Source of the DNA: an uncultured Desulfobacteraceae bacterium
GTDB lineage: Bacteria; Desulfobacterota; Desulfobacteria; Desulfobacterales; JAABSP01
Assembly (NCBI GenBank): GCA_964409085.1
Contig: CAYPCE010000002.1
Span: 1-52,136, forward strand
Length of the DNA stretch: 52,136 bases
Direction of reading: 5' to 3'
Part shown: positions 1 through 52,136 of the stretch, in pieces
Layout: each line of letters opens with the position of its first letter
How positions within the stretch are numbered: position 1 is the stretch's first letter
Notes under the pieces: model-generated
Told to the model about the DNA's origin: nothing
Databases searched by the model: none
What the model saw: the letters and a program-made list of their open reading frames with translations, nothing else
Program-made: the position numbers and the translations under genes

Positions 1-3000
1 ACATCACGGTCGGCGACATCCGGCTGGACGCTGAATCCAACAAGGACGGCGTCGTAAAGATCGCGACCCTGTCCATTAAAAACAACGGGTCGGAAATCGA
101 TGCCGGCGGCACGGCGGGCGTGTTCGGGCCGGCGTCGCTGGCCGTCAATCCGGACCTTCCACTCGCCATCACCCTGGCGTTGAAAAACGTCGAGGCCGGG
201 GATTTCCTCAAGGAACCGCCGGTGGCGGGACGGTTTTCCGGGACCCTCAAGGCCGACGGCGCCCTGAAAAACCTCAAGGCCTCCATCGACCTGTCGGCCC
301 GGAACCTCGGCGCGGCGGACGCCGCCATCGGCGACGTGGACCTGCTCGCCGGCTTTTCCGACGGCCGGGTCCGCATCGAAAACCTGACCGTGAAAAACCG
401 GACATCCGCCGTCCGGGCATCCGGAACGGCGGAGGTCCTGAAACCCGGAACCTTCGAACCCCTGGCGGACCCAACCTTCGACATCGCCCTGTCGTCGGAC
501 CGGATCATGCCGGGCGAGTTCGTACCCGACGCCGCCGGGACCCTCGCCCTGGACGCCTCGGTGGGCGGCAGCGCATCGCGGCCCACCGCCGGTGTAAATC
601 TGTCCGGCCGGTCCCTCCGCTTCGCGGACATCCGCATCGGAGATGCGGACGTCGACGTTCAACTGGCCCCGTCCGGATTGTTGACGATCAACCGGCTCTC
701 GGTGGCTAACCAGGGATCGTCCATCACCGGCAAAGGAACCCTCCAACTCTACAAGGACGCCCCCGGATTCGACCCGACCCTGCCCCTGGACCTTGCCCTG
801 ACCCTCGCGGAAGTGGAGGCCGGCGACTTTATCCAGGACGAACCCGCGAAAGGAACCCTCAGCGGCGCGGCGACGGTGACCGGCAGCATCAAGGCGCCCA
901 AAGCCGATCTGGACCTCCGGGCCCGGAACCTGGCGGCGGCGGGCAACACCATCGGCGACGTGGACGTGACGCTCGGCTTCGCCGACGGCCGGGCCCGCAT
1001 CGAAGAGATAACCGTCAAAAACAAGGATTCAAACCTCCGGATCAGCGGCACGGCCCAGGTCCTGTCGTCCGCCGACATGACGCCCCTGGCCGATCCGACC
1101 TTCGACCTGGCGGTGGCCTCCGACGGGATCTTCCTCCAGAATTTTCTCCCGGACCTGAAAGGCAAGGTCGTTCTCAACGCCGATGTGACCGGATCGGTAA
1201 AGCAGCCCAGGGGAACCGTGAACCTCGCGGCATCCGGCCTGGACCTGGGCGCCCAGAAAATCGACGCCGTTTCCCTCGCCGCCCGCATGACCGGGGACAG
1301 GATCAGACTCGATCCCCTGAAAGTAACGATCCGAAACGGCGAAACCCTCACCGCCACCGGAACCTACACCCTGCCCGACGCCTACGATCTGGCCATCCGG
1401 TCTTCCGGGATTTCGCTGTCCAGCATCGACGCCGTCCGAAAGGCCGACGTGGCCCGGGGCACGGTGCGGCTGGACCTGTCGGGCCGGGGGACCATCGCCG
1501 ACGCGGCCCTGTCGGGCGACATCGGGATCAGCGACCTGAAGGTTCAGGGAAAACCGCTGGACGACGTCAAAATGAACCTGCGCGTGGGCGACGGCCGGGC
1601 CCAGGTGGCGGCCGACGCCGGGTTCCGGCTCGACGCCGACTACAATCTCAACGACCAGACCTTCACCGCCGCCGTCGATTTTCCCGGCACGGACCTCGGC
1701 CCCTATTTCGAGCTGGCCGATCAGTCGGACCTGGGCGGCCTGCTGACCGGCAGGATCACCGCCGAGGGCAATGCCGGTGCACCGGACGCGGTCACGGCCC
1801 GGGTGGACCTTTCCCGGCTGCTCCTCACCTACCAGGAGACCGAGCTGATCGCCGCGGACCGCCTCGACGCGACGTTCCGGAACGGTGCCGTCACGATTCC
1901 CGGCTTCTCCCTCGACCTGCTCCGGAAAGGCAACCTGACCGTGCGGGGGAACGTGGATCTGGACGGCCCCATGTCCGTCACCGTGAACGGCGACATCCCC
2001 CTGAGCGTGGCCCGGGCCTTCACGGATGCGGTCCCGGACCTCTCCGGGACCCTCGGGTTGTCGGCGGACGTGGGGGGCCGGACCACTCAACCGGCAATCA
2101 AAGCCGAGGTGGACCTCCGGAACATCGCCATGTCCGTGCCGGGCATCGCCCAGCGGCTCCACGACCTCAACGGAAAGATCCGGATGTCGCCGGACTCCCT
2201 CCGGTTGTCGTCCGTTTCCGGAAAACTGGACGACGGCCGGTTCACCCTGAACGGCGACGTGGGGCTGAAAAATTTCCAGCCGGACCGCATCGACGTCGGA
2301 CTCAAGGCCGAAGCCCTGCCGGTCCGCGTACCGGACATGCTGGAAATCCTGATCAACGCCGACCTCGGCATGAACGGCACGCCGGAAAAATCGACCGTGA
2401 GCGGCGAGGTCGTCCTCCTGGAGGGCAGCTACTTCAAGGATGTCAATCTCAACCTCATCACCCCCCTCAAGGGGCTGACGGAGAAAAAACGGGAGACGGC
2501 CCCCGCCGCCCCGCCCCGGCCCCAAAAGACGGATACCGCCTCGGAACCGTCGATTCTGGACAATGTCGAGCTGGACATATTCGTCAAGAACCGCGCACCA
2601 TTCCTTGTCGATAACAACCTGGCCTACATGGAAATCCACCCGGACCTCAAAGTCGAGGGAAACGTGAACACACCGCTCATCGCGGGCCGGGCCGAGATCC
2701 GATCCGGTTCCGTCACCTACCAGGACCGCACCTTCGAAATCACGAAGGGCGACATCGACTTTCTCAATCCGTATAAGATCGAACCCACCCTCGATATCGC
2801 GGCCGACTCGACGATCCGGGACTGGCGGGTGACCCTCAACATTTCCGGGGTCCCCGATGCGCTCAATTTCAATCTGAGTTCCAAGCCGAGCCTGGACGAC
2901 GGCGACATCCTGTCGCTGATCATGTTCGGCCGCACCGCCGGCGAGATGATCAGCGGCGAGGGCGGCACGACCCAGGCGCCGGGCCAGATGGTGGCCGACA

Positions 3001-3290
3001 TCGTCTCCAGCACGGTGGGCGACGACATCAAGAAGGCCACGGGCCTCGACATCCTGGAGGTCGAACTCCAGGACGACGCGGAGGCGGGCGGAAGCGACGT
3101 GAAAGTGACCATGGGCAAGGAACTGTCGCGCCGGATGTCCGTGAAATACTCGGTGGAGTCCAAGGACGGGGAGATGGTCGGCCGCACGTCGGCCGAGTAC
3201 AAAATCCTGGAAAACCTGCTGATGAGCGGCTTTCAGGACAACACGGGAACCTTCGGCGGCGAACTGACGTTCCGGCTGGAATTCCGGTAG
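1..3290 (+). CDS. tamB: TamB/AsmA-like translocation and assembly module protein, C-terminal part including the DUF490-type end (5' end lies upstream of the window)
   Basis: Frame 3 is open from nt 3 with no stop, so the GTG listed at 120 is internal. The sequence is long, beta-rich and repetitive (G/D/L/T-rich) and ends ...GGELTFRLEFR. An Omp85-family gene follows 10 nt later. Confidence 0.75.
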   Translation, partial: ITVGDIRLDAESNKDGVVKIATLSIKNNGSEIDAGGTAGVFGPASLAVNPDLPLAITLALKNVEAGDFLKEPPVAGRFSGTLKADGALKNLKASIDLSARNLGAADAAIGDVDLLAGFSDGRVRIENLTVKNRTSAVRASGTAEVLKPGTFEPLADPTFDIALSSDRIMPGEFVPDAAGTLALDASVGGSASRPTAGVNLSGRSLRFADIRIGDADVDVQLAPSGLLTINRLSVANQGSSITGKGTLQLYKDAPGFDPTLPLDLALTLAEVEAGDFIQDEPAKGTLSGAATVTGSIKAPKADLDLRARNLAAAGNTIGDVDVTLGFADGRARIEEITVKNKDSNLRISGTAQVLSSADMTPLADPTFDLAVASDGIFLQNFLPDLKGKVVLNADVTGSVKQPRGTVNLAASGLDLGAQKIDAVSLAARMTGDRIRLDPLKVTIRNGETLTATGTYTLPDAYDLAIRSSGISLSSIDAVRKADVARGTVRLDLSGRGTIADAALSGDIGISDLKVQGKPLDDVKMNLRVGDGRAQVAADAGFRLDADYNLNDQTFTAAVDFPGTDLGPYFELADQSDLGGLLTGRITAEGNAGAPDAVTARVDLSRLLLTYQETELIAADRLDATFRNGAVTIPGFSLDLLRKGNLTVRGNVDLDGPMSVTVNGDIPLSVARAFTDAVPDLSGTLGLSADVGGRTTQPAIKAEVDLRNIAMSVPGIAQRLHDLNGKIRMSPDSLRLSSVSGKLDDGRFTLNGDVGLKNFQPDRIDVGLKAEALPVRVPDMLEILINADLGMNGTPEKSTVSGEVVLLEGSYFKDVNLNLITPLKGLTEKKRETAPAAPPRPQKTDTASEPSILDNVELDIFVKNRAPFLVDNNLAYMEIHPDLKVEGNVNTPLIAGRAEIRSGSVTYQDRTFEITKGDIDFLNPYKIEPTLDIAADSTIRDWRVTLNISGVPDALNFNLSSKPSLDDGDILSLIMFGRTAGEMISGEGGTTQAPGQMVADIVSSTVGDDIKKATGLDILEVELQDDAEAGGSDVKVTMGKELSRRMSVKYSVESKDGEMVGRTSAEYKILENLLMSGFQDNTGTFGGELTFRLEFR
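156..1403 (+). repeat. Intragenic tandem duplication of a ~208-aa module inside tamB
   Basis: Module 1 (LPLAITLALKNVEAGDFLKEPPVAG...PLADPTFDIALSSD) and module 2 (LPLDLALTLAEVEAGDFIQDEPAKG...PLADPTFDLAVASD) align along their whole length at the protein level. The module tail motif (SIKNNGSEIDAGGTAG / SVANQGSSITGKGTL / TIRNGETLTATGTY) recurs three times. Confidence 0.6.
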
Positions 3291-3299
3291 GACGACCCT

Positions 3300-6104
3300 A
3301 TGACGCGATTCTTCTTCTGGCTGCTGGCGGGATTGATTTTGACGACCCCATGCGCATGGGGCGCTGAGCCGGCCGGGGCCGGTCCGGAGACCGGCCCGCC
3401 GACCGTATCGGATGTGATCGTTCGGCTCGACAACGTCGGCCCCGAGGACGACAAGACGCTTCTGGAAGCCATGGCCCGGTCGGCCATCTTCATTGATCCG
3501 GGCGACGCGCTGGCTGAAAAATCCCTCCAGGACACCATCGACGCCCTGAAGCTCATCGCGCTGTTTTCCGAAATCCATGTCGATACAGAGGAGACCGCCG
3601 ATGGGCTCGCCCTCGTCTTCGACCTGACCGTGGCCGACCGCATCAAGGACATCGATATCGACGGGAATTTCCCGGTCCTGGAGCGGGAGGTGTTGAACGC
3701 CATGTCCGTGGCCGTGGGCGACGCTTATTTCCCCGACAAGGTGATGGCGCAGGAATCCCGGATCGCCGATCTGTTCAAGCGGCAGGGGTTCTATCACCCG
3801 ACGGTCTCCATCGTTCCGCGCCGGGACGACGCCGACCGTCATTACGTCCTCGGAATCACTATCGACAAGGGCCCGTACCACGACATCCGCTCCCTCGCCT
3901 TCAACGGCAACGATTCGTTTTCCGATCTGCGGCTCAAAATCCGGATGGACGCATGGACCCGGTCGCTGCTGCCCGGTTCCGCCGGCCGGTTCATCAAAAA
4001 AGATTTCGAGGACGACATCCGGGACCTGCGGGAATTTTACCGGGCCAAGGGATTCGCCGAATCCGAGATCGATTACGAGGCCAATCTGGACGACGCGGAA
4101 GAGACCGCGACGATCGTCGTCAATATCGTCGAGGGACCCCGCTACCGGGTGGACATCGAAGGCAACGAGGAATTCTGGGGCTTCACCCTGAAAAAGGACC
4201 TGACGATCTTCGAGGAGGGCAACCAGGGCGGCCGGGGCCTGCGCAAAAGCGTCCGCGGTATCGAAAAACGGTACGCCGCCGGCGGCTATCCCGACGCAAA
4301 GGTGGAGGTCCAGACCGATGATGAAAAAAAAGAAGGGGTCCGGGATCTCGACCTGACCATCGAGGAGGGCCGCCGCGTCATCGTGAAGACCGTTGCCATC
4401 ACCGGCAACACGGCCTTCGACGACGAAAAGATCCTGAAGCAGATGCTCACCGGTCCGCCCGGAGTTCTCTTCGACGGCGCCTTCGACCCCAACGAGCTGG
4501 AAAAGGACAAAAACGCGATCCTTTCCCTCTACTACAAGGAGGGGTACCGGTCCACGAAGATCGAGACGCCGCTGTCATGGAACGACGACAAAACCCGGGT
4601 CTCGGTCGAGGTGCGGATCAATGAAGGGGTGCAAACCGTCGTGTCCGAGACGGTCGTCGAGGGCAACACCCTCATCACGGACGGGGAGGCCCTGGCGGCG
4701 ATCCACCTGACCCCCGGCACGCCCTTCCGGGAATACATGCTCGAAAGCGACGGCAACGCGCTGGCGGCCCTGATCTCCGAGCACGGACGGCCCTATGTCC
4801 GGGTGAGCGGAGAGTTCACCCTCTCCGACGACGACACGAGCGCCCGGGTCGTTTACACCGTGGACGAGGGCCTCCAGGTGACCATGGGCCAGGTCTACAT
4901 CACGGGCAATTTCAAGACCCGGGAGCGGATCATCCGCCGGGAGTTGACGATCCATCCCGGCGATCCCTTTTCGCCCAAAAAGCTCCTGGAAACCCAGCGG
5001 AACATCCGGGACCTGGACATCTTCGAATCCGTCCGGTTCAAGGCGGTGGGGCTGAAGGAAAGGGCCGACACCGTCGACCTGTTCGTGGAGATCGAGGAAC
5101 GGAAACCCTACGTCGTCTCCTTCGGCGGCGGGTACGACACCCGGCGGGAACTCTTTTTCCACGCCCGGGGCGAAAACCGCAACCTCCTGGGCCTCAACCT
5201 GTCCACCTGGCTGGCCGGGGAAGTGAGCCAGATCGGATACCGGGGCGAATACGGGTTCACGGAGCCGCGCCTTCTGGGGTCCCGGATCGCCATGTCCCTG
5301 GGCCTGTTCGCCGAAGAGCGGGAGGAACGCAACCAGGATTTCGGCATCCGGACCTACGGGGCCTCCGCCGGCTTTACCCGCCGGTTTTTCGACAAGCTGA
5401 GCCTCTCCCTGGGGCTCCGGTACGAAAACCGGGACCAGGTCCGGCGCGACGATATCAAAGCCGGTGAGACCGCGATCTACGAGGACGACGAATTCCGGCC
5501 CCGCCAGATCGTGGTGGCCTCACCCGCCATCGGCTTCGACACCCGGGATTCCTTCATCAACCCCAAAAAGGGCGTCTATGCCACCATCGGCGCGGACGTC
5601 TCCACCGGGGTGGAAAACTCCCTGGACAATTTCGTCAAATACCGGTTCGACGCCCGGTGGTACGTCACGCCGGTCAAACGGCTCACCTTCGCCCTGCGGG
5701 GGCAGGGCGGCTACATCGATCCCTACGGCGGCGTCGACAAGGTGCCCGACGATCAGCTTTTTTTCCTGGGCGGGACCTCGGACGTGCGCGGGTTCGACGA
5801 GAACCTCCTCCTGCAGGGTGCCGATGACGGCCCCCTGGGCGGTCACAAATCCCTCATGGGCAGCGTCGAGGCCCGCATCGCCCTCGGGGCCGGCTTCGAA
5901 CTGGCGCTCTTCTACGACATCGGACGCCTCTCCGACACCTTCGGGGAGACCGGCGGCACCGCCGGGTTCCGCTCCACCGCCGGCGGCGGCATCCGGTACA
6001 TCACCCCGGTGGGCCCCATCGGATTCCTCTACGGTTTCAAGCTCGATCCCAGGGAAGAGGAACCATCGGGACGGCTCCATTTTTCCATCGGGTACACTTT
6101 CTGA
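3300..6104 (+). CDS. bamA: Outer-membrane protein assembly factor, Omp85/BamA family (signal peptide, POTRA-rich N-terminal half, C-terminal beta-barrel)
   Basis: 934 aa. Signal peptide MTRFFFWLLAGLILTTPCAWG|AEP. Repeated POTRA-like units (I..I.I.GN...). Barrel motifs FFLGG.SDVRGF and GGGIRY. The protein ends ...HFSIGYTF, an aromatic C-terminal beta-signal. Whether it is the essential BamA or a TamA-like paralogue cannot be decided here. Confidence 0.75.
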   Translation: MTRFFFWLLAGLILTTPCAWGAEPAGAGPETGPPTVSDVIVRLDNVGPEDDKTLLEAMARSAIFIDPGDALAEKSLQDTIDALKLIALFSEIHVDTEETADGLALVFDLTVADRIKDIDIDGNFPVLEREVLNAMSVAVGDAYFPDKVMAQESRIADLFKRQGFYHPTVSIVPRRDDADRHYVLGITIDKGPYHDIRSLAFNGNDSFSDLRLKIRMDAWTRSLLPGSAGRFIKKDFEDDIRDLREFYRAKGFAESEIDYEANLDDAEETATIVVNIVEGPRYRVDIEGNEEFWGFTLKKDLTIFEEGNQGGRGLRKSVRGIEKRYAAGGYPDAKVEVQTDDEKKEGVRDLDLTIEEGRRVIVKTVAITGNTAFDDEKILKQMLTGPPGVLFDGAFDPNELEKDKNAILSLYYKEGYRSTKIETPLSWNDDKTRVSVEVRINEGVQTVVSETVVEGNTLITDGEALAAIHLTPGTPFREYMLESDGNALAALISEHGRPYVRVSGEFTLSDDDTSARVVYTVDEGLQVTMGQVYITGNFKTRERIIRRELTIHPGDPFSPKKLLETQRNIRDLDIFESVRFKAVGLKERADTVDLFVEIEERKPYVVSFGGGYDTRRELFFHARGENRNLLGLNLSTWLAGEVSQIGYRGEYGFTEPRLLGSRIAMSLGLFAEEREERNQDFGIRTYGASAGFTRRFFDKLSLSLGLRYENRDQVRRDDIKAGETAIYEDDEFRPRQIVVASPAIGFDTRDSFINPKKGVYATIGADVSTGVENSLDNFVKYRFDARWYVTPVKRLTFALRGQGGYIDPYGGVDKVPDDQLFFLGGTSDVRGFDENLLLQGADDGPLGGHKSLMGSVEARIALGAGFELALFYDIGRLSDTFGETGGTAGFRSTAGGGIRYITPVGPIGFLYGFKLDPREEEPSGRLHFSIGYTF

Positions 6105-6135
6105 TCCCACGCCCGTACCCACCCGCCACGCCCCA

Positions 6136-7293
6136 TCAGGTTGGATCCGCGCCAGCCCCCATGCTGAGCGTGGAGTGAAACCATTCCCTGAACACCGCAT
6201 TGTAGGTTTTCCTCCCGGCGGCAATATCCAGATAGGCCCTGCCCGCCCGGCTGCCAGAAACGGCGAAGAACCATTTGATGAGCCGGGGGCATCGGTAGAA
6301 TATTGGCGCGATACGATGGATCACCGACAGTTCATCCAATATCTCCCGCTTGAAATCACGGTTGTAGTGGAGCAATTCTTTCCGGTCGCCGGTGGCCAGG
6401 GCGGCCGTGATGGCACCGGCGGCCAGCCATGCCCCCTTGAAGGCGTGGTAGATACCCTCGCCGGTGATGGGATCGGTCACGCCGGCGGCATCGCCGATCA
6501 CCAGTCCGCGCCGGTTGGCGAAGACCGATTCCTTTTTGGGCGAATGGGGAATTGGGTGCCCCCGGAAATGATCGATCCGGCAGGTGTCCGCCAACCCTTT
6601 CCCCGACAGGTAGCGCCGGAACCATCCGTTCAGGTTTTGAATCCGGCCGGCCGTGGTGAGCACGCCCACCGACAGGTGATCTGATTTGGGAAAGACCCAT
6701 CCGTAACCTCTGGGGACGACGCCGAAATCGAAATGGACTTGCCCTTTGAAACGGTCCAGCATCAGGGACGCCGGTGGATAGACCTCGCCCTGGACCGCCG
6801 CCATCCGTTTTGCCTTTATTTGCAGTCCCAGCGCCTTGGCTGTCCGGCTGTTGACGCCGTCGGCGCCGGCCAGAATTCGGGTTCGGATGTTCCCCGTATC
6901 CGTGCTGATGCTCAGGCAAGTCGAGCCGGAAAAGGAACGGAAGGATTCACCGGAGCGGATACGGGCCCCCGCATCCGACGCCTGCCGGCACAAAAAAGCG
7001 TCGAACCGGTCTCGCATGACCATCTTGATGGTCGTGCCATCCAGAGATTCTTTGTGAACCGTGCGGTAATCGACGCCGATGTGGGCGGTCCTCGCCGCGT
7101 CTTCCGCCAGACCGTCGATGGGGAAAGGGATCAGCCGCACGGCCCGCTCGGTGAGACCGCCGCCACAAAGCTTGTAGCGGGGCAATGCCCGCTTTTCCAG
7201 GATGACGGCGTCGATGCCCCGGCTCGCCAGAAGGTATCCCAGCAACGCGCCGGCCGGACCGGCGCCCACGATCACCACATCGCAGGACGTCAT
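6136..7293 (-). CDS. Geranylgeranyl reductase family FAD-dependent oxidoreductase
   Basis: N-terminal dinucleotide fold DVVIVGAGPAGALLGYLLASRGIDAVILEK, then KLCGGGL and GDAAG motifs typical of the GGR/FixC-like family. 385 aa. Confidence 0.75.
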   Translation of the reverse strand: MTSCDVVIVGAGPAGALLGYLLASRGIDAVILEKRALPRYKLCGGGLTERAVRLIPFPIDGLAEDAARTAHIGVDYRTVHKESLDGTTIKMVMRDRFDAFLCRQASDAGARIRSGESFRSFSGSTCLSISTDTGNIRTRILAGADGVNSRTAKALGLQIKAKRMAAVQGEVYPPASLMLDRFKGQVHFDFGVVPRGYGWVFPKSDHLSVGVLTTAGRIQNLNGWFRRYLSGKGLADTCRIDHFRGHPIPHSPKKESVFANRRGLVIGDAAGVTDPITGEGIYHAFKGAWLAAGAITAALATGDRKELLHYNRDFKREILDELSVIHRIAPIFYRCPRLIKWFFAVSGSRAGRAYLDIAAGRKTYNAVFREWFHSTLSMGAGADPT

Positions 7294-7303
7294 AACATGG
7301 AAT

Positions 7304-8056
7304 TCAGGCCATGCCGCCGTTGGCGTAAAGGATCTGGCCGTTCACCCATTGCCCCTCGGGGCTGGCCAGAAAGGCGACGACCCGGGCGATGTCCTCCGGT
7401 TGCCCCAGCCGTTTCAGGGGCGCCATGTCGGCCATCCGCTGTTTCACTTCTTCGGTCTTTCCGGTGTTGAACAGGTCGGTCTCCACCGGCCCCGGCGCCA
7501 CGGCGTTGACGGTGATCCCGCGCCCTTCCAGCTCTTTGGACAGGATGCGCGTGAACATCTCCACCGCCGCCTTGGTACCGGCATAGACGGCATATCCCGG
7601 CAGGGCCATGCGGATGATGGTGGTCGACATATTGATGATCCGTCCGCCGTCCCTTATGCGCCGGGCCGCTTCCCGAAGGGGCATGAAGGTTCCCCGGGCG
7701 TTGACGGCGAAAAGGCGGTCGAACTGGTCATCGCTGGTCTCAGCGATGGGCGTGGTTTTTTCCAGCGCGACGCCCGCGTTGTTGACCAGAATGTCGAGCG
7801 CCCCGAACGCCGTTTCAGTTTCGTCGAAGAGGCGGCCGACATCCTCCGTGCGGCCGACATCCCCCTGAAGGGCGACGGCCCTGCCGCTGTTTTTCCGGAT
7901 CTTCTCCACCACATCGTTGGCCGCTCCGTCATTTCCGACGTAGTTGACCGCGACCGAAGCGCCGGCCGATGCCAGCCGCAACGCGATGGCCCGGCCGATG
8001 CCGCGCGAAGCGCCGGTGATCAGCGCAGTTTTGCCTTCCAGTGGTTTGGATTTCAT
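7304..8056 (-). CDS. Short-chain dehydrogenase/reductase (FabG-like, classical SDR)
   Basis: TGASRGIGRAIA cofactor motif, NNAG, and catalytic Y-x3-K (YAGTKAA). 250 aa. The stop is 10 nt upstream of the GGR-like start, so the two are likely co-transcribed. Confidence 0.85.
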   Translation of the reverse strand: MKSKPLEGKTALITGASRGIGRAIALRLASAGASVAVNYVGNDGAANDVVEKIRKNSGRAVALQGDVGRTEDVGRLFDETETAFGALDILVNNAGVALEKTTPIAETSDDQFDRLFAVNARGTFMPLREAARRIRDGGRIINMSTTIIRMALPGYAVYAGTKAAVEMFTRILSKELEGRGITVNAVAPGPVETDLFNTGKTEEVKQRMADMAPLKRLGQPEDIARVVAFLASPEGQWVNGQILYANGGMA

Positions 8057-8077
8057 ATGCCAGTTCCCATTTTATCG

Positions 8078-8172
8078 CTGTCTGAACCAGGATTTATGAG
8101 ATTAAAGGATTAGCGGATTTCAGAAGCTTGAATCCCACCAATCCTTTAATCCCGTAATCCCGGTTCAGACAG
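8078..8172. repeat. 95-nt compound inverted repeat (long imperfect hairpin) built from GGATT/AATCC units
   Basis: Hand-paired stems: 8078-8088 with 8162-8172 (11 bp, perfect); 8090-8094 with 8156-8160 (5 bp); 8100-8111 with 8140-8151 (12 bp, perfect); 8115-8119 with 8131-8135 (5 bp). The apical loop contains AAGCTT. AATCC recurs at 8131, 8140, 8148 and 8156. The element is AT-rich relative to its flanks and lies between the helicase stop and the SDR start. Confidence 0.8.
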
Positions 8173-8180
8173 TTGAGTGA

Positions 8181-11100
8181 CTAATTGAACAACCCCAACT
8201 GAACCTGCCCTTCCCTCTTCTTCTTTTTGTAAATCGGCGTTTCACGTTTCAGCAATCGGCTTTCGATGTCCGACACAAACGGCGACCGCTTCCGTTCCAG
8301 GGTGTTGCCGTAAAGGGTCCGCTTTTTCGACCAGGAGAGAACCAGTTGAGATTTGGCCCGGGTCATGCCGACGTAGAACAGGCGTCGTTCCTCGTCCACA
8401 TCCACGTCATCGCCGCCGGCCCGCTGATAAGGGATCAATCCCTCCTCGCAGCCCATAATGAAAACAACCGGAAATTCCAACCCCTTGGCTGCGTGCAGGG
8501 TCATCAGCGATACCTTCTGGACGTTGGCGGCGCACACATCCGGATCGGCGTCCAGAGCGATGGCGTCCAGAAACGCCGCCGCATCCCGGTGATGAGCCGC
8601 CGCGGTCGCCATCAGCCGATCATACGCATCCATTCGACGGTTGTCTTCAGATATGACCTCCCACAAGTTCAGGGTCCGTACGAGGCGATTCAGCCGGTCG
8701 GCCACCGGTCGGTCGGCGAATTCCTTTTTCAATTCGGAAAGGCCGTGCATCATCTTCTTGATGTCCTGTTGATCGGCGGTTCCCGGGCCGACGGCGGAGG
8801 TTGCGGCAGCATGCGCCAGGGCGTCCGGCAGGGGCATTCCGCTGTCGAAAAACCAGGCACGGAAGCGGTCGATCGTCGCTTTCCCTGCACGGAAATGCGA
8901 CAGGGATGAAACGGCTTCGAGATCCCCGAACCGGCCGAGGCCTTCCATGAGCCGCAGACAGGAGATCAGGGGCGCGATGCCGGGTTGATCGTAAAGGTGC
9001 TCCCGGCTGGCCATCTGATAGGGAATGCCGGCGCCGTCAAAGACCTCTGCCACGATCCGGCCCTGAACCTTTGTCCGGAACAGCACGCCGAAGTCGGAGA
9101 AGGCATGGTCGACCGCCCCGCCGTCGGTTTTCCCGAAATCGATGGCATGAAAACTCGACCCGCCCACCATCCGCTCGATGGTCTTCCCGACCGCCACGGC
9201 TTCGGCGCGTTCCGAGGCCGCCTCCCGGATCGTCAACGTGTCGATGCCCTTCAGGCCGGAGTACACCCGCGCCCCCTCGCCGTCGATGGCATGGTCCCCC
9301 AGTACCTGGGCCGAGGCCTCCAGAATGGTCTCCACCGACCGATAGTTTCGATGGAGGCGGATCAGCCGGCTCTCCGGAAAATCGGCGGCGAAGCGCTCGA
9401 AAAACCGGACGTCCGATCCCCGGAACCCATAGATGGACTGATCCGGGTCGCCGATCACGCACAACCCCCGTCCCTCCGGCGACAGGAGCCGGATCAACCG
9501 GTACTGACCGAAATTGAGGTCCTGGTATTCGTCCACGAAGACATAACGGAACCGCCGCCGGCATCGGGCCAGAAAATCGGGGTCCTCATCCAGTTTCTTC
9601 GCCACTTTCAGGATCAGGTCCTCGAAATCCCACCCCGCCATTCGGCTCAGCAGGTCCTGATAGATTCGATAGACCGCCCGAAACCCGTCCGGATCTTCCC
9701 GCGCCCCGGGTCCCGGTCGATCATCGGGTGTCAGCAACTGCTGCTTCGCCTCCCGGATCATCGTCGCCGCGGCCTCCGGCGAGATATTGATATCGCGTCC
9801 CTCTTTCCGGGAGCGGCGCAACGCCTCCCGGATGAGCAGCATCCGCTCGGCATCATCCAGCACCGACCCGGTCTCCCCGATCTCTTCTTTCAGGAGCCCA
9901 AGACACAGGCCGTGGAAGGTGGTCGTCAGCGGCAGCCCCTCTTCCGGGGAGAGCAGGGTTTCCAGCCGTTCCGCCATCTCCCGCGCCGCTTTGTTGGTGA
10001 AGGTGACAGCCAGGACGGCGTCCGGGGGGACATTTTCATCCCGGATAAGATGGGCGATGCGGTGGGTGAGGGTCCGGGTTTTTCCGGCGCCGGGGCCGGC
10101 GACGATCAGCAACGGGGCGGTGCCATGAAGAACCGCCTCCCGTTGTTCGGGGTTGAGGCCGTCTGTGATATTGCCGGTCGGGACGGGGTCAGCGCTGTTT
10201 CGGGCCGAATCCGACCCCTCCCGCGATGCCGTTGCCGGATCATCGCAGGTCGGCGTGCCGGGTGCCCCGGGCGGCAGTTGGGGTTGCCCCCTGGTTTTGC
10301 CGGCGGCGTTCGCCTTCGGTTTTCCGAAAAGGGAATACTGGCCCCGCCGTTCATCCCGCTCATCATCGGTGAACAGCGTGATCCGGCCGTATTCGCCGTC
10401 GTATCCCGGAACAATGCGGACCGTTTCGGCCCGCATGCGGCGGATCGCCTCGCCCAGCAGGGGAATCCCCGCCGCTTCGATGGCGTCGATGGGCGTTTTG
10501 AGCAGGATATCGAGTTCGGGGCCGAGGGCCCGCAAAAGGGCCGTATAGGGGGTTTGAACCGTGTTCGTTTTGGGCCCCTTGCCGAAAATCTCCGACAGGA
10601 TTTCCGGCAGGGGGATGATGTGGCGGCACGGCAGGGCCGTGTCCGGCCGCCGGCCTCCGGGATGGTCGGCGAGGGCCGCCGTCCGGTGCAGCACGCCCAG
10701 GGTCAGGGGTTTCCCGCATTCGGGGCAGCGGTTGTCCAGCCGCATGGACTCGGCGGGGTGAAGACAAACCCCGCATTTCCGGTGCCCGTCGTAATGGTAT
10801 TTTCCCTCTTCCGGGTAGAGATCGAGGGTGCCGAGGCACCGGGCGGGATCGCCGCTCTTCAGGGCCGACCGGAGGGCCGGAAAGGACCATTCCATGCTGA
10901 AGCGGTTGGCGTTCCGGCCCAGGGTGAAGACCGAGTGGGCGTCGGAATTGGAGACCAGCGTCAGGCCGTCCAGGGCCGACACCCGCCAGTTCATGGGCGG
11001 ATCGGAAGACAGGCCGGTCTCGGCGGCGAAGATCTCCGGGGTCAGGTCCCCGAAACAGTCCGCGATGGCGTCGAAGCCGGATTTGGAGCCCAGCACCGAA

Positions 11101-11609
11101 AACCAGGGGGTCCAGATATGGGCCGGGATGAGGATGGCCTCCTCCGACGTTTCCAGGAGAATGTCCAGCAGATCCCGGGCGTCCAGCCCCAGAATGGGGC
11201 GTCCGTCGGACTGGATGTTGCCGATGGCGTCGAGCTTCCGGTTGAACGTTGCGGCGGCGTCCAGATCCGGCAGAAGGATCACCTGGTGGTTTTTCCGCGT
11301 CCGGCCGTCCTTTTTGTAGATATTGCTGATCTCACCCTGGAGAACGAACCGGACCTCGCGCCGGCAGCCCGGAACAACGGCGCCCGCCCAGCTCGCCTCG
11401 ATGTCGTCCCGCAGCTTGAACAGACCCGGCTCGGCCGGAACCAGCTTTTCGGACAGCTCGGCGAACCAGGCCGGATGGGTGACGTCGCCCGTTCCCACCA
11501 GCGCGATGCCTTTCTGCTGAGCCGCCACATACAGGTGCTCCAGGTCGAGGGTTTTCGATGTGGCCCGGGAGTATTTCGAGTGGACGTGGATGTCGGCGAT
11601 GAATTCCAT
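8181..11609 (-). CDS. Fusion protein: N-terminal Endonuclease Q-like PHP-domain nuclease (with zinc finger) and C-terminal UvrD/PcrA-type superfamily-1 helicase
   Basis: Trimmed start MEFIADIHVHSKYSRA... (ATG 11609; alternative ATG 11627). EndoQ hallmarks appear in order: DIHVHSKYS, LVGTGD, GRP, PAHIWTPW, SNSDAHS, LGRNANRF, GKYHYDGH, CPECGKPLTLGVLHR (about 10681-10740), PGYDGEYGRI. A ~90-aa low-complexity linker follows. Then UvrD motifs: LNPEQREAV, Walker A AGPGAGKTRT (about 10080-10100), DEYQD, GDPDQSIY, YRS, and C-terminal TLHAAKGLEF...VGMTRA. The 72 codons upstream of MEF in the listed ORF look like off-frame junk. Confidence 0.8.
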   Translation of the reverse strand: MEFIADIHVHSKYSRATSKTLDLEHLYVAAQQKGIALVGTGDVTHPAWFAELSEKLVPAEPGLFKLRDDIEASWAGAVVPGCRREVRFVLQGEISNIYKKDGRTRKNHQVILLPDLDAAATFNRKLDAIGNIQSDGRPILGLDARDLLDILLETSEEAILIPAHIWTPWFSVLGSKSGFDAIADCFGDLTPEIFAAETGLSSDPPMNWRVSALDGLTLVSNSDAHSVFTLGRNANRFSMEWSFPALRSALKSGDPARCLGTLDLYPEEGKYHYDGHRKCGVCLHPAESMRLDNRCPECGKPLTLGVLHRTAALADHPGGRRPDTALPCRHIIPLPEILSEIFGKGPKTNTVQTPYTALLRALGPELDILLKTPIDAIEAAGIPLLGEAIRRMRAETVRIVPGYDGEYGRITLFTDDERDERRGQYSLFGKPKANAAGKTRGQPQLPPGAPGTPTCDDPATASREGSDSARNSADPVPTGNITDGLNPEQREAVLHGTAPLLIVAGPGAGKTRTLTHRIAHLIRDENVPPDAVLAVTFTNKAAREMAERLETLLSPEEGLPLTTTFHGLCLGLLKEEIGETGSVLDDAERMLLIREALRRSRKEGRDINISPEAAATMIREAKQQLLTPDDRPGPGAREDPDGFRAVYRIYQDLLSRMAGWDFEDLILKVAKKLDEDPDFLARCRRRFRYVFVDEYQDLNFGQYRLIRLLSPEGRGLCVIGDPDQSIYGFRGSDVRFFERFAADFPESRLIRLHRNYRSVETILEASAQVLGDHAIDGEGARVYSGLKGIDTLTIREAASERAEAVAVGKTIERMVGGSSFHAIDFGKTDGGAVDHAFSDFGVLFRTKVQGRIVAEVFDGAGIPYQMASREHLYDQPGIAPLISCLRLMEGLGRFGDLEAVSSLSHFRAGKATIDRFRAWFFDSGMPLPDALAHAAATSAVGPGTADQQDIKKMMHGLSELKKEFADRPVADRLNRLVRTLNLWEVISEDNRRMDAYDRLMATAAAHHRDAAAFLDAIALDADPDVCAANVQKVSLMTLHAAKGLEFPVVFIMGCEEGLIPYQRAGGDDVDVDEERRLFYVGMTRAKSQLVLSWSKKRTLYGNTLERKRSPFVSDIESRLLKRETPIYKKKKREGQVQLGLFN

Positions 11610-13078
11610 GGGAGGGCATTTAACCATAAAAAGGGGCGGAACACAACTTTTCCGCCGGATCGATCCGGCATGGATGTCCCGGTCTCCGGCGCCGTCTTCT
11701 CCGGCTCCGGTCTCTCCCCGGTTGACCGTGCGGCGTCGGGCGGAATCGTATGGCGGTTGACCCGGCCGCGCCGGAACCGGGACCACCGGAAATTCGCACC
11801 GGTCAAATCCGTTTCCCGGCGCCACTCCCCCCTGAAATCGGTGCCGCCCAGCGTGGCCGCCGCGAACACCATCCGCTGAAGGCGGGATGACCGGGGATCT
11901 TTTGTCATTGCCCGCCAGCCCGCATAGGAGGAGAGCCCCATGAACGCCAGGGCGGCGCCGGACACCGCCAGGGCCATGGACCAGTCCACGAACAGGCAGA
12001 AGAAGACCGCCAGCGATACGGGCGCCGCAATGGAACAGTTCAGGGTCCAGTGCAACCGGGATGCCTCGGAGAGAATGTCCCGCAGCGGTTTGACATGGTA
12101 CATCAGGATTTTCAATTCAAACAGAAAGACCAACACCACCCCCAGCGCCACCGTCGTCAGGGCGCCGCAGGTCGCGACGAACCAGAGGGGAAGCCCCACA
12201 ATCCGAGACATCGCCGTTCCCAGGACCAATACAAACGCCAGTAAAAGGGTCTCTTTCATCGCCACTATCCGCGGTGTCGCCCGGAACAGCAGCTCCCGGG
12301 GAAGATCGACGTGGACCCTGTTCAGGCAATGGTAAAACAGCACAACCGTGAGGATGATCTGAAACCAGGTGGACAGCCCGAACAAAGCGGTCATTCCCAT
12401 AAGAAACCGCCAGGCATCGGTGTGATCCCGGCTGAACGGTTTTGTCCACAGGAGGTAACAGGCGATGGCGATTCCGACGGCCAGACCGGTCTGACACAAC
12501 CATGCCAGGACCCTCCCGAAAAGATCGTATTGTTCATAAGGGACCGGCTCCGCCGTCGTCACGAATATCGCGGCTGAAATGGTCAGCGCCCCCGCGCCGA
12601 CGGCAGCCGCCAGAATGGCCCCCACGGCGACGGCCGCCAGGGCCGGGGAGAGATACATGGTGAGAAAACAGGCCAGGGTACACGCCAGAGCAGCCAGGCC
12701 GGCGATCACCCGGTCAAATCGGATGCAGAAGAAAAGGAACAGGGCGATCGCCGACGCAAAGCCGATGGTGCATAAAACCGCCTCACCCGCCCCTGCCCAT
12801 CCCAGGCAGCGGTCCAGGCATGCCTGCACCATGACGAACAGGGCAATGGCGGAACCGGAAAACAGAAAGCCCGACACCGCCGCCCCGGTCGTGGCGGCCA
12901 GATTCATTCCCCATTGACAGCGCCGTCGGGCGCCGATCCGGGCGCCGCAGAACCGGGCGCCGGTCAGCGTCGCTCCCCTGAAACTGACCCCGCGGAGGTC
13001 CGCGCCCGTGAAATCGGCATTTGACAAATCCTTGCCCGCGAAACACTGCTTTCGAAGATCCTGATGGGCAAAATTCAT
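11279..13078 (-). CDS. Polytopic membrane protein with pentapeptide repeats at both termini
   Basis: N-terminus KDLSNADFTGADLRGVSFRGATLTGARFCGARI (A(D/N)LXX pentapeptide repeats), then about 9-10 hydrophobic helices, then a second repeat patch GGTDFRGEWRRETDLTGANFRWSRF. The ATG overlaps the WD40 stop (ATGA at 13075-13078). The frame has no stop until 11279, so the last ~110 codons overlap the helicase gene and read like non-native sequence. The true 3' end is uncertain. Confidence 0.6.
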   Translation of the reverse strand: MNFAHQDLRKQCFAGKDLSNADFTGADLRGVSFRGATLTGARFCGARIGARRRCQWGMNLAATTGAAVSGFLFSGSAIALFVMVQACLDRCLGWAGAGEAVLCTIGFASAIALFLFFCIRFDRVIAGLAALACTLACFLTMYLSPALAAVAVGAILAAAVGAGALTISAAIFVTTAEPVPYEQYDLFGRVLAWLCQTGLAVGIAIACYLLWTKPFSRDHTDAWRFLMGMTALFGLSTWFQIILTVVLFYHCLNRVHVDLPRELLFRATPRIVAMKETLLLAFVLVLGTAMSRIVGLPLWFVATCGALTTVALGVVLVFLFELKILMYHVKPLRDILSEASRLHWTLNCSIAAPVSLAVFFCLFVDWSMALAVSGAALAFMGLSSYAGWRAMTKDPRSSRLQRMVFAAATLGGTDFRGEWRRETDLTGANFRWSRFRRGRVNRHTIPPDAARSTGERPEPEKTAPETGTSMPDRSGGKVVFRPFLWLNALPWNSSPTSTSTRNTPGPHRKPSTWSTCMWRLSRKASRWWERATSPIRPGSPSCPKSWFRPSRVCSSCGTTSRRAGRAPLFRAAGARSGSFSRVRSAISTKRTAGRGKTTR

Positions 13079-15366
13079 CCTTCCTCCTCCCCTTGTGCGG
13101 CGCGATCCCGCGGTGGTCGAACCGGAATCGGCGTTCTTCGGCCCGCCGTCCCCCGTTGAAGAAATGTGCCGTCATCGTACCGATAGGTCTTGCCGTCCCG
13201 CAGATCGACGGCGGCCCAAACCCCGTTCCCGCCGGCCGTAAAAACGGCCGCCAATTCGCCCGACGCCACATCCCAGAGGCGCAGGACATTGTCGAAAAAC
13301 AGATTACATGCGGCGATGGCGCGACCGTCGGGAGTGAACCGCGACTCAAGAATCAAACTGTTTCGACCCGTCTTCAACAATCGGATGGGGCGTCCGGCGG
13401 CCGCGTCCCACAGCTGAATGCCTTCTGGAAAACGCGAGGCCGCGATAATGCTCCCGTCCGGACTGAACGTGACAGAATAGGGGGCGATGCTGTGATCGTA
13501 CAGCCATTCCAAAGCCTTTTTTTGCGATCGATTCAACCAGCCGTTATTGCTCATCAAGTGCATTACAACGTCGATTTTCATGCCCACATCGTTCAGCCAC
13601 GGCATCATCCAGTTGCCGATTCCCTGGATCCGGTCCACTTCCTCTCTCCTATCCGTCCGCCAGATCTGGATGCCGCTGTAGGGCAGAACGGAAGCGAACC
13701 GCCCGCCGACCGGGCTGAACGCCGCATATGCGGGTGAGTAGAAACCGGCATCGAACGTCAGCCTCGGGCGACCATGATCATCTCCTATCCGTCGCAGTTC
13801 GGCGCCGGTCGCGACGTCCCACAGGCGGATGGTATTATCCCTGGCGGAGGACAGGAGAAATCGCCCGTCCGGACTGAAATCGATGGACTCGATTGGCCCT
13901 GGATGCCCCCTCAATTCCCTTATGGTTTTTCCAGAGCCGATATCCATGAAGGCAATCGGAAAATCCCCCGTGTCGCCGATCCTTCCGCCGGGCACGGCGA
14001 CGATCTTCCCGTCCGGACTGAACTGGAACACGCCGTCGCTTTCCGTTCGCAATTCCCGTAATGCGCTTCCCGTGGCCACATCATGGAAACCGAGCCTCCC
14101 GTCTCGAAATGCCGAAGCAACCGTCTTGCCGTCCGGACTGAACCGTACCGTCCGGCCGCCCGCGCCTTCCAGGCGTCTCAACTCCCGATAGGGATGTAAA
14201 TCCCAAATTCGAAGGATTTCATCGCGCGAGGTGGATGCGAGATATCCGCCGTCCGGGCTGATGTCGAGGGACAGAAACAGAATCCGGTGAGATGCCATCG
14301 CCTTGAGTTCCCGCCGGTTTTCCACATCCCAAAGATGAATTCCGGAATCGCCCGACCTGAACGCGAGGACCTTGCCGTCCGGACTGAAACGGAGGGTCCG
14401 GGCCCGTCCGTCCGTCGGAATGACGGCCGTCGGCCAACCGGCCACCATATCCCACATGATGATCTCATCACCGTCGGTGGCCGCGGCAATGGTCTTCCCA
14501 TCCGGATGCAGCGCCAGTTCGCCAATTCTCACGGAAAGATCCTCAAACCGAGCGACCACCAGCCCGGATGCCACGTCCCATAGAAACACCGAGCATTCAC
14601 GCCATTTTCCCGCGACTCGCGTCCCGGTCGATGAAAACCGCATGGCGCAATCGCAATAGTCAAACTGGCGGCGTTCCGTGTTTTTGCCCACGCCCTTCGA
14701 ATACCCTCTCCTGCTTTCATAAATGCACAGCGGCCCCGAAGCCCGCGCCAGCGCGCCGGTTTCGGCGTTCCAGACTCTCAGGATGCGGTCATGGGCGCTG
14801 GTGATCACCGCTTTACCCTTCGGCGCGAATCGCACTGAAGAAACGGTTTTGGGATGCGGCAGGATCACGGGTCCGGAGTGCTGGGCGACACGCCAGACGT
14901 AAACGGTATCCGCTCCTCCACTGGCCAGCGTTTCCGAATCCGGACCGAAGTCGAGGGAACCGCATTTCTCATCCTGCTGAAAATGGCGGATTTCTTTTCC
15001 ATCGCTCATCCGCCAGACCCGGATGCGCCCATTGGAAGCGCCGGCGGCGATCAACGTGCCATCGGGGCTGATGTCGACCGAATAAAGGCGCTCTTCAGGC
15101 GCGGGGAACCGGAAAATTTCCCGCCCATCGGCGACGGTCCACAACCGCACCCGCTCCGATCCGTCGGCCACAGCCAAAACCTTTCCGTCCGGGCTGAAGG
15201 CCAAATCGGTGACGATGCGCAACCCGAGGAAATCCGATATCGCTTCGGTCACGTTTTCGATGCGTTCCCCCTGGGGGACAAGGGGCGGATGGCTTTCCAC
15301 GGCCACCGCGGGAATGGGCGCCGACAGAAAAAAAGAAAAGAGAATCGTCAAAAAACGGGTGTTCAC
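13075..15366 (-). CDS. Secreted WD40-repeat protein (about 14+ blades, probably two beta-propellers)
   Basis: Many ~42-aa units with FSPDG...(L/I/V)W(D/R) signatures. Start re-placed at GTG 15366, preceded by AGGAAGG with a 6-nt spacer, giving signal peptide VNTRFLTILFSFFLSAPIPAVAV. The upstream 56 codons of the listed ORF lack any such signal. Confidence 0.75.
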   Translation of the reverse strand: MNTRFLTILFSFFLSAPIPAVAVESHPPLVPQGERIENVTEAISDFLGLRIVTDLAFSPDGKVLAVADGSERVRLWTVADGREIFRFPAPEERLYSVDISPDGTLIAAGASNGRIRVWRMSDGKEIRHFQQDEKCGSLDFGPDSETLASGGADTVYVWRVAQHSGPVILPHPKTVSSVRFAPKGKAVITSAHDRILRVWNAETGALARASGPLCIYESRRGYSKGVGKNTERRQFDYCDCAMRFSSTGTRVAGKWRECSVFLWDVASGLVVARFEDLSVRIGELALHPDGKTIAAATDGDEIIMWDMVAGWPTAVIPTDGRARTLRFSPDGKVLAFRSGDSGIHLWDVENRRELKAMASHRILFLSLDISPDGGYLASTSRDEILRIWDLHPYRELRRLEGAGGRTVRFSPDGKTVASAFRDGRLGFHDVATGSALRELRTESDGVFQFSPDGKIVAVPGGRIGDTGDFPIAFMDIGSGKTIRELRGHPGPIESIDFSPDGRFLLSSARDNTIRLWDVATGAELRRIGDDHGRPRLTFDAGFYSPAYAAFSPVGGRFASVLPYSGIQIWRTDRREEVDRIQGIGNWMMPWLNDVGMKIDVVMHLMSNNGWLNRSQKKALEWLYDHSIAPYSVTFSPDGSIIAASRFPEGIQLWDAAAGRPIRLLKTGRNSLILESRFTPDGRAIAACNLFFDNVLRLWDVASGELAAVFTAGGNGVWAAVDLRDGKTYRYDDGTFLQRGTAGRRTPIPVRPPRDRAAQGEEEG

Positions 15367-15622
15367 CGGGAACCTTCCTGACAAAATTTGTCGCCGATGT
15401 TCAAATTCCGACAGAATTTTCAACCGGCGATTTGCGGTCAAACCGGACCATTGGACGGAAAATCCATATTGGGTATGACCCCTTTTGTCCTCACGGCCGG
15501 CATGGGTCTCTGGAACGGGATCATCGTCCGTCATCCCTTATGCAAAGAATTTGCCAAGGCAGGTTTCCAGGATGTTGGGTGGTGCAGATTACACGGAAGC
15601 AGGGGATGGAGGTGCGCCGCCT

Positions 15623-17122
15623 TCATACCAACCATCCGAAAACGGACACAAATTCGGCCACCACCGTATAGCCGATCAACAACAGGCAAAGGAGTTGAAG
15701 CCCCTGCTTCCACCGACGGGTCAAGCGCCAGGGGGGCAACAGGAAGGCGATGAAGAACCCGCTGCAGGCGAAGAACAAGGTAAAATACTGTTCGTTGCCC
15801 TCCATCCAGGTTACTGCGAGGGTCACGACATAGGCATGTCCCAAGAGTCCCAGGGCGATGGTTTTCAGGTGCCGGTTGGCCCGGGCCAGGGCATAGATCA
15901 CCGCCGGGAGGGCCAACAGGAATGCGAAGGGACCGAACCCCGAGAGCGGGCCGTTGGGGGCCCAGACGATCCGGAAGGGGGCCGCCGCCCCGGCGCCACC
16001 GAACACCGGTTGCAGCAAGGCGTCGTTGAGCCATTGGAGACATCCGGATATGCGGAAATCGAACGCCGCGTTGCAGAGCCAATCCACGGGCCGGGTGAAA
16101 TGGGCGCTTTCCAGAAGATACCGGAAGCCGTTGGCCGCCGCCCCTTGCAGCCCGTCCGGGTTCGGGACCACGCCGGTCGGCGGCGATATCCAGGGAAGAC
16201 CGCGAGCCACATTGCCGGTGAACAGCCAGACCTGCGAAAACACGATCATCGGCACGGCCGCCAGAAGAAACGCCAGCCGGTTCCTGACGACCATGGCCCG
16301 CCAGATGAGGGCCCCGTGGCGGCGAAACAGGAGGATGGCGGCCAGGGGCAGAAGGATACAGGGAGCCGTCCCGCCCAACGGGGTGGCCGATACGGTAAAC
16401 GGAATCGTCATGAGCAAAAGGCCGAAGTCCCGGGCATCCGGTACTTCCACCAGCCGGTAGATGGAGAGCAGGCAACAGAGCGCCGCCGCCGCCGGAATGA
16501 TTTCCGGCCCGCAGGTCGTCGTCTGCCAGACGAGACGGGGCATGCTCATTACCACCAGGACAGCGGTGAAGGCCGTGGGCGGCCACGCATGCCGCCGGGC
16601 CAGGGCGTAGGTGAAAAACCCCACCGAAAGATAGGCCATGAAGCCGAGAAAATCCGGGCCGATGTTGTTGCCGAACCGAAGGAACAGATGGGGGAGGAGG
16701 GTGTGATTGACGGGCCGCAACAGGAGGTCGGAAGGGTCATCCAACCCGGCGGGAAGGATCAGGGAGGTGATCCCCAGAAAGAGCAGGATAATGGCCCACG
16801 GCACGGAAGCCCGGTGTGAGCGGATGAAACCGGCGACCGATCGGCCGGTTCCGATCATGGATTTCCGATGCCACCAGACAAGGACCGCCGCCAGGAGAAC
16901 CCCGAGCCCTTCCATCAGCCCGAACAGGACCGGAACCCCCAGCCATATCGCGCCCTGAAAAAGGAAAGAAAGGACCATGAACGCTGCAACGATCCCGGAT
17001 CCGGCGGCTTCCGCCAGGGTAAACCCCCATCGCCGGAACAGCCCGTAGGCCCCCATCGTCAGCAGCACCAGTTCGCCGGCCATGGCCGGCGCCGTCACCA
17101 GCCCCCACAGATCGCCATTCAC
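15623..17122 (-). CDS. Polytopic integral membrane protein of unknown function (at least 10 predicted helices)
   Basis: Strongly hydrophobic and helix-rich throughout; I recognise no family motif. GTG 17122 overlaps the stop of the upstream Cys-rich ORF (GTGA). Alternative start at ATG 17083 (MAGELVLL). Two other long ORFs in this interval (15485-16819 +, 15531-16586 -) are Arg/Pro/Gly-rich off-frame artefacts. Confidence 0.55.
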   Translation of the reverse strand: MNGDLWGLVTAPAMAGELVLLTMGAYGLFRRWGFTLAEAAGSGIVAAFMVLSFLFQGAIWLGVPVLFGLMEGLGVLLAAVLVWWHRKSMIGTGRSVAGFIRSHRASVPWAIILLFLGITSLILPAGLDDPSDLLLRPVNHTLLPHLFLRFGNNIGPDFLGFMAYLSVGFFTYALARRHAWPPTAFTAVLVVMSMPRLVWQTTTCGPEIIPAAAALCCLLSIYRLVEVPDARDFGLLLMTIPFTVSATPLGGTAPCILLPLAAILLFRRHGALIWRAMVVRNRLAFLLAAVPMIVFSQVWLFTGNVARGLPWISPPTGVVPNPDGLQGAAANGFRYLLESAHFTRPVDWLCNAAFDFRISGCLQWLNDALLQPVFGGAGAAAPFRIVWAPNGPLSGFGPFAFLLALPAVIYALARANRHLKTIALGLLGHAYVVTLAVTWMEGNEQYFTLFFACSGFFIAFLLPPWRLTRRWKQGLQLLCLLLIGYTVVAEFVSVFGWLV

Positions 17123-17481
17123 GACCGGGACGGCGCCTCCCCCCGGCCAGCCTCCTTTTCCGCTTTCGCCTTTGCTTTCAGATCTTCGACGATTTCGATC
17201 ATGAAATCGTGCATATCCTTGGCCAGGTGTCGACACTCAGGGCAGTAGACCCGTTTGACGAGTTTATCGTGGGCCTCGATCTGATGGCGGAGCCAGGGAC
17301 CGTAGGGGGAATCCTTGCAGAATTTCTTGCCGGTATGCTCGGCGATGGGGCAGCCATAGCAGACCAGCAAATAGTAGATGCGACAGGGCGGACAATCGAG
17401 GACCCCGCCATCCGTCCCTTTTCCATCGATGATGCGCTGCCATTTGGCGACAGAAGATTCCATCACCCGGATCTTGTTCAT
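17119..17481 (-). CDS. Small cysteine-rich protein (CPPC...CYGC...C...CPEC), unknown function
   Basis: 120 aa. ATG 17481 is preceded by AGGAGG with a 5-nt spacer. Seven Cys are arranged in CxxC pairs and the tail is Lys/Glu-rich and helical. Coding-like composition, in contrast to the overlapping alternative frames. Confidence 0.55.
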   Translation of the reverse strand: MNKIRVMESSVAKWQRIIDGKGTDGGVLDCPPCRIYYLLVCYGCPIAEHTGKKFCKDSPYGPWLRHQIEAHDKLVKRVYCPECRHLAKDMHDFMIEIVEDLKAKAKAEKEAGRGEAPSRS

Positions 17482-17518
17482 AAGGGCCTCCTGACTCCCA
17501 CGCGGCGGACCCCGCCGC

Positions 17519-18568
17519 TTATCTGAGGCATTTCCAGAAACTTTGGTGGACGTAGCGGCACCGGTGAAGGGCGTAATCGACCTTTCGGCGCCGGGCCCGG
17601 TCCGCGACGGTATCCGGATCGGAGACGGTTTTTCCCCCGAGTTCCGCTATGACCGCCTTGACCGAGGCCGCCAGCGCCTTCAGATGGTATCCTCCCTCCA
17701 GGGTCATCACCAGTTTTCCCGCGCAACATTCCGAGGCCATGGTCATCAGGGATCGGGTAAGGGCGGCAAAGCCCGGCGGCGTCATTTTCATTTTTCCGAG
17801 AAGATCGTCCCGGTGGGTATCGAACCCGGCCGACACCAGGATCAGATCCGGCCCGAACTCCAGGGCGATGGGCCGGAGCACCCGCTGGAACAGCGCCGCG
17901 TATTCCGCGTCTTTGTAGCCCTTTCCAATGGGCAGGTTGACGGTGCGGCCCTCCCCCGGCCCCCGGCCCACGTCCGTAAACAGCCCCGTACCGGGAAAGT
18001 GGGGGTACTGGTGGACGGAAAAAAAGAGGACCGACGGGTCCATTTCAAAGATATGCTGGGTACCGTTGCCGTGATGGACATCCCAGTCCACGATCAGGAT
18101 CCGCCGGAAACCCAGGCCGATTTTGGCATACAGTGCTCCCAGGGCCACATTGTTGAAGAGGCAAAACCCCATGGCCCGGCTCCGTTCGGCATGGTGGCCC
18201 GGAGGACGGGCCAGGCAGAAGGCGGCGTCCAGCTCGCCGGACGCCACCCGGTCGATGGCTGCGAACAGCCCGCCGGCCGACAACAGGGCGGCGGTGTAGG
18301 AACCGGCCGACACAATGGTGTCGGCCGTCAGGGCCGCCTGTTCCCCATTCGCGGTGGCGGCGACCCGGTCCAGATATTCGGGGGCGTGGGCCGTCAGGAT
18401 TTCCTCCCGTTCCGCCAACCGGGGGGCGAAAGTGATGAGCCCGCCGGCGGTGTCGGGCGCGTCGAGCATCCCGTAGACCGCCTCCAGCCGCCGGTGGACC
18501 TCCGGATGGCCTTCCGGGGTCCGGTGATCGAGATACCGGGGATCCCGAACGATGCCGACCCTAGCCAT
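17519..18568 (-). CDS. Histone deacetylase-family (class II HDAC/AcuC-like) zinc amidohydrolase
   Basis: Motifs HPE...R, RPPGHHA, DWDVHHGNGTQ, and SAGFD...D.LG...T...F are all present. 349 aa. Confidence 0.85.
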   Translation of the reverse strand: MARVGIVRDPRYLDHRTPEGHPEVHRRLEAVYGMLDAPDTAGGLITFAPRLAEREEILTAHAPEYLDRVAATANGEQAALTADTIVSAGSYTAALLSAGGLFAAIDRVASGELDAAFCLARPPGHHAERSRAMGFCLFNNVALGALYAKIGLGFRRILIVDWDVHHGNGTQHIFEMDPSVLFFSVHQYPHFPGTGLFTDVGRGPGEGRTVNLPIGKGYKDAEYAALFQRVLRPIALEFGPDLILVSAGFDTHRDDLLGKMKMTPPGFAALTRSLMTMASECCAGKLVMTLEGGYHLKALAASVKAVIAELGGKTVSDPDTVADRARRRKVDYALHRCRYVHQSFWKCLR

Positions 18569-19490
18569 GGTTTCGGTCCCCGTCGGTCCGCTCGGGGATG
18601 GCCATCACCGGACAGGGGGCGTTCCGGATCACGGTTTCGGTGGTCGATCCTTTGAGAACCCGTCCCCAGAAATGGCGGGGACGGACCCCGACGAGAACCA
18701 GATCCGCCCCCCGTTTCCGGGCACAGTGGATCAGCCCCTCTCCGGGGACCCCGGACTGCAACAGGATCGAAATGGCGCGTCGGTCGCGGATTTCAGGAGG
18801 AATCCGGGAGAGGATCTGTTGGCGTCGCTTTTTCATCAGGGCCGCTTCGGTTTCGGCATAGTGCCCCCGGCGGCCGGTGTCCGAAAGGTCGCCATCATCC
18901 GGGGATTCCATGGCATGAAAGAGATCCAATTCGGCCCCGAACAGATCCGCATAGGAAATGGCGTGGTCGAGGACCCGGTCCGAAAAGTGGCCCCCGGCGC
19001 TGCATGCAGCGGCAATCCGGGAGACCCGCAAGGCGCCGTCCGCGGAAAGCCGCACCCCATAGGGCGGAATCATCAGCATCGCACACGCCTGGGTCCGGAT
19101 CATCCGTTCCACCACGGCCCCGTGCAGGAGCCGCTGTACCCCCCCCATGCCGTACCCCGCGGCAATCACCAGGTCGGCGTCGGTCTTGCCGGCCGCCGCC
19201 AACAGGGCCTCCACCGGATCGCCGAATGCGATGAACGGTGTGTAAGAAACGTCCAGGCCCGACATCAGGGCATCGATGGCCTCGGTCGCATGCCGGGCCT
19301 GCCGTTCCTGGTACCGGCCCCGCTCGGCAACAGGTGTGCCGTAGACTTGGCTGCTGGGCGTGCAGACGGTGTGAAAAACGTGCAGGCGACTGCCGAAACG
19401 CCGGCTCAGATCAGCCCCGATCCGGGCTGCCCCGGCGGAGTGGGTGGAAAAATCAACGGCGCATAGGATGTTTTTAGGCGGGATGTTCAC
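18561..19490 (-). CDS. Universal stress protein, tandem UspA domains
   Basis: Two Usp-like halves (ILCAVDFS...; second half ends ...GSTTETVIRNAPCPVM). The GTG start is preceded by AAGGAG with a 6-nt spacer. The 3' end overlaps the HDAC-like start by 8 nt. Confidence 0.8.
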   Translation of the reverse strand: MNIPPKNILCAVDFSTHSAGAARIGADLSRRFGSRLHVFHTVCTPSSQVYGTPVAERGRYQERQARHATEAIDALMSGLDVSYTPFIAFGDPVEALLAAAGKTDADLVIAAGYGMGGVQRLLHGAVVERMIRTQACAMLMIPPYGVRLSADGALRVSRIAAACSAGGHFSDRVLDHAISYADLFGAELDLFHAMESPDDGDLSDTGRRGHYAETEAALMKKRRQQILSRIPPEIRDRRAISILLQSGVPGEGLIHCARKRGADLVLVGVRPRHFWGRVLKGSTTETVIRNAPCPVMAIPERTDGDRNHG

Positions 19491-19501
19491 ATAGAACTCC
19501 T

Positions 19502-19867
19502 TCAGATCCCCTCACACTTTTCAGATCCACCGGTCGCCGTTTCTTTGCCAAAACCTACCCGACGCCGGCCACGCTTTGCAGCGCCCGGATCGCGTCCTTG
19601 ATTTCCACCGTGGTGCCGTTTCCGTCGATGTCCAGTGTTGCGGATGCGTGGGTGAAAGAGGGAATGGCGAGGATGAGCAGCAGGAGTGAAATAATGAAGC
19701 GCCGCCGCGACTTGCTCGAAATTAAGCTCAGGATACTTATGGAGCACGCTTTCAATAGAACCCGATTCAGCCAACTGATCGATAACGACGGTAACGGGAA
19801 TTCGCGTCCCTTTAATGACAGGTTTCCCATTGCATGTTCTTGGATTGACTGTAATATGCTCATTCAT
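19502..19867 (-). CDS. DUF433 domain protein (antitoxin-like HTH) with an abnormal ~50-aa basic C-terminal extension
   Basis: The N-terminal ~60 aa (ITVNPRTCNGKPVIKGTRIPVTVVIDQLAESGSIESVLHKYPELNFEQVAAALHYF) match the DUF433 pattern. The remainder (HPRHSLFHPRIRNTGHRRKRHHGG...) looks non-native, and a different frame carries better-looking coding sequence there (see findings). Confidence 0.6.
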   Translation of the reverse strand: MNEHITVNPRTCNGKPVIKGTRIPVTVVIDQLAESGSIESVLHKYPELNFEQVAAALHYFTPAAHPRHSLFHPRIRNTGHRRKRHHGGNQGRDPGAAKRGRRRVGFGKETATGGSEKCEGI

Positions 19868-19891
19868 TTTGTTGCCCTTTTGTCTTGATGA

Positions 19892-21481
19892 TTACCACCC
19901 AATGGCGATGGTCGAGACCTCAACCCCCTCAATGGTTTCCACGCCGGACAGTTTTTCAAGCACATTGTCGTCCACCACCGGAATAAAAAGAGCCAAAACG
20001 ACGGCGGACAGCCCCATTTTCCGGGCATAACCTGCCGCCTGCATTCTGGCGGATTGAGCCATTGCACGGCTCTTAAAGCTTTTCACCTCAATGACCCCCT
20101 GCTTGTCCCCGCACCGCAGGTGCAAATCGACTTTTCCATTGCCAGTGGGGAATTCGGGGCTGACCACGCACTGATCCTCCACCGCCTCTTTGAGCCAGGC
20201 ATAGAGATGAAAATGGCCCACGGCCTCGGTCAAATGAAGATCGGCCCGGCGGGGCTGGTCTTTCCAGGGATTCAGGCCTTTGGCCTTTAGCCGCTTCAAA
20301 TAATCCTTGTACCGGGTCAACAGGGCGGGAAGGTCAAGTTCGGGCCCTGAAAAAACGTCCGACAGGTCGTCCAAGGGAGAGAGGGCGAGTATGGGCAGAC
20401 GCTCTCCTACAAGATCATCGGTCAGGGCGTTAAAAAGGCGTTCCTGGATGAAAGGAGCCGAAAATCGGCAAACTTCCAGGGGATCGCCTTCTGGATTCAA
20501 CACCGTCTCCGGCGCGATGACGCCGTTCTGATATAAATAGGCACACCAGTCGCGATCAAAGGAAAACGACATGTCCGACCGGGAGAACAATTCAACGACC
20601 CGACCGCGATAGGGTCCCCTGGCTTTCCGGATCAGATTTAATATGGTATTGTTGGGCTCCACGAACAGAGCTTTATGGTGGGCCCATTGCAAAGCCTCGG
20701 CGTCGATGGGCTTTCCGGTGCCGGGATTGTAGGTCTCGGTCAGCAATTCCCCGAACCAGCAAACCAAACCAGGCTGACCCCGGGTGGCGTCATGGACCTT
20801 TTCAACCATGTCAGGTTCTACGAGCTGCCCGCTTTCGTTTTGATACTGATCAAACAGATCCCTCACTTCCTCCCGGTCAAAATTGGGCACCCGAAGAGAC
20901 CGCTGGACGTTAAACGGCGATCCCCGACGGCTGTCAACGCCCAAAACCGCCCGCACGCCCACCAAGGCCAGCCCGTGGAGCCAATTGCGCTCCCGGTCCA
21001 GATAAAGCTCCCGGAACTGGGCGACCATCAAATCCAACACCTCCGGGGCGAGGGTGTCCACCTCGTCGATCAGCAGGATCAGGGGCCGGTCCCACATGCC
21101 GATTTGTTCTTTTTTTGAAAATAGACGGCGAAAATCGATCCATGACGCGATGCCCGGCGATTTCGGGAGTACTTCCCGCATCAATTCCCGGAAATCAAAA
21201 GGCGGTTCCGACAAGTTGTCGTTGACGCGCATTTCGCGGAGTCCGCCCAGGGACAATTGAAACAGCGCAAATCGGTCTTCATACCGGCGTCGAATAGTTT
21301 CCATGGATCGCCGCATCAACCAGGTCTTGCCGTTTTGCCTCGGCGCCCATATCGTGAAATAGTGGCCGCCTTTTTCGACATTGCCGACGAGCCGCCGGAC
21401 GCACCCATCGACGAGGTCGGTTCTGGGGACGCAGAAATGTTCCTCGCAATCCACGGGCCCGTAGGAATGAAATCGGCGCAT
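19892..21481 (-). CDS. AAA-ATPase-like protein with a C-terminal PD-(D/E)XK nuclease domain (AAA-ATPase_like + PDDEXK_9 architecture)
   Basis: Start re-placed at MRRFHSYGPVD (ATG 21481, AAGGAA with an 8-nt spacer). Walker A APRQNGKT, Walker B LLIDEVD. The C-terminus has GNGKVDLHL...GVIEVK (a D...ExK nuclease motif). Confidence 0.7.
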   Translation of the reverse strand: MRRFHSYGPVDCEEHFCVPRTDLVDGCVRRLVGNVEKGGHYFTIWAPRQNGKTWLMRRSMETIRRRYEDRFALFQLSLGGLREMRVNDNLSEPPFDFRELMREVLPKSPGIASWIDFRRLFSKKEQIGMWDRPLILLIDEVDTLAPEVLDLMVAQFRELYLDRERNWLHGLALVGVRAVLGVDSRRGSPFNVQRSLRVPNFDREEVRDLFDQYQNESGQLVEPDMVEKVHDATRGQPGLVCWFGELLTETYNPGTGKPIDAEALQWAHHKALFVEPNNTILNLIRKARGPYRGRVVELFSRSDMSFSFDRDWCAYLYQNGVIAPETVLNPEGDPLEVCRFSAPFIQERLFNALTDDLVGERLPILALSPLDDLSDVFSGPELDLPALLTRYKDYLKRLKAKGLNPWKDQPRRADLHLTEAVGHFHLYAWLKEAVEDQCVVSPEFPTGNGKVDLHLRCGDKQGVIEVKSFKSRAMAQSARMQAAGYARKMGLSAVVLALFIPVVDDNVLEKLSGVETIEGVEVSTIAIGW

Positions 21482-21506
21482 GATGGGTTTTCCTTGAACT
21501 ATAGAA

Positions 21507-21743
21507 CTATAGCCTGTCGTATTCTTCAGGATCGGTTTCAGCCACTTTCGCCATGGCTGCTTCGAACTTATCACGGCTACCGCGTTCGGCTCTTTTGGCG
21601 ATATATTCCTCGGTCAATAGGGCCGACACTTTTTCAGTCAGTGCCAGCGTGATCAACTGGTTAATGGAGACGCTCTCTTTTTCAGCCAGTTCACGAACCT
21701 GCTGATGGAGAGAATCGGGCAGCCGCAGGCTGATGGTACTCAT
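21507..21743 (-). CDS. Ribbon-helix-helix antitoxin (HicB-family/CopG-like) of a type II TA pair
   Basis: MSTISLRLPDSLHQQVRELAEKESVSINQLITLALTEKVSAL... is a classical RHH N-terminus. ATG 21743 overlaps the PIN stop (ATGA). The upstream 36 codons of the listed ORF were discarded. Confidence 0.75.
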   Translation of the reverse strand: MSTISLRLPDSLHQQVRELAEKESVSINQLITLALTEKVSALLTEEYIAKRAERGSRDKFEAAMAKVAETDPEEYDRL

Positions 21744-22168
21744 GGCAGTTCTCCTATGGCTTGAAGGAATTCCTTCGCCGACATCAATGGTATTCCAAAT
21801 TTCTCTGCGCCTTGAAAATCCTTCTTGTTGTATGTCACGATAGCGTCGCATCCGCCCGATACCGCCAATTCCAGGACCATATCATCTTTGGGGTCTTTCA
21901 GGCAGGGACGCCACAGGTAGAATATTTTCAACGGAGTGGCCACTGAGCAGATATAATCGAGAATGTCGTCGATGTCCTGTATTGTCAAATGGATATCTTC
22001 GACAAGCCTTTTGGCCGCCGCCTCATATTCCGTGACGAGTGGAACGGAAAGCACGGCGTCGATCTTCCCACAGCCAAGAAGCATCACCAATTGATAAGAT
22101 GCCCCGCATTGGGAACGTAAGGATGCAATCAGTACATTGGTATCAATGACGATCCTTGGCGGTCTCAT
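21740..22168 (-). CDS. PIN-domain toxin (PIN_3/TIGR00305-like)
   Basis: MRPPRIVIDTNVLIASL... (first acidic PIN residue in DTNV). Later conserved acidic positions (D.D..LE.A, VT.N..DF). 142 aa. Translationally coupled to the downstream RHH gene. Confidence 0.75.
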   Translation of the reverse strand: MRPPRIVIDTNVLIASLRSQCGASYQLVMLLGCGKIDAVLSVPLVTEYEAAAKRLVEDIHLTIQDIDDILDYICSVATPLKIFYLWRPCLKDPKDDMVLELAVSGGCDAIVTYNKKDFQGAEKFGIPLMSAKEFLQAIGELP

Positions 22169-22174
22169 ATCGGT

Positions 22175-22204
22175 ATCATATACAATACCAAATTCGGTTG
22201 TCAA
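22175..22204 (-). promoter_or_regulatory. Candidate sigma70 promoter for the PIN-RHH pair, positioned to give a leaderless mRNA
   Basis: On the minus strand: TTGACA (22204-22199), an 18-nt spacer, TATGAT (22180-22175), then 6 nt and the PIN ATG (22168). No Shine-Dalgarno sequence is visible upstream of that ATG. Confidence 0.4.
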
Positions 22205-22253
22205 TACAAAACTCAACAAAACTCACTTTTAAATCTGAAGATCAAACAAAAAT

Positions 22254-22290
22254 AAAAAAACCCGGCGGCACAGGGCCGACCGGGTTTTTT
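22254..22290 (-). terminator. Rho-independent terminator downstream of the EF-G paralogue
   Basis: GC-rich hairpin CCCGGCGG-CACAGGG-CCG(A)CCGGG at 22261-22284, flanked by an A-run (22254-22260) and a T-run (22285-22290). On the minus strand the stem is followed by T7. It sits 30 nt after the EF-G stop. Confidence 0.8.
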
Positions 22291-22320
22291 ACTTTTCCAG
22301 TCGCCATTTCGGCGCAGCGG

Positions 22321-24384
22321 CTATTCTTTTTCTTTTTTCGCCGATTCGATCACCTTGTCGGCCATCTGGGCCGGGAGTTCGTCGTAGTGGGAAAACTCCA
22401 GGGTGAACATGCCGCGGCCGCCGGTCATGGAGCGGAGATCCGGGGCGTAGGTGAGAAATTCGGACATGGGCACGTTGGCGGTGATGATCTGGTTTTTGCC
22501 CTTGCTGTCCATGCCGAGCACCCGTCCGCGGCGGCCATTGAGGTCGCCCATGATGTCGCCGGTGAAATCGTCGGGGGTAGTGACGGTGATCTTCATGATG
22601 GGCTCCAGCAAGACGGGGTCGGCCTGTTCGGCCGCTTTTTTGAAGGCCAGGGAGCCGGCCACCTTGAAGGCCATTTCCGAGGAATCTACCGAGTGGTAGG
22701 ACCCGTCGTCCACGGTCACTTTGAAATCGACCACCGGATAGCCGGCCAGGATGCCCCGCTCGGCCGCCTCGACCACCCCCTTTTCCACCGCCGGGATGTA
22801 CCCTTTGGGGATCGCGCCGCCCACGATGGCATCGACAAACTCGAACCCCGCACCGCGCTCCTGTGGTTCCAGGACGATCCAGCAGTCGCCGAACTGGCCG
22901 TGGCCGCCGGTCTGTTTCTTGTGTTTGCCCTGAACCCGGATCTTCTTCTTGATGGTCTCCTTGTAGGGCACTTTGGGAATTTTCAGCTCCACTTCGACGC
23001 CGAACTTCCGCTTGGCTTTTTCGCAGACGGCCTCTATGTGGACCTGTCCCATGCCCGAGAGCAGAATCTCCTTGGTCTCGGTGTTCCGGGTCAGTTTCAG
23101 GGCCGGATCTTCCTCCATGATCTTGGCCAGGGATTGGAAGACCTTGTCCTCCTCCCCCTTCTCCTTGGCCGACACGGCATAGGAGATGACCGGAGGAAGG
23201 GATTCGGCGCAGTCGTACCGGATCTTGGCGGATGCATCGCAGAGGGTGTCGCCGGTTCGGGTTTCCTTGAGCTTGGACACGGCCACGATGTCGCCGGGTC
23301 CCGCCTCCTTGACCGGTTTCTGCTCCTTGCCCGCGATGCGCAGCAGGGCGGAATAGCGCTCTTTGGTCTCCTTGTTGACATTGTACAGGTTGCCGTCCCC
23401 GCTGATTTTGCCGGAGACCACCCGGAAGATGGAGAGCTGGCCGGCGTAAGGGTCGGCCACGGTTTTGAACACAAAAGCGGAAAAGGCGGCGTCCGGATCA
23501 GGCGCCCGCTCGATCTCCTCCCCGCTGGACGGATCGACCCCGACCCTGGGACCCCGATCAGCCGGCGACGGCATGCAGCCGACAATGAAATCCATCATCG
23601 GCTCGACGCCGATGGTTTTAGTGGCGGCCCCGCAGACCACGGGAGCAAAGGCCCGGTTGAGAATGCCTTTACGGAGGGCGGCTTTGAATTCGTCTTCCGA
23701 AATTTCCTCCCCTTCCAGATACCGCTCCAGCAGCGCGTCGTCGGCTTCGGCGACGTTTTCCATCAGGGTTTCCCGCTCGCTATCCGCTTTTTCCTTCAGA
23801 TCGCCGGGGATATCGCCGATGGAGACCTTGCCGTCTTCATCGTAGGTAAAGGCCTTCATGGACAGCAGGTCCACGACGCCCTTGAAATCCGCTTCCGCCC
23901 CGATGGGAAACTGGGTCAGAATCGGTTTGGGGTCGAGGACCTCGGCGGCGTCCTGGAAGGTGCGGTCGAAATCGGCCCGCTCCCGGTCCAGTTTATTAAT
24001 AAAGATCAGGCAGGGCTGATTGAACTCGCTGGCGAACTCCCATCCCTGCTCGGTTTGCACCTTGACCCCGTCGATAGCATCTAGGAGGATCGCCACCCCG
24101 TCGGCCGCCTGCATGCTGGTTCGGGTGTCGGAAAAGAAGTTCTGGTCTCCGGGGGTGTCGATCAGGTTGATGGCGTGCTTCTTCCACTCCACCTGATGAA
24201 AGGCGCTGCTGATGGTGATGCCGCGCTTGAGTTCCTCCGGCTCATAGTCCATGGCGGTGTTGCCATCCTCGATGCGGCCCAACCGTTTGGTTACGCCCGC
24301 CTTGAACAGCATCGCCTCGGCCAGAGAGGTCTTTCCGGAGTCGCCATGACCCACCAGGGCTATGTTCCTTAATTTGTCCACCAT
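22321..24384 (-). CDS. Elongation factor G paralogue (EF-G II-like translational GTPase)
   Basis: G1 GHGDSGKTS, TAMDYEPEE.KRGITI, DTPGDQNF, NKLD, and EF-G domains II-V through to the C-terminus. Start placed at ATG 24384 (MVDKLRNIALVGH); alternative GTG 24420. Confidence 0.85.
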   Translation of the reverse strand: MVDKLRNIALVGHGDSGKTSLAEAMLFKAGVTKRLGRIEDGNTAMDYEPEELKRGITISSAFHQVEWKKHAINLIDTPGDQNFFSDTRTSMQAADGVAILLDAIDGVKVQTEQGWEFASEFNQPCLIFINKLDRERADFDRTFQDAAEVLDPKPILTQFPIGAEADFKGVVDLLSMKAFTYDEDGKVSIGDIPGDLKEKADSERETLMENVAEADDALLERYLEGEEISEDEFKAALRKGILNRAFAPVVCGAATKTIGVEPMMDFIVGCMPSPADRGPRVGVDPSSGEEIERAPDPDAAFSAFVFKTVADPYAGQLSIFRVVSGKISGDGNLYNVNKETKERYSALLRIAGKEQKPVKEAGPGDIVAVSKLKETRTGDTLCDASAKIRYDCAESLPPVISYAVSAKEKGEEDKVFQSLAKIMEEDPALKLTRNTETKEILLSGMGQVHIEAVCEKAKRKFGVEVELKIPKVPYKETIKKKIRVQGKHKKQTGGHGQFGDCWIVLEPQERGAGFEFVDAIVGGAIPKGYIPAVEKGVVEAAERGILAGYPVVDFKVTVDDGSYHSVDSSEMAFKVAGSLAFKKAAEQADPVLLEPIMKITVTTPDDFTGDIMGDLNGRRGRVLGMDSKGKNQIITANVPMSEFLTYAPDLRSMTGGRGMFTLEFSHYDELPAQMADKVIESAKKEKE

Positions 24385-24522
24385 TTCCGTCTTTAACTCC
24401 TCTCTCTTGAATTTTTGCACGCTGAAACGCTTAGCGTTAAAATAGATATACTTATCGATTCACTGAAAAAAAATCAAGCGCAAAATCCCATTCATTTTCC
24501 GAGGCGCCGGATGCAAAAGCCG

Positions 24523-25257
24523 TCAGATTTTCAAATGGATGAGAAACTCCCGGTTGCCCTTGGGTCCGAGGATGGGGGATGGGATGGCGCCGCGGGGCCG
24601 GAGTCCGGCGGCCGTGAAGAAATGCTTCAGATCGTCGATCACCGCCGCATGCTGGTCCGGGTCTTTGACCACGCCGCCCTTCCCCACCCGACCCTTTCCT
24701 ACCTCGAACTGGGGTTTGATGAGCGCGATCATGTCGGCCCCGGGCCGCGTGAAAGAAAGGGCCGGCGGTGCCGCGATTTTAAGGGAGATGAAAGACACAT
24801 CGATGACCACCAGATCCACCGGCTCGGGGACGGCGTCGGCGGTCATGTGCCGGATATTGGTCCGTTCGATGACCGTCACCCGGCGGTCCTGCCGCAGCGC
24901 CCAGGCCAGTTGGCCGTAGCCCACGTCCACGGCATAGACCCGGGCCGCTCCCTTCTGGAGCAGGCAGTCGGTGAACCCGCCGGTGGAGGCCCCCACGTCG
25001 AGGCAGACCCGCCCTGAAACATCGATGGGAAACGCCGCCAGGGCCGCTTCCAGCTTCAGTCCTCCCCGGCTCACATAGGGGATGTCCTCGCCCCTGAGCA
25101 GGATGGCGTCGTCTGCGGACACCATGGCCCCGGCCTTGTCCACCGGCTGGTCGTTGACCAGTACCTTCCCGGCCATGATCAGGGACCGGGCCCGTTCCCG
25201 GCTTTCGGCCACCCCTTTCTGGACCAGGGCCCGATCGAGCCGCTGTTTACCGGCCAC
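24523..25257 (-). CDS. tlyA: TlyA-family 16S/23S rRNA (cytidine-2'-O)-methyltransferase (S4 domain plus FtsJ-like methyltransferase)
   Basis: Only the C-terminal 244 aa of the 573-aa listed ORF are protein-like: KQRLDRALV...LIMAGKVLVN (S4 domain), then DVGASTGGFTDCLLQKGA (SAM motif). GTG 25257 overlaps the dxs stop (TAGTG). Confidence 0.8.
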   Translation of the reverse strand: MAGKQRLDRALVQKGVAESRERARSLIMAGKVLVNDQPVDKAGAMVSADDAILLRGEDIPYVSRGGLKLEAALAAFPIDVSGRVCLDVGASTGGFTDCLLQKGAARVYAVDVGYGQLAWALRQDRRVTVIERTNIRHMTADAVPEPVDLVVIDVSFISLKIAAPPALSFTRPGADMIALIKPQFEVGKGRVGKGGVVKDPDQHAAVIDDLKHFFTAAGLRPRGAIPSPILGPKGNREFLIHLKI

Positions 25258-27140
25258 TAGGCCGGTCCCTTTACCAGTGTTTGGGCGGCGGACGCCACGG
25301 CCGCGGCGTCGATGCCGTATTTGGCCCGCAGGAGTTTCTGAGGTCCGTGCTCCACGAACAGGTCGTCGATCCCGACCCGGGTCAACCCCACTTTTCCCAT
25401 CATTCCGGAATCGTTCAGCATCTCCAGTACCGCGCTGCCGAAACCGCCCTGGCGAACGTTTTCCTCCACCGTCACCACCCGGCCGATCCTCTCCGCCAGC
25501 GGCAGGATCCGGTCCTTGTCCAGGGGTTTGACGAACCGGGCGTCGACCACGGCGGCCGAGATGTTCTTTTCGGACAGAAGGTCGGCCGCCGCCATGGCTT
25601 CCCCCACAGGAGCGCCTACGGCCAGGAGCATCACGTCCACCCCGTGGCGCAACGTCTCTCCCGTTCCCAACGGGATCGGCTCGATGGGATCCGCCAGGGG
25701 AACGCCCATGGCCGAGCCCCGGGGATACCGGAAGGCGGCGGGACCGGGGTGATGCAGGGCGGTCAGCAGCATCCGGCGCAATTCGTTTTCGTCCCGGGGC
25801 GCCATCACCGTCATATTGGGGATGGACCGCAAATAAGACAGGTCGAACAGCCCGTGGTGGGTGGGTCCGTCCTCGCCCACGATGCCGCCCCGGTCCACGG
25901 CGAAGGTCACGGGCAGCCCTTCCAGGCAGACATCGTGAAGGATCTGGTCGTAGGCCCGCTGCAGAAACGTGGAATAGATGGCCACCACGGGCCGGTACCC
26001 TTCGGCCGCCATGCCCGCCGCAAAGGTGACCCCGTGCTGCTCGGCGATGCCCACATCGAAGAATCGGTCGGGATAGGCGTCGGCAAACCCGGCCAGGCCG
26101 GTCCCTTCGGGCATGGCCGCCGTCACGGCCACGATCGTTTCGTCTTCGGTGGCCAGTTTCACCATGGCGTCCCCGAAGACCTTGGTGTAGGTGGGAACCA
26201 CATTGTCCTTGACCACGCAGTTGCCGGTCTCTTTCTCGAAGCACCCCACGCCGTGGAAGTAGACGGGGTTCTTTTCCGCATAGGCATATCCTTTTCCTTT
26301 TTGGGTGGTGACGTGAAGGAGCACCGATTCCCTGAGGGTCTGGATGTTCTGGAGGATCTCCACCAGATGCCCGAGGCGGTGGCCGTCGATGGGGCCGAAA
26401 TAGTCGAAATTGAATGCCTCAAAGAGCATGCCGGGCGTGACGAAGGTTTTGAAGGACTCCTCGGACCGCTTGGCCAGTTGATAGGCGTCGTCCCCGATTC
26501 TGGGAAGGGATTTGAGAAAATCCCCGAATTCCCGCCGAAGCCCCTGGAGCCGCCTGGCCGAAAAGGTTCGGCTTAAAAAGGACGACAGGGCCCCGACATT
26601 CCGTGAGATGGACATGTCGTTGCTGTTGAGAATGACGATGAGGTCTTTCTGCATGTCCCCGGCCTGATTGAGCGCCTCGTAGGCCAGCCCGGCGGTCATG
26701 GACCCGTCCCCGATCACGGCGATGACCTTGGAGCGGTCTTTTTTCAAATCCTTGGCGCAGGCCATGCCCAGCCCGGCCGAGATGGAGGTGGAGGAATGGC
26801 CGGTGGAAAACGCATCGTAGGGGCTTTCGGTCCGTCGGGTGAACCCGCTGATGCCGTCGTGCTGGCGGAGGGTGCCGAACCGGTCCCGCCGGCCCGTCAG
26901 CAGTTTATGGGCATAGGATTGGTGGCCCACATCCCAGATCACCTTGTCCTCCGGAGCGTTGAAAACATAGTGGATGGCGATGGCCAGTTCCACGGCCCCG
27001 AGGCTCGACGCCAGATGGCCGCCGGTTTTGGATACCACATCCACGATGATCTCCCGGATTTCGGCGGCCAGGGCCGGGAGTTTGGTAAGCGGCAGTCTCT
27101 TGAGGTCCGCCGGCGAATCGATGGTGTCCAGTATGCTCAA
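25257..27140 (-). CDS. dxs: 1-deoxy-D-xylulose-5-phosphate synthase
   Basis: MSILDTIDSPADLKRL...GGHLASSLG...GHQSYAHKLLTGR...IGDGSMTAG (TPP motif). 627 aa of full-length similarity to Dxs. Confidence 0.95.
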   Translation of the reverse strand: MSILDTIDSPADLKRLPLTKLPALAAEIREIIVDVVSKTGGHLASSLGAVELAIAIHYVFNAPEDKVIWDVGHQSYAHKLLTGRRDRFGTLRQHDGISGFTRRTESPYDAFSTGHSSTSISAGLGMACAKDLKKDRSKVIAVIGDGSMTAGLAYEALNQAGDMQKDLIVILNSNDMSISRNVGALSSFLSRTFSARRLQGLRREFGDFLKSLPRIGDDAYQLAKRSEESFKTFVTPGMLFEAFNFDYFGPIDGHRLGHLVEILQNIQTLRESVLLHVTTQKGKGYAYAEKNPVYFHGVGCFEKETGNCVVKDNVVPTYTKVFGDAMVKLATEDETIVAVTAAMPEGTGLAGFADAYPDRFFDVGIAEQHGVTFAAGMAAEGYRPVVAIYSTFLQRAYDQILHDVCLEGLPVTFAVDRGGIVGEDGPTHHGLFDLSYLRSIPNMTVMAPRDENELRRMLLTALHHPGPAAFRYPRGSAMGVPLADPIEPIPLGTGETLRHGVDVMLLAVGAPVGEAMAAADLLSEKNISAAVVDARFVKPLDKDRILPLAERIGRVVTVEENVRQGGFGSAVLEMLNDSGMMGKVGLTRVGIDDLFVEHGPQKLLRAKYGIDAAAVASAAQTLVKGPA

Positions 27141-27158
27141 GGGGGGTATAACTCCTGG

Positions 27159-28037
27159 TTATCGGTTCCGGTCAATGATGTATCGGGCGATGGCCCGGAG
27201 GGGATCGGCCCGGTGGTCGAAATCTTGGAGGGTGTCCAGGGCCTCGATCACCAGGGTCTCGGCCAGTTCACGGGATCGGGCCGCCCCCAGGAGCGCGGGA
27301 TATGTGGTCTTTCCCCGGATCCGGTCCGTGCCCACCGCTTTGCCGAGGATCGCCGGGTCCCCGTTCACATTCAACAAATCGTCGGTCACCTGGAAGGCCA
27401 GCCCGATCTTTTCCGCGTACCGGTCGAGGCCGGTGATCTCATCCTCTCCGGCTCCGGCCAGGACGGCCCCGGTCCTGACGGCGGCCCGGATCAGGGCGCC
27501 GGTCTTGAGGGCGTGCATTCGGGCCAGCGCGTCCAACGCCGGGGCGGCGCCTTCGGCGGCCATGTCCAGCATCTGCCCTTCGATCATGCCCTCGTATCCG
27601 GCGGCCCGGGCCACGATGCCGACCACCCGCATCCCCGGTTCCGGTGGCAGGGTCGCCAGGATGTCGAAGGCCAGGGTGAGCAGGGCGTCTCCGGCCAGGA
27701 TGGCCGAAGCCTCGTCGAAGGCCACATGGCAGGTGGGTTTGCCCCGGCGCAGGGCGTCGTCATCCATGGCCGGCAGGTCGTCGTGGATGAGGGAATAGGT
27801 GTGGATCATCTCGATGGCGCAGGCGGCCCGGACGACGGCGTCGTCGAACCCGCCGGCCACGGCTTCCGCGCCGGCCATGCAGAGCACCGGCCGGACCCGT
27901 TTCCCGCCGTCCATCAGCGAATGGCGCATGGCCTGGACGATCCGGACGGGTCGGTCCGCCAGCAGGCGGTCGAGCCGGTCATTGATGGCCCCGGCTTTTT
28001 CCGAGAGATAGGTCTTCAGGTCGAACGCGGGCTTCAT
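27159..28037 (-). CDS. ispA: Farnesyl-diphosphate synthase ((2E,6E)-FPP synthase)
   Basis: First and second Asp-rich motifs LIHDDLPAMDDD and FQVTDDLL. Start at MKPAFDLKTYL (ATG 28037); alternative ATG 28052. The longer listed N-terminus is Arg-rich junk that overlaps xseB. Confidence 0.9.
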   Translation of the reverse strand: MKPAFDLKTYLSEKAGAINDRLDRLLADRPVRIVQAMRHSLMDGGKRVRPVLCMAGAEAVAGGFDDAVVRAACAIEMIHTYSLIHDDLPAMDDDALRRGKPTCHVAFDEASAILAGDALLTLAFDILATLPPEPGMRVVGIVARAAGYEGMIEGQMLDMAAEGAAPALDALARMHALKTGALIRAAVRTGAVLAGAGEDEITGLDRYAEKIGLAFQVTDDLLNVNGDPAILGKAVGTDRIRGKTTYPALLGAARSRELAETLVIEALDTLQDFDHRADPLRAIARYIIDRNR

Positions 28038-28044
28038 TCGGGGA

Positions 28045-28281
28045 TCACGCATCCGTTGCGTCGAAGGGTTCTTCGGTAAAGCCGCCCTCGCCGTCCTCCA
28101 GGAGCACCGCGATCTTCTTTTCCGTCTCGTCCAGTTTTCCCGAACAGAGTTTGGAGAGCTGGACCCCCTCTTCAAATTTTTTCAGGGCCTTTTCCAGGGG
28201 CAGGTCCCCGGACTCCAGCTCCTGGACGATCCCCTCCAGCTTTTCCAAAGCCTTTTCGAAGGTCAATCCTTTTGCGCTCAC
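28045..28281 (-). CDS. xseB: Exodeoxyribonuclease VII small subunit
   Basis: FEKALEKLEGIVQELESGDLPLEKALKKFEEGVQL matches the XseB core. GTG 28281 has an upstream GGAAGAAAAGGAAAG and overlaps the xseA stop (GTGA). Alternative TTG 28308. Confidence 0.85.
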   Translation of the reverse strand: MSAKGLTFEKALEKLEGIVQELESGDLPLEKALKKFEEGVQLSKLCSGKLDETEKKIAVLLEDGEGGFTEEPFDATDA

Positions 28282-29630
28282 GATCTTTCCTTTTCTTCCA
28301 CCCGGCAAACCAGCGCGCCCCTGGCGAGGGTGATGTGGACAGATCCCCCGATGTCGACCGTTTCCGCGTCCCGGACCACGGCCCCCGCCGGCAGGGCGCG
28401 GGTGATGCTGTAGCCCCGGCCCAGAACCGCCCTCGGGTCCAGTCCCGACAGCCGGGTGGTCAGATCCTGGAGACGCGCCCTTCGATGGGCGAGGTATCCT
28501 TTGAATTGGAAGGCCAGTTCCCGCCGCCGGTCCGTCAACCGCTCTTTCAGGTGGCGGATCCGGCCCGTCGGCTGGACCGCCAGGAGGCGCTCCCGCCGCC
28601 AGAGAAAACGTTCCCGCCGCCGGCGGCGGGTGCCGTCCATCCCCCGGCGGAGCCGGGCCGTCAGGTCGTCGACGCGAAGCAGGAAGTCCGCCAGTCGCCG
28701 TTTGGGGTGGACGAGCCGGTTCAGGATCTCGTCGAGACGGCGCCTCCGGTCCGTCAGATGGCGCCGCAATCGGCTTGCCAGGGCCCCCGTGAGGTTTCCG
28801 CAGATGCGGACCAGTTCCGCCTTGACCGGGACCGCCAGCTCCGCTGCGGCCGACGGCGTCGGGGCTCGGCGGTCCGCGACAAAATCGGCGATGGTCACGT
28901 CCGTTTCGTGACCCACCGCCGAGATGATGGGGATCTCCGAGGCGAATATCGCCCGGGCCACCCGTTCGGAGTTGAAGGCGGCCAGATCCTCCAGAGATCC
29001 GCCGCCCCGGGCGAGGATGGCCACATCCGCCCTCTTCCGCCGGTTGAGGGCCTCGATGGCCCCGGCGATCCCTTCTCCGGCCCCTTCCCCCTGGACTTTG
29101 ACCGGGAGAATTTCCACCCGGAGGTCCGGAAACCGGCGGTTCAGGATGTTGAGGATATCGTGGACCGCGGCGCCGGTCCGGGAAGTGATGAGGCCGATGG
29201 TGCGGGGCAGAAAGGGGACCGGTTTTTTGTGGGATTCGTCGAAGAGCCCTTCCGCGGCCAGGCGGCTTTTGAGCTGCTCGAATGCCGCCTGGAGGGCGCC
29301 CAGCCCGCTGGGCTCCAGGTACTCGAAAATGACCTGGTAGATCCCCCGGGGTTCATAGACGCCGATACGTCCCAGCCCCGTCACCGTCATTCCGTCCTCA
29401 GGGAGAAACTTCAGGTTCCGGTTCTGCCCCCGGAACATCACGGCACCGATTTGGGCCGTCGGGTCCTTCAAGGTGAAATAGTAATGGCCGGAGGCGGGGA
29501 TCCGGAAATTGGAGATCTCTCCTGCCACCCAGACAAACGGGAACCGTTCCTCCAGGAGGGCTTTGATGTCGGCCGTCAGACGGGTGACCGTGTAGACCGG
29601 TCGGTCGGCGTATGTGCTTTCCGTCATCAC
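28278..29630 (-). CDS. xseA: Exodeoxyribonuclease VII large subunit
   Basis: VYTVTRLTADIKALLEERFPFVWVAGEISNF....SGHYYFTLKD (OB fold), followed by the catalytic and coiled-coil regions. 450 aa. Confidence 0.9.
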   Translation of the reverse strand: MMTESTYADRPVYTVTRLTADIKALLEERFPFVWVAGEISNFRIPASGHYYFTLKDPTAQIGAVMFRGQNRNLKFLPEDGMTVTGLGRIGVYEPRGIYQVIFEYLEPSGLGALQAAFEQLKSRLAAEGLFDESHKKPVPFLPRTIGLITSRTGAAVHDILNILNRRFPDLRVEILPVKVQGEGAGEGIAGAIEALNRRKRADVAILARGGGSLEDLAAFNSERVARAIFASEIPIISAVGHETDVTIADFVADRRAPTPSAAAELAVPVKAELVRICGNLTGALASRLRRHLTDRRRRLDEILNRLVHPKRRLADFLLRVDDLTARLRRGMDGTRRRRRERFLWRRERLLAVQPTGRIRHLKERLTDRRRELAFQFKGYLAHRRARLQDLTTRLSGLDPRAVLGRGYSITRALPAGAVVRDAETVDIGGSVHITLARGALVCRVEEKERS

Positions 29631-29661
29631 CCGATACAGCTAACACACTTGCCCCTGGCTT

Positions 29662-29931
29662 TCAATCCCTTTCCATCCGCCTCAGATACTCCCGGACTGC
29701 CGGGAGCATGTGGACTTCCTCCGGGGCCATCCCCTTCAGACAGGCGGCCAAAAGGCGGTTTTTCCGGTGGATGGAGAGGTGCTTGTCCATGATGTAGTGG
29801 GGCGCCCCCTTGATTCGGCAGTATCCGCTCTGGGTGGTCACTCCCGCCTTCCGGAGATTGTGCTCCGACACGGACATGCCGAGCCGCTCCGCCACATCCT
29901 TGAGTTGTTCGTAGAGGTTTTCCGCTTTCAT
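29662..29931 (-). CDS. Small conserved hypothetical protein (89 aa)
   Basis: MKAENLYEQLKDVAERLGMSVSEHNLRKAGV... has coding-like composition and lies 31 nt upstream of xseA on the same strand. The start is uncertain (ATG 29931 or ATG 29997). A perfect TATAAT on the minus strand (30005-30000) would place the transcription start downstream of 29997, which favours 29931. Confidence 0.5.
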   Translation of the reverse strand: MKAENLYEQLKDVAERLGMSVSEHNLRKAGVTTQSGYCRIKGAPHYIMDKHLSIHRKNRLLAACLKGMAPEEVHMLPAVREYLRRMERD

Positions 29932-29974
29932 CTCCCCTGCCGCCGTTGTGCCAAATCGTGCCGAACCGTCGCTT

Positions 29975-30011
29975 TTGCCTTGAAAAACGGGCCGCATGTA
30001 TTATATATGAT
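29975..30011 (+). promoter_or_regulatory. Candidate sigma70 promoter(s) in the divergent AT-rich spacer upstream of the BI-1/YccA gene
   Basis: Either TTGCCT (29975-29980), N18, TATTAT (29999-30004), or TTGAAA (29980-29985), N16, TATATA (30002-30007). This is the only AT-rich stretch in the spacer. Confidence 0.4.
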
Positions 30012-30083
30012 GTTGTCTGAATGGAATTGTACAGAAACCATGAGAATCGATCCACCAAAAACGCATAAGGGAGGACAGTCGGT

Positions 30084-30785
30084 ATGGAGTCATTTGCTCG
30101 CAGCAGAACACAACCCCAGGTAGCGGTCAATTCCTTTATCCAGAGCGTGTACAGCTGGATGGCCATTGGCCTGGGCCTCACCGGTGTGGTGGCGATGTTC
30201 GTCGCCAACAGCCAGACCCTTTTACAGCTGATTTTCGGCAATCAGCTCATCTTTTTCGGACTGATCATCGCGGAGCTGGCGCTGGTCTTTTCCATCAGCG
30301 CCCGGATCAATCGCATGGAGGCCAGCACCGCCACGGGCCTGTTCCTCTTGTACGCCGGCCTGAACGGGGTCACCCTGTCGTTTATCTTCCTCGCATTCAC
30401 GAAAGCTTCCATCGCTTCCACCTTCTTCATCTGTGCGGGGACCTTCGCGGCGTGCAGCGTCTACGGCTACGTGACCAAGAAAGATTTGACCTCATTGGGC
30501 AGCTTCCTGTTCATGGGGCTCATCGGCATCATCATCGCCTCGGTGGTCAATATCTTTCTGCGGAGCCCGATGATCTACTGGATCATCAGCTACCTCGGCG
30601 TGGGCATCTTCATGGGGCTGACCGCCTACGACACCCAGAAGATCAAGTCCATGGCCCATTCCCAGCCCGCCGACCTGGAGGCCGGAGTGGTCCGTAAGGG
30701 TGCCATCATGGGCGCGTTGTCCCTCTACCTCGACTTCATCAACATGTTCATCTTCATGCTCCACATCTTCGGCGCCCGCGAATAG
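30084..30785 (+). CDS. Bax inhibitor-1/YccA family membrane protein
   Basis: 233 aa with seven hydrophobic helices. The N-terminus ...FIQSVYSWMAIGLGLTG and the C-terminal ...GALSLYLDFINMFIFML pattern are typical of the BI-1/UPF0005 family. GGAGG lies 8 nt upstream of the ATG. Confidence 0.85.
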   Translation: MESFARSRTQPQVAVNSFIQSVYSWMAIGLGLTGVVAMFVANSQTLLQLIFGNQLIFFGLIIAELALVFSISARINRMEASTATGLFLLYAGLNGVTLSFIFLAFTKASIASTFFICAGTFAACSVYGYVTKKDLTSLGSFLFMGLIGIIIASVVNIFLRSPMIYWIISYLGVGIFMGLTAYDTQKIKSMAHSQPADLEAGVVRKGAIMGALSLYLDFINMFIFMLHIFGARE

Positions 30786-30796
30786 CCGCTCCACGC

Positions 30797-30844
30797 AAAA
30801 CGCCCCTGCGCCTGGCAATTCCCGGCGACGCAGGGGCGTTTCTA
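30797..30844. terminator. Bidirectional terminator hairpin between the convergent BI-1 and glmM genes
   Basis: A perfect 11-bp stem ACGCCCCTGCG (30800-30810) with CGCAGGGGCGT (30829-30839), extendable by A-T pairs. AAAA lies 5' and TTTCT lies 3' of the stem. Confidence 0.6.
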
Positions 30845-30854
30845 CCGCCGGTCG

Positions 30855-32198
30855 CTACCCGATCGCTTTTCGAATCACCGCCACCAGGTGCCGGCAATAT
30901 CCATCCGTTTCCTCGGCGGTGGGCCCTTCCACCATAACCCGGCACAGCGGTTGCGTGCCGGAATACCGGACCAGCACCCGCCCCTTTTCCCCCAGTTTCT
31001 CCTCCACCGCGCGGATCTCCTCGGCCACTCCGGGCACCGTCCGGAGATCGGGCTTTTCCGTCACCTCCAGGTTCATGAGGATTTGGGGGAAGACGGCCAT
31101 GATCCCCCGCATCTCCGACAGGGGCCGGTCCGCGGCGATCATGGCGTCGATGAGCATCAGGGCCGTCAGGATGCCGTCTCCGGTGGTGTGATGGCCGCTG
31201 AAAATCATGTGGCCGGAATCCTCGCCGCCGATGACGGCGCCGGTCTCGGTCATCTTCTCGGCCACATACCGGTCCCCCACGTCGGCCATGATGTGGATGA
31301 TGCCCAGTTCCTTGAGGGCCAGTCTCAGGCCAATATTGCTCATGACCGTCGACACCACCGTATCGTTCCGAAGGGTGCCCGTCTCCTTCATCCGCCGGGC
31401 GCAGATGGCCAGGATCTGATCGCCGCTCAATACGTTGCCGGCCTCGTCGGCGGCAATCAGGCGGTCCCCGTCGCCGTCAAAGGCCAGACCGGCCTGTGCC
31501 CGCTCTTTACGGACCGCCTCCACCAGGCTCTCGGTGTGCTCGGAACCGCAGTGGTCGTTGATGTTCTTTCCGTCGGGATGGACCGAAAGCGGGAAGATCT
31601 CCGCCCCCAGCTCCGAAAAGAGGCGCGGCGCCACCCGGTAGGTAGCCCCGTTGGCGCAATCGAGGACGATCTTCATCCCCTTCAGATCCCGGACGCCCGG
31701 AAGCCGCTCCTTCAGAAACCCGATGTACCGGTCGTCGGCCCGCTCCAGCCGCTGCGCCGTCCCGATCTCGTCCGGACCCTCTTTCAAAGCCCCCTTGTCC
31801 AGAATCCGGGCTTCCATTTGGTCTTCCACAGCATCCGGCAGCTTGAACCCTTTCCTGTCGAAAATCTTGATCCCGTTGTCATGGAACGGGTTGTGGGAAG
31901 CGGACAGGACGATGCCGGCGTCGGCACCGGAATCGACGGCAAGAAAAGCCACGCCGGGGGTCGGGAGAACGCCGGCCAGAAGGGCCGTCCCCCCGGCCGA
32001 AAGAATGCCCGCGGTCATGGCGTGCTCCAGCATATCACCGGAAACGCGGGTGTCCCGGCCGATCACCACCCTGGCGGGACTGCCGCCGTCGGAAAAAAAG
32101 GTCGCCACCGCCCGGCCCACCGCCAGGGCCGTCTCCGGGGTCATGGGATGCCGGTTGGCCCTCCCCCGGATGCCGTCCGTTCCGAAAAGTCTGCCCAT
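30855..32198 (-). CDS. glmM: Phosphoglucosamine mutase
   Basis: MGRLFGTDGIRG, active-site SASHNP, DGDGDR and GEDSGH motifs. 447 aa. Confidence 0.95.
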   Translation of the reverse strand: MGRLFGTDGIRGRANRHPMTPETALAVGRAVATFFSDGGSPARVVIGRDTRVSGDMLEHAMTAGILSAGGTALLAGVLPTPGVAFLAVDSGADAGIVLSASHNPFHDNGIKIFDRKGFKLPDAVEDQMEARILDKGALKEGPDEIGTAQRLERADDRYIGFLKERLPGVRDLKGMKIVLDCANGATYRVAPRLFSELGAEIFPLSVHPDGKNINDHCGSEHTESLVEAVRKERAQAGLAFDGDGDRLIAADEAGNVLSGDQILAICARRMKETGTLRNDTVVSTVMSNIGLRLALKELGIIHIMADVGDRYVAEKMTETGAVIGGEDSGHMIFSGHHTTGDGILTALMLIDAMIAADRPLSEMRGIMAVFPQILMNLEVTEKPDLRTVPGVAEEIRAVEEKLGEKGRVLVRYSGTQPLCRVMVEGPTAEETDGYCRHLVAVIRKAIG

Positions 32199-32199
32199 G

Positions 32200-33441
32200 C
32201 TATGTCGCTTTCTCCGTCAGTGTCCGCAACGACGGCATGATCTCCGCCGTACCCGATATGATCCTGTCCACGATCCCCTGGAGCCACGCCGTTCCGCGTT
32301 CCGATGCCTCGGATTCCAGGCGCTGAACCGCCGTCACATAATCCTTGCCCCATCGGGAGACGGCCCCTTCGACGGCCTCCAGGAACGGATCCCGAAGCCC
32401 GGCCTCTCCTTCAACCTCGCCGGCCGATGCAAGGTAGGTCGCCAATTCCGGCCATCTCTCGGCGATCCTCTCGTCCTGCCCCGCTGCAAAGGCTTTCAAC
32501 CGCTTAACCCGTTCACCGACGGCGGTCTCCAGGACCGTTCGGGCCCCATCCAGAAGCGGCGCCGGCAGATCCTCGCCGGCGAAACGGGCTCTTACATGCC
32601 GGTACCACTGCTGAAGCGCCATCAGGTTGGCGATATAGATGAGGTTGCTCAGGATGACCCGGTTGCCGCCGGCGCCGCTGCCCACCGTGGACGGCACGTT
32701 CCCCGGTTTCATGCCGCCGCCGAAAATGAGGCGGTCTTCCCGGAGTTCGTCCTTTCGGCAGATGGTTCCGGCCGCCACCACGGTACCATAGGTTAGGCGC
32801 CGCGGCCCCACAAGGCCGCCCTGCCCTCCCAGAAAGACGGGGCGATTGTTGAGCATCACGCCCTTGGGCACGTCCCCGATGAGGGATGCGGTGGCCTTGT
32901 CGCCGTCGGGCGTGAAATTGAAATGGATGTAGGAGCTGCCCACCTCGCTGTGGTCTTTGCGGCTCGTGCCGCCGGCCATCAGGCAATCGCAGAAGTTGAT
33001 GAGGCTGCCCAGCGTCACGAAAGGGAACAAAACGGTCTGTTTCAGCCCCACGGTATGGGCCCCGCTAGCCATTTCTTCAAGGAGTGTTCCTTCCCGGACG
33101 TGGGCGCCGGACCCCATGGCGGCGCCTGTTAAAAAGACCGCGTTCTTGAAATAACCGCCTTTGAGCGACGCATCCGGTCCGACATGGCAGTTTTCCACCG
33201 TTGCCGGAGCCTCCCGGCCGATTTCGGCGCCTGAAAGGATCAGGGTGTCTCGGCCATGAATACGGCAGCCCGGATGGATCACGGCGCCGGGGGCGATTCG
33301 ATCAAGGTCCACCTCATCCCCGATGTGGATGGTACCGGGCCGATGGATCAACACCCCTTTCTCCATCAGGGACGCCAGACGGCCATCGGCGGCAGATGCT
33401 GCGTGGGCATCCGTTGACATGGTGGATGGTATCATGGACAT
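32200..33441 (-). CDS. Left-handed beta-helix (hexapeptide-repeat) protein with a C-terminal helical domain, a putative GlmU-acetyltransferase-like enzyme lacking the nucleotidyltransferase domain
   Basis: Hexapeptide-like turns run through aa ~30-270 (IHPGCRIHG, VGPDASLKGG, MGSGAHVREG...). The ~130-aa helical tail is of unknown family. The stop is 1 nt before the glmM ATG. Confidence 0.55.
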   Translation of the reverse strand: MSMIPSTMSTDAHAASAADGRLASLMEKGVLIHRPGTIHIGDEVDLDRIAPGAVIHPGCRIHGRDTLILSGAEIGREAPATVENCHVGPDASLKGGYFKNAVFLTGAAMGSGAHVREGTLLEEMASGAHTVGLKQTVLFPFVTLGSLINFCDCLMAGGTSRKDHSEVGSSYIHFNFTPDGDKATASLIGDVPKGVMLNNRPVFLGGQGGLVGPRRLTYGTVVAAGTICRKDELREDRLIFGGGMKPGNVPSTVGSGAGGNRVILSNLIYIANLMALQQWYRHVRARFAGEDLPAPLLDGARTVLETAVGERVKRLKAFAAGQDERIAERWPELATYLASAGEVEGEAGLRDPFLEAVEGAVSRWGKDYVTAVQRLESEASERGTAWLQGIVDRIISGTAEIMPSLRTLTEKAT

Positions 33442-33446
33442 TGTCT

Positions 33447-34010
33447 TTACTGGGAGGTAGTTCGTCGGATCTGGACATAAAATTTCAACCCATTAAAAGT
33501 GCCCTGCCCAATCCCCTTGACCTCCTTCAGTTCATCGGTGGATTCGAAGCCGTCCTTCGCCTCCCGCTTCCGGACGATTCTCACCGCCAGTACCGGGCCG
33601 ATCCGGGGCAGGGCCACCAGCCGGGTCAGCCCGGCCCTGTTGATATCGACGGGTTCGTCGAGTCCATTCCGCCGAACGTTTTGGATGAAAGGATCGTAAT
33701 ACGATTCCAGTTTCCGCTTCGCGACCGCTCGATTTCCCGGATCGACCCATTCCTCTTCATTCAATGTGCCAAGGACGTAAATAAGCTGCTCGTGATCCAC
33801 GTCCCCGTTGGTGTCCTTGAACGGACAATGCCGGACCTTTCCGCCGCCGTCCCGGTATTCCACCAGGGCGAAGGAACTGTCCGGCAGCATCCGGACCTTC
33901 AGATCGTTCCATCCCAAAGCGCGGGCCGCCAAAGGCCGGGCCGTCAGGGTCAGAATGACCAGGCAGCCCAGGAGGCATGTCCGTCTGAGGGGCAAGCATC
34001 GTTGGATCAT
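33447..34010 (-). CDS. Secreted protein with a C-terminal ComEA-type helix-hairpin-helix DNA-binding domain
   Basis: Signal peptide MIQRCLPLRRTCLLGCLVILTLTARPLAA. C-terminus VDINRAGLTRLVALPRIGPVLAVRIV..R...GFES.DELKEVKGIGQGTF (an HhH pair). Confidence 0.7.
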   Translation of the reverse strand: MIQRCLPLRRTCLLGCLVILTLTARPLAARALGWNDLKVRMLPDSSFALVEYRDGGGKVRHCPFKDTNGDVDHEQLIYVLGTLNEEEWVDPGNRAVAKRKLESYYDPFIQNVRRNGLDEPVDINRAGLTRLVALPRIGPVLAVRIVRKREAKDGFESTDELKEVKGIGQGTFNGLKFYVQIRRTTSQ

Positions 34011-34100
34011 GACGTTCCTTCCGGTTTCTGCGATGAGAGGTGGGGCGCCCCACCATGGGGGCGCCCGGCCATTGGACCGTGAAGTCTTGTCGAATGGGGA

Positions 34101-34466
34101 TCAGCTTTTGGGTTTGTCCTGGGACTTTGGCGCCGCTTTCGGCGTGGTCTTGGGCGCCGCCTTTACCGGCTCTGGTGTACCGATGATGATACGGCTCTTG
34201 TTCTTCTTGAAGGTCGCCGGCCCGATCCCTTTGACGTTCTGGATGTCTTCGGGTTTTTTGAAGGAACCGTTCTTTTTCCGGTAGTCGAGAATCCGGTCCG
34301 CCAGGGCGTCGCCGACGCCGTTCAGGGTTTTGAGCCGGGCCTTGTCGGCGGTGTTGATGTTGACCTGGTCGGCGGCATCCGCAGCAACGGACGCACCGGC
34401 AAACAGAAACAACGCCGCCAGGGCGGTCAGAATGGCCGCAACATAACCTGCTCTTGATCTCATCAT
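34101..34466 (-). CDS. comEA: ComEA-family helix-hairpin-helix DNA-binding protein (periplasmic)
   Basis: Signal peptide, then VNINTADKARLKTLNGVGDALADRILDYRKKNGSFKKPEDIQNVKGIGPATF, then a Lys/Pro-rich tail. 121 aa. Confidence 0.8.
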   Translation of the reverse strand: MMRSRAGYVAAILTALAALFLFAGASVAADAADQVNINTADKARLKTLNGVGDALADRILDYRKKNGSFKKPEDIQNVKGIGPATFKKNKSRIIIGTPEPVKAAPKTTPKAAPKSQDKPKS

Positions 34467-34507
34467 CTCTCCTTTCGTTTAAGATTGGCAGAAAAACCAC
34501 AGCGATA

Positions 34508-35164
34508 TTACGCCATGGAAAGAACCTGATCCACAAGCTTTTCAATGCCCGCGGCCACGTCCTTGATGCCGGGACCCAGCATATAGGCCGGGGTCGAGAC
34601 GATCCGATTGGGTTCGTCGATGCAGATCTCGTCCACGGCGCAGTCCTGGTGCCGCCCCCCCATGGTTTCAATGGCGGAAGCCGTTCCGGGGTCGCTGCCG
34701 ATGGTGACCGTCGGCTTGCGATGGGCCAGGGCCTTCACCAGGGGTGCCGGTGCGATACACAGCGCGCCGATGGGTTTTCCGGCGTCGGCCATTTCGCCTA
34801 AAATACGCGCCGTTCCGGGCTCCACCGCCGCATCGGCGCCTTTTTCGGCAAAGTCGCTCAGGCTCTTGGCGGCCCCGAAACCGCCGGGCAGGATGAGCGC
34901 ATCCAGGTCGTCCGCCGATACATCGGCCACATCCCGGATCTCCCCCCGGGCGATCCGGGCCGATTCCGTCAGGACGTTGCGCCGCTCTCCGGTTTCGTCC
35001 TGGTTGAGATGATTGATGACATGGCGCTGATCCATATTGGGCGCCATACAGACGATCTGGGCCCCGTTGCGATCCAGGAACAGCAGGGTGAGCGTTGCTT
35101 CATGGATCTCGGCGCCGTCAAAAACGCCGCAGCCGGACAAGAGGACCCCTACCCGTTTGGCCAT
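34508..35164 (-). CDS. elbB: Isoprenoid biosynthesis glyoxalase ElbB (DJ-1/PfpI superfamily)
   Basis: MAKRVGVLLSGCGVFDGAEIHE...D.LILPGGFGAAK.L...IGALCIAP is a very close match to the ElbB pattern. 218 aa. Confidence 0.85.
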   Translation of the reverse strand: MAKRVGVLLSGCGVFDGAEIHEATLTLLFLDRNGAQIVCMAPNMDQRHVINHLNQDETGERRNVLTESARIARGEIRDVADVSADDLDALILPGGFGAAKSLSDFAEKGADAAVEPGTARILGEMADAGKPIGALCIAPAPLVKALAHRKPTVTIGSDPGTASAIETMGGRHQDCAVDEICIDEPNRIVSTPAYMLGPGIKDVAAGIEKLVDQVLSMA

Positions 35165-35181
35165 AACCGCCTCCTTTCGTT

Positions 35182-36819
35182 CTATTCGCCGGTTTCGCCC
35201 TTGAACAGGGCATTCAGATAAAATTGACGGATGTCGTCCAGATGATCGAAGGAATGGGATGGATCGATATTTCGGGCCGCCATCTCCTTCCGGATATCCC
35301 CCGCCAGCACCTTGCCCAGTTCGACGCCGAACTGGTCGAAGGGATTGATGGCCCAGATAAAGGCCTCGAAAACCGTCCGGGCTTCATAGAAAGAGAGCAA
35401 CCGGCCCACACTCTCCGGAGAGAGATCAGGCAGCAGGAGGGTCGACGAGGGGCGGTTGCCCGGGAAGGTTTTCTCCGGTCGGTCGTCCGTTTTGCCGACC
35501 GCCAGTGCCATGGGCTGGGAGATCAAATTGGCCCAGAGTTCCTGGTGGTTCGTCACGCCTTTGGAGGTCGCGGTGTACGCGGTGTACTGGGGTCGGACGG
35601 CACCGATGAAATCGATGGGAAACGGCCGGCCCTGGTGGGCCAACTGGAAAAAGGAGTGCTGGGCGTTGGTGCCCGGTTCCCCGAACAGGATCACCCCGGT
35701 CGGGATGTCCAGAAACCGGCCCTCCGCTGTGACCGATTTCCCGTTGCTCTCCATGTAAAGCTGCTGGATATGGGCCGGCAGTTCGCTCAGCGGATCGGCA
35801 TAGGGGATGATGGCCTGGGCGCCGTATCCCAGGAAGTTGTTGTTCCATATACTGATCAGCGCGGCCAGGAGCGGCAGGTTGTCGGCCTCTTGGGTATCCC
35901 GGGCATGGGCATCCATCTCCCAGGCGCCTTTCAAAAACCGTTCGAACACCCGCTCGCCGAGATAAAGGCTTAAAGGGACTGCACCGACGGCGGAACTCAC
36001 GCTGTACCGCCCGCCGATGAAATCGAACATGTGGAAGGCCCTGAGTACCGGATTGGACCGGTCATCGCCGGGGCTGCCCTTGGCGGTAACCGTCACCACG
36101 TGATGGGCGGGATCGAGCCCCTTCTCTGCCATGAAATCATAGGCCAGACGGGTATTGGCGAGGGTTTCCGGGGTCGTGTAGCTCTTTGAAATGACGATCC
36201 ACAGGGTCCCCTCGGGGCGGATGCGGGCGGCGATCTTGCCGAAGTTGTGGATGTCCACATTGGCCAGATAATGGAGGCGGAGGCCACCGTTCGCATAGGC
36301 CCCTAACGCCTCGGATACAAAGAGCGGGCCCAGATAGGAGCCGCCGATCCCGATGACCACCAGATCGGTGAACGGCGCTCCCGTCGATCCCGTGATCCGG
36401 CCTTCCCGGACTGCCTCCGCAAAAGCCCGCGTTTCGTCCAGGACCCGCCGGATCTCCGGCATCACGTCTTCTCCCTCCACGGTAACGGGTTGTCCGGAAA
36501 CATCCCGGCAGGCCGTGTGAAGGGCCGCGCGGTGTTCCGTCCGGTTGACAATGGCGCCGGCCATCATCTCCCGAAAACACCGCAGCACCTCCCGCTTTCT
36601 GGCGAGATCCAGCAAGCGGTCCATAACGGCCGTGTCGATCCGCTGACGGCTGTAGTCGAAAAACAGCCCCCCTCCCCACCGGGAAAACCGCGAAAACCGA
36701 TCCCGGTCCGCCAGCAGATGCTTCAGGTGCTTTGCGGGGGTGGCCATCCGCCCGGCCTGCTGATGCAAATCGGCCCACTCCGGCAAATCCGGCGCTTCCG
36801 GCAAACGGCATTGGGTCAT
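35182..36819 (-). CDS. pgi: Glucose-6-phosphate isomerase
   Basis: 545 aa. Motifs DYSRQRI, IGIGGSYLGP, SKSYTTPET and GEPGTNAQHSFFQL.HQG. Confidence 0.95.
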   Translation of the reverse strand: MTQCRLPEAPDLPEWADLHQQAGRMATPAKHLKHLLADRDRFSRFSRWGGGLFFDYSRQRIDTAVMDRLLDLARKREVLRCFREMMAGAIVNRTEHRAALHTACRDVSGQPVTVEGEDVMPEIRRVLDETRAFAEAVREGRITGSTGAPFTDLVVIGIGGSYLGPLFVSEALGAYANGGLRLHYLANVDIHNFGKIAARIRPEGTLWIVISKSYTTPETLANTRLAYDFMAEKGLDPAHHVVTVTAKGSPGDDRSNPVLRAFHMFDFIGGRYSVSSAVGAVPLSLYLGERVFERFLKGAWEMDAHARDTQEADNLPLLAALISIWNNNFLGYGAQAIIPYADPLSELPAHIQQLYMESNGKSVTAEGRFLDIPTGVILFGEPGTNAQHSFFQLAHQGRPFPIDFIGAVRPQYTAYTATSKGVTNHQELWANLISQPMALAVGKTDDRPEKTFPGNRPSSTLLLPDLSPESVGRLLSFYEARTVFEAFIWAINPFDQFGVELGKVLAGDIRKEMAARNIDPSHSFDHLDDIRQFYLNALFKGETGE

Positions 36820-36997
36820 GGCGCCTCCTGGGTGTCACGTTCGGATAATGGAATCATGTAAAAAAAGATACCTATCATAAAAAATATCCAACGTCAAGGG
36901 CCGGCGAGCCCCCGGCCTTTTGAGTGAATTTAATCGGTTATGGTTGCCGGAGGCCCCGGTCGCCCCGGTGGTGGTGGCCCATCGCTATGCGTAGTTA

Positions 36998-37026
36998 TTG
37001 ACAGGGGTAGGTACGGCTGCTATTAT
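36998..37026 (+). promoter_or_regulatory. Strong sigma70-type promoter upstream of the MglA module
   Basis: TTGACA (36998-37003), a 17-nt spacer, TATTAT (37021-37026), in an AT-rich 450-nt intergenic region. This implies a ~235-nt 5' leader before the first Roadblock ORF. Confidence 0.6.
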
Positions 37027-37267
37027 CCTGCTTGATTTAATCTCAATTTGGCTGATTTTTCTAAAAATATTTTGACAGCCGATCGATTTTTCAGCTAAAA
37101 AGTGCAATTGATGTGAACTGCACCGGAGCGGATTTCTCCATGCCGGGTCATGGTCGCCAAACCAATATCATGCAAGCCTTGACGGACCCTACCGTATGCG
37201 GTTATCGGCATCAACTTAAACCAATTTGATCGCTTGAGATTTGACTCAACTGATGGGGGAGTAAACA

Positions 37268-37690
37268 TTGGGTTCCCATTACGATGATCACAGCTTTTCG
37301 GAGGTCGCCCTGGGCCAGGAGCAGCTCGATCACATCGAGACGATCCTGCAGGAAGAACTCGTGGAAAGCGGCGTCCACAGCGTATTGCTGATCGACCTGG
37401 CAGGGAATATCATCGCCCATCGCGATAATGGAAAGTGCGATCATGACGTCTACTCCCTTGCTGCCCTCGCTTCGGCCAATTTCGCCGCGGTCGACACCAT
37501 GGCAAAGATCGTCGGAGAGGAGGAGTTCTCACTCCTTTTCCACAAAGGGGAGAACGAGAATATCCATTTCAGTAAAGTCAGCAATGATTTCCTCTTGATT
37601 ACCATTTTCGGAAAAAAGGTCACCCTCGGTCTATTGCGCTTGAAAGTGGCGGAGGCCATTGAAGAAATCAATCATATCATCCAGAAATAA
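37268..37690 (+). CDS. Roadblock/LC7 (MglB-like) domain protein, paralogue a
   Basis: 140 aa. TTG start with GGGGGAG 6 nt upstream. alpha-beta-beta-alpha-beta-beta-alpha Roadblock pattern (...SGVHSVLLIDLAGNIIA...SLAALASANFAA...FLLITIFG...LG.LRLKV). Sits immediately upstream of the MglA-like gene. Confidence 0.75.
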   Translation: MGSHYDDHSFSEVALGQEQLDHIETILQEELVESGVHSVLLIDLAGNIIAHRDNGKCDHDVYSLAALASANFAAVDTMAKIVGEEEFSLLFHKGENENIHFSKVSNDFLLITIFGKKVTLGLLRLKVAEAIEEINHIIQK

Positions 37691-37770
37691 CGAAAGCCGG
37701 CATCGATCTTCTCACCATGCTCACCATCGACCGACACAACGAACAACTTACCGGGTAGGAGGGACCAGTC

Positions 37771-38370
37771 TTGGCGTTCGTCAATATGAAAACGAAGGAG
37801 GTCCAGGCGAAGATCGTTTATTACGGTCCTGGAAGGGGCGGGAAAACGACCAATCTGGAATATATCTACGGCAAATTTCGGGAACGGATCAAGTCCGAAA
37901 TGGTCAGCATCAAAACGCACGGGGATCGGACACTCTTTTTTGATTTCCTGCCTTTTGACATCGGCAAGATCATGGGGTACGATGTGAAGGTGCAGTTGTA
38001 TACCGTGCCCGGTCAGGTCAAGTACGATGCCACCCGGAAACTGGTGCTGAAAGGGGTAGACGGCATCGTTTTCGTGGCGGATTCCCAGGTGGAGCAACGG
38101 AAGAAAAACGTCCTTTCCCTCAAAAACCTGCAGGAGAATCTGGCCACCTATAAAAAAAGTATCTTCAAAGTGCCCCTGGTGCTGCAGTACAACAAACGCG
38201 ATCTCAAGGACTTGCCCCTTCTGCCCGTCGATGTCATGCAAAAGGACCTCAACAGCCAGCTGAAAGTCCCCTCTTTCGAGGCCAGCGCCGTCACCGGGCA
38301 CAATGTGGTGCCGACCCTGAAGAAGATCATATCCGCGACCATGGCTTCCCTGCAAAATGTTTTAAAATAG
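37771..38370 (+). CDS. mglA: MglA-type Ras-superfamily small GTPase
   Basis: MAFVNMKTKEVQAKIVYYGPGRGGKTTNLEYIY...GDRTLFFDFLP...LYTVPGQVKYDATRKLVLKGVDGIVFVADSQ...QYNKRDL is collinear with Myxococcus MglA from residue 1. TTG start with AGGAGG 8 nt upstream. Confidence 0.85.
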   Translation: MAFVNMKTKEVQAKIVYYGPGRGGKTTNLEYIYGKFRERIKSEMVSIKTHGDRTLFFDFLPFDIGKIMGYDVKVQLYTVPGQVKYDATRKLVLKGVDGIVFVADSQVEQRKKNVLSLKNLQENLATYKKSIFKVPLVLQYNKRDLKDLPLLPVDVMQKDLNSQLKVPSFEASAVTGHNVVPTLKKIISATMASLQNVLK

Positions 38371-38381
38371 GAGGATAAACA

Positions 38382-38804
38382 GTGGGCTCCGATTACGACG
38401 ATAATGCCTCTTTTTCGGACTTTTCCCTGGGTCCCGAGCAGCTGGAGGCCATTGAGGGCGTTCTGCAAGAAGAACTGATCGACAGCGGCGTACACAGCGT
38501 CATGGTGATCGACATGGCTGGCAACATCATCTCCCAGCTGGACAACGGCAATTGCGACCATGACCTTTACTCCCTGGCCGCCCTTGCATCGGCCAACTTC
38601 GCGGCCGTCGACACCATGGCGAAAATCGTGGGGGAAGAAGAGTTCTCCCTGCTCTTCCACAAAGGGGAAAGCGAAAACATCCACTTCAGCAAAGTCAATG
38701 CGGAATTCCTGTTGATCACCATCTTCGGCAAAGACGTGACCTTGGGCATTCTCCGGTTGAAAGTGGCCGAGGCCATCCGAAAGATCAATGCCATCTGGGA
38801 ATAA
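38382..38804 (+). CDS. Roadblock/LC7 (MglB-like) domain protein, paralogue b
   Basis: 140 aa, roughly three-quarters identical to paralogue a by eye. The GTG start lies 7 nt after AGGAGG, which overlaps the mglA stop. Confidence 0.75.
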   Translation: MGSDYDDNASFSDFSLGPEQLEAIEGVLQEELIDSGVHSVMVIDMAGNIISQLDNGNCDHDLYSLAALASANFAAVDTMAKIVGEEEFSLLFHKGESENIHFSKVNAEFLLITIFGKDVTLGILRLKVAEAIRKINAIWE

Positions 38805-38825
38805 CCGTTCAGATAAGGAAGACAA

Positions 38826-39689
38826 TTGGCCGCTACAAACGAAAAGGACACCGGCGGCGATATGGACATCCGCCTGAATGACGACCATTTCGGGGATGAA
38901 GACGCCGGCGACGGGCCTCTGGATTCGGAAAAGGTCAGAGAGGTGGACGATCGACTGGATGCGTTTTTCAGTGAAGACGATGAAGACGCCGGCCCCTTCG
39001 GAGATGATGCCGCCGCTCCGACCGGCGACCGCCCCGTCGTTAAGAAAAAACCACAACCCAAAACCGGAACGGGTATAAGTGCAATGGATGTCGAAAATTC
39101 TACGCTCAACAATTTGAAATCGATCATCCTGCAACTGGAGTGGGAAATCAGCGAGGAGGTGATGAGCCGTCTTGTGGAAGAAATCACCCACCTCGAAAAA
39201 ACCCATAAAGCGGATAAAATCGCGGTGGCCTTTTTCCAGTTGATGGGGGCTTTGGGCAAATACATTCATAAAAAGCAGGCGGATGCGCACCCCGATTCCA
39301 TCGGGCTCATCAACTCCGTCTACGAGAGCCTGGAAAAATGCCTGCTGTCAGAAGACCAGAGCGAAGCGGAAAAGAAAAAAATGCTGATGGTCGAACTGGA
39401 CAAATACAAGCAGCTCAAAGAACAAATCAAAGATGCCCCCAAAAAGAAAAAAACCCCGCCCAAACCACCTGCCGCCGAGCCGGTCCGGACCGAACAGGTC
39501 GAAACGGGCGCCGAGGAACAACCGGGCTCCGAGCCCTCTGTCGTTGACGCCGGATCGGATTACGGGATGGACGAAGACCCCGATGCGCCGGCCACCAATC
39601 GGGATCTCCTCAATGTCCTGGTCCGGATCCAGCAGACCCTGGAACGGGAGTTCCAGGCCTTGAGGCAAGAGCTGAAATCACTGAAATAA
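38826..39689 (+). CDS. Acidic protein with disordered D/E-rich ends and a helical/coiled-coil core, unknown family
   Basis: 287 aa. N-terminus ...DDHFGDEDAGDGPLDSE...FFSEDDEDAGPFGDD. Core NLKSIILQLEWEISEEVMSRLVEEITHLEK...DKYKQLKEQIK. A KKKKTPPKPP linker. C-terminal helix LLNVLVRIQQTLEREFQALRQELKSLK. The start is ambiguous (TTG 38826 or ATG 38862). Confidence 0.55.
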   Translation: MAATNEKDTGGDMDIRLNDDHFGDEDAGDGPLDSEKVREVDDRLDAFFSEDDEDAGPFGDDAAAPTGDRPVVKKKPQPKTGTGISAMDVENSTLNNLKSIILQLEWEISEEVMSRLVEEITHLEKTHKADKIAVAFFQLMGALGKYIHKKQADAHPDSIGLINSVYESLEKCLLSEDQSEAEKKKMLMVELDKYKQLKEQIKDAPKKKKTPPKPPAAEPVRTEQVETGAEEQPGSEPSVVDAGSDYGMDEDPDAPATNRDLLNVLVRIQQTLEREFQALRQELKSLK

Positions 39690-39768
39690 TTTCATCCCCC
39701 GCCACATTTACCCATGAGTCAATGGATCACCGCCTTGTCTATCGTATCCAGCCTGGAGAGCATTGATC

Positions 39769-40248
39769 ATGATCATCTTTTGTGAGGAATGCGGCTCTCG
39801 AAATGTTGTCGATGGGGAAGCAGCCAAAGGGGGCGCTGCACCCCGCTGCGACACGTGCAACACCATTCTGGTCCTCCCCGGGTCCCCGTCGGCCGCTTCG
39901 ACGATCTCCCAGAAAAAAGGCCCCCGGCTGGAACTTTCCTTCCGCGACAATGCCCTGGAGATCAGCCAGGCCCGGCCCAGCATCACCATGGGCCGCCAGA
40001 GCCACAACAACCTGGTGGTCGAGGACAGCCGGGTGTCCCGATCCCATGCCCGGATCGTTTTCCGACAAAACGAGTTTGTCCTTATCGACCACAGCACCAA
40101 CGGCACGTATGTCTTTATCAAAGGGGAAAAAGGCATGAACCTGAAGCAGAACGAAATCCTGCTCCAGGGAAGCGGGATCTTCGGATTGGGCCGAAAAGTG
40201 GCCCCCGATTCACCAGAGGCGATCCACTTTTCAGTGGTCCCTTCCTAA
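39769..40248 (+). CDS. Zinc-ribbon plus FHA domain protein
   Basis: MIIFCEECGS...PRCDTCNT (a CxxC...CxxC ribbon), then an FHA core ITMGRQSHNNLVVEDSRVSRSHARIVFRQNEFVLIDHSTNGTYV. ATG 39769 lies 8 nt after GGAGAG. The listed TTG 39763 is too close to the SD. Confidence 0.8.
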   Translation: MIIFCEECGSRNVVDGEAAKGGAAPRCDTCNTILVLPGSPSAASTISQKKGPRLELSFRDNALEISQARPSITMGRQSHNNLVVEDSRVSRSHARIVFRQNEFVLIDHSTNGTYVFIKGEKGMNLKQNEILLQGSGIFGLGRKVAPDSPEAIHFSVVPS

Positions 40249-40348
40249 TCCTTGCCAGCAGCACCATCCCGTTTTCCGGCGGAGACCGCCGCTGCCGGCA
40301 TCTCCGCCCCACCCATCGCACGGTTGAGGTCGAATATGTAGAGGGCTG

Positions 40349-41116
40349 TCAAGCGCTCTGACTGGCGGCCGGGTCCCGGACCAGCATGGTGGACGGGTCC
40401 AGCACCAGGGCCGTTCGGTCCGCCCCCTGTCCCCCTTTCAGCGGCTGGACAAGAATCGCCTTCCCATCCGGCTTCAACTGAAATGCCACATCAAAATCAT
40501 CCATTACGCGGCCCAGCGTCACCGGCACGCCATCCGCCCCGACGGGGTCTTCCCGGTGGGTCTGAACGGCGAACCAGATGTGGAGACCGTAGGCATCGGC
40601 CAACCCTTTTAAATCGGAGAGCGTCGCCCGGATATCCTCGTCTTCGAAGGCGAGCCCGTCGATGAGCATGATCTGCGGAAGGAAAATATCCTGCTCGGCC
40701 AGATCGGAGAGGCGCTCTTCCAGTTTCGGGACGCTGAACCCGCCTTTTTTGAAAGTCATGATCAGGCGGTGGGGGAGAATGGTTTCCCACATCTGATCCA
40801 TCGGCTGGATGTCATACACGGCCGCAATGTTCCGGAAGACCTCCTCGTACCAGAGGCAGACTTTTCGAACCGGATCCGCCAGACTCACATGGAGCACGTT
40901 CCGGCCCCGGAGCAGGCCGTCCAGAGCCAGCTGGACGAGGAGGGATGTCTTGCCAAGGCCGGCCCGGGCCAGAACGGCCCCAAAACCCCCCACCGGCAGG
41001 ATGTCCTCGTTGAGTTCACGGCCGTCGTTTCCCATCACGCGGAGGGGGTTCCGGAAAATCAGATCCTTCTTCAACATGCTGAAAACCCTTTCTTTCAGGT
41101 GGATGACGTCCGCCAT
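40349..41116 (-). CDS. KaiC/RecA-superfamily P-loop ATPase (single domain, 255 aa)
   Basis: Start MADVIHLKE... (ATG 41116) overlaps the EF-G stop (TAATG). Walker A ARAGLGKTS, Walker B-like IMLIDGL, and overall KaiC/RadA-like strand order. The listed 60-aa N-terminal extension is off-frame EF-G sequence. Confidence 0.55.
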   Translation of the reverse strand: MADVIHLKERVFSMLKKDLIFRNPLRVMGNDGRELNEDILPVGGFGAVLARAGLGKTSLLVQLALDGLLRGRNVLHVSLADPVRKVCLWYEEVFRNIAAVYDIQPMDQMWETILPHRLIMTFKKGGFSVPKLEERLSDLAEQDIFLPQIMLIDGLAFEDEDIRATLSDLKGLADAYGLHIWFAVQTHREDPVGADGVPVTLGRVMDDFDVAFQLKPDGKAILVQPLKGGQGADRTALVLDPSTMLVRDPAASQSA

Positions 41117-43200
41117 TACGCGACGTTCTTCTTTTCCTCGGCCGCCTTTTTCATCAGCTCCTCGGCGATGGATTTGGGCACCTGCTTGTAAGCGGCGAAC
41201 TCCATGGTGAACTGGGCCTTGCCCTGCGTGGAGGACCGCAGCACCGTGGAATACCCGAACATGTCGGACAGCGGCACCTCCGCTTCGATGACGCACATGG
41301 GCCCTTCGTCCTGGGACCCCAGGATGATGCCCCGGCGCTGGTTCAACGTGCCCATGACCGCGCCCTGGAATTCGGTGGGGGTCTCCACCGCCACCTTCAT
41401 GATGGGCTCCAGGATCACCGGTCTGGCCTTGTTGTATCCTTCGAGAAAGGCACCCCGGGCCGCAGCCTGGAAGGCCATTTCCGAAGAGTCCACCGCATGG
41501 GAAGACCCGTCGTTGATCACCACCTTGACGTTGGTGACCGGATATCCCAGCTTGGGTCCCTTGGCCAGGCAGTTCCGGAACCCCTTTTCGCAGGAGGGGA
41601 TGAACTGGGTGGGAATGGCCCCGCCGGTCACCTTGTTCTCGAAAACGAAATCGGCTTCGGTCGTCGGCTCCATATACCCGGCCACCCGCCCGAACTGGCC
41701 CGCACCGCCGGTCTGTTTTTTATGGATATAATTGAACTCCGCGGGTTGGGTGATGGTCTCCCGGTAGGCCACCTGGGGCATCCCCGTCTCCACGTCGGCC
41801 TTGTATTCCCGGCGCATCCGCTCCAGATAGACCTCCAGGTGGAGTTCGCCCATGCCGGAGATGATGGTTTCGTTGGTCTCGTCGTTGACGAAGGTCCGCA
41901 GCGTCGGGTCCTCTTTGGTGAACCGGTTAAGGGCCTTGGACATGTTGATCTGGGCCTTGTTGTCCTTGGGCACGATGGCCAGGGAGATCACCGGTTCCGG
42001 CACGTACATGGAGGTCATGGTCAGCTCCATGCCCTGGTGGACAAAGGTATCGCCCGAGGCGCAGTCGATGCCGAACAGGGCCCCGATCATGCCGGCGGGG
42101 ATGGTTTCGATCTCCTCCATCTGGTTGGCGTGCATCCGGACCAGACGGCCCACCTTCACCTTTTTCCCGGTGCGCACATTGTAGATAGTGTCGCCCTTGG
42201 AAAGGGTTCCCTGGTAGACCCGGATGTAGGTGAGCTGGCCATAGGGGCCGTCCTCGAGTTTGAAGGCCAGTGAAATCAGCGGGGCTTTGGGGTCTGCGGT
42301 CAGGGGAACCTCTTTTTCTTCGTCGGTCATCTCCATGGCGAAGTTCTTCACTTCGTCGGGGCTGGGCAGAAACTGGGCCACGCCGTCCAGGAGGGGTTGG
42401 ACCCCCTTGTTCTTATAGGCGGACCCGATAAAGACGGGTGTGATCTCCCGGGAGAGGGTCCCTTTTTTCACGGCATCCACGATCATCGCTTCGGGGATCT
42501 CCGCTTCCTCCAGGATCGCCTCGGTCAGTTCGTCGGAAAAAAGGGATGCCTCGTCCACCAGCTCTTCCCGCCGTTCCCTGGCTTCCTCCATCAGGGCTTC
42601 GGGGATCGCTTCCTCGCGAACGATTTCGCCATTGTCGCCGTCGAAATAAAGGGCCTTCATGGAAATCAGATCGACCACGCCCGTGAAGTCCGCCTCCAGC
42701 CCGACGGGGATTTGCATGGCAATGGCGTTGTGGCCCAGTTTTTCCTTGAGCTGATTGACGACCCGGAAGGGGTTGGCACCGCTCCGGTCGCATTTGTTGA
42801 CGAATGCGATCCGGGGCACCCGGTACCGCTTCATCTGCTGATCCACGGTGATGGACTGGGACTGGACTCCCCCCACGGCGCACAGCACCAGAACGGCCCC
42901 GTCGAGCACCCGGAGGGCCCGTTCCACTTCGATGGTGAAATCGACGTGGCCCGGGGTGTCGATGATGTTGATCTCGTGGCCCTTCCATTCGCAGAAGGTG
43001 GCGGCCGAGGCGATGGTGATGCCCCGCTCCTTTTCCAGCTCCATGGAATCCATGGTGGCCCCCACGCCGTCTTTTCCCTTGACGTCGTGGATGGCGTGGA
43101 TCCGCTTGGTGTAGAACAGCACCCGTTCCGTCAACGTGGTTTTGCCCGAGTCGATGTGGGCGCTGATGCCGATGTTTCTGACGCTTCTGTTCGCGATCAT
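41116..43200 (-). CDS. fusA: Elongation factor G (mtEFG1/spd-type paralogue)
   Basis: [31 protein letters not shown] (the mitochondrial-EFG1-like signature rather than MDWMEQE), [13 protein letters not shown]. Full five-domain length, 694 aa. Confidence 0.9.
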
Positions 43201-43261
43201 CTTCGTCTCACTCCCTGTGGATAGAGTGCCGGCCCCCGTTGCCGGGACCGGATTGTCAGGA

Positions 43262-43313
43262 ATAAAAAAAATCCCTCATTCGGAAGCCGCTCCGATGGGG
43301 ATTCGGTACATAC
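43262..43313 (-). terminator. Intrinsic-terminator-like hairpin plus U8 tract in the 5' leader of the EF-G gene (possible attenuator or 3' end of a small RNA)
   Basis: Minus strand: AAUCCC-C-AUCGGA-GCGGCU-UCCGAAUGA-GGGAUU followed by UUUUUU-A-UU (A-run 43264-43271 on the plus strand). It ends about 61 nt upstream of the EF-G ATG. No minus-strand gene ends nearby. Confidence 0.5.
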
Positions 43314-43587
43314 GATTACATAAACTATTATATGTAATCCATTCAAAATGGGTTGTCAATCGATTTTTTGACGGAACGGTTCGGGCATCTGCCGATAATG
43401 GACATACCGAACACCCGGAAACGTCCGGAATTCCGCCGCCAGGCGGCGCCTGGAGAACTCGGGGATGAACCGCCTGAAGGCGGAGCTCCCAACCGGGGGG
43501 CGTCAAGCCGGTTGATTTACACGGCGCCATGGTGTAGGGTCGTGCGCCGGTAGGGAACGAAGAAAGAAGGGGAGATCTCGGCTGAAG

Positions 43588-44289
43588 ATGACAAGGGACC
43601 CGAAACAGGACCTCCAACAGGGGCTCGTCGCCGCCTGGCCCATCTGCCTGGGCTACGCGCCCATCGGCATGGCCTTCGGCGTTATCGCCCAACAGGCGGG
43701 GCTGTCGCCCCTTCAAATCGGGCTCATGTCGGTGCTGGTATTCGCCGGCAGCGCCCAGTTCATCGCGGTCTCCATGATCGCCTCGGGCGCCGCGGCCCTC
43801 TCTATCGTGGTCACGACTTTTATCGTCAATCTCCGCCACCTGCTGATGAGTTCGGCCCTGACCCTGTTCGTGAAGAACGAAAAAAAGGGCCGGCTGGCCC
43901 TTCTGGCTTATGGCGTCACCGACGAAAGCTTCGCCGTCAACTTTTCCAAATACCGGGAGTCGCACTGGAACACCAACCGGTCCCTCACGGTCAATCACAC
44001 CGCCAACCTGGCGTGGATCGCCAGCACGGTGGCCGGGGGATACGGCGGCCAGTACATCCCGCCGGGGGCCTTTGGCACCGACTACGCCCTCATCGCCATG
44101 TTCATCTGCCTGCTGGTCTTCCAGCTCAACGGCGCCCGGTATGTCATCGCCGCGCTCCTGGCCGCCGGCCTCTCGGTGGGGATGGCGATGGTTCTCCCCG
44201 GCAACATCCACATCGTCCTTGCGTCCATCCTGGCCGCCGCCCTGGGCGTGGTTATCCAGCGTCGGCACGCCCGGAAAGGGCCGTCATGA
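43588..44289 (+). CDS. azlC: AzlC-family branched-chain amino acid transport protein
   Basis: ...PICLGYAPIGMAFGVIAQQAGLSPLQIGLMSVLVFAGSAQF...NLRHLLMS... AzlC pattern. 233 aa. The antisense 330-aa ORF (43276-44268) was rejected. Confidence 0.85.
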   Translation: MTRDPKQDLQQGLVAAWPICLGYAPIGMAFGVIAQQAGLSPLQIGLMSVLVFAGSAQFIAVSMIASGAAALSIVVTTFIVNLRHLLMSSALTLFVKNEKKGRLALLAYGVTDESFAVNFSKYRESHWNTNRSLTVNHTANLAWIASTVAGGYGGQYIPPGAFGTDYALIAMFICLLVFQLNGARYVIAALLAAGLSVGMAMVLPGNIHIVLASILAAALGVVIQRRHARKGPS

Positions 44290-44609
44290 CGGATTCAGCA
44301 TACCTTCTCCTGCTGGCGGGCATGGGGCTGGTCACCTATCTGCCCCGATGGCTGCCCCTGGTCTTCCTCTCCGGACGGTCCCTGCCGCCCGTGGTGGCGG
44401 AATGGCTCGACCTCATCCCGGCGGCGATCCTCAGCGCGCTGCTGGCCCCGGATCTGCTCACGGCCGGACCCGACCGCCACCTGAGCTTACTCCAGCCGGA
44501 ACTCTGGGTGGCCCTGCCCACCTTCCTCTTCGCGCTCAAGACCCGCTCCCTCGGGGGAACGGTGGTGGTGGGGATGGCGCTTTTCTGGCTGACCGGGAAG
44601 CTCCTTTAA
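44286..44609 (+). CDS. azlD: AzlD-family branched-chain amino acid transport protein
   Basis: MTDSAYLLLLAGMGLVTYLPRWLPLVF... 107 aa with four hydrophobic helices. The ATG overlaps the azlC stop (ATGA). Confidence 0.8.
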   Translation: MTDSAYLLLLAGMGLVTYLPRWLPLVFLSGRSLPPVVAEWLDLIPAAILSALLAPDLLTAGPDRHLSLLQPELWVALPTFLFALKTRSLGGTVVVGMALFWLTGKLL

Positions 44610-45004
44610 TGGGCGCCGCAGCCGCAACCGCATCCCTCTTCGCCGCCGCACTGGCTCATGAGGGCCATGGCCTGGACCACTTCGCGGCTGTCGGCCGGGG
44701 CCACCGTATCCACACGGGCCGTCACATAAAAGGTCCCCGTCGCTTTTGACATGGGCGGCAGGCGCCCGTTCAGGTGGCAGAAAGTCTTGGCCATCTCCCC
44801 GGGGGCTACCGGCACCTGAACGGCGTCGCCGGGCGATTTCCCCGCCAGGCTGTATTCAAATGGCGTCAGTCCCTCGACCCCCAGACCGAAAATGAAATCC
44901 ATGGCGGCCGGCCCGCCGGTCAGGTCGGATTTCCCCGGGCGGCTTCCGGCCGATACTGTTACGCCGACTTTTTTCAGGGCCTCCACTGTATCCGTCGTGG
45001 TCAT
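44606..45004 (-). CDS. Small protein with an FKBP/SlyD-like core segment and a C-terminal Cys-Gly metal-binding-type tail (...QCGGEEGCGCGCGAH)
   Basis: 132 aa. FIFGLGVEGLTPFEYSLAGKSPGDAVQVPVAPGEM loosely resembles the FKBP G-x-G-x-hhPGhE-x-L-x-G motif. The tail resembles the Cys/His/Gly-rich tail of SlyD. Family assignment is tentative. Confidence 0.4.
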   Translation of the reverse strand: MTTTDTVEALKKVGVTVSAGSRPGKSDLTGGPAAMDFIFGLGVEGLTPFEYSLAGKSPGDAVQVPVAPGEMAKTFCHLNGRLPPMSKATGTFYVTARVDTVAPADSREVVQAMALMSQCGGEEGCGCGCGAH

Positions 45005-45075
45005 GGTGTTCCTTTCATCGTTTCGGTGTTATGCTGGCTGAACATTTCCTGAAGATAACGATTTTCCGTTTTTTT

Positions 45076-47784
45076 TCAAGAGGCGGCGAACTGGCGGTAC
45101 CGGGAATCGAGGACGACAACCCGTCCCCGGTCGGTGTGGCAGCGGATGAGGCGGCCGATGCCCTGGCGGAGCTTGATCTCGGTCTCGTACCGGTACCGGT
45201 TCCAGAACTCGGAGGCCGGGAGCATGCCTTTCCGGGCGGCCTGGATGGGGTCGGCGGGGGAGGGATAGGGGATCCTGGTGATGATCACCTGGGTCAGGGT
45301 GTCGCCCCGGAAATCGACCCCGTACCAGAAGGTATCCACGCCGAAGAGGACGCTCTCCTTGACGGTTCGGAAGGCGTCGCACAGCGGCAAAGTCGGCATA
45401 CCGCGCTGCTGGACCAGCAACGGGTACCGGGCCCCGTCGATGGCCCCGGCGACCTGGGGTACCACGGCTTCCAGGTCGGCATAGCTGGCGAACAGCACCA
45501 GGGTCCGGCCGCCGTTTTCAGCGATCAACGCCGGAATCAGGTCCGAGACGGCCGCGGTCCACTGCGTTTTATTGCCGTATTTCCCGCTGACCGCCTCCTT
45601 GGGTACCAGGAGGGTCATCTGATCGGCTGAAAACGGTGACGGGATAATCCGGAATCGGAACCGCTCCTCACCGGTAGAGGCGTCGATGGGCCCGGCGGCC
45701 CCGTCGATGCCGACGATGGACCGGAAGGCCCGGAAGCTGCCGCCGTGACAGAGGGTGGCCGCGGTGAAAACGACGGCGTCCTTGTCGTCGTAGATGTGGC
45801 GGGATATGAGGCCGCCCACTTCCACCGACTGGCTCAGGAGGGACCAGTTCCGGCTGAAGAGGCGGCAGGCCGATACCCGGTTGTCCGCGTCCAGGCAGTT
45901 CCGGATCTCCCGGACCGCCTCCATCGATTCCGCCGCCTGGGCCAGGACGGTCCTGATCCGCTGGACGGTCCGTTCCTGGATCTTGAGGAGGCGGCAGAAG
46001 TCCGGGTCCCGGATCCACTTCATCCGTTTCCCGATGCTTTCCAGAGGGGACAGCACCGCGTCCAGCCGGCCCTTGACGGCATCGGCCCCGAACCCCGGAT
46101 CGTCGGCCCGCAGCTCGGCCATGGTCCCGGGACCCGCCTGGGGATAGCGCTTTTCCAGGTCCGCCCGGACCGCGCTCAGGACCTCCCGGAGATCGGCCAT
46201 GGCCTTCAGGGCCTTGGCGATGTCGCCGGCGGTCTTTCCGGCGGCCCGGCGGGCGATGGGCCGGAGGGCCCGCTCCAACCGGCGGACGGCCTCCAGGATC
46301 TCCCGGGACCCCACCTCCACGGTGTAGGCGTTCCGGACCGCGGCCTCGAAATGGTTGGCCTCGTCGATGATGTAATTCCGAAACAGCCCTGACAGGACCG
46401 GATCGTTGTCCATGAGGGCCAGCTTGTGGTGGTTGGTGACCACCAGCCGGGCCGTGGCCGCCTCGGCTGTCACCACCTGGGCCGGGCACCGGTTGTGGCG
46501 GGGCGGACATCCGCTGCGGGCCGAAACCTCGTTGCGCATGATCGCCAGATGCGGATCGAGATGCCGCTTGACCCGGTCGCCGGCGGCATCGGCTTCGGCC
46601 GTGCGGAAGAGAAAGGCGATGTTGAGGAGATAGAGCCACGCCAGAAGCCGGGCCCCGGTCATGCCCAGTTCGTAGAGATGGTCCAGCTTCCGGACGCAGA
46701 CGTAGCTCGACTTCCCCTTCAGGAGGGCCACCGGAATGGCGTCGTAAAGGCCGGGAAAGGCGTTTCGGGTAAAGGCCAGTTCCCGGTGGAGGATCTGCTC
46801 CTGGAGCTGCTTGGTGTAGGTGGAGATGACGACCCGGGCCTGGGGGTTCCGGCGGAGAAAGGCCAGGGCCGGAATCAGATATCCCTGGGTCTTCCCGGTG
46901 CCGGTGCCGGCCTCGATGGAAAGGACCGCGCCGTCGTTGAGGGCGTCGGCCACATGACCGGCATAGTCGAGCTGAACCTGGCGAAACACGTACTCTCGGT
47001 CTCCCCTGGCCAGCCCTTTGAAAAGGGATGCCAGTTCCTCGCGTTCGACCTTCCGGAAAGCGCCGCCATCCGGCGTTTTTCGGGGGACCGGCGCCGCCTT
47101 TTCCAGAAACCGGTACCAGCCTTCGGCATCCGGCAGGGAACAGGGGGTGAAAAGGCCGCCGAAATAGGATCGAAACTCGCGGGCCAGGTGGGTGAACACA
47201 TCGCCGAAAAGGGTTTCGCTGTGGCCCAGGAAAAACCGGAGGGCCGGTGCCTTGGGGTTGAGGCCATCATTGAGGATCGTCCCGCCGATGTGGCGCGCCA
47301 GGTCCCTGCCCAGGGCCGCCATTTCCCGGGCGGAAAAGCCGATCCGGTCCCGCTCCTTTCCGGTCAGATGTTCCCAGATCCGCCGGGGCGTGTGGGACGG
47401 CAAATCGGGCAGGAAATACTCCGCCGTGAAGCCGAGGTCGATGAACCGGGCCCCGGAAAACCGTTCCCGGACCACCGGCAGCGCCCCGGACAGATCGAAC
47501 AAGAAAACACACGAGACGCCGGCCAGAAAATCCTCCAGATCCCGCCAAGCCGCTTCCGGGGACGATCCCTTGCCGACGGCCGAGGCGGACAGCCCCGACC
47601 GGTGCCGGTCCCGCTCCGTAAAATGGGCGTACCGGACGACGGCATGACGGGTCCGCTCGCCGCCCCCGGGGTCCAGCCGGATGGCGGCCATCTCGTAAAC
47701 CCGGTTGCCGCGGTCCGCCCGGACCCCGCAATGGACATGGAGGAATCCGACGTCGCCGATTTCGTGTCCATGGGACGTCAGCAT
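45076..47784 (-). CDS. dinG: DinG/Rad3(XPD)-family ATP-dependent DNA helicase with a degenerate N-terminal DnaQ-like domain
   Basis: Walker A AGTGTGKTQGYL, a Cys cluster between motifs I and II (YVC...GCPPRHNRCP), DEANHFE (DEAH-like box), and the C-terminal HELICc2 end ...GRLIRCHTDRGRVVVLDSR. The N-terminal ~190 aa have the length and position of an exonuclease domain but no DxE motif. Confidence 0.8.
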   Translation of the reverse strand: MLTSHGHEIGDVGFLHVHCGVRADRGNRVYEMAAIRLDPGGGERTRHAVVRYAHFTERDRHRSGLSASAVGKGSSPEAAWRDLEDFLAGVSCVFLFDLSGALPVVRERFSGARFIDLGFTAEYFLPDLPSHTPRRIWEHLTGKERDRIGFSAREMAALGRDLARHIGGTILNDGLNPKAPALRFFLGHSETLFGDVFTHLAREFRSYFGGLFTPCSLPDAEGWYRFLEKAAPVPRKTPDGGAFRKVEREELASLFKGLARGDREYVFRQVQLDYAGHVADALNDGAVLSIEAGTGTGKTQGYLIPALAFLRRNPQARVVISTYTKQLQEQILHRELAFTRNAFPGLYDAIPVALLKGKSSYVCVRKLDHLYELGMTGARLLAWLYLLNIAFLFRTAEADAAGDRVKRHLDPHLAIMRNEVSARSGCPPRHNRCPAQVVTAEAATARLVVTNHHKLALMDNDPVLSGLFRNYIIDEANHFEAAVRNAYTVEVGSREILEAVRRLERALRPIARRAAGKTAGDIAKALKAMADLREVLSAVRADLEKRYPQAGPGTMAELRADDPGFGADAVKGRLDAVLSPLESIGKRMKWIRDPDFCRLLKIQERTVQRIRTVLAQAAESMEAVREIRNCLDADNRVSACRLFSRNWSLLSQSVEVGGLISRHIYDDKDAVVFTAATLCHGGSFRAFRSIVGIDGAAGPIDASTGEERFRFRIIPSPFSADQMTLLVPKEAVSGKYGNKTQWTAAVSDLIPALIAENGGRTLVLFASYADLEAVVPQVAGAIDGARYPLLVQQRGMPTLPLCDAFRTVKESVLFGVDTFWYGVDFRGDTLTQVIITRIPYPSPADPIQAARKGMLPASEFWNRYRYETEIKLRQGIGRLIRCHTDRGRVVVLDSRYRQFAAS

Positions 47785-47848
47785 CCCCGCCCCCTTGCAC
47801 CGCCCGGTGCGGCACGGACGTTACCCGGCATACGCCCTCGACACCCCG

Positions 47849-49888
47849 CTACTTTGGAAACGACGCGATGCTTCCCATGGCGTCGACGGTATACACGGTT
47901 TTCCCTTTTTCATGGTAGGAGGTGATCTTCAGGGTATCCCATCCCCCGTCCTCGATGGTCAGCACCACCCCTTCGGTGGGATAGTACCCGACCTCCTTCA
48001 AATTCTCCATGGTAACGGTGGCCGCCGGATAATCGGTAAAATAGGCCTGGGCCGCCGTGTACGCATTTTTGATGTCCGCATTGGCTGCGGCGTCATAAGA
48101 CCGGGTCCGGTATTCGATGAAGTTGGGGATGGCGATGGCCGCCAACACACCGGCCGCGGCGACGGTCGCGGACGCGTCCTGGGCCATGAGAAATTCCAGG
48201 GGATTGTTTTCAAACGTGAAAGAAAGGGACACGACCGGATCGGCCCAGGTGAACTGGAAGCCGTAAGCCCCTTCCGTCGGCAGATCGGCCTCCCGGGCGG
48301 ACGGCAGGCTGAAAAGATCGACGGGGCGTTCGGCGATGTCGCCCAGGAGGGTGATCCACTGAAGGTAGGCGGAATAGATCTTCGAGGGCGTCCCCGATAG
48401 CCGGGTTGACAGGTTGATCACGGCATGGCGCGCATCATGGGTTCCGTCAATCCACGGTCCGATCGAGACCCGTTCCTGGGAATCCGCCCGGTCGAAAAGC
48501 ACCTGGGGCGCCGATGCAAACACCAGATACCCGTCGTCTTCCGTCCAGAAAAGATGGGTTTTGACGGCATTAAGAATGCCGAACATCAGGCGTTCAGCGG
48601 GATCGGTTCTTTCCGCGTCATCCACCTGGGACCACATGGAGGGCAGGCTGAGATGCCGGAACCGCTTCCCGTCCCGCTCATGGATCGCCAGGGAAGCGTT
48701 CGGGCGATCGGATATGGTTTCTAAAAGGCGGTCCAGTTTTTCCCGGTTCCCGATCTCCACGGCGACAAACGTATCGATCTTGTCGGTAAACACAACCATT
48801 TCGGGTCCGACCGCGTCCAGGACATCGGCCAAGGACATTTTTACATGTTCCCGGCAGACGGCGTCCAGTCGCCGGAGCGCCGCGGGCAGCTCCGGGATCC
48901 CTTCCTTCTCCCCGATGGTGTTGAGCGCATCGGCGATCCGCCGCAGGGGCAGGGATACCGTGAAAACAGTTTCCGGCACGCCCGAAGCCCACAGATCGAA
49001 ATCGTTTTCGATGTCCGGGAAAAGGGTCCGGTAGCCCGCTTTGGGCGCATCGATGCTCAGTTCCAGGCGGCCCTTGCCTTTGCTCACCCCCCATCCCAGG
49101 GCGATCCCGCGAATCGTCGTCAGCCCCCATTTTTTCATGACATCGAGATCGGGATGCGTCATGGACCCCGTCATAAAAGGCATGATTTTCGCCACATTGA
49201 TCCACGCGAAAACCCCCTGTCGGCTTTCGTCGATGCGGTTTTCGAACGGATACATGGGATGGGCCTCCACCGGCGCCAACCCGGCGATGCGTTCCTTGAA
49301 CGCCGCCTCGTTGACGGTCATTCCGGCCATCGCCGTCAGGGAGGTCCCCTCCGGATCATAGTGCAGGAAAACCGGCAATCCATTCGTCCCCAGCGTGGCA
49401 TACCCTTCCGGGCTCACCGGGCCCATGAGGGTCAATTCGGAACTCTTTTCTACAAGGCCGGTCAAAAACGTCCTGAACCCCTCCAGGGAATCGATGGACA
49501 GCCGCGCCGACATCAGGAGTGTCCCCATCTGGGGCGACCCGTTCTCGGGAATCTCCAAAGCCATTTCGATGGGGGACGCCAGTTTGAGAACCCCCAACTC
49601 GATCAACGGAGCCCACTGCGGGTCGGCCAAATCCAGAAACCGGCTGCCCATGGATTGTTTGAGCGCGTCGATCATTCGCACATGGTCTTCGTCTTTCAGC
49701 ACATCGTTCAGAACATCGCCCTTCGGTTTCGACATGAACCCCCACAGGTCCGGAATGCGGATATACCCCACCGCATCCGCCGGAAGGATCTGCCTCAACC
49801 GGGGTTCCGGGGAGACCTTCCCATCCGCCGGGGGGATCAAAATCATCAGACTCAGACAGCAAACAAGCCAAAAACGTTCTAACTGCAT
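47849..49888 (-). CDS. Secreted ~570-aa protein of unknown family fused C-terminally to a leaderless type IV pilin-like domain
   Basis: Start MQLERFWLVCCLSLMILIPPADG (ATG 49888, AAGGAGG with a 5-nt spacer). The last 106 aa (nt 47852-48169) read ATVAAAGVLAAIAIPNFIEYRTRSYDAAANADIKNAYTAAQAYF..., which is the distal part of a type IVa pilin alpha-1 helix plus a small globular head. The G|FTLIE prepilin cleavage/methylation motif is absent. Confidence 0.7.
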   Translation of the reverse strand: MQLERFWLVCCLSLMILIPPADGKVSPEPRLRQILPADAVGYIRIPDLWGFMSKPKGDVLNDVLKDEDHVRMIDALKQSMGSRFLDLADPQWAPLIELGVLKLASPIEMALEIPENGSPQMGTLLMSARLSIDSLEGFRTFLTGLVEKSSELTLMGPVSPEGYATLGTNGLPVFLHYDPEGTSLTAMAGMTVNEAAFKERIAGLAPVEAHPMYPFENRIDESRQGVFAWINVAKIMPFMTGSMTHPDLDVMKKWGLTTIRGIALGWGVSKGKGRLELSIDAPKAGYRTLFPDIENDFDLWASGVPETVFTVSLPLRRIADALNTIGEKEGIPELPAALRRLDAVCREHVKMSLADVLDAVGPEMVVFTDKIDTFVAVEIGNREKLDRLLETISDRPNASLAIHERDGKRFRHLSLPSMWSQVDDAERTDPAERLMFGILNAVKTHLFWTEDDGYLVFASAPQVLFDRADSQERVSIGPWIDGTHDARHAVINLSTRLSGTPSKIYSAYLQWITLLGDIAERPVDLFSLPSAREADLPTEGAYGFQFTWADPVVSLSFTFENNPLEFLMAQDASATVAAAGVLAAIAIPNFIEYRTRSYDAAANADIKNAYTAAQAYFTDYPAATVTMENLKEVGYYPTEGVVLTIEDGGWDTLKITSYHEKGKTVYTVDAMGSIASFPK

Positions 49889-49953
49889 GGCGTCCTCCTT
49901 GGGTTGTGGATAGGGTGCCCGCCACGGCGGGCCCATAGACCGATCATCTGCCC

Positions 49954-49982
49954 AGAGTAGCCAATTTTAGACGACCTGACAA
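49954..49982 (-). promoter_or_regulatory. Candidate sigma70 promoter for the pilin-fusion gene
   Basis: Minus strand: TTGTCA (49982-49977), a 17-nt spacer, TACTCT (49959-49954), about 60 nt upstream of the ATG. Confidence 0.35.
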
Positions 49983-50048
49983 CACAAACCCTCGCTTCAT
50001 CGGAAAAAAATGCATCCCTGGAGGGCGGTTCGGGTACCGTGATTGGCG

Positions 50049-50077
50049 TTGACAAAAAGCGGGGAGGGTCCTATTCT
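50049..50077 (+). promoter_or_regulatory. Candidate sigma70 promoter for the FmdB-like and macro-domain genes
   Basis: TTGACA (50049-50054), a 17-nt spacer, TATTCT (50072-50077), about 40 nt upstream of the ATG at 50118. Confidence 0.5.
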
Positions 50078-50117
50078 TTTACTCAAAAATTTCGACTTAT
50101 TGAGGAGATCAACGGCC

Positions 50118-50609
50118 ATGCCCATTTATGAATTTTACTGTTCGGACTGCCATACCATTTTCAACTTCTTCTCAAAAACCGTCAACACCGAAAAGATCCC
50201 GCCCTGCCCCAAATGCGACAACCCGTCCCTGAGCCGCCAGGTGTCCATGTTCGCCGTCACCGGCCGGGCCAAGGAGACGGGGGACGACGACCTGCCCTTC
50301 GACGAATCCAAAATGGAGCAGGCCATGCACGTTCTGGAACGGGAAGCGGGCAACATCGACGAAAACGACCCCCGGCAGGCGGCCAACCTGATGCGGAAAC
50401 TGTCGGACATGACCGGCATCCAGCTCGGGGGCGGCATGGAAGAGGCCCTGGCGCGGATGGAAAGGGGCGAGGACCCGGACGCCATCGAAGAGGAGATGGG
50501 CGACCTGCTGGAGTCCGAAGATCCCTTCATCCTGCCGGGGAAGAAAGGGCGGGCGGCCCGGGTCCGCAAAGCGGCCCCTTTCCGGGATGAAACGCTCTAC
50601 GACCTGTAA
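50118..50609 (+). CDS. FmdB-family zinc-ribbon protein (CxxC...CxxC) with a long acidic tail
   Basis: MPIYEFYCSDCHTIFNFFSK....PPCPKCDN is the canonical FmdB N-terminus. Start re-placed at ATG 50118 (GAGGAG upstream). 163 aa. Confidence 0.8.
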   Translation: MPIYEFYCSDCHTIFNFFSKTVNTEKIPPCPKCDNPSLSRQVSMFAVTGRAKETGDDDLPFDESKMEQAMHVLEREAGNIDENDPRQAANLMRKLSDMTGIQLGGGMEEALARMERGEDPDAIEEEMGDLLESEDPFILPGKKGRAARVRKAAPFRDETLYDL

Positions 50610-50639
50610 CCCCGAAACCGGGATGCAAAGGGAGGCCAG

Positions 50640-51161
50640 ATGAAAAAAGAGATCCGCAACCGCATCGAGGTGGTCCAGGGGGACATCACCCGAATGGACG
50701 TCGACGCCATCGTCAATGCCGCCAATTCCTCCCTCAGAGGGGGCGGCGGGGTGGACGGCGCCATCCACCGGGCCGCCGGCCCGGAGCTGCTGGAAGAGTG
50801 CAAGACCATCGGCGGATGCCCCACCGGCGAGGCCGTGATCACCAAAGGGTACAAGCTGCCGGCCCGGCACGTCATCCACACGGTGGGGCCGGTCTACAGC
50901 GGGAAGCCCCAGGACGCCCAACTCCTCGCCGCCTGCTACCGGAACAGCCTACAACTGGCGGTTGAAAACGGCGTCCGGACCATCGCCTTTCCGGCCATCA
51001 GTTGCGGGGTCTATGGCTATCCCGTACAGGACGCGGCCCGGATCGCCGTGAAGACCACCGCTGAATTTCTCGAATCCCACCCCGTCATCGGGAAGGTCTT
51101 CTTCGTCCAGTTTTCAGAAGATAACGATAAGGTCTTCAACGATGCCGTCGCCGCCCTCTGA
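50640..51161 (+). CDS. ymdB: Macro-domain protein (O-acetyl-ADP-ribose deacetylase, YmdB-like)
   Basis: [36 protein letters not shown]...VIHTVGP...[14 protein letters not shown] are macro-domain signatures. 173 aa. Confidence 0.9.
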
Positions 51162-51205
51162 TGCGCCGGCGGGTTACCACGCGGTCGCCCGGCGGCGGCC
51201 GCGTG

Positions 51206-51233
51206 TTGACAAATCCGTCTGAATGGGTATTGT
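51206..51233 (+). promoter_or_regulatory. Candidate sigma70 promoter for the HesB-like selenoprotein gene
   Basis: TTGACA (51206-51211), a 16-nt spacer, TATTGT (51228-51233). It is immediately preceded by a 12-bp GC-rich hairpin (51178-51205). Confidence 0.5.
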
Positions 51234-51287
51234 AAGAGCAGTTCCGGCCGACGTGATCGGCCCTATTTTTTTCTCAAGGAGGAATTT

Positions 51288-51605
51288 ATGATCGAGGTAA
51301 CCCCCGAAGCCACGAAGCAGATCTCTGAATATTTCAAAGGCAAAGAGGTCGCGCCCATCCGGATCTTTCTCAACGAAGGCGGATGAGGCGGTCCTTCGCT
51401 GGCCATGGCTCTGGACGAGCCGAAAGACAACGACAAAGAGTTTGACATCGACGGTTTCAAGTACATCGTGGACAAGGAGTTTTTCGAGAAGATTCAACCC
51501 GTCAAGGTGGATTTCACCTATTTCGGGTTCCGGGTGTCGTCGGAAATGGACTTCGGCGCCGGCGCCAGTTGCACCAGTTGCGGCACCACCGGCACGTGCT
51601 GCTGA
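51288..51605 (+). CDS. HesB/IscA-like protein with in-frame UGA (probable selenocysteine at codon 33)
   Basis: ATG 51288 lies 5 nt after AAGGAGG. The frame reads MIEVTPEATKQISEYFKGKEVAPIRIFLNEGG-TGA(51384-51386)-GGPSLAMALDEPKDND... and continues in the same frame into the listed ORF 51405-51605, which has no SD of its own. The TGA aligns with the first conserved Cys of A-type carriers (E. coli IscA ...TSGCSGMAY...). A strong terminator follows the TGA stop at 51605. Confidence 0.7.
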
Positions 51606-51652
51606 TCCGGATCTCCGCCATTTCGGCTGGCGATGCCCTGCACCACACCGAG

Positions 51653-51687
51653 AGCAGCACCCCCCTTCGGGTGCTGCTTTTTTATTT
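51653..51687 (+). terminator. Rho-independent terminator of the HesB-like gene
   Basis: AGCAGCACCC (51653-51662), loop CCCTTC, GGGTGCTGCT (51669-51678), followed by TTTTTATTT. Confidence 0.85.
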
Positions 51688-51757
51688 CGACCCCGGCTCA
51701 TCGTCCGCCTTCGGACGTTTCCACCCGACACCTGCACGCTGAATGAAAGACGCCGAC

Positions 51758-52136
51758 ATGACGCGAATCGATTATCGCATAGACGACGGGGTGGCGGTGG
51801 TCACCCTCAACGACGGGGAAAACCGGTTCAATCCCGATTTCATCGGGGCTTTCCTCGATACGCTGGACGCCATTGAAACCCAAACCGACGCCGCCGCCCT
51901 GGTGACGACCTCGGCCCATGAAAAGATCTTCTCCAACGGCATCGACCTGGAATGGCTCGTGCCGGTGATCCAGCGGGGAGACGGGGCCGCCGCCAAGGAC
52001 TTTTTCTACCGGCTCAACACCCTGCTCCGGCGGACCCTCATGTCTCCCCTGCTGACGGTGGCGGCCATCAGCGGCCACGCTTTCGCCGGCGGCGCCATCT
52101 GGTCCTGCGCCTTCGATTTCCGTTTCATGCGGTCGG
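51758..52136 (+). CDS. Enoyl-CoA hydratase/isomerase (crotonase) family protein, 3' end beyond the window
   Basis: MTRIDYRIDDGVAVVTLNDGENRFN...SNGIDL...AAISGHAFAGGAIWSCAFDFRFM is the crotonase fold signature. The frame is open to the window end. Alternative in-frame ATG at 51743. Confidence 0.8.
   Translation, partial: MTRIDYRIDDGVAVVTLNDGENRFNPDFIGAFLDTLDAIETQTDAAALVTTSAHEKIFSNGIDLEWLVPVIQRGDGAAAKDFFYRLNTLLRRTLMSPLLTVAAISGHAFAGGAIWSCAFDFRFMRS

Follow-up and report, generated by a model that had tools for sequence, protein, structure and literature searches.

A bacterial EndoQ-type nuclease fused to a PcrA/UvrD-type helicase and carrying two putative sliding-clamp-binding motifs

The DNA analysed here, referred to as the window, is a stretch of 52,136 nucleotides from an uncultured Desulfobacteraceae bacterium. 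It carries a single unbroken open reading frame of 1142 codons in which an EndoQ-like nuclease is joined to a UvrD/PcrA-type helicase; the gene lies on the minus strand, a detail absent from the original prediction. The longest open reading frame called mechanically extends from 8181 to 11825, starts with GTG and encodes 1214 amino acids. Starting from the ATG at 11609 gives 1142 amino acids followed by the stop codon, and this start agrees with the N-termini of all homologues and with a database protein of 1142 amino acids (P0001), which is 100% identical to the protein encoded in the window. GC3 is high in the frame of the gene downstream of the start. Neighbouring genes in the window encode TamB, an Omp85/POTRA protein, EF-G, PGI and an SDR, and the genes named at the fusion gene further include an FAD-dependent reductase, a pentapeptide-repeat protein and a WD40 protein. 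The surroundings are thus a chromosomal housekeeping context. The features of the gene are collected in Table 1.

Table 1. Features of the EndoQ-helicase fusion gene (positions in the window; aa, amino acids)
Feature	Position	Strand	Basis
Complete EndoQ-helicase fusion CDS	8181..11609	(-)	1142 codons plus stop at 8181-8183; open reading frame and translation
Predicted EndoQ PHP-type catalytic domain, aa 1-265	10815..11609	(-)	PfuEndoQ alignment; pLDDT mostly 80-97
Predicted EndoQ zinc-binding domain, aa 266-330	10620..10814	(-)	Ligand positions H276, C279, C295, C298
Predicted EndoQ C-terminal helical domain, aa 331-415, ending PGYDGEYG	10365..10619	(-)	Aligned to Pfu ~304-382; Pfam PF27218 MJ0043_C
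Putative internal beta-clamp-binding-type motif GQYSLF, aa 423-428, at the EndoQ module/linker boundary	10326..10343	(-)	Family conservation
Predicted disordered inter-domain linker, aa 429-484, Pro/Ala/Gly/Thr-rich	10158..10325	(-)	AF2 pLDDT <50 over 424-477
Predicted SF1A (PcrA/UvrD/Rep-type) helicase core, aa 485-1121	8247..10157	(-)	Pfam, NCBIfam, PcrA 1pjr, Foldseek
Predicted disordered basic C-terminal tail, aa 1122-1142, RETPIYKKKKREGQVQLGLFN	8184..8246	(-)	AF2 pLDDT <50 over 1121-1142
Putative C-terminal beta-clamp-binding-type motif QLGLF, aa 1137-1141 (consensus QL[SD]LF)	8187..8201	(-)	Family conservation

The open reading frame, Pfam and matches to PDB sequences agree that one polypeptide of 1142 residues combines EndoQ with a UvrD/PcrA-type helicase, as had been predicted, and the 12 motif strings listed in that prediction were all found in the protein in the expected order. 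In the EndoQ half these are DIHVHSKYS (6-14), LVGTGD (37-42), PAHIWTPW (162-169), SNSDAHS (220-226), GKYHYDGH (269-276), CPECGKPLTLGVLHR (295-309) and PGYDGEYGRI (401-410); in the helicase half they are AGPGAGKTRT (504-513), DEYQD (693-697), GDPDQSIY (720-727), TLHAAKGLEF (1037-1046) and VGMTRA (1080-1085).

Residues 1-415 align along their whole length with the EndoQ of Pyrococcus furiosus (PfuEndoQ). A search of PDB sequences matched query residues 5-412 to PfuEndoQ (5zb8, 7k30) with an E-value of 8e-50, the alignment reaching Pfu residue 382. No PDB protein other than EndoQ matched the N-terminal module below an E-value of 0.4, and the module gave no match to the generic Pfam PHP family; the PF27218 match comes from precomputed Pfam annotation. 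When the predicted structure was compared with the 5zb8 crystal structure by Foldseek, the TM score was 0.85-0.87 and the rmsd 3.2-3.9 Å. Alignment with PfuEndoQ predicts H8, H10, E93, H108, H164, D223 and H225 as metal ligands; the Pfu ligands H8, H10, E76, H84, H139 and D193, together with H195, are kept in essentially all of the 120 homologues listed, with H8 falling in a gap in one. The predicted lesion pocket is G199-L200-S201 (Pfu G169/L170/S171) and the predicted wedge residue is W169 (Pfu W144). H164, G199, S201 and W169 are invariant, SNSDAHS is identical to the Pfu EndoQ sequence, and the other catalytic and pocket positions are invariant or nearly so. The roles of the metal, pocket and wedge residues of EndoQ have been described (PMC5961232, PMC8307549). 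The DNA-backbone contacts R201 and K276 of Pfu are not conserved among the 120 listed homologues, and K270 in the zinc-binding domain aligns with Pfu K243.

A candidate zinc site lies where the original prediction placed it, but its composition is His-Cys-Cys-Cys rather than the archaeal C4 type. The zinc ligands of PfuEndoQ are C249, C252, C268 and C271, and the first of these is aligned with an invariant histidine, H276. As C279, C295 and C298 are also invariant, the predicted site is C3H, and four zinc ligands are plausible for the EndoQ-fusion clade as a whole; the second cysteine of CGVC varies among homologues (for example in P0048). The match to NCBIfam TIGR00375 covers profile positions 63-374 and scores 148.5 bits against a cut-off of 326.6. 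These comparisons identify the N-terminal module, at the level of sequence, as a divergent bacterial subfamily of EndoQ. From alignment and model it is predicted to be a complete EndoQ-type nuclease with PHP metal site, flipped-base pocket, zinc domain and helical domain. A generic PHP phosphoesterase lacking EndoQ residues had been the alternative foreseen for this module; the match is instead specific to EndoQ, and the catalytic, pocket and zinc positions are conserved.

The C-terminal module gave Pfam matches to UvrD-helicase (residues 485-745; E-value 2e-69, 234.9 bits against a cut-off of 23) and UvrD_C (residues 750-1096; E-value 1e-40, 140.6 bits against 25.6). Its best-scoring helicase relative is PcrA (1pjr; E-value 3e-98), with residues 11-648 of the 724-residue chain aligned, and Foldseek found UvrD (2is1) with an E-value of 3e-34. 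The NCBIfam scores were 438.6 bits for PcrA (E-value 4e-131; cut-off 911.2), 346.1 for UvrD (cut-off 1144) and 365.8 for Rep (cut-off 951). Because the TIGR00375 and PcrA scores both fall below their equivalog cut-offs, the substrate range of the protein could differ from that of the characterised enzymes. All helicase motifs were located: Q (N486, Q489), I (G505-T511), Ia (T536-A542), II (D693-D697), III (G720-G731), IV (Y756-S758), V (H1039-F1046) and VI (Y1079-A1085). Their residues are invariant or nearly invariant in an alignment of 43 family members (A1). Four subdomains were recognised, including a conserved 2B region, and GIG is kept in the A1 consensus. The prediction of a full SF1A helicase thus held, and the module is, as far as sequence and model indicate, a complete PcrA/UvrD-type enzyme. 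The partner-binding extension of about 75 residues at the C-terminus of PcrA/UvrD is missing, the PcrA alignment stopping at residue 648 of 724. In its place stands the basic tail, and the protein ends 21 residues past the core.

The linker between the two modules was expected to be about 90 residues long and is in fact about 56 (429-484). Across the family its median length is 49 residues (range 15-101), and it is enriched in P, K, A and S with no conservation of sequence. The AF2 model (pTM 0.50) shows no defined inter-domain geometry. A low-complexity junction in a metagenome-assembled genome (GCA_054920815.1), together with the existence of split versions of the EndoQ/helicase pair in other lineages, raises the question of whether a frameshift, a chimeric assembly or read-through has joined two genes; a frameshift or assembly error had been considered in the original prediction too. 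We assign this a negligible probability: more than 240 full-length proteins share the architecture, GC3 stays high in the frame of the gene, and of 80 independent loci 66 show the same uninterrupted arrangement, the complete genomes of the cultured strains Desulfonema magnum and Sorangium sp. So ce1078 among them. The conserved junction, which recurs across hundreds of independent assemblies, refutes an assembly artefact for practical purposes.

The 120 listed homologues are 48-80% identical to the window protein and nearly all align across its full length. The EndoQ-helicase architecture is thus common in bacteria, not rare, and is catalogued in databases. Besides the 66 fused loci, the 80 related genome loci, which come from many phyla, comprise six in which EndoQ and helicase are encoded by adjacent genes on the same strand (abutting or overlapping in at least three) and eight in which EndoQ has no adjacent UvrD-type helicase gene. 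From the fused and split-but-adjacent arrangements we infer that the two activities work together, an argument from gene organisation, and to that extent the coupling of nicking and unwinding suggested in the original prediction gains support. The eight EndoQ-alone relatives are nested inside fused clades, and it therefore appears that the nuclease is able to work alone.

Two short motifs within the disordered segments (pLDDT <50 in the AF2 model) resemble binding sites for the beta sliding clamp. At the internal site, where the window protein has GQYSLF, the pattern Qxx[LIVMF]F occurs in 196 of 244 full-length homologues, as against 7.4 expected from shuffles, with L427 and F428 unchanged throughout alignment A1. 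At the C-terminus, the last 15 residues contain the strict pattern Q[LIVM]x[LIVM]F in 191 of the 244, where shuffled tails average 0.9; one of 658 control open reading frames has it. Among the six split loci, the EndoQ open reading frame stops directly after the internal-type motif in five, and the helicase open reading frame directly after a motif of the C-terminal type in four; the exceptions run on for 1-3 residues, three in the case of EndoQ. GQYSLF and QLGLF are described here as putative clamp-binding motifs, each recognised by five residues, and the conservation of both suggests that the protein depends on the beta sliding clamp. In archaeal EndoQ a C-terminal PIP box binds PCNA, which stimulates the enzyme (PMC4858679). 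The supplement of the same 2016 study (Suppl. Fig. S1) tabulates 34 long bacterial 'EndoQ homologs' with a C-terminal clamp motif, leaving the helicase unmentioned, and records the same motif class for short bacterial homologues. The EndoQ-helicase fusion family is therefore not new. The original prediction had missed this tabulation; its statement that no biochemical characterisation was known agrees with our literature searches, which found no study naming or testing the architecture and no biochemistry on any fused member.

We consider it somewhat better than an even bet that the fusion protein excises deaminated or abasic bases by a clamp-tethered nick-and-unwind mechanism. The beta clamp would hold the protein on DNA while the EndoQ module, acting as its archaeal and Bacillus counterparts do, would flip out a uracil, hypoxanthine or abasic residue and nick immediately 5′ of it. 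The tethered helicase would enter at this nick and most likely move, we infer, 3′ to 5′ along the intact complementary strand, so that the 5′-terminated strand bearing the lesion would be the one peeled off. In mismatch repair with a nick 5′ of the mismatch, UvrD likewise displaces the 5′-terminated strand, as does PcrA after nicking by RepD. The reaction would be completed by a 5′ exonuclease or flap nuclease, a clamp-bound polymerase and ligase, all encoded elsewhere; across phyla, the fusion has no conserved neighbour encoding an exonuclease, polymerase or ligase, and synteny is seen at the level of the order only. The idea of a one-protein excision pathway was thus overstated, since strand or flap removal, resynthesis and ligation need other enzymes, and it is also too strong because the two clamp-type motifs imply dependence on the clamp.

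The helicase may also release the nuclease from the nicked product, and this might be its main task: it would strip the product-bound EndoQ module off the DNA and pass the nick to Pol I or FEN-type enzymes with no tract excision. UvrD acts comparably in nucleotide excision repair, where it frees UvrC and the excised oligonucleotide. PfuEndoQ stays bound to its nicked product (PMC5961232), the tether would keep the motor beside the nuclease, and the helicase-less relatives suggest that excision is possible without a helicase. A whole four-subdomain helicase with a conserved 2B region nevertheless exceeds the apparent need for self-release, and we regard such a turnover device as unlikely, while giving it some weight. 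Turnover and tract excision cannot be distinguished by sequence.

The clamp-type motifs would also suit an accessory helicase of the Rep/PcrA kind that is carried with the replisome and uses EndoQ as a lesion sensor, cutting at uracil or hypoxanthine during replication, in either the template or the nascent strand, instead of forming an excision pathway of its own. EndoQ cleaves single-stranded DNA as well, and from its interaction with the clamp a role in the replication complex has been suggested (PMC8307549). In some 13-15 Desulfobacterales loci, moreover, the fusion gene lies beside dnaN-gyrB and is divergent from it. This synteny is confined to one order, however, and is absent at the fusion gene within the window; nicking of the template at a fork would produce double-strand ends, and the C-terminal partner-binding region of PcrA/UvrD is missing. 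We therefore think a fork helicase very improbable.

The combination of a nuclease with an SF1 helicase is a common design among defence systems, and the protein might nick dU-containing or otherwise unusual foreign DNA, such as that of PBS1-type dU phages, for destruction with the help of the motor. A possible antiviral role of Bacillus EndoQ has been mentioned in a review (PMC8307549), and the Desulfonema magnum copy has toxin-antitoxin and HNH genes in its vicinity. The helicase half matches Gabija GajB models (best score 271 bits), but the match is to the generic helicase core and is exceeded by that to PcrA (439 bits), and PADLOC left the nuclease half unmatched. Within the window neither a GajA/OLD-type partner nor any defence gene adjoins the fusion, and membership of Gabija (GajA/GajB) was rejected on the restricted GajB match and the lack of an adjacent GajA OLD-family nuclease. 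The EndoQ-type domain turned up in none of 50,697 phage records, and plasmids are essentially free of it: the single match was to a 733-kb Brevibacillus replicon that encodes EndoQ as a standalone protein. In Desulfobacterales the gene adjoins dnaN-gyrB, outside defence islands, a rough NJ tree groups the sequences by phylum, and motifs for clamp binding typically occur in proteins of replication and repair. A defence enzyme is on these grounds a quite unlikely explanation.

Nick-and-unwind repair thus remains the reading we prefer, and the chromosomal housekeeping context is in keeping with it. A helicase step following the EndoQ nick has already been postulated in archaea (PMC4357722, Fig. 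10; PMC8438529). More broadly, it is possible, with chances we put a little short of even, that the main bacterial form of EndoQ is this fused or operon-split EndoQ-helicase with two clamp-type motifs, and that it represents a widespread, unstudied repair route: clamp-tethered scanning, possibly of newly replicated DNA, glycosylase-free nicking 5′ of uracil, hypoxanthine and abasic sites, and unwinding of the damaged strand by the same protein. If so, bacteria would have a mismatch-repair-like excision pathway for deaminated bases, and the textbook and review statement that EndoQ occurs in only 'a few bacteria' would be overturned.

Archaeal EndoQ (P. furiosus PF1551, T. kodakarensis TK0887; 5zb8, 7k30), which works with PCNA, is about 31-34% identical to the fusion and shares its PHP, zinc and helical domains, its metal ligands and lesion pocket, and a clamp motif placed after the nuclease. 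It is a stand-alone protein of about 420 residues in which the zinc site is C4 and a PIP box serves the contact with PCNA, whereas the fusion has a predicted C3H site, a bacterial QL[SD]LF-type motif and an attached SF1A helicase, and scores below the TIGR00375 cut-off. The conserved catalytic core is also found in stand-alone bacterial EndoQ (Bacillus pumilus/subtilis type; Brevibacillus homologue), and the Bacillus-type enzyme (Shiraishi 2017; cited in PMC6202378 and PMC8438529) has been shown to nick at dU, dI and AP sites. These proteins are only about 28% identical to the fusion, have no helicase and carry a C4 zinc site (TACQGC), and Brevibacillus EndoQ is without a QxxLF ending. UvrD of E. 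coli (2is1), which acts in MutHLS mismatch repair and UvrABC excision repair, has the same helicase fold and motifs. As proposed for the fusion, its entry point is a nick introduced by a nuclease that is directed to damage or mismatches. UvrD, however, works as a protein of its own that MutL or UvrB recruits, and it has a C-terminal region for partner binding; in the fusion that region gives way to a basic tail with a clamp-type motif, and the nuclease is covalently attached. The closest mechanistic analogue of our proposal is PcrA with the nickase RepD/RepC in rolling-circle plasmid replication (1pjr, 3pjr). There PcrA moves 3′ to 5′ on the intact strand and displaces the nicked strand ahead of a polymerase, and the site-specific nickase remains at the 5′ end throughout. 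Unlike the EndoQ module, RepD/RepC is sequence-specific, covalently linked to DNA and separately encoded, and it serves replication, not repair. AddAB, RecBCD and AdnAB, which gave weaker Foldseek and NCBIfam matches, likewise place a UvrD-like SF1A motor on the same chain as a nuclease; theirs is a C-terminal PD-(D/E)XK nuclease acting at double-strand ends, whereas that of the fusion is N-terminal, PHP-type and predicted to be lesion-specific. NucS/EndoMS of Actinobacteria is an archaeal-type repair endonuclease taken up by bacteria and tethered to the beta clamp through a C-terminal motif (as cited in PMC8438529), comparable in this to the model proposed for the fusion, but it has an unrelated fold, lacks a helicase and cleaves both strands at mismatches.

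The longest mechanical reading frame of the EndoQ-helicase gene starts at a GTG (position 11825), and an ATG at position 11609 yields the 1142-residue product of the original prediction. A database protein from assembly GCA_054920815.1 (P0001) has this same length and is 100% identical to it, all homologues in the family alignment have the N-terminus M-x-F-I-A-D-x-H-x-H, and the GC3 signal shifts into the frame of the fusion gene only near 11650. The ATG is therefore the right start; the GTG version was rejected on these grounds, P0001 and the homologues beginning MEF or MKF. All twelve motif strings quoted in the prediction were present in the product, in the order given. The long reading frame on the opposite strand is most likely a by-product of the GC-rich coding strand.

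Coordinates of features in the window and at related loci (each locus in its own numbering)
Feature	Sequence	Nucleotides	Strand	Residues or length
EndoQ-helicase gene, ATG start	window	8181..11609	minus	1142 aa
Longest mechanical ORF, GTG start	window	8181..11825	minus	1214 aa
EndoQ module	window		minus	1-415
First zinc ligand, H276	window	10782-10784	minus	276
Internal clamp-type motif, GQYSLF	window		minus	423-428
Linker	window	10158-10325	minus	429-484
Helicase core	window		minus	485-1121
C-terminal clamp-type motif, QLGLF	window		minus	1137-1141
Opposite-strand ORF	window	8985..11879	plus	964 aa
Terminator-like hairpin plus T-run	window	11656-11635		
Pentapeptide-repeat ORF	window	11279-13078	minus	599 aa
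EF-G paralogue	window	22321-24420	minus	
EF-G paralogue	window	41116-43200	minus	
DinG/XPD-like helicase (Helicase_C_2 plus DEAD)	window	45076-47784	minus	902 aa
Vsr gene, Desulfonema magnum	L002	8058-8726		
Helicase part, first ORF, Desulfocicer MAG	L025	5992-8592		867 aa
Helicase part, second ORF, Desulfocicer MAG	L025	8466-9212		249 aa
Stand-alone EndoQ, Thermodesulfovibrionales MAG	L069	3043-4338		
PIF1-like SF1B helicase with C-terminal WYL domain	L069	4710-6284		

Residues 5-412 were compared with all PDB sequences and matched Pyrococcus furiosus (Pfu) EndoQ (5zb8, 7k30) with an E-value of 8e-50; the second-best match reached only E 0.4. The generic Pfam PHP model had no match at E<=0.01 in the fusion protein, and with EndoQ as the sole PDB match a generic PHP phosphoesterase was ruled out. 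The NCBIfam EndoQ family model TIGR00375 matched with E 3e-43, at 148 bits, below its curated cut-off of 327, and the precomputed Pfam annotation is PF27218 (MJ0043_C). An AlphaFold model built from the 43-sequence family alignment was confident across the EndoQ module, which superimposed on 5zb8 with a TM of 0.85-0.87 and an rmsd of 3.2-3.9 Å.

In Pfu EndoQ the metal ligands are H8, H10, E76, H84, H139 and D193, the zinc site is formed by C249, C252, C268 and C271 (C4), and Trp144 acts as the wedge residue (PMC5961232); a review lists H139, G169 and S171 as pocket residues (PMC8307549). In a 121-sequence alignment the metal ligands correspond to H8, H10, E93, H108, H164 and D223 (plus H225) of the window protein, and the pocket and wedge to G199-L200-S201 and W169. 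These positions are kept in essentially all 120 homologues. Of the backbone contacts in Pfu EndoQ, K243 is conserved and R201 and K276 are not. At the zinc site an invariant histidine, H276, takes the place of Pfu C249, and C279, C295 and C298 are invariant; the extra cysteine of CGVC in the window protein is variable among homologues. In the family alignment and a second alignment (A1, A2), the first ligand is cysteine in archaeal TACSRC and Bacillus-type TACQGC, and histidine in DGHRKC. This histidine is invariant across the whole bacterial clade containing the fusions, which, on the pattern of invariant residues, is predicted to have a C3H rather than a C4 zinc site.

The helicase half matched the Pfam models UvrD-helicase (residues 485-745, E 2e-69) and UvrD_C (750-1096, E 1e-40), both far over the cut-offs. 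Among solved structures PcrA scored best (E 3e-98, over chain residues 11-648 of 724), with M. tuberculosis UvrD1 and E. coli UvrD coming next; Foldseek retrieved UvrD/PcrA at E about 3e-34, and all helicase motif residues are invariant or nearly so in the family alignment. The predicted domain assignment, an EndoQ nuclease joined to a UvrD/PcrA helicase, was right. The fusion protein scored below the NCBIfam equivalog cut-offs for PcrA, UvrD and Rep alike. It also lacks the last ~75 residues of these three proteins, with only a 21-residue basic disordered tail following the core. The helicase half therefore belongs to an SF1A subfamily of its own, distinct from the housekeeping PcrA and UvrD.

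The EndoQ fold and the helicase Q motif are separated by ~56 residues, not the ~90 of the original prediction. Across the family the linker has a median length of 49 residues (range 15-101) and is rich in Pro, Lys, Ala and Ser, and its sequence is unconserved. In the AF2 model pLDDT was below 50 across residues 424-477, and no fixed docking between the domains was seen. As pTM was 0.50 and the linker disordered, no inter-domain geometry is claimed; the two modules are flexibly tethered.

A word-indexed protein search returned at least 120 homologues, with 48-80% identity among the matches listed. Nearly all of those listed are themselves 1070-1210 aa long and align across the full query; most are from Desulfobacterales, among them the completely sequenced Desulfonema magnum and D. 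ishimotonii. An exhaustive HMMER search of 1.84 billion cluster representatives (50% identity clusters), with the EndoQ module alone as the query, gave 3663 proteins at E<=1e-3, of which 1033 also reached E<=1e-30; among the top 150 (E<=1e-134) almost all were 1000-1270 aa long. Scanning one genome per GTDB species yielded at least 586 confirmed loci, of which the best 80 came from Desulfobacterota, Chloroflexota, Gemmatimonadota, Planctomycetota, Myxococcota (Sorangium), Actinomycetota (Phytoactinopolyspora), Bacteroidota (Rhodothermaceae), Verrucomicrobiota, Latescibacterota, KSB1, Omnitrophota, candidate-phyla-radiation lineages and Alphaproteobacteria.

These 80 loci were translated in six frames, and the ORFs were scanned with HMMs built for each half. 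Both halves lay in one ORF at 66 loci, some of them clipped by contig ends. At six (L064, L068, L071, L073, L080 and L082) an EndoQ ORF preceded a same-strand ORF for a UvrD-type helicase, the two abutting or overlapping in at least three cases, and at the remaining eight EndoQ had no adjacent UvrD-type helicase. The predicted single-polypeptide fusion was thus borne out. An assembly or frameshift artefact was ruled out, as the same architecture recurs in the homologues, the 66 loci and the HMMER matches. Fusion at some loci and adjacent genes at others is a classic sign that the two activities work jointly.

In a rough neighbour-joining tree, where sequences group broadly by phylum, lone EndoQ forms fall inside fused clades; for example, L023 neighbours L007, and L033, L045 and L054 lie within Desulfobacterales at the same syntenic position. 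This nesting points to repeated, recent deletions of the helicase domain. In the nested EndoQ-only genes (L033, L045, L054, L023, L052, L077 and L078) helicase and QxxLF motif are both gone. The helicase part at L025 is broken into two overlapping ORFs, probably through a frameshift or assembly error in that genome. At L069 a stand-alone EndoQ keeps a clamp-type ending (GQSLLFQ before the stop), and a gene for a PIF1-like helicase, in place of the UvrD type, follows ~370 nt downstream on the same strand; in this single case EndoQ may have a non-orthologous partner that moves with the opposite polarity.

Two motifs of the beta-clamp-binding type had been overlooked in the original prediction. 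The fusion protein ends in ...KKKKREGQVQLGLFN, where QLGLF matches the bacterial consensus QL[SD]LF. Of 244 full-length homologues, 191 have the strict pattern Q[LIVM]x[LIVM]F within their last 15 residues, as against a mean of 0.9 (maximum 6) for shuffled tails and 1 of 658 control ORFs; most of the other homologues have near variants (QLxLL, QLxLW, QxxLF). The second motif, GQYSLF, stands at the end of the EndoQ fold. Qxx[LIVMF]F occurs at this site in 196 of the 244 (7.4 in shuffles), and the family alignment shows no variation at L427 or F428. Both motifs lie within segments of pLDDT <50.

At the six split loci, five EndoQ ORFs end exactly on a motif (QLALF, GQGTLF, KQLTLF, DQLTLF and PQMQLF) and the sixth three residues beyond it (QKTLFSFF). 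Four of the helicase ORFs end on a motif of their own (QMRLF, QMGLF, QMTLF and QVSMF), the other two one or two residues beyond (QLKLFLQ, QLELFS). These ORF ends indicate that each module contributed its own C-terminal motif, and so fusion would have made that of EndoQ internal, embedded in the linker. Seven of the eight lone EndoQ ORFs are without the motif.

Judged by residue conservation, both catalytic centres are intact and under selection, and each module is followed by a putative clamp-binding motif; the pair is retained together, as a fusion or as adjacent genes. SF1A helicases travel 3'->5'. In mismatch repair from a nick 5' of the mismatch, UvrD tracks the intact complementary strand away from the 3'-OH, and PcrA does likewise after RepD nicking. 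EndoQ nicks 5' of dU, dI, dX or AP sites; the cut produces a 3'-OH, the lesion nucleotide bears a 5'-phosphate, and the enzyme remains on the product (PMC5961232, PMC8307549). By analogy with these families, the EndoQ module would nick 5' of a deaminated or abasic base and leave the lesion at the 5' end of the downstream strand. To remove a lesion in this position, a 3'->5' motor would move along the intact complementary strand, leaving the 3'-OH behind. Unwinding would make the lesion strand accessible to a 5' exonuclease or flap nuclease, and the template accessible to a polymerase on the clamp.

We favour this reading as a whole, nick-and-unwind repair tethered to the clamp, with moderate confidence; the gene would then represent a variant of EndoQ-initiated alternative excision repair. 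Coupling of nicking to unwinding, as originally proposed, is a reasonable suggestion backed by comparative genomics. In a more modest variant the motor would merely recycle the nuclease. A role in defence is unlikely: PADLOC matches the generic helicase core only, as GajB and with a score below PcrA, 50,697 phage genomes gave no match to the EndoQ module, and 72,556 plasmids gave a single, irrelevant one, to a stand-alone 'endonuclease Q family protein' encoded by a 733-kb Brevibacillus replicon. A fork-associated role is very improbable.

The window is ordinary chromosome. Genes for an SDR and an FAD-dependent reductase lie downstream of the fusion gene and those for a pentapeptide-repeat membrane protein and a WD40 protein upstream; elsewhere are TamB, an Omp85/POTRA protein, PGI, a TlyA-like methyltransferase and a DinG-like helicase (902 aa), and two full-length EF-G paralogues separated by 17 kb. 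Scans of the window for tRNAs and Rfam families gave no matches, and a promoter and terminator scan gave counts no better than chance. A terminator-like hairpin, GGCGGAAAAGTTGTGTTCCGCC and then a T-run, lies just upstream of the fusion-gene start. The 599-aa ORF, whose product has pentapeptide repeats at its N-terminus and many hydrophobic stretches, begins 4 nt ahead of the stop codon of the WD40 gene upstream and meets its first in-frame stop 330 nt into the EndoQ-helicase gene. The GC3 coding signal of this ORF weakens near 11750, and public gene calls omit it and place two small antisense genes there. Either a frameshift or the loss of a stop has affected its 3' end, or the tail is read through and has no function.

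Clustering of the ORFs flanking the 80 loci gave no operon partners conserved across phyla, and synteny at the level of Desulfobacterales only. In ~13-15 Desulfobacterales genomes (L009, L010, L014, L016, L022, L025-L028, L034, L045, L054 and others) an RdgC-like gene, an unknown 212-aa gene, dnaN (which encodes the beta clamp) and gyrB lie upstream of, and divergent from, the EndoQ(-helicase) gene, and at 17 loci an SLT lytic transglycosylase gene lies downstream. This arrangement is absent from the window. Given the clamp motifs, the adjacency of dnaN, limited to one order, is suggestive. In Desulfonema magnum (CP061800.1) a gene for Vsr, the very-short-patch repair endonuclease specific for T:G mismatches, precedes the fusion gene by ~1.3 kb in the same orientation, with toxin-antitoxin and HNH genes downstream; this arrangement, too, is absent from the window.

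Beta-clamp motifs were stated in 2016 to occur in bacterial EndoQ homologues, and Supplementary Figure S1 of that paper tabulates 44 of them, ten of 405-464 aa and thirty-four of 945-1244 aa with the motif at the very end (PMC4858679). The long ones include those of Desulfobacterium autotrophicum, Geobacter metallireducens, Zymomonas mobilis, Rhodothermus marinus, Sorangium cellulosum, Desulfovibrio vulgaris, Bilophila wadsworthia and Caldilinea aerophila (PMC4858679). The long proteins have therefore already been published as 'EndoQ homologs'; the words helicase, UvrD, fused and fusion are absent from the main text and supplement (PMC4858679). In the literature on EndoQ we found no description or characterisation of an EndoQ-helicase fusion, a passing mention being possible. 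The architecture is large, already catalogued and apparently uncharacterised, and the window gene is one more member of it in the databases. Reviews have repeated that EndoQ occurs in only few bacteria. The census contradicts this: with close relatives in at least 586 species-representative genomes and more than 1000 clusters (50% identity, E<=1e-30), EndoQ is far commoner in bacteria than they say.

To a specialist the finding would not be astonishing. The 2015 discovery paper has a helicase only as a hypothetical downstream step (PMC4357722 Fig. 10), and published post-incision models for archaeal EndoQ call on an unnamed helicase (PMC4357722 Fig. 10; PMC8438529). A helicase attached to EndoQ or encoded by the next gene, with clamp-type motifs on both halves, is a concrete candidate for this step, and the family offers a direct handle on the steps after incision. 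As several cultured, genetically tractable hosts carry the fusion, experiments are feasible. Archaeal EndoQ binds PCNA through a C-terminal PIP box with a KD of 55 nM, and its cleavage is stimulated by PCNA (PMC4858679); the predicted clamp motifs of the bacterial fusion parallel this PIP box.

Follow-up and report, generated by a model that had tools for sequence, protein, structure and literature searches.

An MglA-type GTPase operon of Desulfobacterota encodes a protein of a large, unnamed family next to mglA

The five-gene MglA module at positions 37268 to 40248 of the window (the whole 52,136-nucleotide stretch of DNA that was analyzed) is a real, conserved operon, and its fourth gene founds a protein family that we call WEIT. 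A profile search with ORF4 placed the WEIT gene directly after mglA or mglA-mglB in 68 of 68 Desulfobacterota genome loci. Because the family occupies this position in sulfate-reducing Desulfobacterota, the WEIT protein is probably a missing partner of the MglA switch. A different partner is to be expected here, since Desulfobacterales and Desulfobulbales are unrepresented in the published distribution table of RomR, RomX, and RomY (PMC9481161 supplement), while MglA is listed for species of these orders, mostly with an adjacent MglB (PMC4316618 supplement).

Results

The ORF list of the window contains five same-strand (plus) ORFs between 37268 and 40248, as the first-pass annotation had described. 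Its intergenic gaps of 80, 11, and 21 nt were confirmed, and the last gap is 73 nt; with the start codon of the database gene call for ORF5, ATG 39769, it becomes the 79 nt originally given. The sigma-70-type promoter proposed upstream (P1, 36998 to 37026, plus strand; TTGACA-N17-TATTAT with a TG extension) scored 11/12 in a scan, and both hexamers are invariant in six genomes (the window, L005, L006, L007, L022, and L011) while the intergenic surroundings have diverged. Given the short gaps, a Shine-Dalgarno sequence ahead of each of the five genes, and the conservation of a single promoter across six genomes, it is plausible that all five form one transcription unit. The leader block TGATTTTTCTAAAAATATTTTGACAGCC (37053 to 37080, plus strand) combines the palindrome ATTTTT-CT-AAAAAT with another TTGACA; it has a single occurrence in the window and none in 100 shuffles, is unchanged in L005 to L007, and is recognizable in L012, L017, L022, L025, and L032, making it a candidate second promoter with an UP element or a candidate operator.

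As reported at first pass, the locus is more AT rich than its flanks (G+C of 0.49 to 0.55, compared to about 0.60), a drop that may come largely from amino acid composition. Genes for PGI upstream and for a KaiC-like protein and EF-G downstream are kept together with the module in relatives, and a foreign island called from low G+C was rejected on the basis of these conserved flanks.

Gene order surrounding the WEIT gene takes a window type and a commoner type. The window type, found in 28 genomes plus the window, reads [mglB']-mglA-mglB-WEIT-ZnR/FHA; mglA-mglB-WEIT is present in 28/28 of these species-level genomes, the ZnR/FHA gene is present wherever the contig extends that far, and the upstream Roadblock gene is also found in 19 of the 28. 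The commoner type reads mglB-mglA-WEIT-wHTH (DUF8082)-zinc ribbon (Zn_ribbon_4)-X330-REC/PATAN-Y106-PilB-like pilus ATPase, the last being a TPR-MshEN-PilB-type protein that matched the PilB model at 2.4e-147, under the cutoff of that model. Long multi-repeat WEIT proteins of Desulfobulbales likewise come after mglB-mglA. The module had been called a self-contained switch; an MglA-type GTPase module it is, but its self-containment is doubtful, as the sister-lineage core continues into the REC-PATAN and PilB-like genes.

These distributions also bear on whether ORF4 and ORF5 are simply unrelated neighbors of an ordinary mglBA pair, or whether the low-G+C block arrived by horizontal transfer or forms a defense island. 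We regard both ideas as very improbable. The lower G+C of the module and the lack of a recognizable domain in ORF4 would fit them, but adjacency holds in 68/68 loci across several orders, two operon contexts, and single-, double-, and multi-repeat WEIT forms, the flanking genes are conserved along with the module, GC3 of the five genes (0.65 to 0.75) is just modestly under that of their neighbors, and none of the five products matches a PADLOC defense family.

The second gene, mglA (37771 to 38370, plus strand), encodes a 199-amino-acid group 1 MglA small GTPase. Its alignment with M. xanthus MglA in the PDB (1.9e-59) runs from residue 1 at about 58% identity, counted on the printed alignment, and retains GPGRGGKTT, the intrinsic Arg of GDRTLFFDFLP, TVPGQ, and NKRD, bearing out the collinearity and motifs originally proposed. 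Identity to the L005 to L007 orthologues is 93 to 95%.

On either side of mglA lie two 140-amino-acid Roadblock/LC7 paralogues, the bracketing described at first pass: mglB' upstream (37268 to 37690, plus strand; Pfam Robl_LC7, 2.7e-9, 37.1 bits) and mglB downstream (38382 to 38804, plus strand; 5.9e-8, 32.8 bits), both passing the curated cutoff of 23 bits. MglB' matched the NCBIfam MglB model at 5.5e-20, yet under the model cutoff, and the closest solved relatives of both proteins are the M. xanthus and T. thermophilus MglB (1.5e-15). All WEIT-linked MglBs carry Ala and Asp/Glu in place of Asn37 and Arg98, which speed GAP activity in M. xanthus MglB, and also lack its C-terminal helix, so that GAP/GEF behavior may differ from that of the model organism.

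The two copies are 77% identical overall, with an identical MglA-contact helix and identical strands following it. At residues 61 to 100, 38 of 40 positions are identical, with synonymous codon differences at 19 of these 38, a divergence that rules out recent gene conversion; judged from their sequences, both copies are under purifying selection. Downstream mglB is found in every window-type locus and is 96 to 98% identical to its L005 to L007 orthologues, compared to 86 to 91% for mglB', indicating stronger constraint on mglB. The upstream copy is absent from six relatives whose upstream sequence suffices to judge. In a tree, both paralogues are old and separately conserved across most sublineages, and in the close subclade the residue sets of the two paralogues can be told apart at only one position.

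Doubling of mglB beside a group 1 mglA was already on record in 2014, in a survey by Wuichet and Sogaard-Andersen (PMC4316618), and the M. xanthus MglB dimer is known to act asymmetrically on MglA, with protomers differing in role and an established MglB:MglA stoichiometry of 2:1 (PMC11016934). The two genes here could encode an obligate MglB/MglB' heterodimer that hard-wires the asymmetric 2:1 contact with MglA, with one protomer making the GAP contact and the other serving exchange or partner binding. Distinct protomer roles in M. xanthus, the age and separate conservation of the paralogues, the exclusion of recent gene conversion, and the faster evolution of mglB' are all in keeping with such a dimer, but the copies are identical in the MglA-contact helix and subsequent strands, differ consistently at one position only in the close subclade, and lack the C-terminal helix behind the asymmetric exchange activity of M. 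xanthus MglB, and six relatives have the downstream copy alone. The heterodimeric regulator suggested by the first-pass annotation thus found no specific support, and we consider it doubtful. A dosage or stoichiometry device, in which interchangeable proteins match the 2:1 complex or raise the GAP level, is a tentative possibility that agrees with the 77% identity, the identical contact surfaces, the nearly absent paralogue-specific signature, the sufficiency of a single copy in relatives, and the known stoichiometry. Pure dosage duplicates, however, are usually near-identical via gene conversion, or lost, whereas these copies have been retained across many genera despite about 23% residue divergence and many synonymous differences, and the unequal constraint on mglB' and mglB hints at some difference in role.

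ORF4 (38826 to 39689, plus strand) encodes a 287-amino-acid WEIT-domain protein with no match in Pfam, NCBIfam, PDB sequences, or PADLOC. Of its initial description as an acidic protein with a coiled-coil core, the acidity holds (22% Asp+Glu), but AF2 replaces the coiled coil with a five-helix bundle and a separate C-terminal helix. The first-pass annotation had also been unable to assign it to a family, which still holds for Pfam but no longer in general, as profile searches recovered 442 WEIT clusters in a 90%-identity database and 1,111 among 50%-identity representatives.

The central WEIT domain (residues 95 to 203; 39108 to 39434, plus strand) is modeled as five helices with a pLDDT of 82 to 93. 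Across 41 diverse members, W106, E107, I108, Q138, L139, G144, Y146, and I147 are invariant, and H155 and P156 are nearly so. A Foldseek search of the domain against the PDB returned nothing significant, the best matches (E of 0.2) being generic four-helix bundles and CheA P1. Longer relatives carry 2 to 8 copies of the domain, with no significant Pfam match among 47 scanned and no NCBIfam match among 4 scanned. The long WEIT-repeat proteins (600 to 1350 amino acids) are repetitive and strongly acidic, one reaching 27% Asp+Glu, a likeness to the acidic polar hubs FimV and HubP that is compositional only, as these relatives lack LysM, transmembrane, and FimV C-terminal domains. One of them bears the IMG label "pilus assembly protein FimV."

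Two acidic linear motifs lie toward the N terminus of ORF4. Copy 1, DIRLNDDHFGDED (residues 14 to 26; 38865 to 38903, plus strand), is restricted to window-type WEIT proteins, with R16, L17, D19, D20, F22, and G23 nearly invariant in alignment A1. Copy 2, EVDDRLDAFFSEDDED (residues 39 to 54; 38940 to 38987, plus strand), is family-wide, with F48 invariant and E39, V40, R43, and L44 nearly so in the 41 diverse members, and AF2 models a short helix at residues 34 to 49 with low to moderate confidence. At the other end, an amphipathic helix (residues 256 to 286, ending in TLEREFQALRQELKSLK; 39591 to 39683, plus strand; pLDDT 84 to 91) has nearly invariant E275, L279, R280, and E282. Thr is found at position 271 of this region in 28 of 29 window-type proteins versus 5 of 35 of the other type, a co-variation with the FHA gene that is confined to one clade and so amounts to a single evolutionary event; Thr271 also lies inside a predicted helix, an unusual setting for an FHA ligand.

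ORF5 (39763 to 40248, plus strand; 161 amino acids, or 159 from ATG 39769) proved to be the zinc ribbon-FHA fusion first proposed, with a four-Cys N-terminal ribbon and an FHA match of 1.3e-13. Its family comprises about 100 clusters of proteins of about 160 amino acids each, and its AF2 model has a mean pLDDT of 86. The ribbon (39769 to 39873, plus strand; CxxC-x18-CxxC) is of the ZitP/GltJ type, Pfam Zn_ribbon_4, and its four Cys residues are invariant across 34 orthologues. The window protein scores 17 bits against PF13717, under the cutoff, and several orthologues have precomputed PF13717 matches; the zinc ribbon protein at the equivalent position of the commoner type scores 46.5 bits and matches ORF5 residues 3 to 37 at 8e-5. 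ZitP (2nb9) is the top PDB sequence match of the window ribbon, a weak similarity at E of 0.058. In the FHA domain (39925 to 40245, plus strand), the phosphothreonine-binding G-R, S-R-x-H, and N-G-T residues are invariant in 34 orthologues. Of the 98 PDB entries that Foldseek matched at E<=1e-3, the best 50 were all FHA-domain entries, and the FHA domain of Sulfolobus ArnA (PDB 5a8i) led in both fold (2.3e-7) and sequence (1.3e-7), with an identity of just 27%.

Discussion

We consider it probable that the locus is a lineage-specific form, shared by Desulfobacteraceae, Desulfococcaceae, and Desulfonema, of an MglA polarity switch operon with a wide distribution in Desulfobacterota. MglA would alternate between GTP and GDP forms, and the MglB proteins would act as a Roadblock dimer, 2:1 on MglA, to accelerate GTP hydrolysis. 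Gene adjacency and protein architecture suggest that the WEIT protein is a scaffold or effector of the module, filling the role of Myxococcus RomR/RomX/RomY or the GltJ linker; its acidic RLDxxFG motif or motifs, five-helix domain, and C-terminal helix may bind MglA-GTP and/or MglB and allow self-association. ORF5 may be a phosphorylation-dependent adaptor, its FHA domain reading a phosphothreonine, possibly WEIT Thr271 or a site in the ORF5 linker, and its ribbon binding a partner, much as the GltJ ribbon is reported to aid MglB recruitment and as PopZ is bound by the ribbon of ZitP.

As its output, the switch would likely place or activate machinery for type IV pili or gliding, because in the sister architecture the core is co-operonic with a REC-PATAN regulator and a TPR-MshEN-PilB-type ATPase. 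This output is extrapolated from sister lineages, as the window ORFs scanned yielded no gene for pili, gliding, a PATAN protein, or a Ser/Thr kinase; the absence of nearby motility genes noted at first pass, Frz included, was borne out. The module could instead run a nonmotility polar process, such as division site or pole identity, filament organization, or envelope assembly, to which the PilB-like link is not transferable. Loss of the REC-PATAN and PilB-like genes, gain of the FHA domain, and the fixed housekeeping neighbors PGI, EF-G, and KaiC-like would suit that reading, as would earlier redeployment of MglA homologues, for example in Bdellovibrio predation (PMC3983030). It is nonetheless unlikely, as the window-type clade includes Desulfonema, a gliding filamentous genus, six window-type loci have a GspE/PilB-family ATPase gene a few kilobases upstream, and the nearest characterized relatives (MglA/MglB, ZitP, GltJ, and ArnA) all regulate pili, gliding, or the archaellum.

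A polarity switch linked to pili or gliding, the reading we favor, has its closest parallel in M. xanthus, which shares a group 1 MglA with the intrinsic Arg and TxxGQ motif, an adjacent Roadblock-type MglB, a type IV pilus link (here in sister loci), and additional poorly conserved helical or disordered partners, RomR/RomX/RomY, that tune the switch. In contrast to M. xanthus, two mglB genes are present here, both without the C-terminal helix and Asn37/Arg98, and ORF4 belongs to a family other than RomX, whose structure (PDB 8ZNA) is absent from the PDB sequence and Foldseek matches. GltJ has a CxxC...CxxC ribbon of one type with that of ORF5. In GltJ, this ribbon is reported to facilitate MglB recruitment and to work alongside a disordered linear motif to which MglA-GTP binds (PMC11135422), whereas the candidate motif here would be on a separate protein, ORF4. 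ZitP, a pilus and motility regulator of Caulobacter, shares this small ribbon, but ORF5 is a soluble protein of 160 amino acids with an FHA domain, and it carries neither a GYF domain nor any transmembrane segment or TonB-like part.

ArnA has the same domain order as ORF5, zinc finger and then FHA, and in the ArnA literature retrieved it is an archaeal repressor of archaellum genes and a phosphorylation-dependent motility regulator. That literature names ArnB, a vWA protein, and ArnC, a kinase, as partners and does not mention a small GTPase; neither a vWA-domain nor a Ser/Thr kinase gene was detected among the window ORFs scanned. Actinobacterial conservons (CvnA-D/Mfp) likewise encode an MglA-family GTPase and a Roadblock protein in an operon, together with accessory proteins of unknown fold, but have a group 2 MglA, a histidine kinase-like CvnA, and CvnC, all absent here, where the GTPase is of group 1.

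The literature search found no paper characterizing the five-gene composition, in line with the first-pass impression, although the doubled mglB was no novelty. Beyond the 1:2 MglA:MglB arrangement, the 2014 survey records only an occasional PATAN gene, and no conserved gene, beside group 1 mglA, and its main text contains no mention of an FHA gene; as its Desulfobacterales entries give MglA, MglB, and PATAN only, the WEIT family went unrecorded (PMC4316618). What is new here is the ORF4 family itself, large, unnamed, and tied to mglA across Desulfobacterota.

A five-gene MglA module behind a conserved promoter

The first-pass annotation had described five same-strand genes led by a sigma70-like promoter, and both features were borne out. 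The genes lie on the forward strand at 37268-37690 (mglB', the upstream Roadblock gene, ORF1), 37771-38370 (mglA, ORF2), 38382-38804 (mglB, the downstream Roadblock gene, ORF3), 38826-39689 (ORF4, encoding a 287-aa protein), and 39763-40248 (ORF5, encoding ZnR-FHA, a 161-aa zinc-ribbon/FHA protein), each preceded by a Shine-Dalgarno-like sequence. The first gaps are 80, 11, and 21 nt, so that the Roadblock genes adjoin mglA 80 nt upstream and 11 nt downstream; ORF4 and ORF5 are separated by 73 nt, or by 79 nt with ORF5 starting at the ATG at 39769, as in the database gene call. The promoter (36998-37026) matches the consensus at 11 of 12 positions and has a TG extension. When the upstream regions of six related genomes were aligned, both hexamers were invariant and most of the intergenic sequence had diverged, which is stronger evidence than a consensus match by itself.

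About 27 nt past the -10 element of this promoter, at 37053-37080, lies a 28-nt block, TGATTTTTCTAAAAATATTTTGACAGCC, that is identical in the related loci L005-L007 and recognizable in L012, L017, L022, L025 (Desulfonema magnum), and L032. It contains the palindrome ATTTTT-CT-AAAAAT and a second TTGACA, then TAAAAA 18 nt on, and may represent an operator or an additional promoter equipped with an UP element. Under the first-start rule, all five module genes begin with TTG or GTG (37268, 37771, 38382, 38826, and 39763), unlike the neighboring PGI and EF-G genes, which have ATG starts. In six genomes the first gene keeps its TTG unchanged, and these start codons may reflect tuned, low translation initiation.

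The locus is also lower in G+C than its surroundings, as had been suspected (0.49 to 0.55 in the module versus about 0.60 in the flanks), and GC3 is 0.65 to 0.75 for the five genes, compared to 0.77 for PGI, 0.84 for EF-G, and 0.69 for the KaiC-like gene. A horizontally transferred or defense island was rejected as an explanation of the locus, because the flanks are conserved and none of the five proteins matched a PADLOC defense-family model at an E value of ≤1e-3. An Rfam scan of 36700-40500 for RNA elements returned a single chance microRNA match and nothing else.

The fourth gene product belongs to a large unnamed family

ORF4 had been left without a family, a verdict that holds in that the protein still matches no known family but that no longer holds in full, as it is now a member of a large unnamed one. 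Searches of Pfam, NCBIfam, PADLOC, and, by profile, PDB sequences yielded nothing credible; the one NCBIfam line, IglI (E value of 0.023), was far under that model's cutoff and was rejected. A single-sequence search found 16 relatives, a profile built from those 16 found 442 clusters, and a profile run exhaustively against 1.84 billion representatives recovered 1,111 such proteins at an E value of ≤1e-3, with 706 below 1e-30. Where these proteins carry a name at their source they are all hypothetical, except for one IMG label, FimV.

Members share a domain of about 110 residues, here called the WEIT domain, in which W-E-I, Q-L, and G-x-Y-I are invariant and H-P is near-invariant, an acidic linear motif with the consensus EVExRLDxLFG(D/E) that occurs once in most members and twice in those of the window's locus type, and a C-terminal amphipathic helix (EFxALRxEL) separated from the domain by a variable Pro/Lys/acidic linker. 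In the AF2 model of ORF4 the domain forms five helices (pLDDT 82 to 93), the C-terminal helix is modeled at pLDDT 84 to 91, and the remainder is disordered. Foldseek comparison of this model with the PDB gave nothing significant, the best E value being 0.2, to generic helical bundles and the CheA P1 domain. An HPt-like phosphotransfer domain was rejected, since the near-invariant His155 is placed in a turn between helices rather than on the exposed face of one.

Long relatives of 420 to 1350 aa contain 2 to 8 copies of the domain, many acidic motifs, and the same C-terminal helix. A Pfam scan of 47 longer WEIT proteins detected no significant domain and thus provided no Rosetta-stone evidence for partners. 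Very acidic giants of 600 to 1350 aa with 3 to 8 WEIT copies occur in Desulfobulbales (locus L074, 8001-11285; proteins P0121-P0262), where GVDVETEADD...LP...APAL and xFFGD motifs are repeated, and the protein labeled FimV by IMG is one of them. At L074, the one such locus examined, the giant gene follows mglB-mglA, and one long-form WEIT locus encodes the same MglA as Desulfofustis glycolicus.

WEIT genes follow mglA in two operon architectures

Scanning one genome per species with an ORF4 profile gave 68 loci, in which genes were called by ORF and BLAST mappings. All 68 are from Desulfobacterota (Desulfobacteraceae, Desulfococcaceae, Desulfonema magnum, D. limicola, Desulfatiglandales, Desulfobulbaceae, and Desulfurivibrio), a taxonomic range that is set by this one profile-seeded scan and by source names. 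The WEIT gene lies directly 3' of mglA or mglA-mglB in every one of the 68, making ORF4 the most constant partner of mglA in Desulfobacterota.

The five-gene order recurs in related genomes, as the synteny check proposed earlier had called for. This window type, seen in the window and in 28 other distinct genomes, reads mglB' (where present), mglA, mglB, WEIT, and ZnR-FHA, preceded by PGI and followed by a KaiC-like gene and EF-G, all three on the opposite strand. Both Roadblock genes are present in 19 of the 28; six with enough upstream sequence have only the downstream gene, and three are cut by a contig end. In the commoner type, mglB, mglA, and WEIT are followed in the same direction by DUF8082, a Zn_ribbon_4 protein, X330, REC-PATAN, Y106, and a TPR-MshEN-PilB-like ATPase, beyond which lies gidB. 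WEIT proteins of this type are 205 to 250 aa, and the ATPase matches the PilB model at 2.4e-147, yet falls under its equivalog cutoff.

Three more conserved genes of the commoner operon have no functional name: X330 (about 330 aa; L041, 8674-9666), without a match in Pfam or NCBIfam; Y106 (about 106 aa; L041, 10795-11115), without a match in Pfam; and DUF8082 (L075, 9293-9763), called winged-helix-like here on a weak similarity. A GspE/PilB-family ATPase of 506 to 596 aa is encoded on the minus strand upstream of PGI, a few kilobases from the module, at six window-type loci (L011, L012, L016, L018, L019, and L026). It shares 37 to 40% identity with the TPR-PilB-like ATPase found in the commoner type, lacks the TPR extension, and is absent from the window.

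The first-pass annotation saw no pilus or motility genes near the module, and pilus and gliding genes were likewise not found elsewhere in the window, nor were PATAN, X330, or DUF8082 genes. By Pfam, the other large ORFs are housekeeping genes (TamB, BamA, UvrD, DXP synthase, two EF-G genes, and PGI), and several long ORFs without matches are probably wrong-frame calls in G+C-rich DNA. The KaiC/RecA-like AAA_25 gene (40349-41296, minus strand) and EF-G (41116-43200, minus strand) have counterparts flanking the mgl module in both types. In the window type they lie downstream and converge on the module; in the other type they lie upstream and diverge from it, so the module seems inverted relative to them. 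A second EF-G paralogue (22321-24420, minus strand) is 38% identical to the first. Genes for an 819-aa WD40 beta-propeller protein (13075-15534, minus strand) and a 560-aa AAA_35-domain protein (19892-21574, minus strand) lie about 16 to 24 kb upstream of the module, and no link to it was seen.

A group-1 MglA beside Roadblock proteins that differ from M. xanthus MglB

ORF2 is a group-1 MglA that, as first read, aligns with Myxococcus xanthus MglA from residue 1 (E value of 1.9e-59, about 58% identity counted from the printed alignment) and scores 33.9 bits on Pfam Ras (cutoff, 21.6). The P-loop GPGRGGKTT (GxxxxGK[ST]) and NKRD (NKxD) align with the M. xanthus protein, and LYTVPGQ stands opposite LYTVPGQ, with Thr for Asp in G3 (TxxGQ) and the catalytic Gln kept. 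The intrinsic arginine finger of switch I (Arg53 in M. xanthus) is also retained, GDRTLFFDFLP lying opposite TDRTLFFDFLP. Two window-type loci, L025 of Desulfonema magnum (5732-6292) and L017 (2984-3379), encode a further MglA-like GTPase directly upstream of the first Roadblock gene; it is divergent, with 34 to 42% identity to the window MglA.

ORF1 and ORF3 both exceed the Pfam Robl_LC7 cutoff, confirming the Roadblock assignment, and among solved structures they are closest to MglB of Myxococcus and Thermus. On the NCBIfam MglB equivalog model (Thermus type) they score 72.1 and 58.9 bits, under the cutoff of 200, and by sequence they are best described as related to the curated MglB set and not as equivalogs of it. 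Ala64 in the MglA-contact helix of M. xanthus MglB is kept in all window-type copies, and Gly68 is replaced by Thr. In the M. xanthus complex, where an MglB dimer binds MglA asymmetrically at 2:1, Asn37 and Arg98 contact switch I and speed GAP activity, and the C-terminal helix of MglB is an allosteric exchange-factor element (PMC11016934). Those two positions are Ala and Asp/Glu in 49 of 49 window-type copies; in 39 MglBs of the other type, the Asn37 position is Ala (36) or Ser (3) and the Arg98 position is Asp/Glu. The C-terminal helix is absent from all WEIT-linked MglBs examined, of both locus types, and ORF1 and ORF3 stop at 140 aa, no more than a few residues from where the Roadblock core ends in the alignment to M. 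xanthus MglB. With Asn37, Arg98, and the helix all missing, regulation of the window MglA may lean more on other proteins.

The two Roadblock proteins had been proposed to form a heterodimeric regulator. In a neighbor-joining tree, the window-type copies form one clade, to which the single mglB copy of the other type does not belong, and in most sublineages upstream and downstream copies group separately, indicating that the duplication is old. ORF1 and ORF3 are nonetheless 77% identical, and between residues 61 and 100 they are the same at 38 of 40 positions. Since 19 of those 38 identical codons differ synonymously, recent gene conversion is ruled out and the identity has been kept by selection. 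The two copies are unequally constrained: compared to its closest relatives, the downstream copy is 96 to 98% identical and the upstream copy is 86 to 91% identical. A residue signature distinguishing the paralogues is almost absent, comprising a single position within a close subclade, and some relatives lack the upstream copy, so that the data do not favor a specialized heterodimer over an effect of dosage.

A zinc ribbon fused to a phosphothreonine-binding domain

The domains first read in ORF5 were both recovered. The FHA domain was detected at 1.3e-13 (51.6 bits in Pfam; cutoff, 20.7), and its phosphothreonine-binding residues (G75-R76, S90-R91-x-H93, and N111-G112-T113) show no variation across 34 orthologues. 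With a mean pLDDT of 86, the AF2 model resembles FHA structures with E values down to 2.3e-7, the best being ArnA. The four Cys of the N-terminal CxxC..CxxC ribbon are likewise invariant in the 34 orthologues. Spaced as CxxC-x(18-19)-CxxC, the ribbon scores 17 bits on Zn_ribbon_4 (PF13717), under the cutoff of 30.3; orthologues do carry PF13717 matches, and the zinc-ribbon protein in the same position of the other operon type reaches 46.5 bits and can be aligned with ORF5 (E value of 8e-5). Judging from its orthologues and from this protein of the longer operon, of which it is the counterpart, the window ribbon is probably of the Zn_ribbon_4 type. Its best PDB match is a weak one to ZitP (2nb9; E value of 0.058).

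Residue 271 in the C-terminal helix of ORF4 (codon at 39636-39638) is a threonine, as it is in all but one of the 29 proteins encoded beside a ZnR-FHA gene; where that gene is lacking, the position is Thr in 5 of 35 and mostly Phe, Leu, or Val. Thr271 offers a weak lead as a candidate FHA-binding phosphosite, given that the correlation is confined to one clade and is effectively one evolutionary event.

Discussion

No bacterial Ras-like polarity switch has been studied as well as MglA/MglB, and mechanistic work on it has come mostly from Myxococcus, where the switch cannot do without its accessory proteins RomR, RomX, and RomY. By its parts the module belongs to the group-1 MglA/MglB class, and it would work in the manner of the Myxococcus switch. 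The published distribution table for RomR, RomX, and RomY lists no species of Desulfobacterales or Desulfobulbales (PMC9481161 supplement), and an earlier survey found MglA in such species, most with an adjacent MglB (PMC4316618 supplement). RomY is a co-GAP with MglB and has a conserved N-terminal region (residues 8-89). RomX is a three-helix adaptor between MglA-GTP and RomR (PDB 8ZNA) that bridges the GTPase to a receiver domain (bioRxiv preprint 10.1101/2024.02.20.581209). Homology of ORF4 to RomX was rejected, as no RomX chain was found at an E value of ≤10 in the PDB profile search, and 8ZNA is absent among the 50 Foldseek matches listed for ORF4. As far as these comparisons of sequence and fold extend, the module lacks a RomX-type partner.

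Other systems combine similar parts. GltJ has a disordered linear motif that binds MglA-GTP, together with a ZitP-like zinc ribbon, which first competes for the motif and subsequently helps to recruit MglB (PMC11135422); ZitP itself is a pilus and motility regulator. The zinc ribbon and FHA domain of ORF5 recall the zinc finger and FHA domain of Sulfolobus ArnA, a regulator of archaeal motility, and PATAN response regulators are reported to act on the pilus motor in cyanobacteria. The module is not an actinobacterial conservon (CvnA-D), as the histidine-kinase-like CvnA and CvnC are absent from its five products and their neighbors. The MglA/MglB switch is already known, and doubled mglB genes beside group-1 mglA have been on record since 2014 (PMC4316618). 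The constant WEIT partner, the ZnR-FHA fusion, and the two operon architectures are new here; a search of open-access text turned up no description of the family or of this operon, and one may exist elsewhere.

Around this MglA there is now a parts list, a conserved gene order, a conserved promoter, and, in sister lineages, a link to REC-PATAN and a PilB-like ATPase. The WEIT protein would serve as a scaffold or effector of the window MglA: its acidic motifs, bundle domain, and C-terminal helix would mediate self-association and contacts with MglA-GTP, MglB, or the zinc ribbon. ZnR-FHA would contribute a phosphothreonine-dependent step. The output is likely to be the positioning or activation of a type IV pilus or gliding machinery, an extrapolation for the window lineage because the window holds no such genes. 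The presence in one lineage of a phosphothreonine reader fused to a zinc ribbon suggests kinase input into a small-GTPase switch.

A bolder proposal, which we consider less likely than not, is that in Desulfobacterota the place of RomR/RomX/RomY is taken by WEIT proteins, which would be the polar landmark or effector so far missing for MglA. MglA-GTP, MglB, or the zinc-ribbon protein would then dock on every WEIT bundle and every acidic RLDxxFG motif, the highly acidic Desulfobulbales forms with 3 to 8 repeats would serve as multivalent hubs at the pole and might form condensates, and threonine phosphorylation read by ZnR-FHA would gate recruitment in the window lineage. If true, this would constitute a second, independent way to anchor and reset a bacterial Ras-like GTPase at the cell pole.

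The WEIT family, with more than 1,000 representative clusters, no name or domain model, and a tie to mglA in every recovered locus, provides a concrete candidate for the missing MglA partner in Desulfobacterales and Desulfobulbales, and a zinc ribbon, probably of the ZitP/GltJ type, is recurrent in the same mglA operons. Desulfobacterota include gliding filamentous sulfate reducers. If confirmed, these findings would broaden the known design space of bacterial polarity modules and offer an entry point to the surface motility of sulfate reducers and their filamentous relatives.
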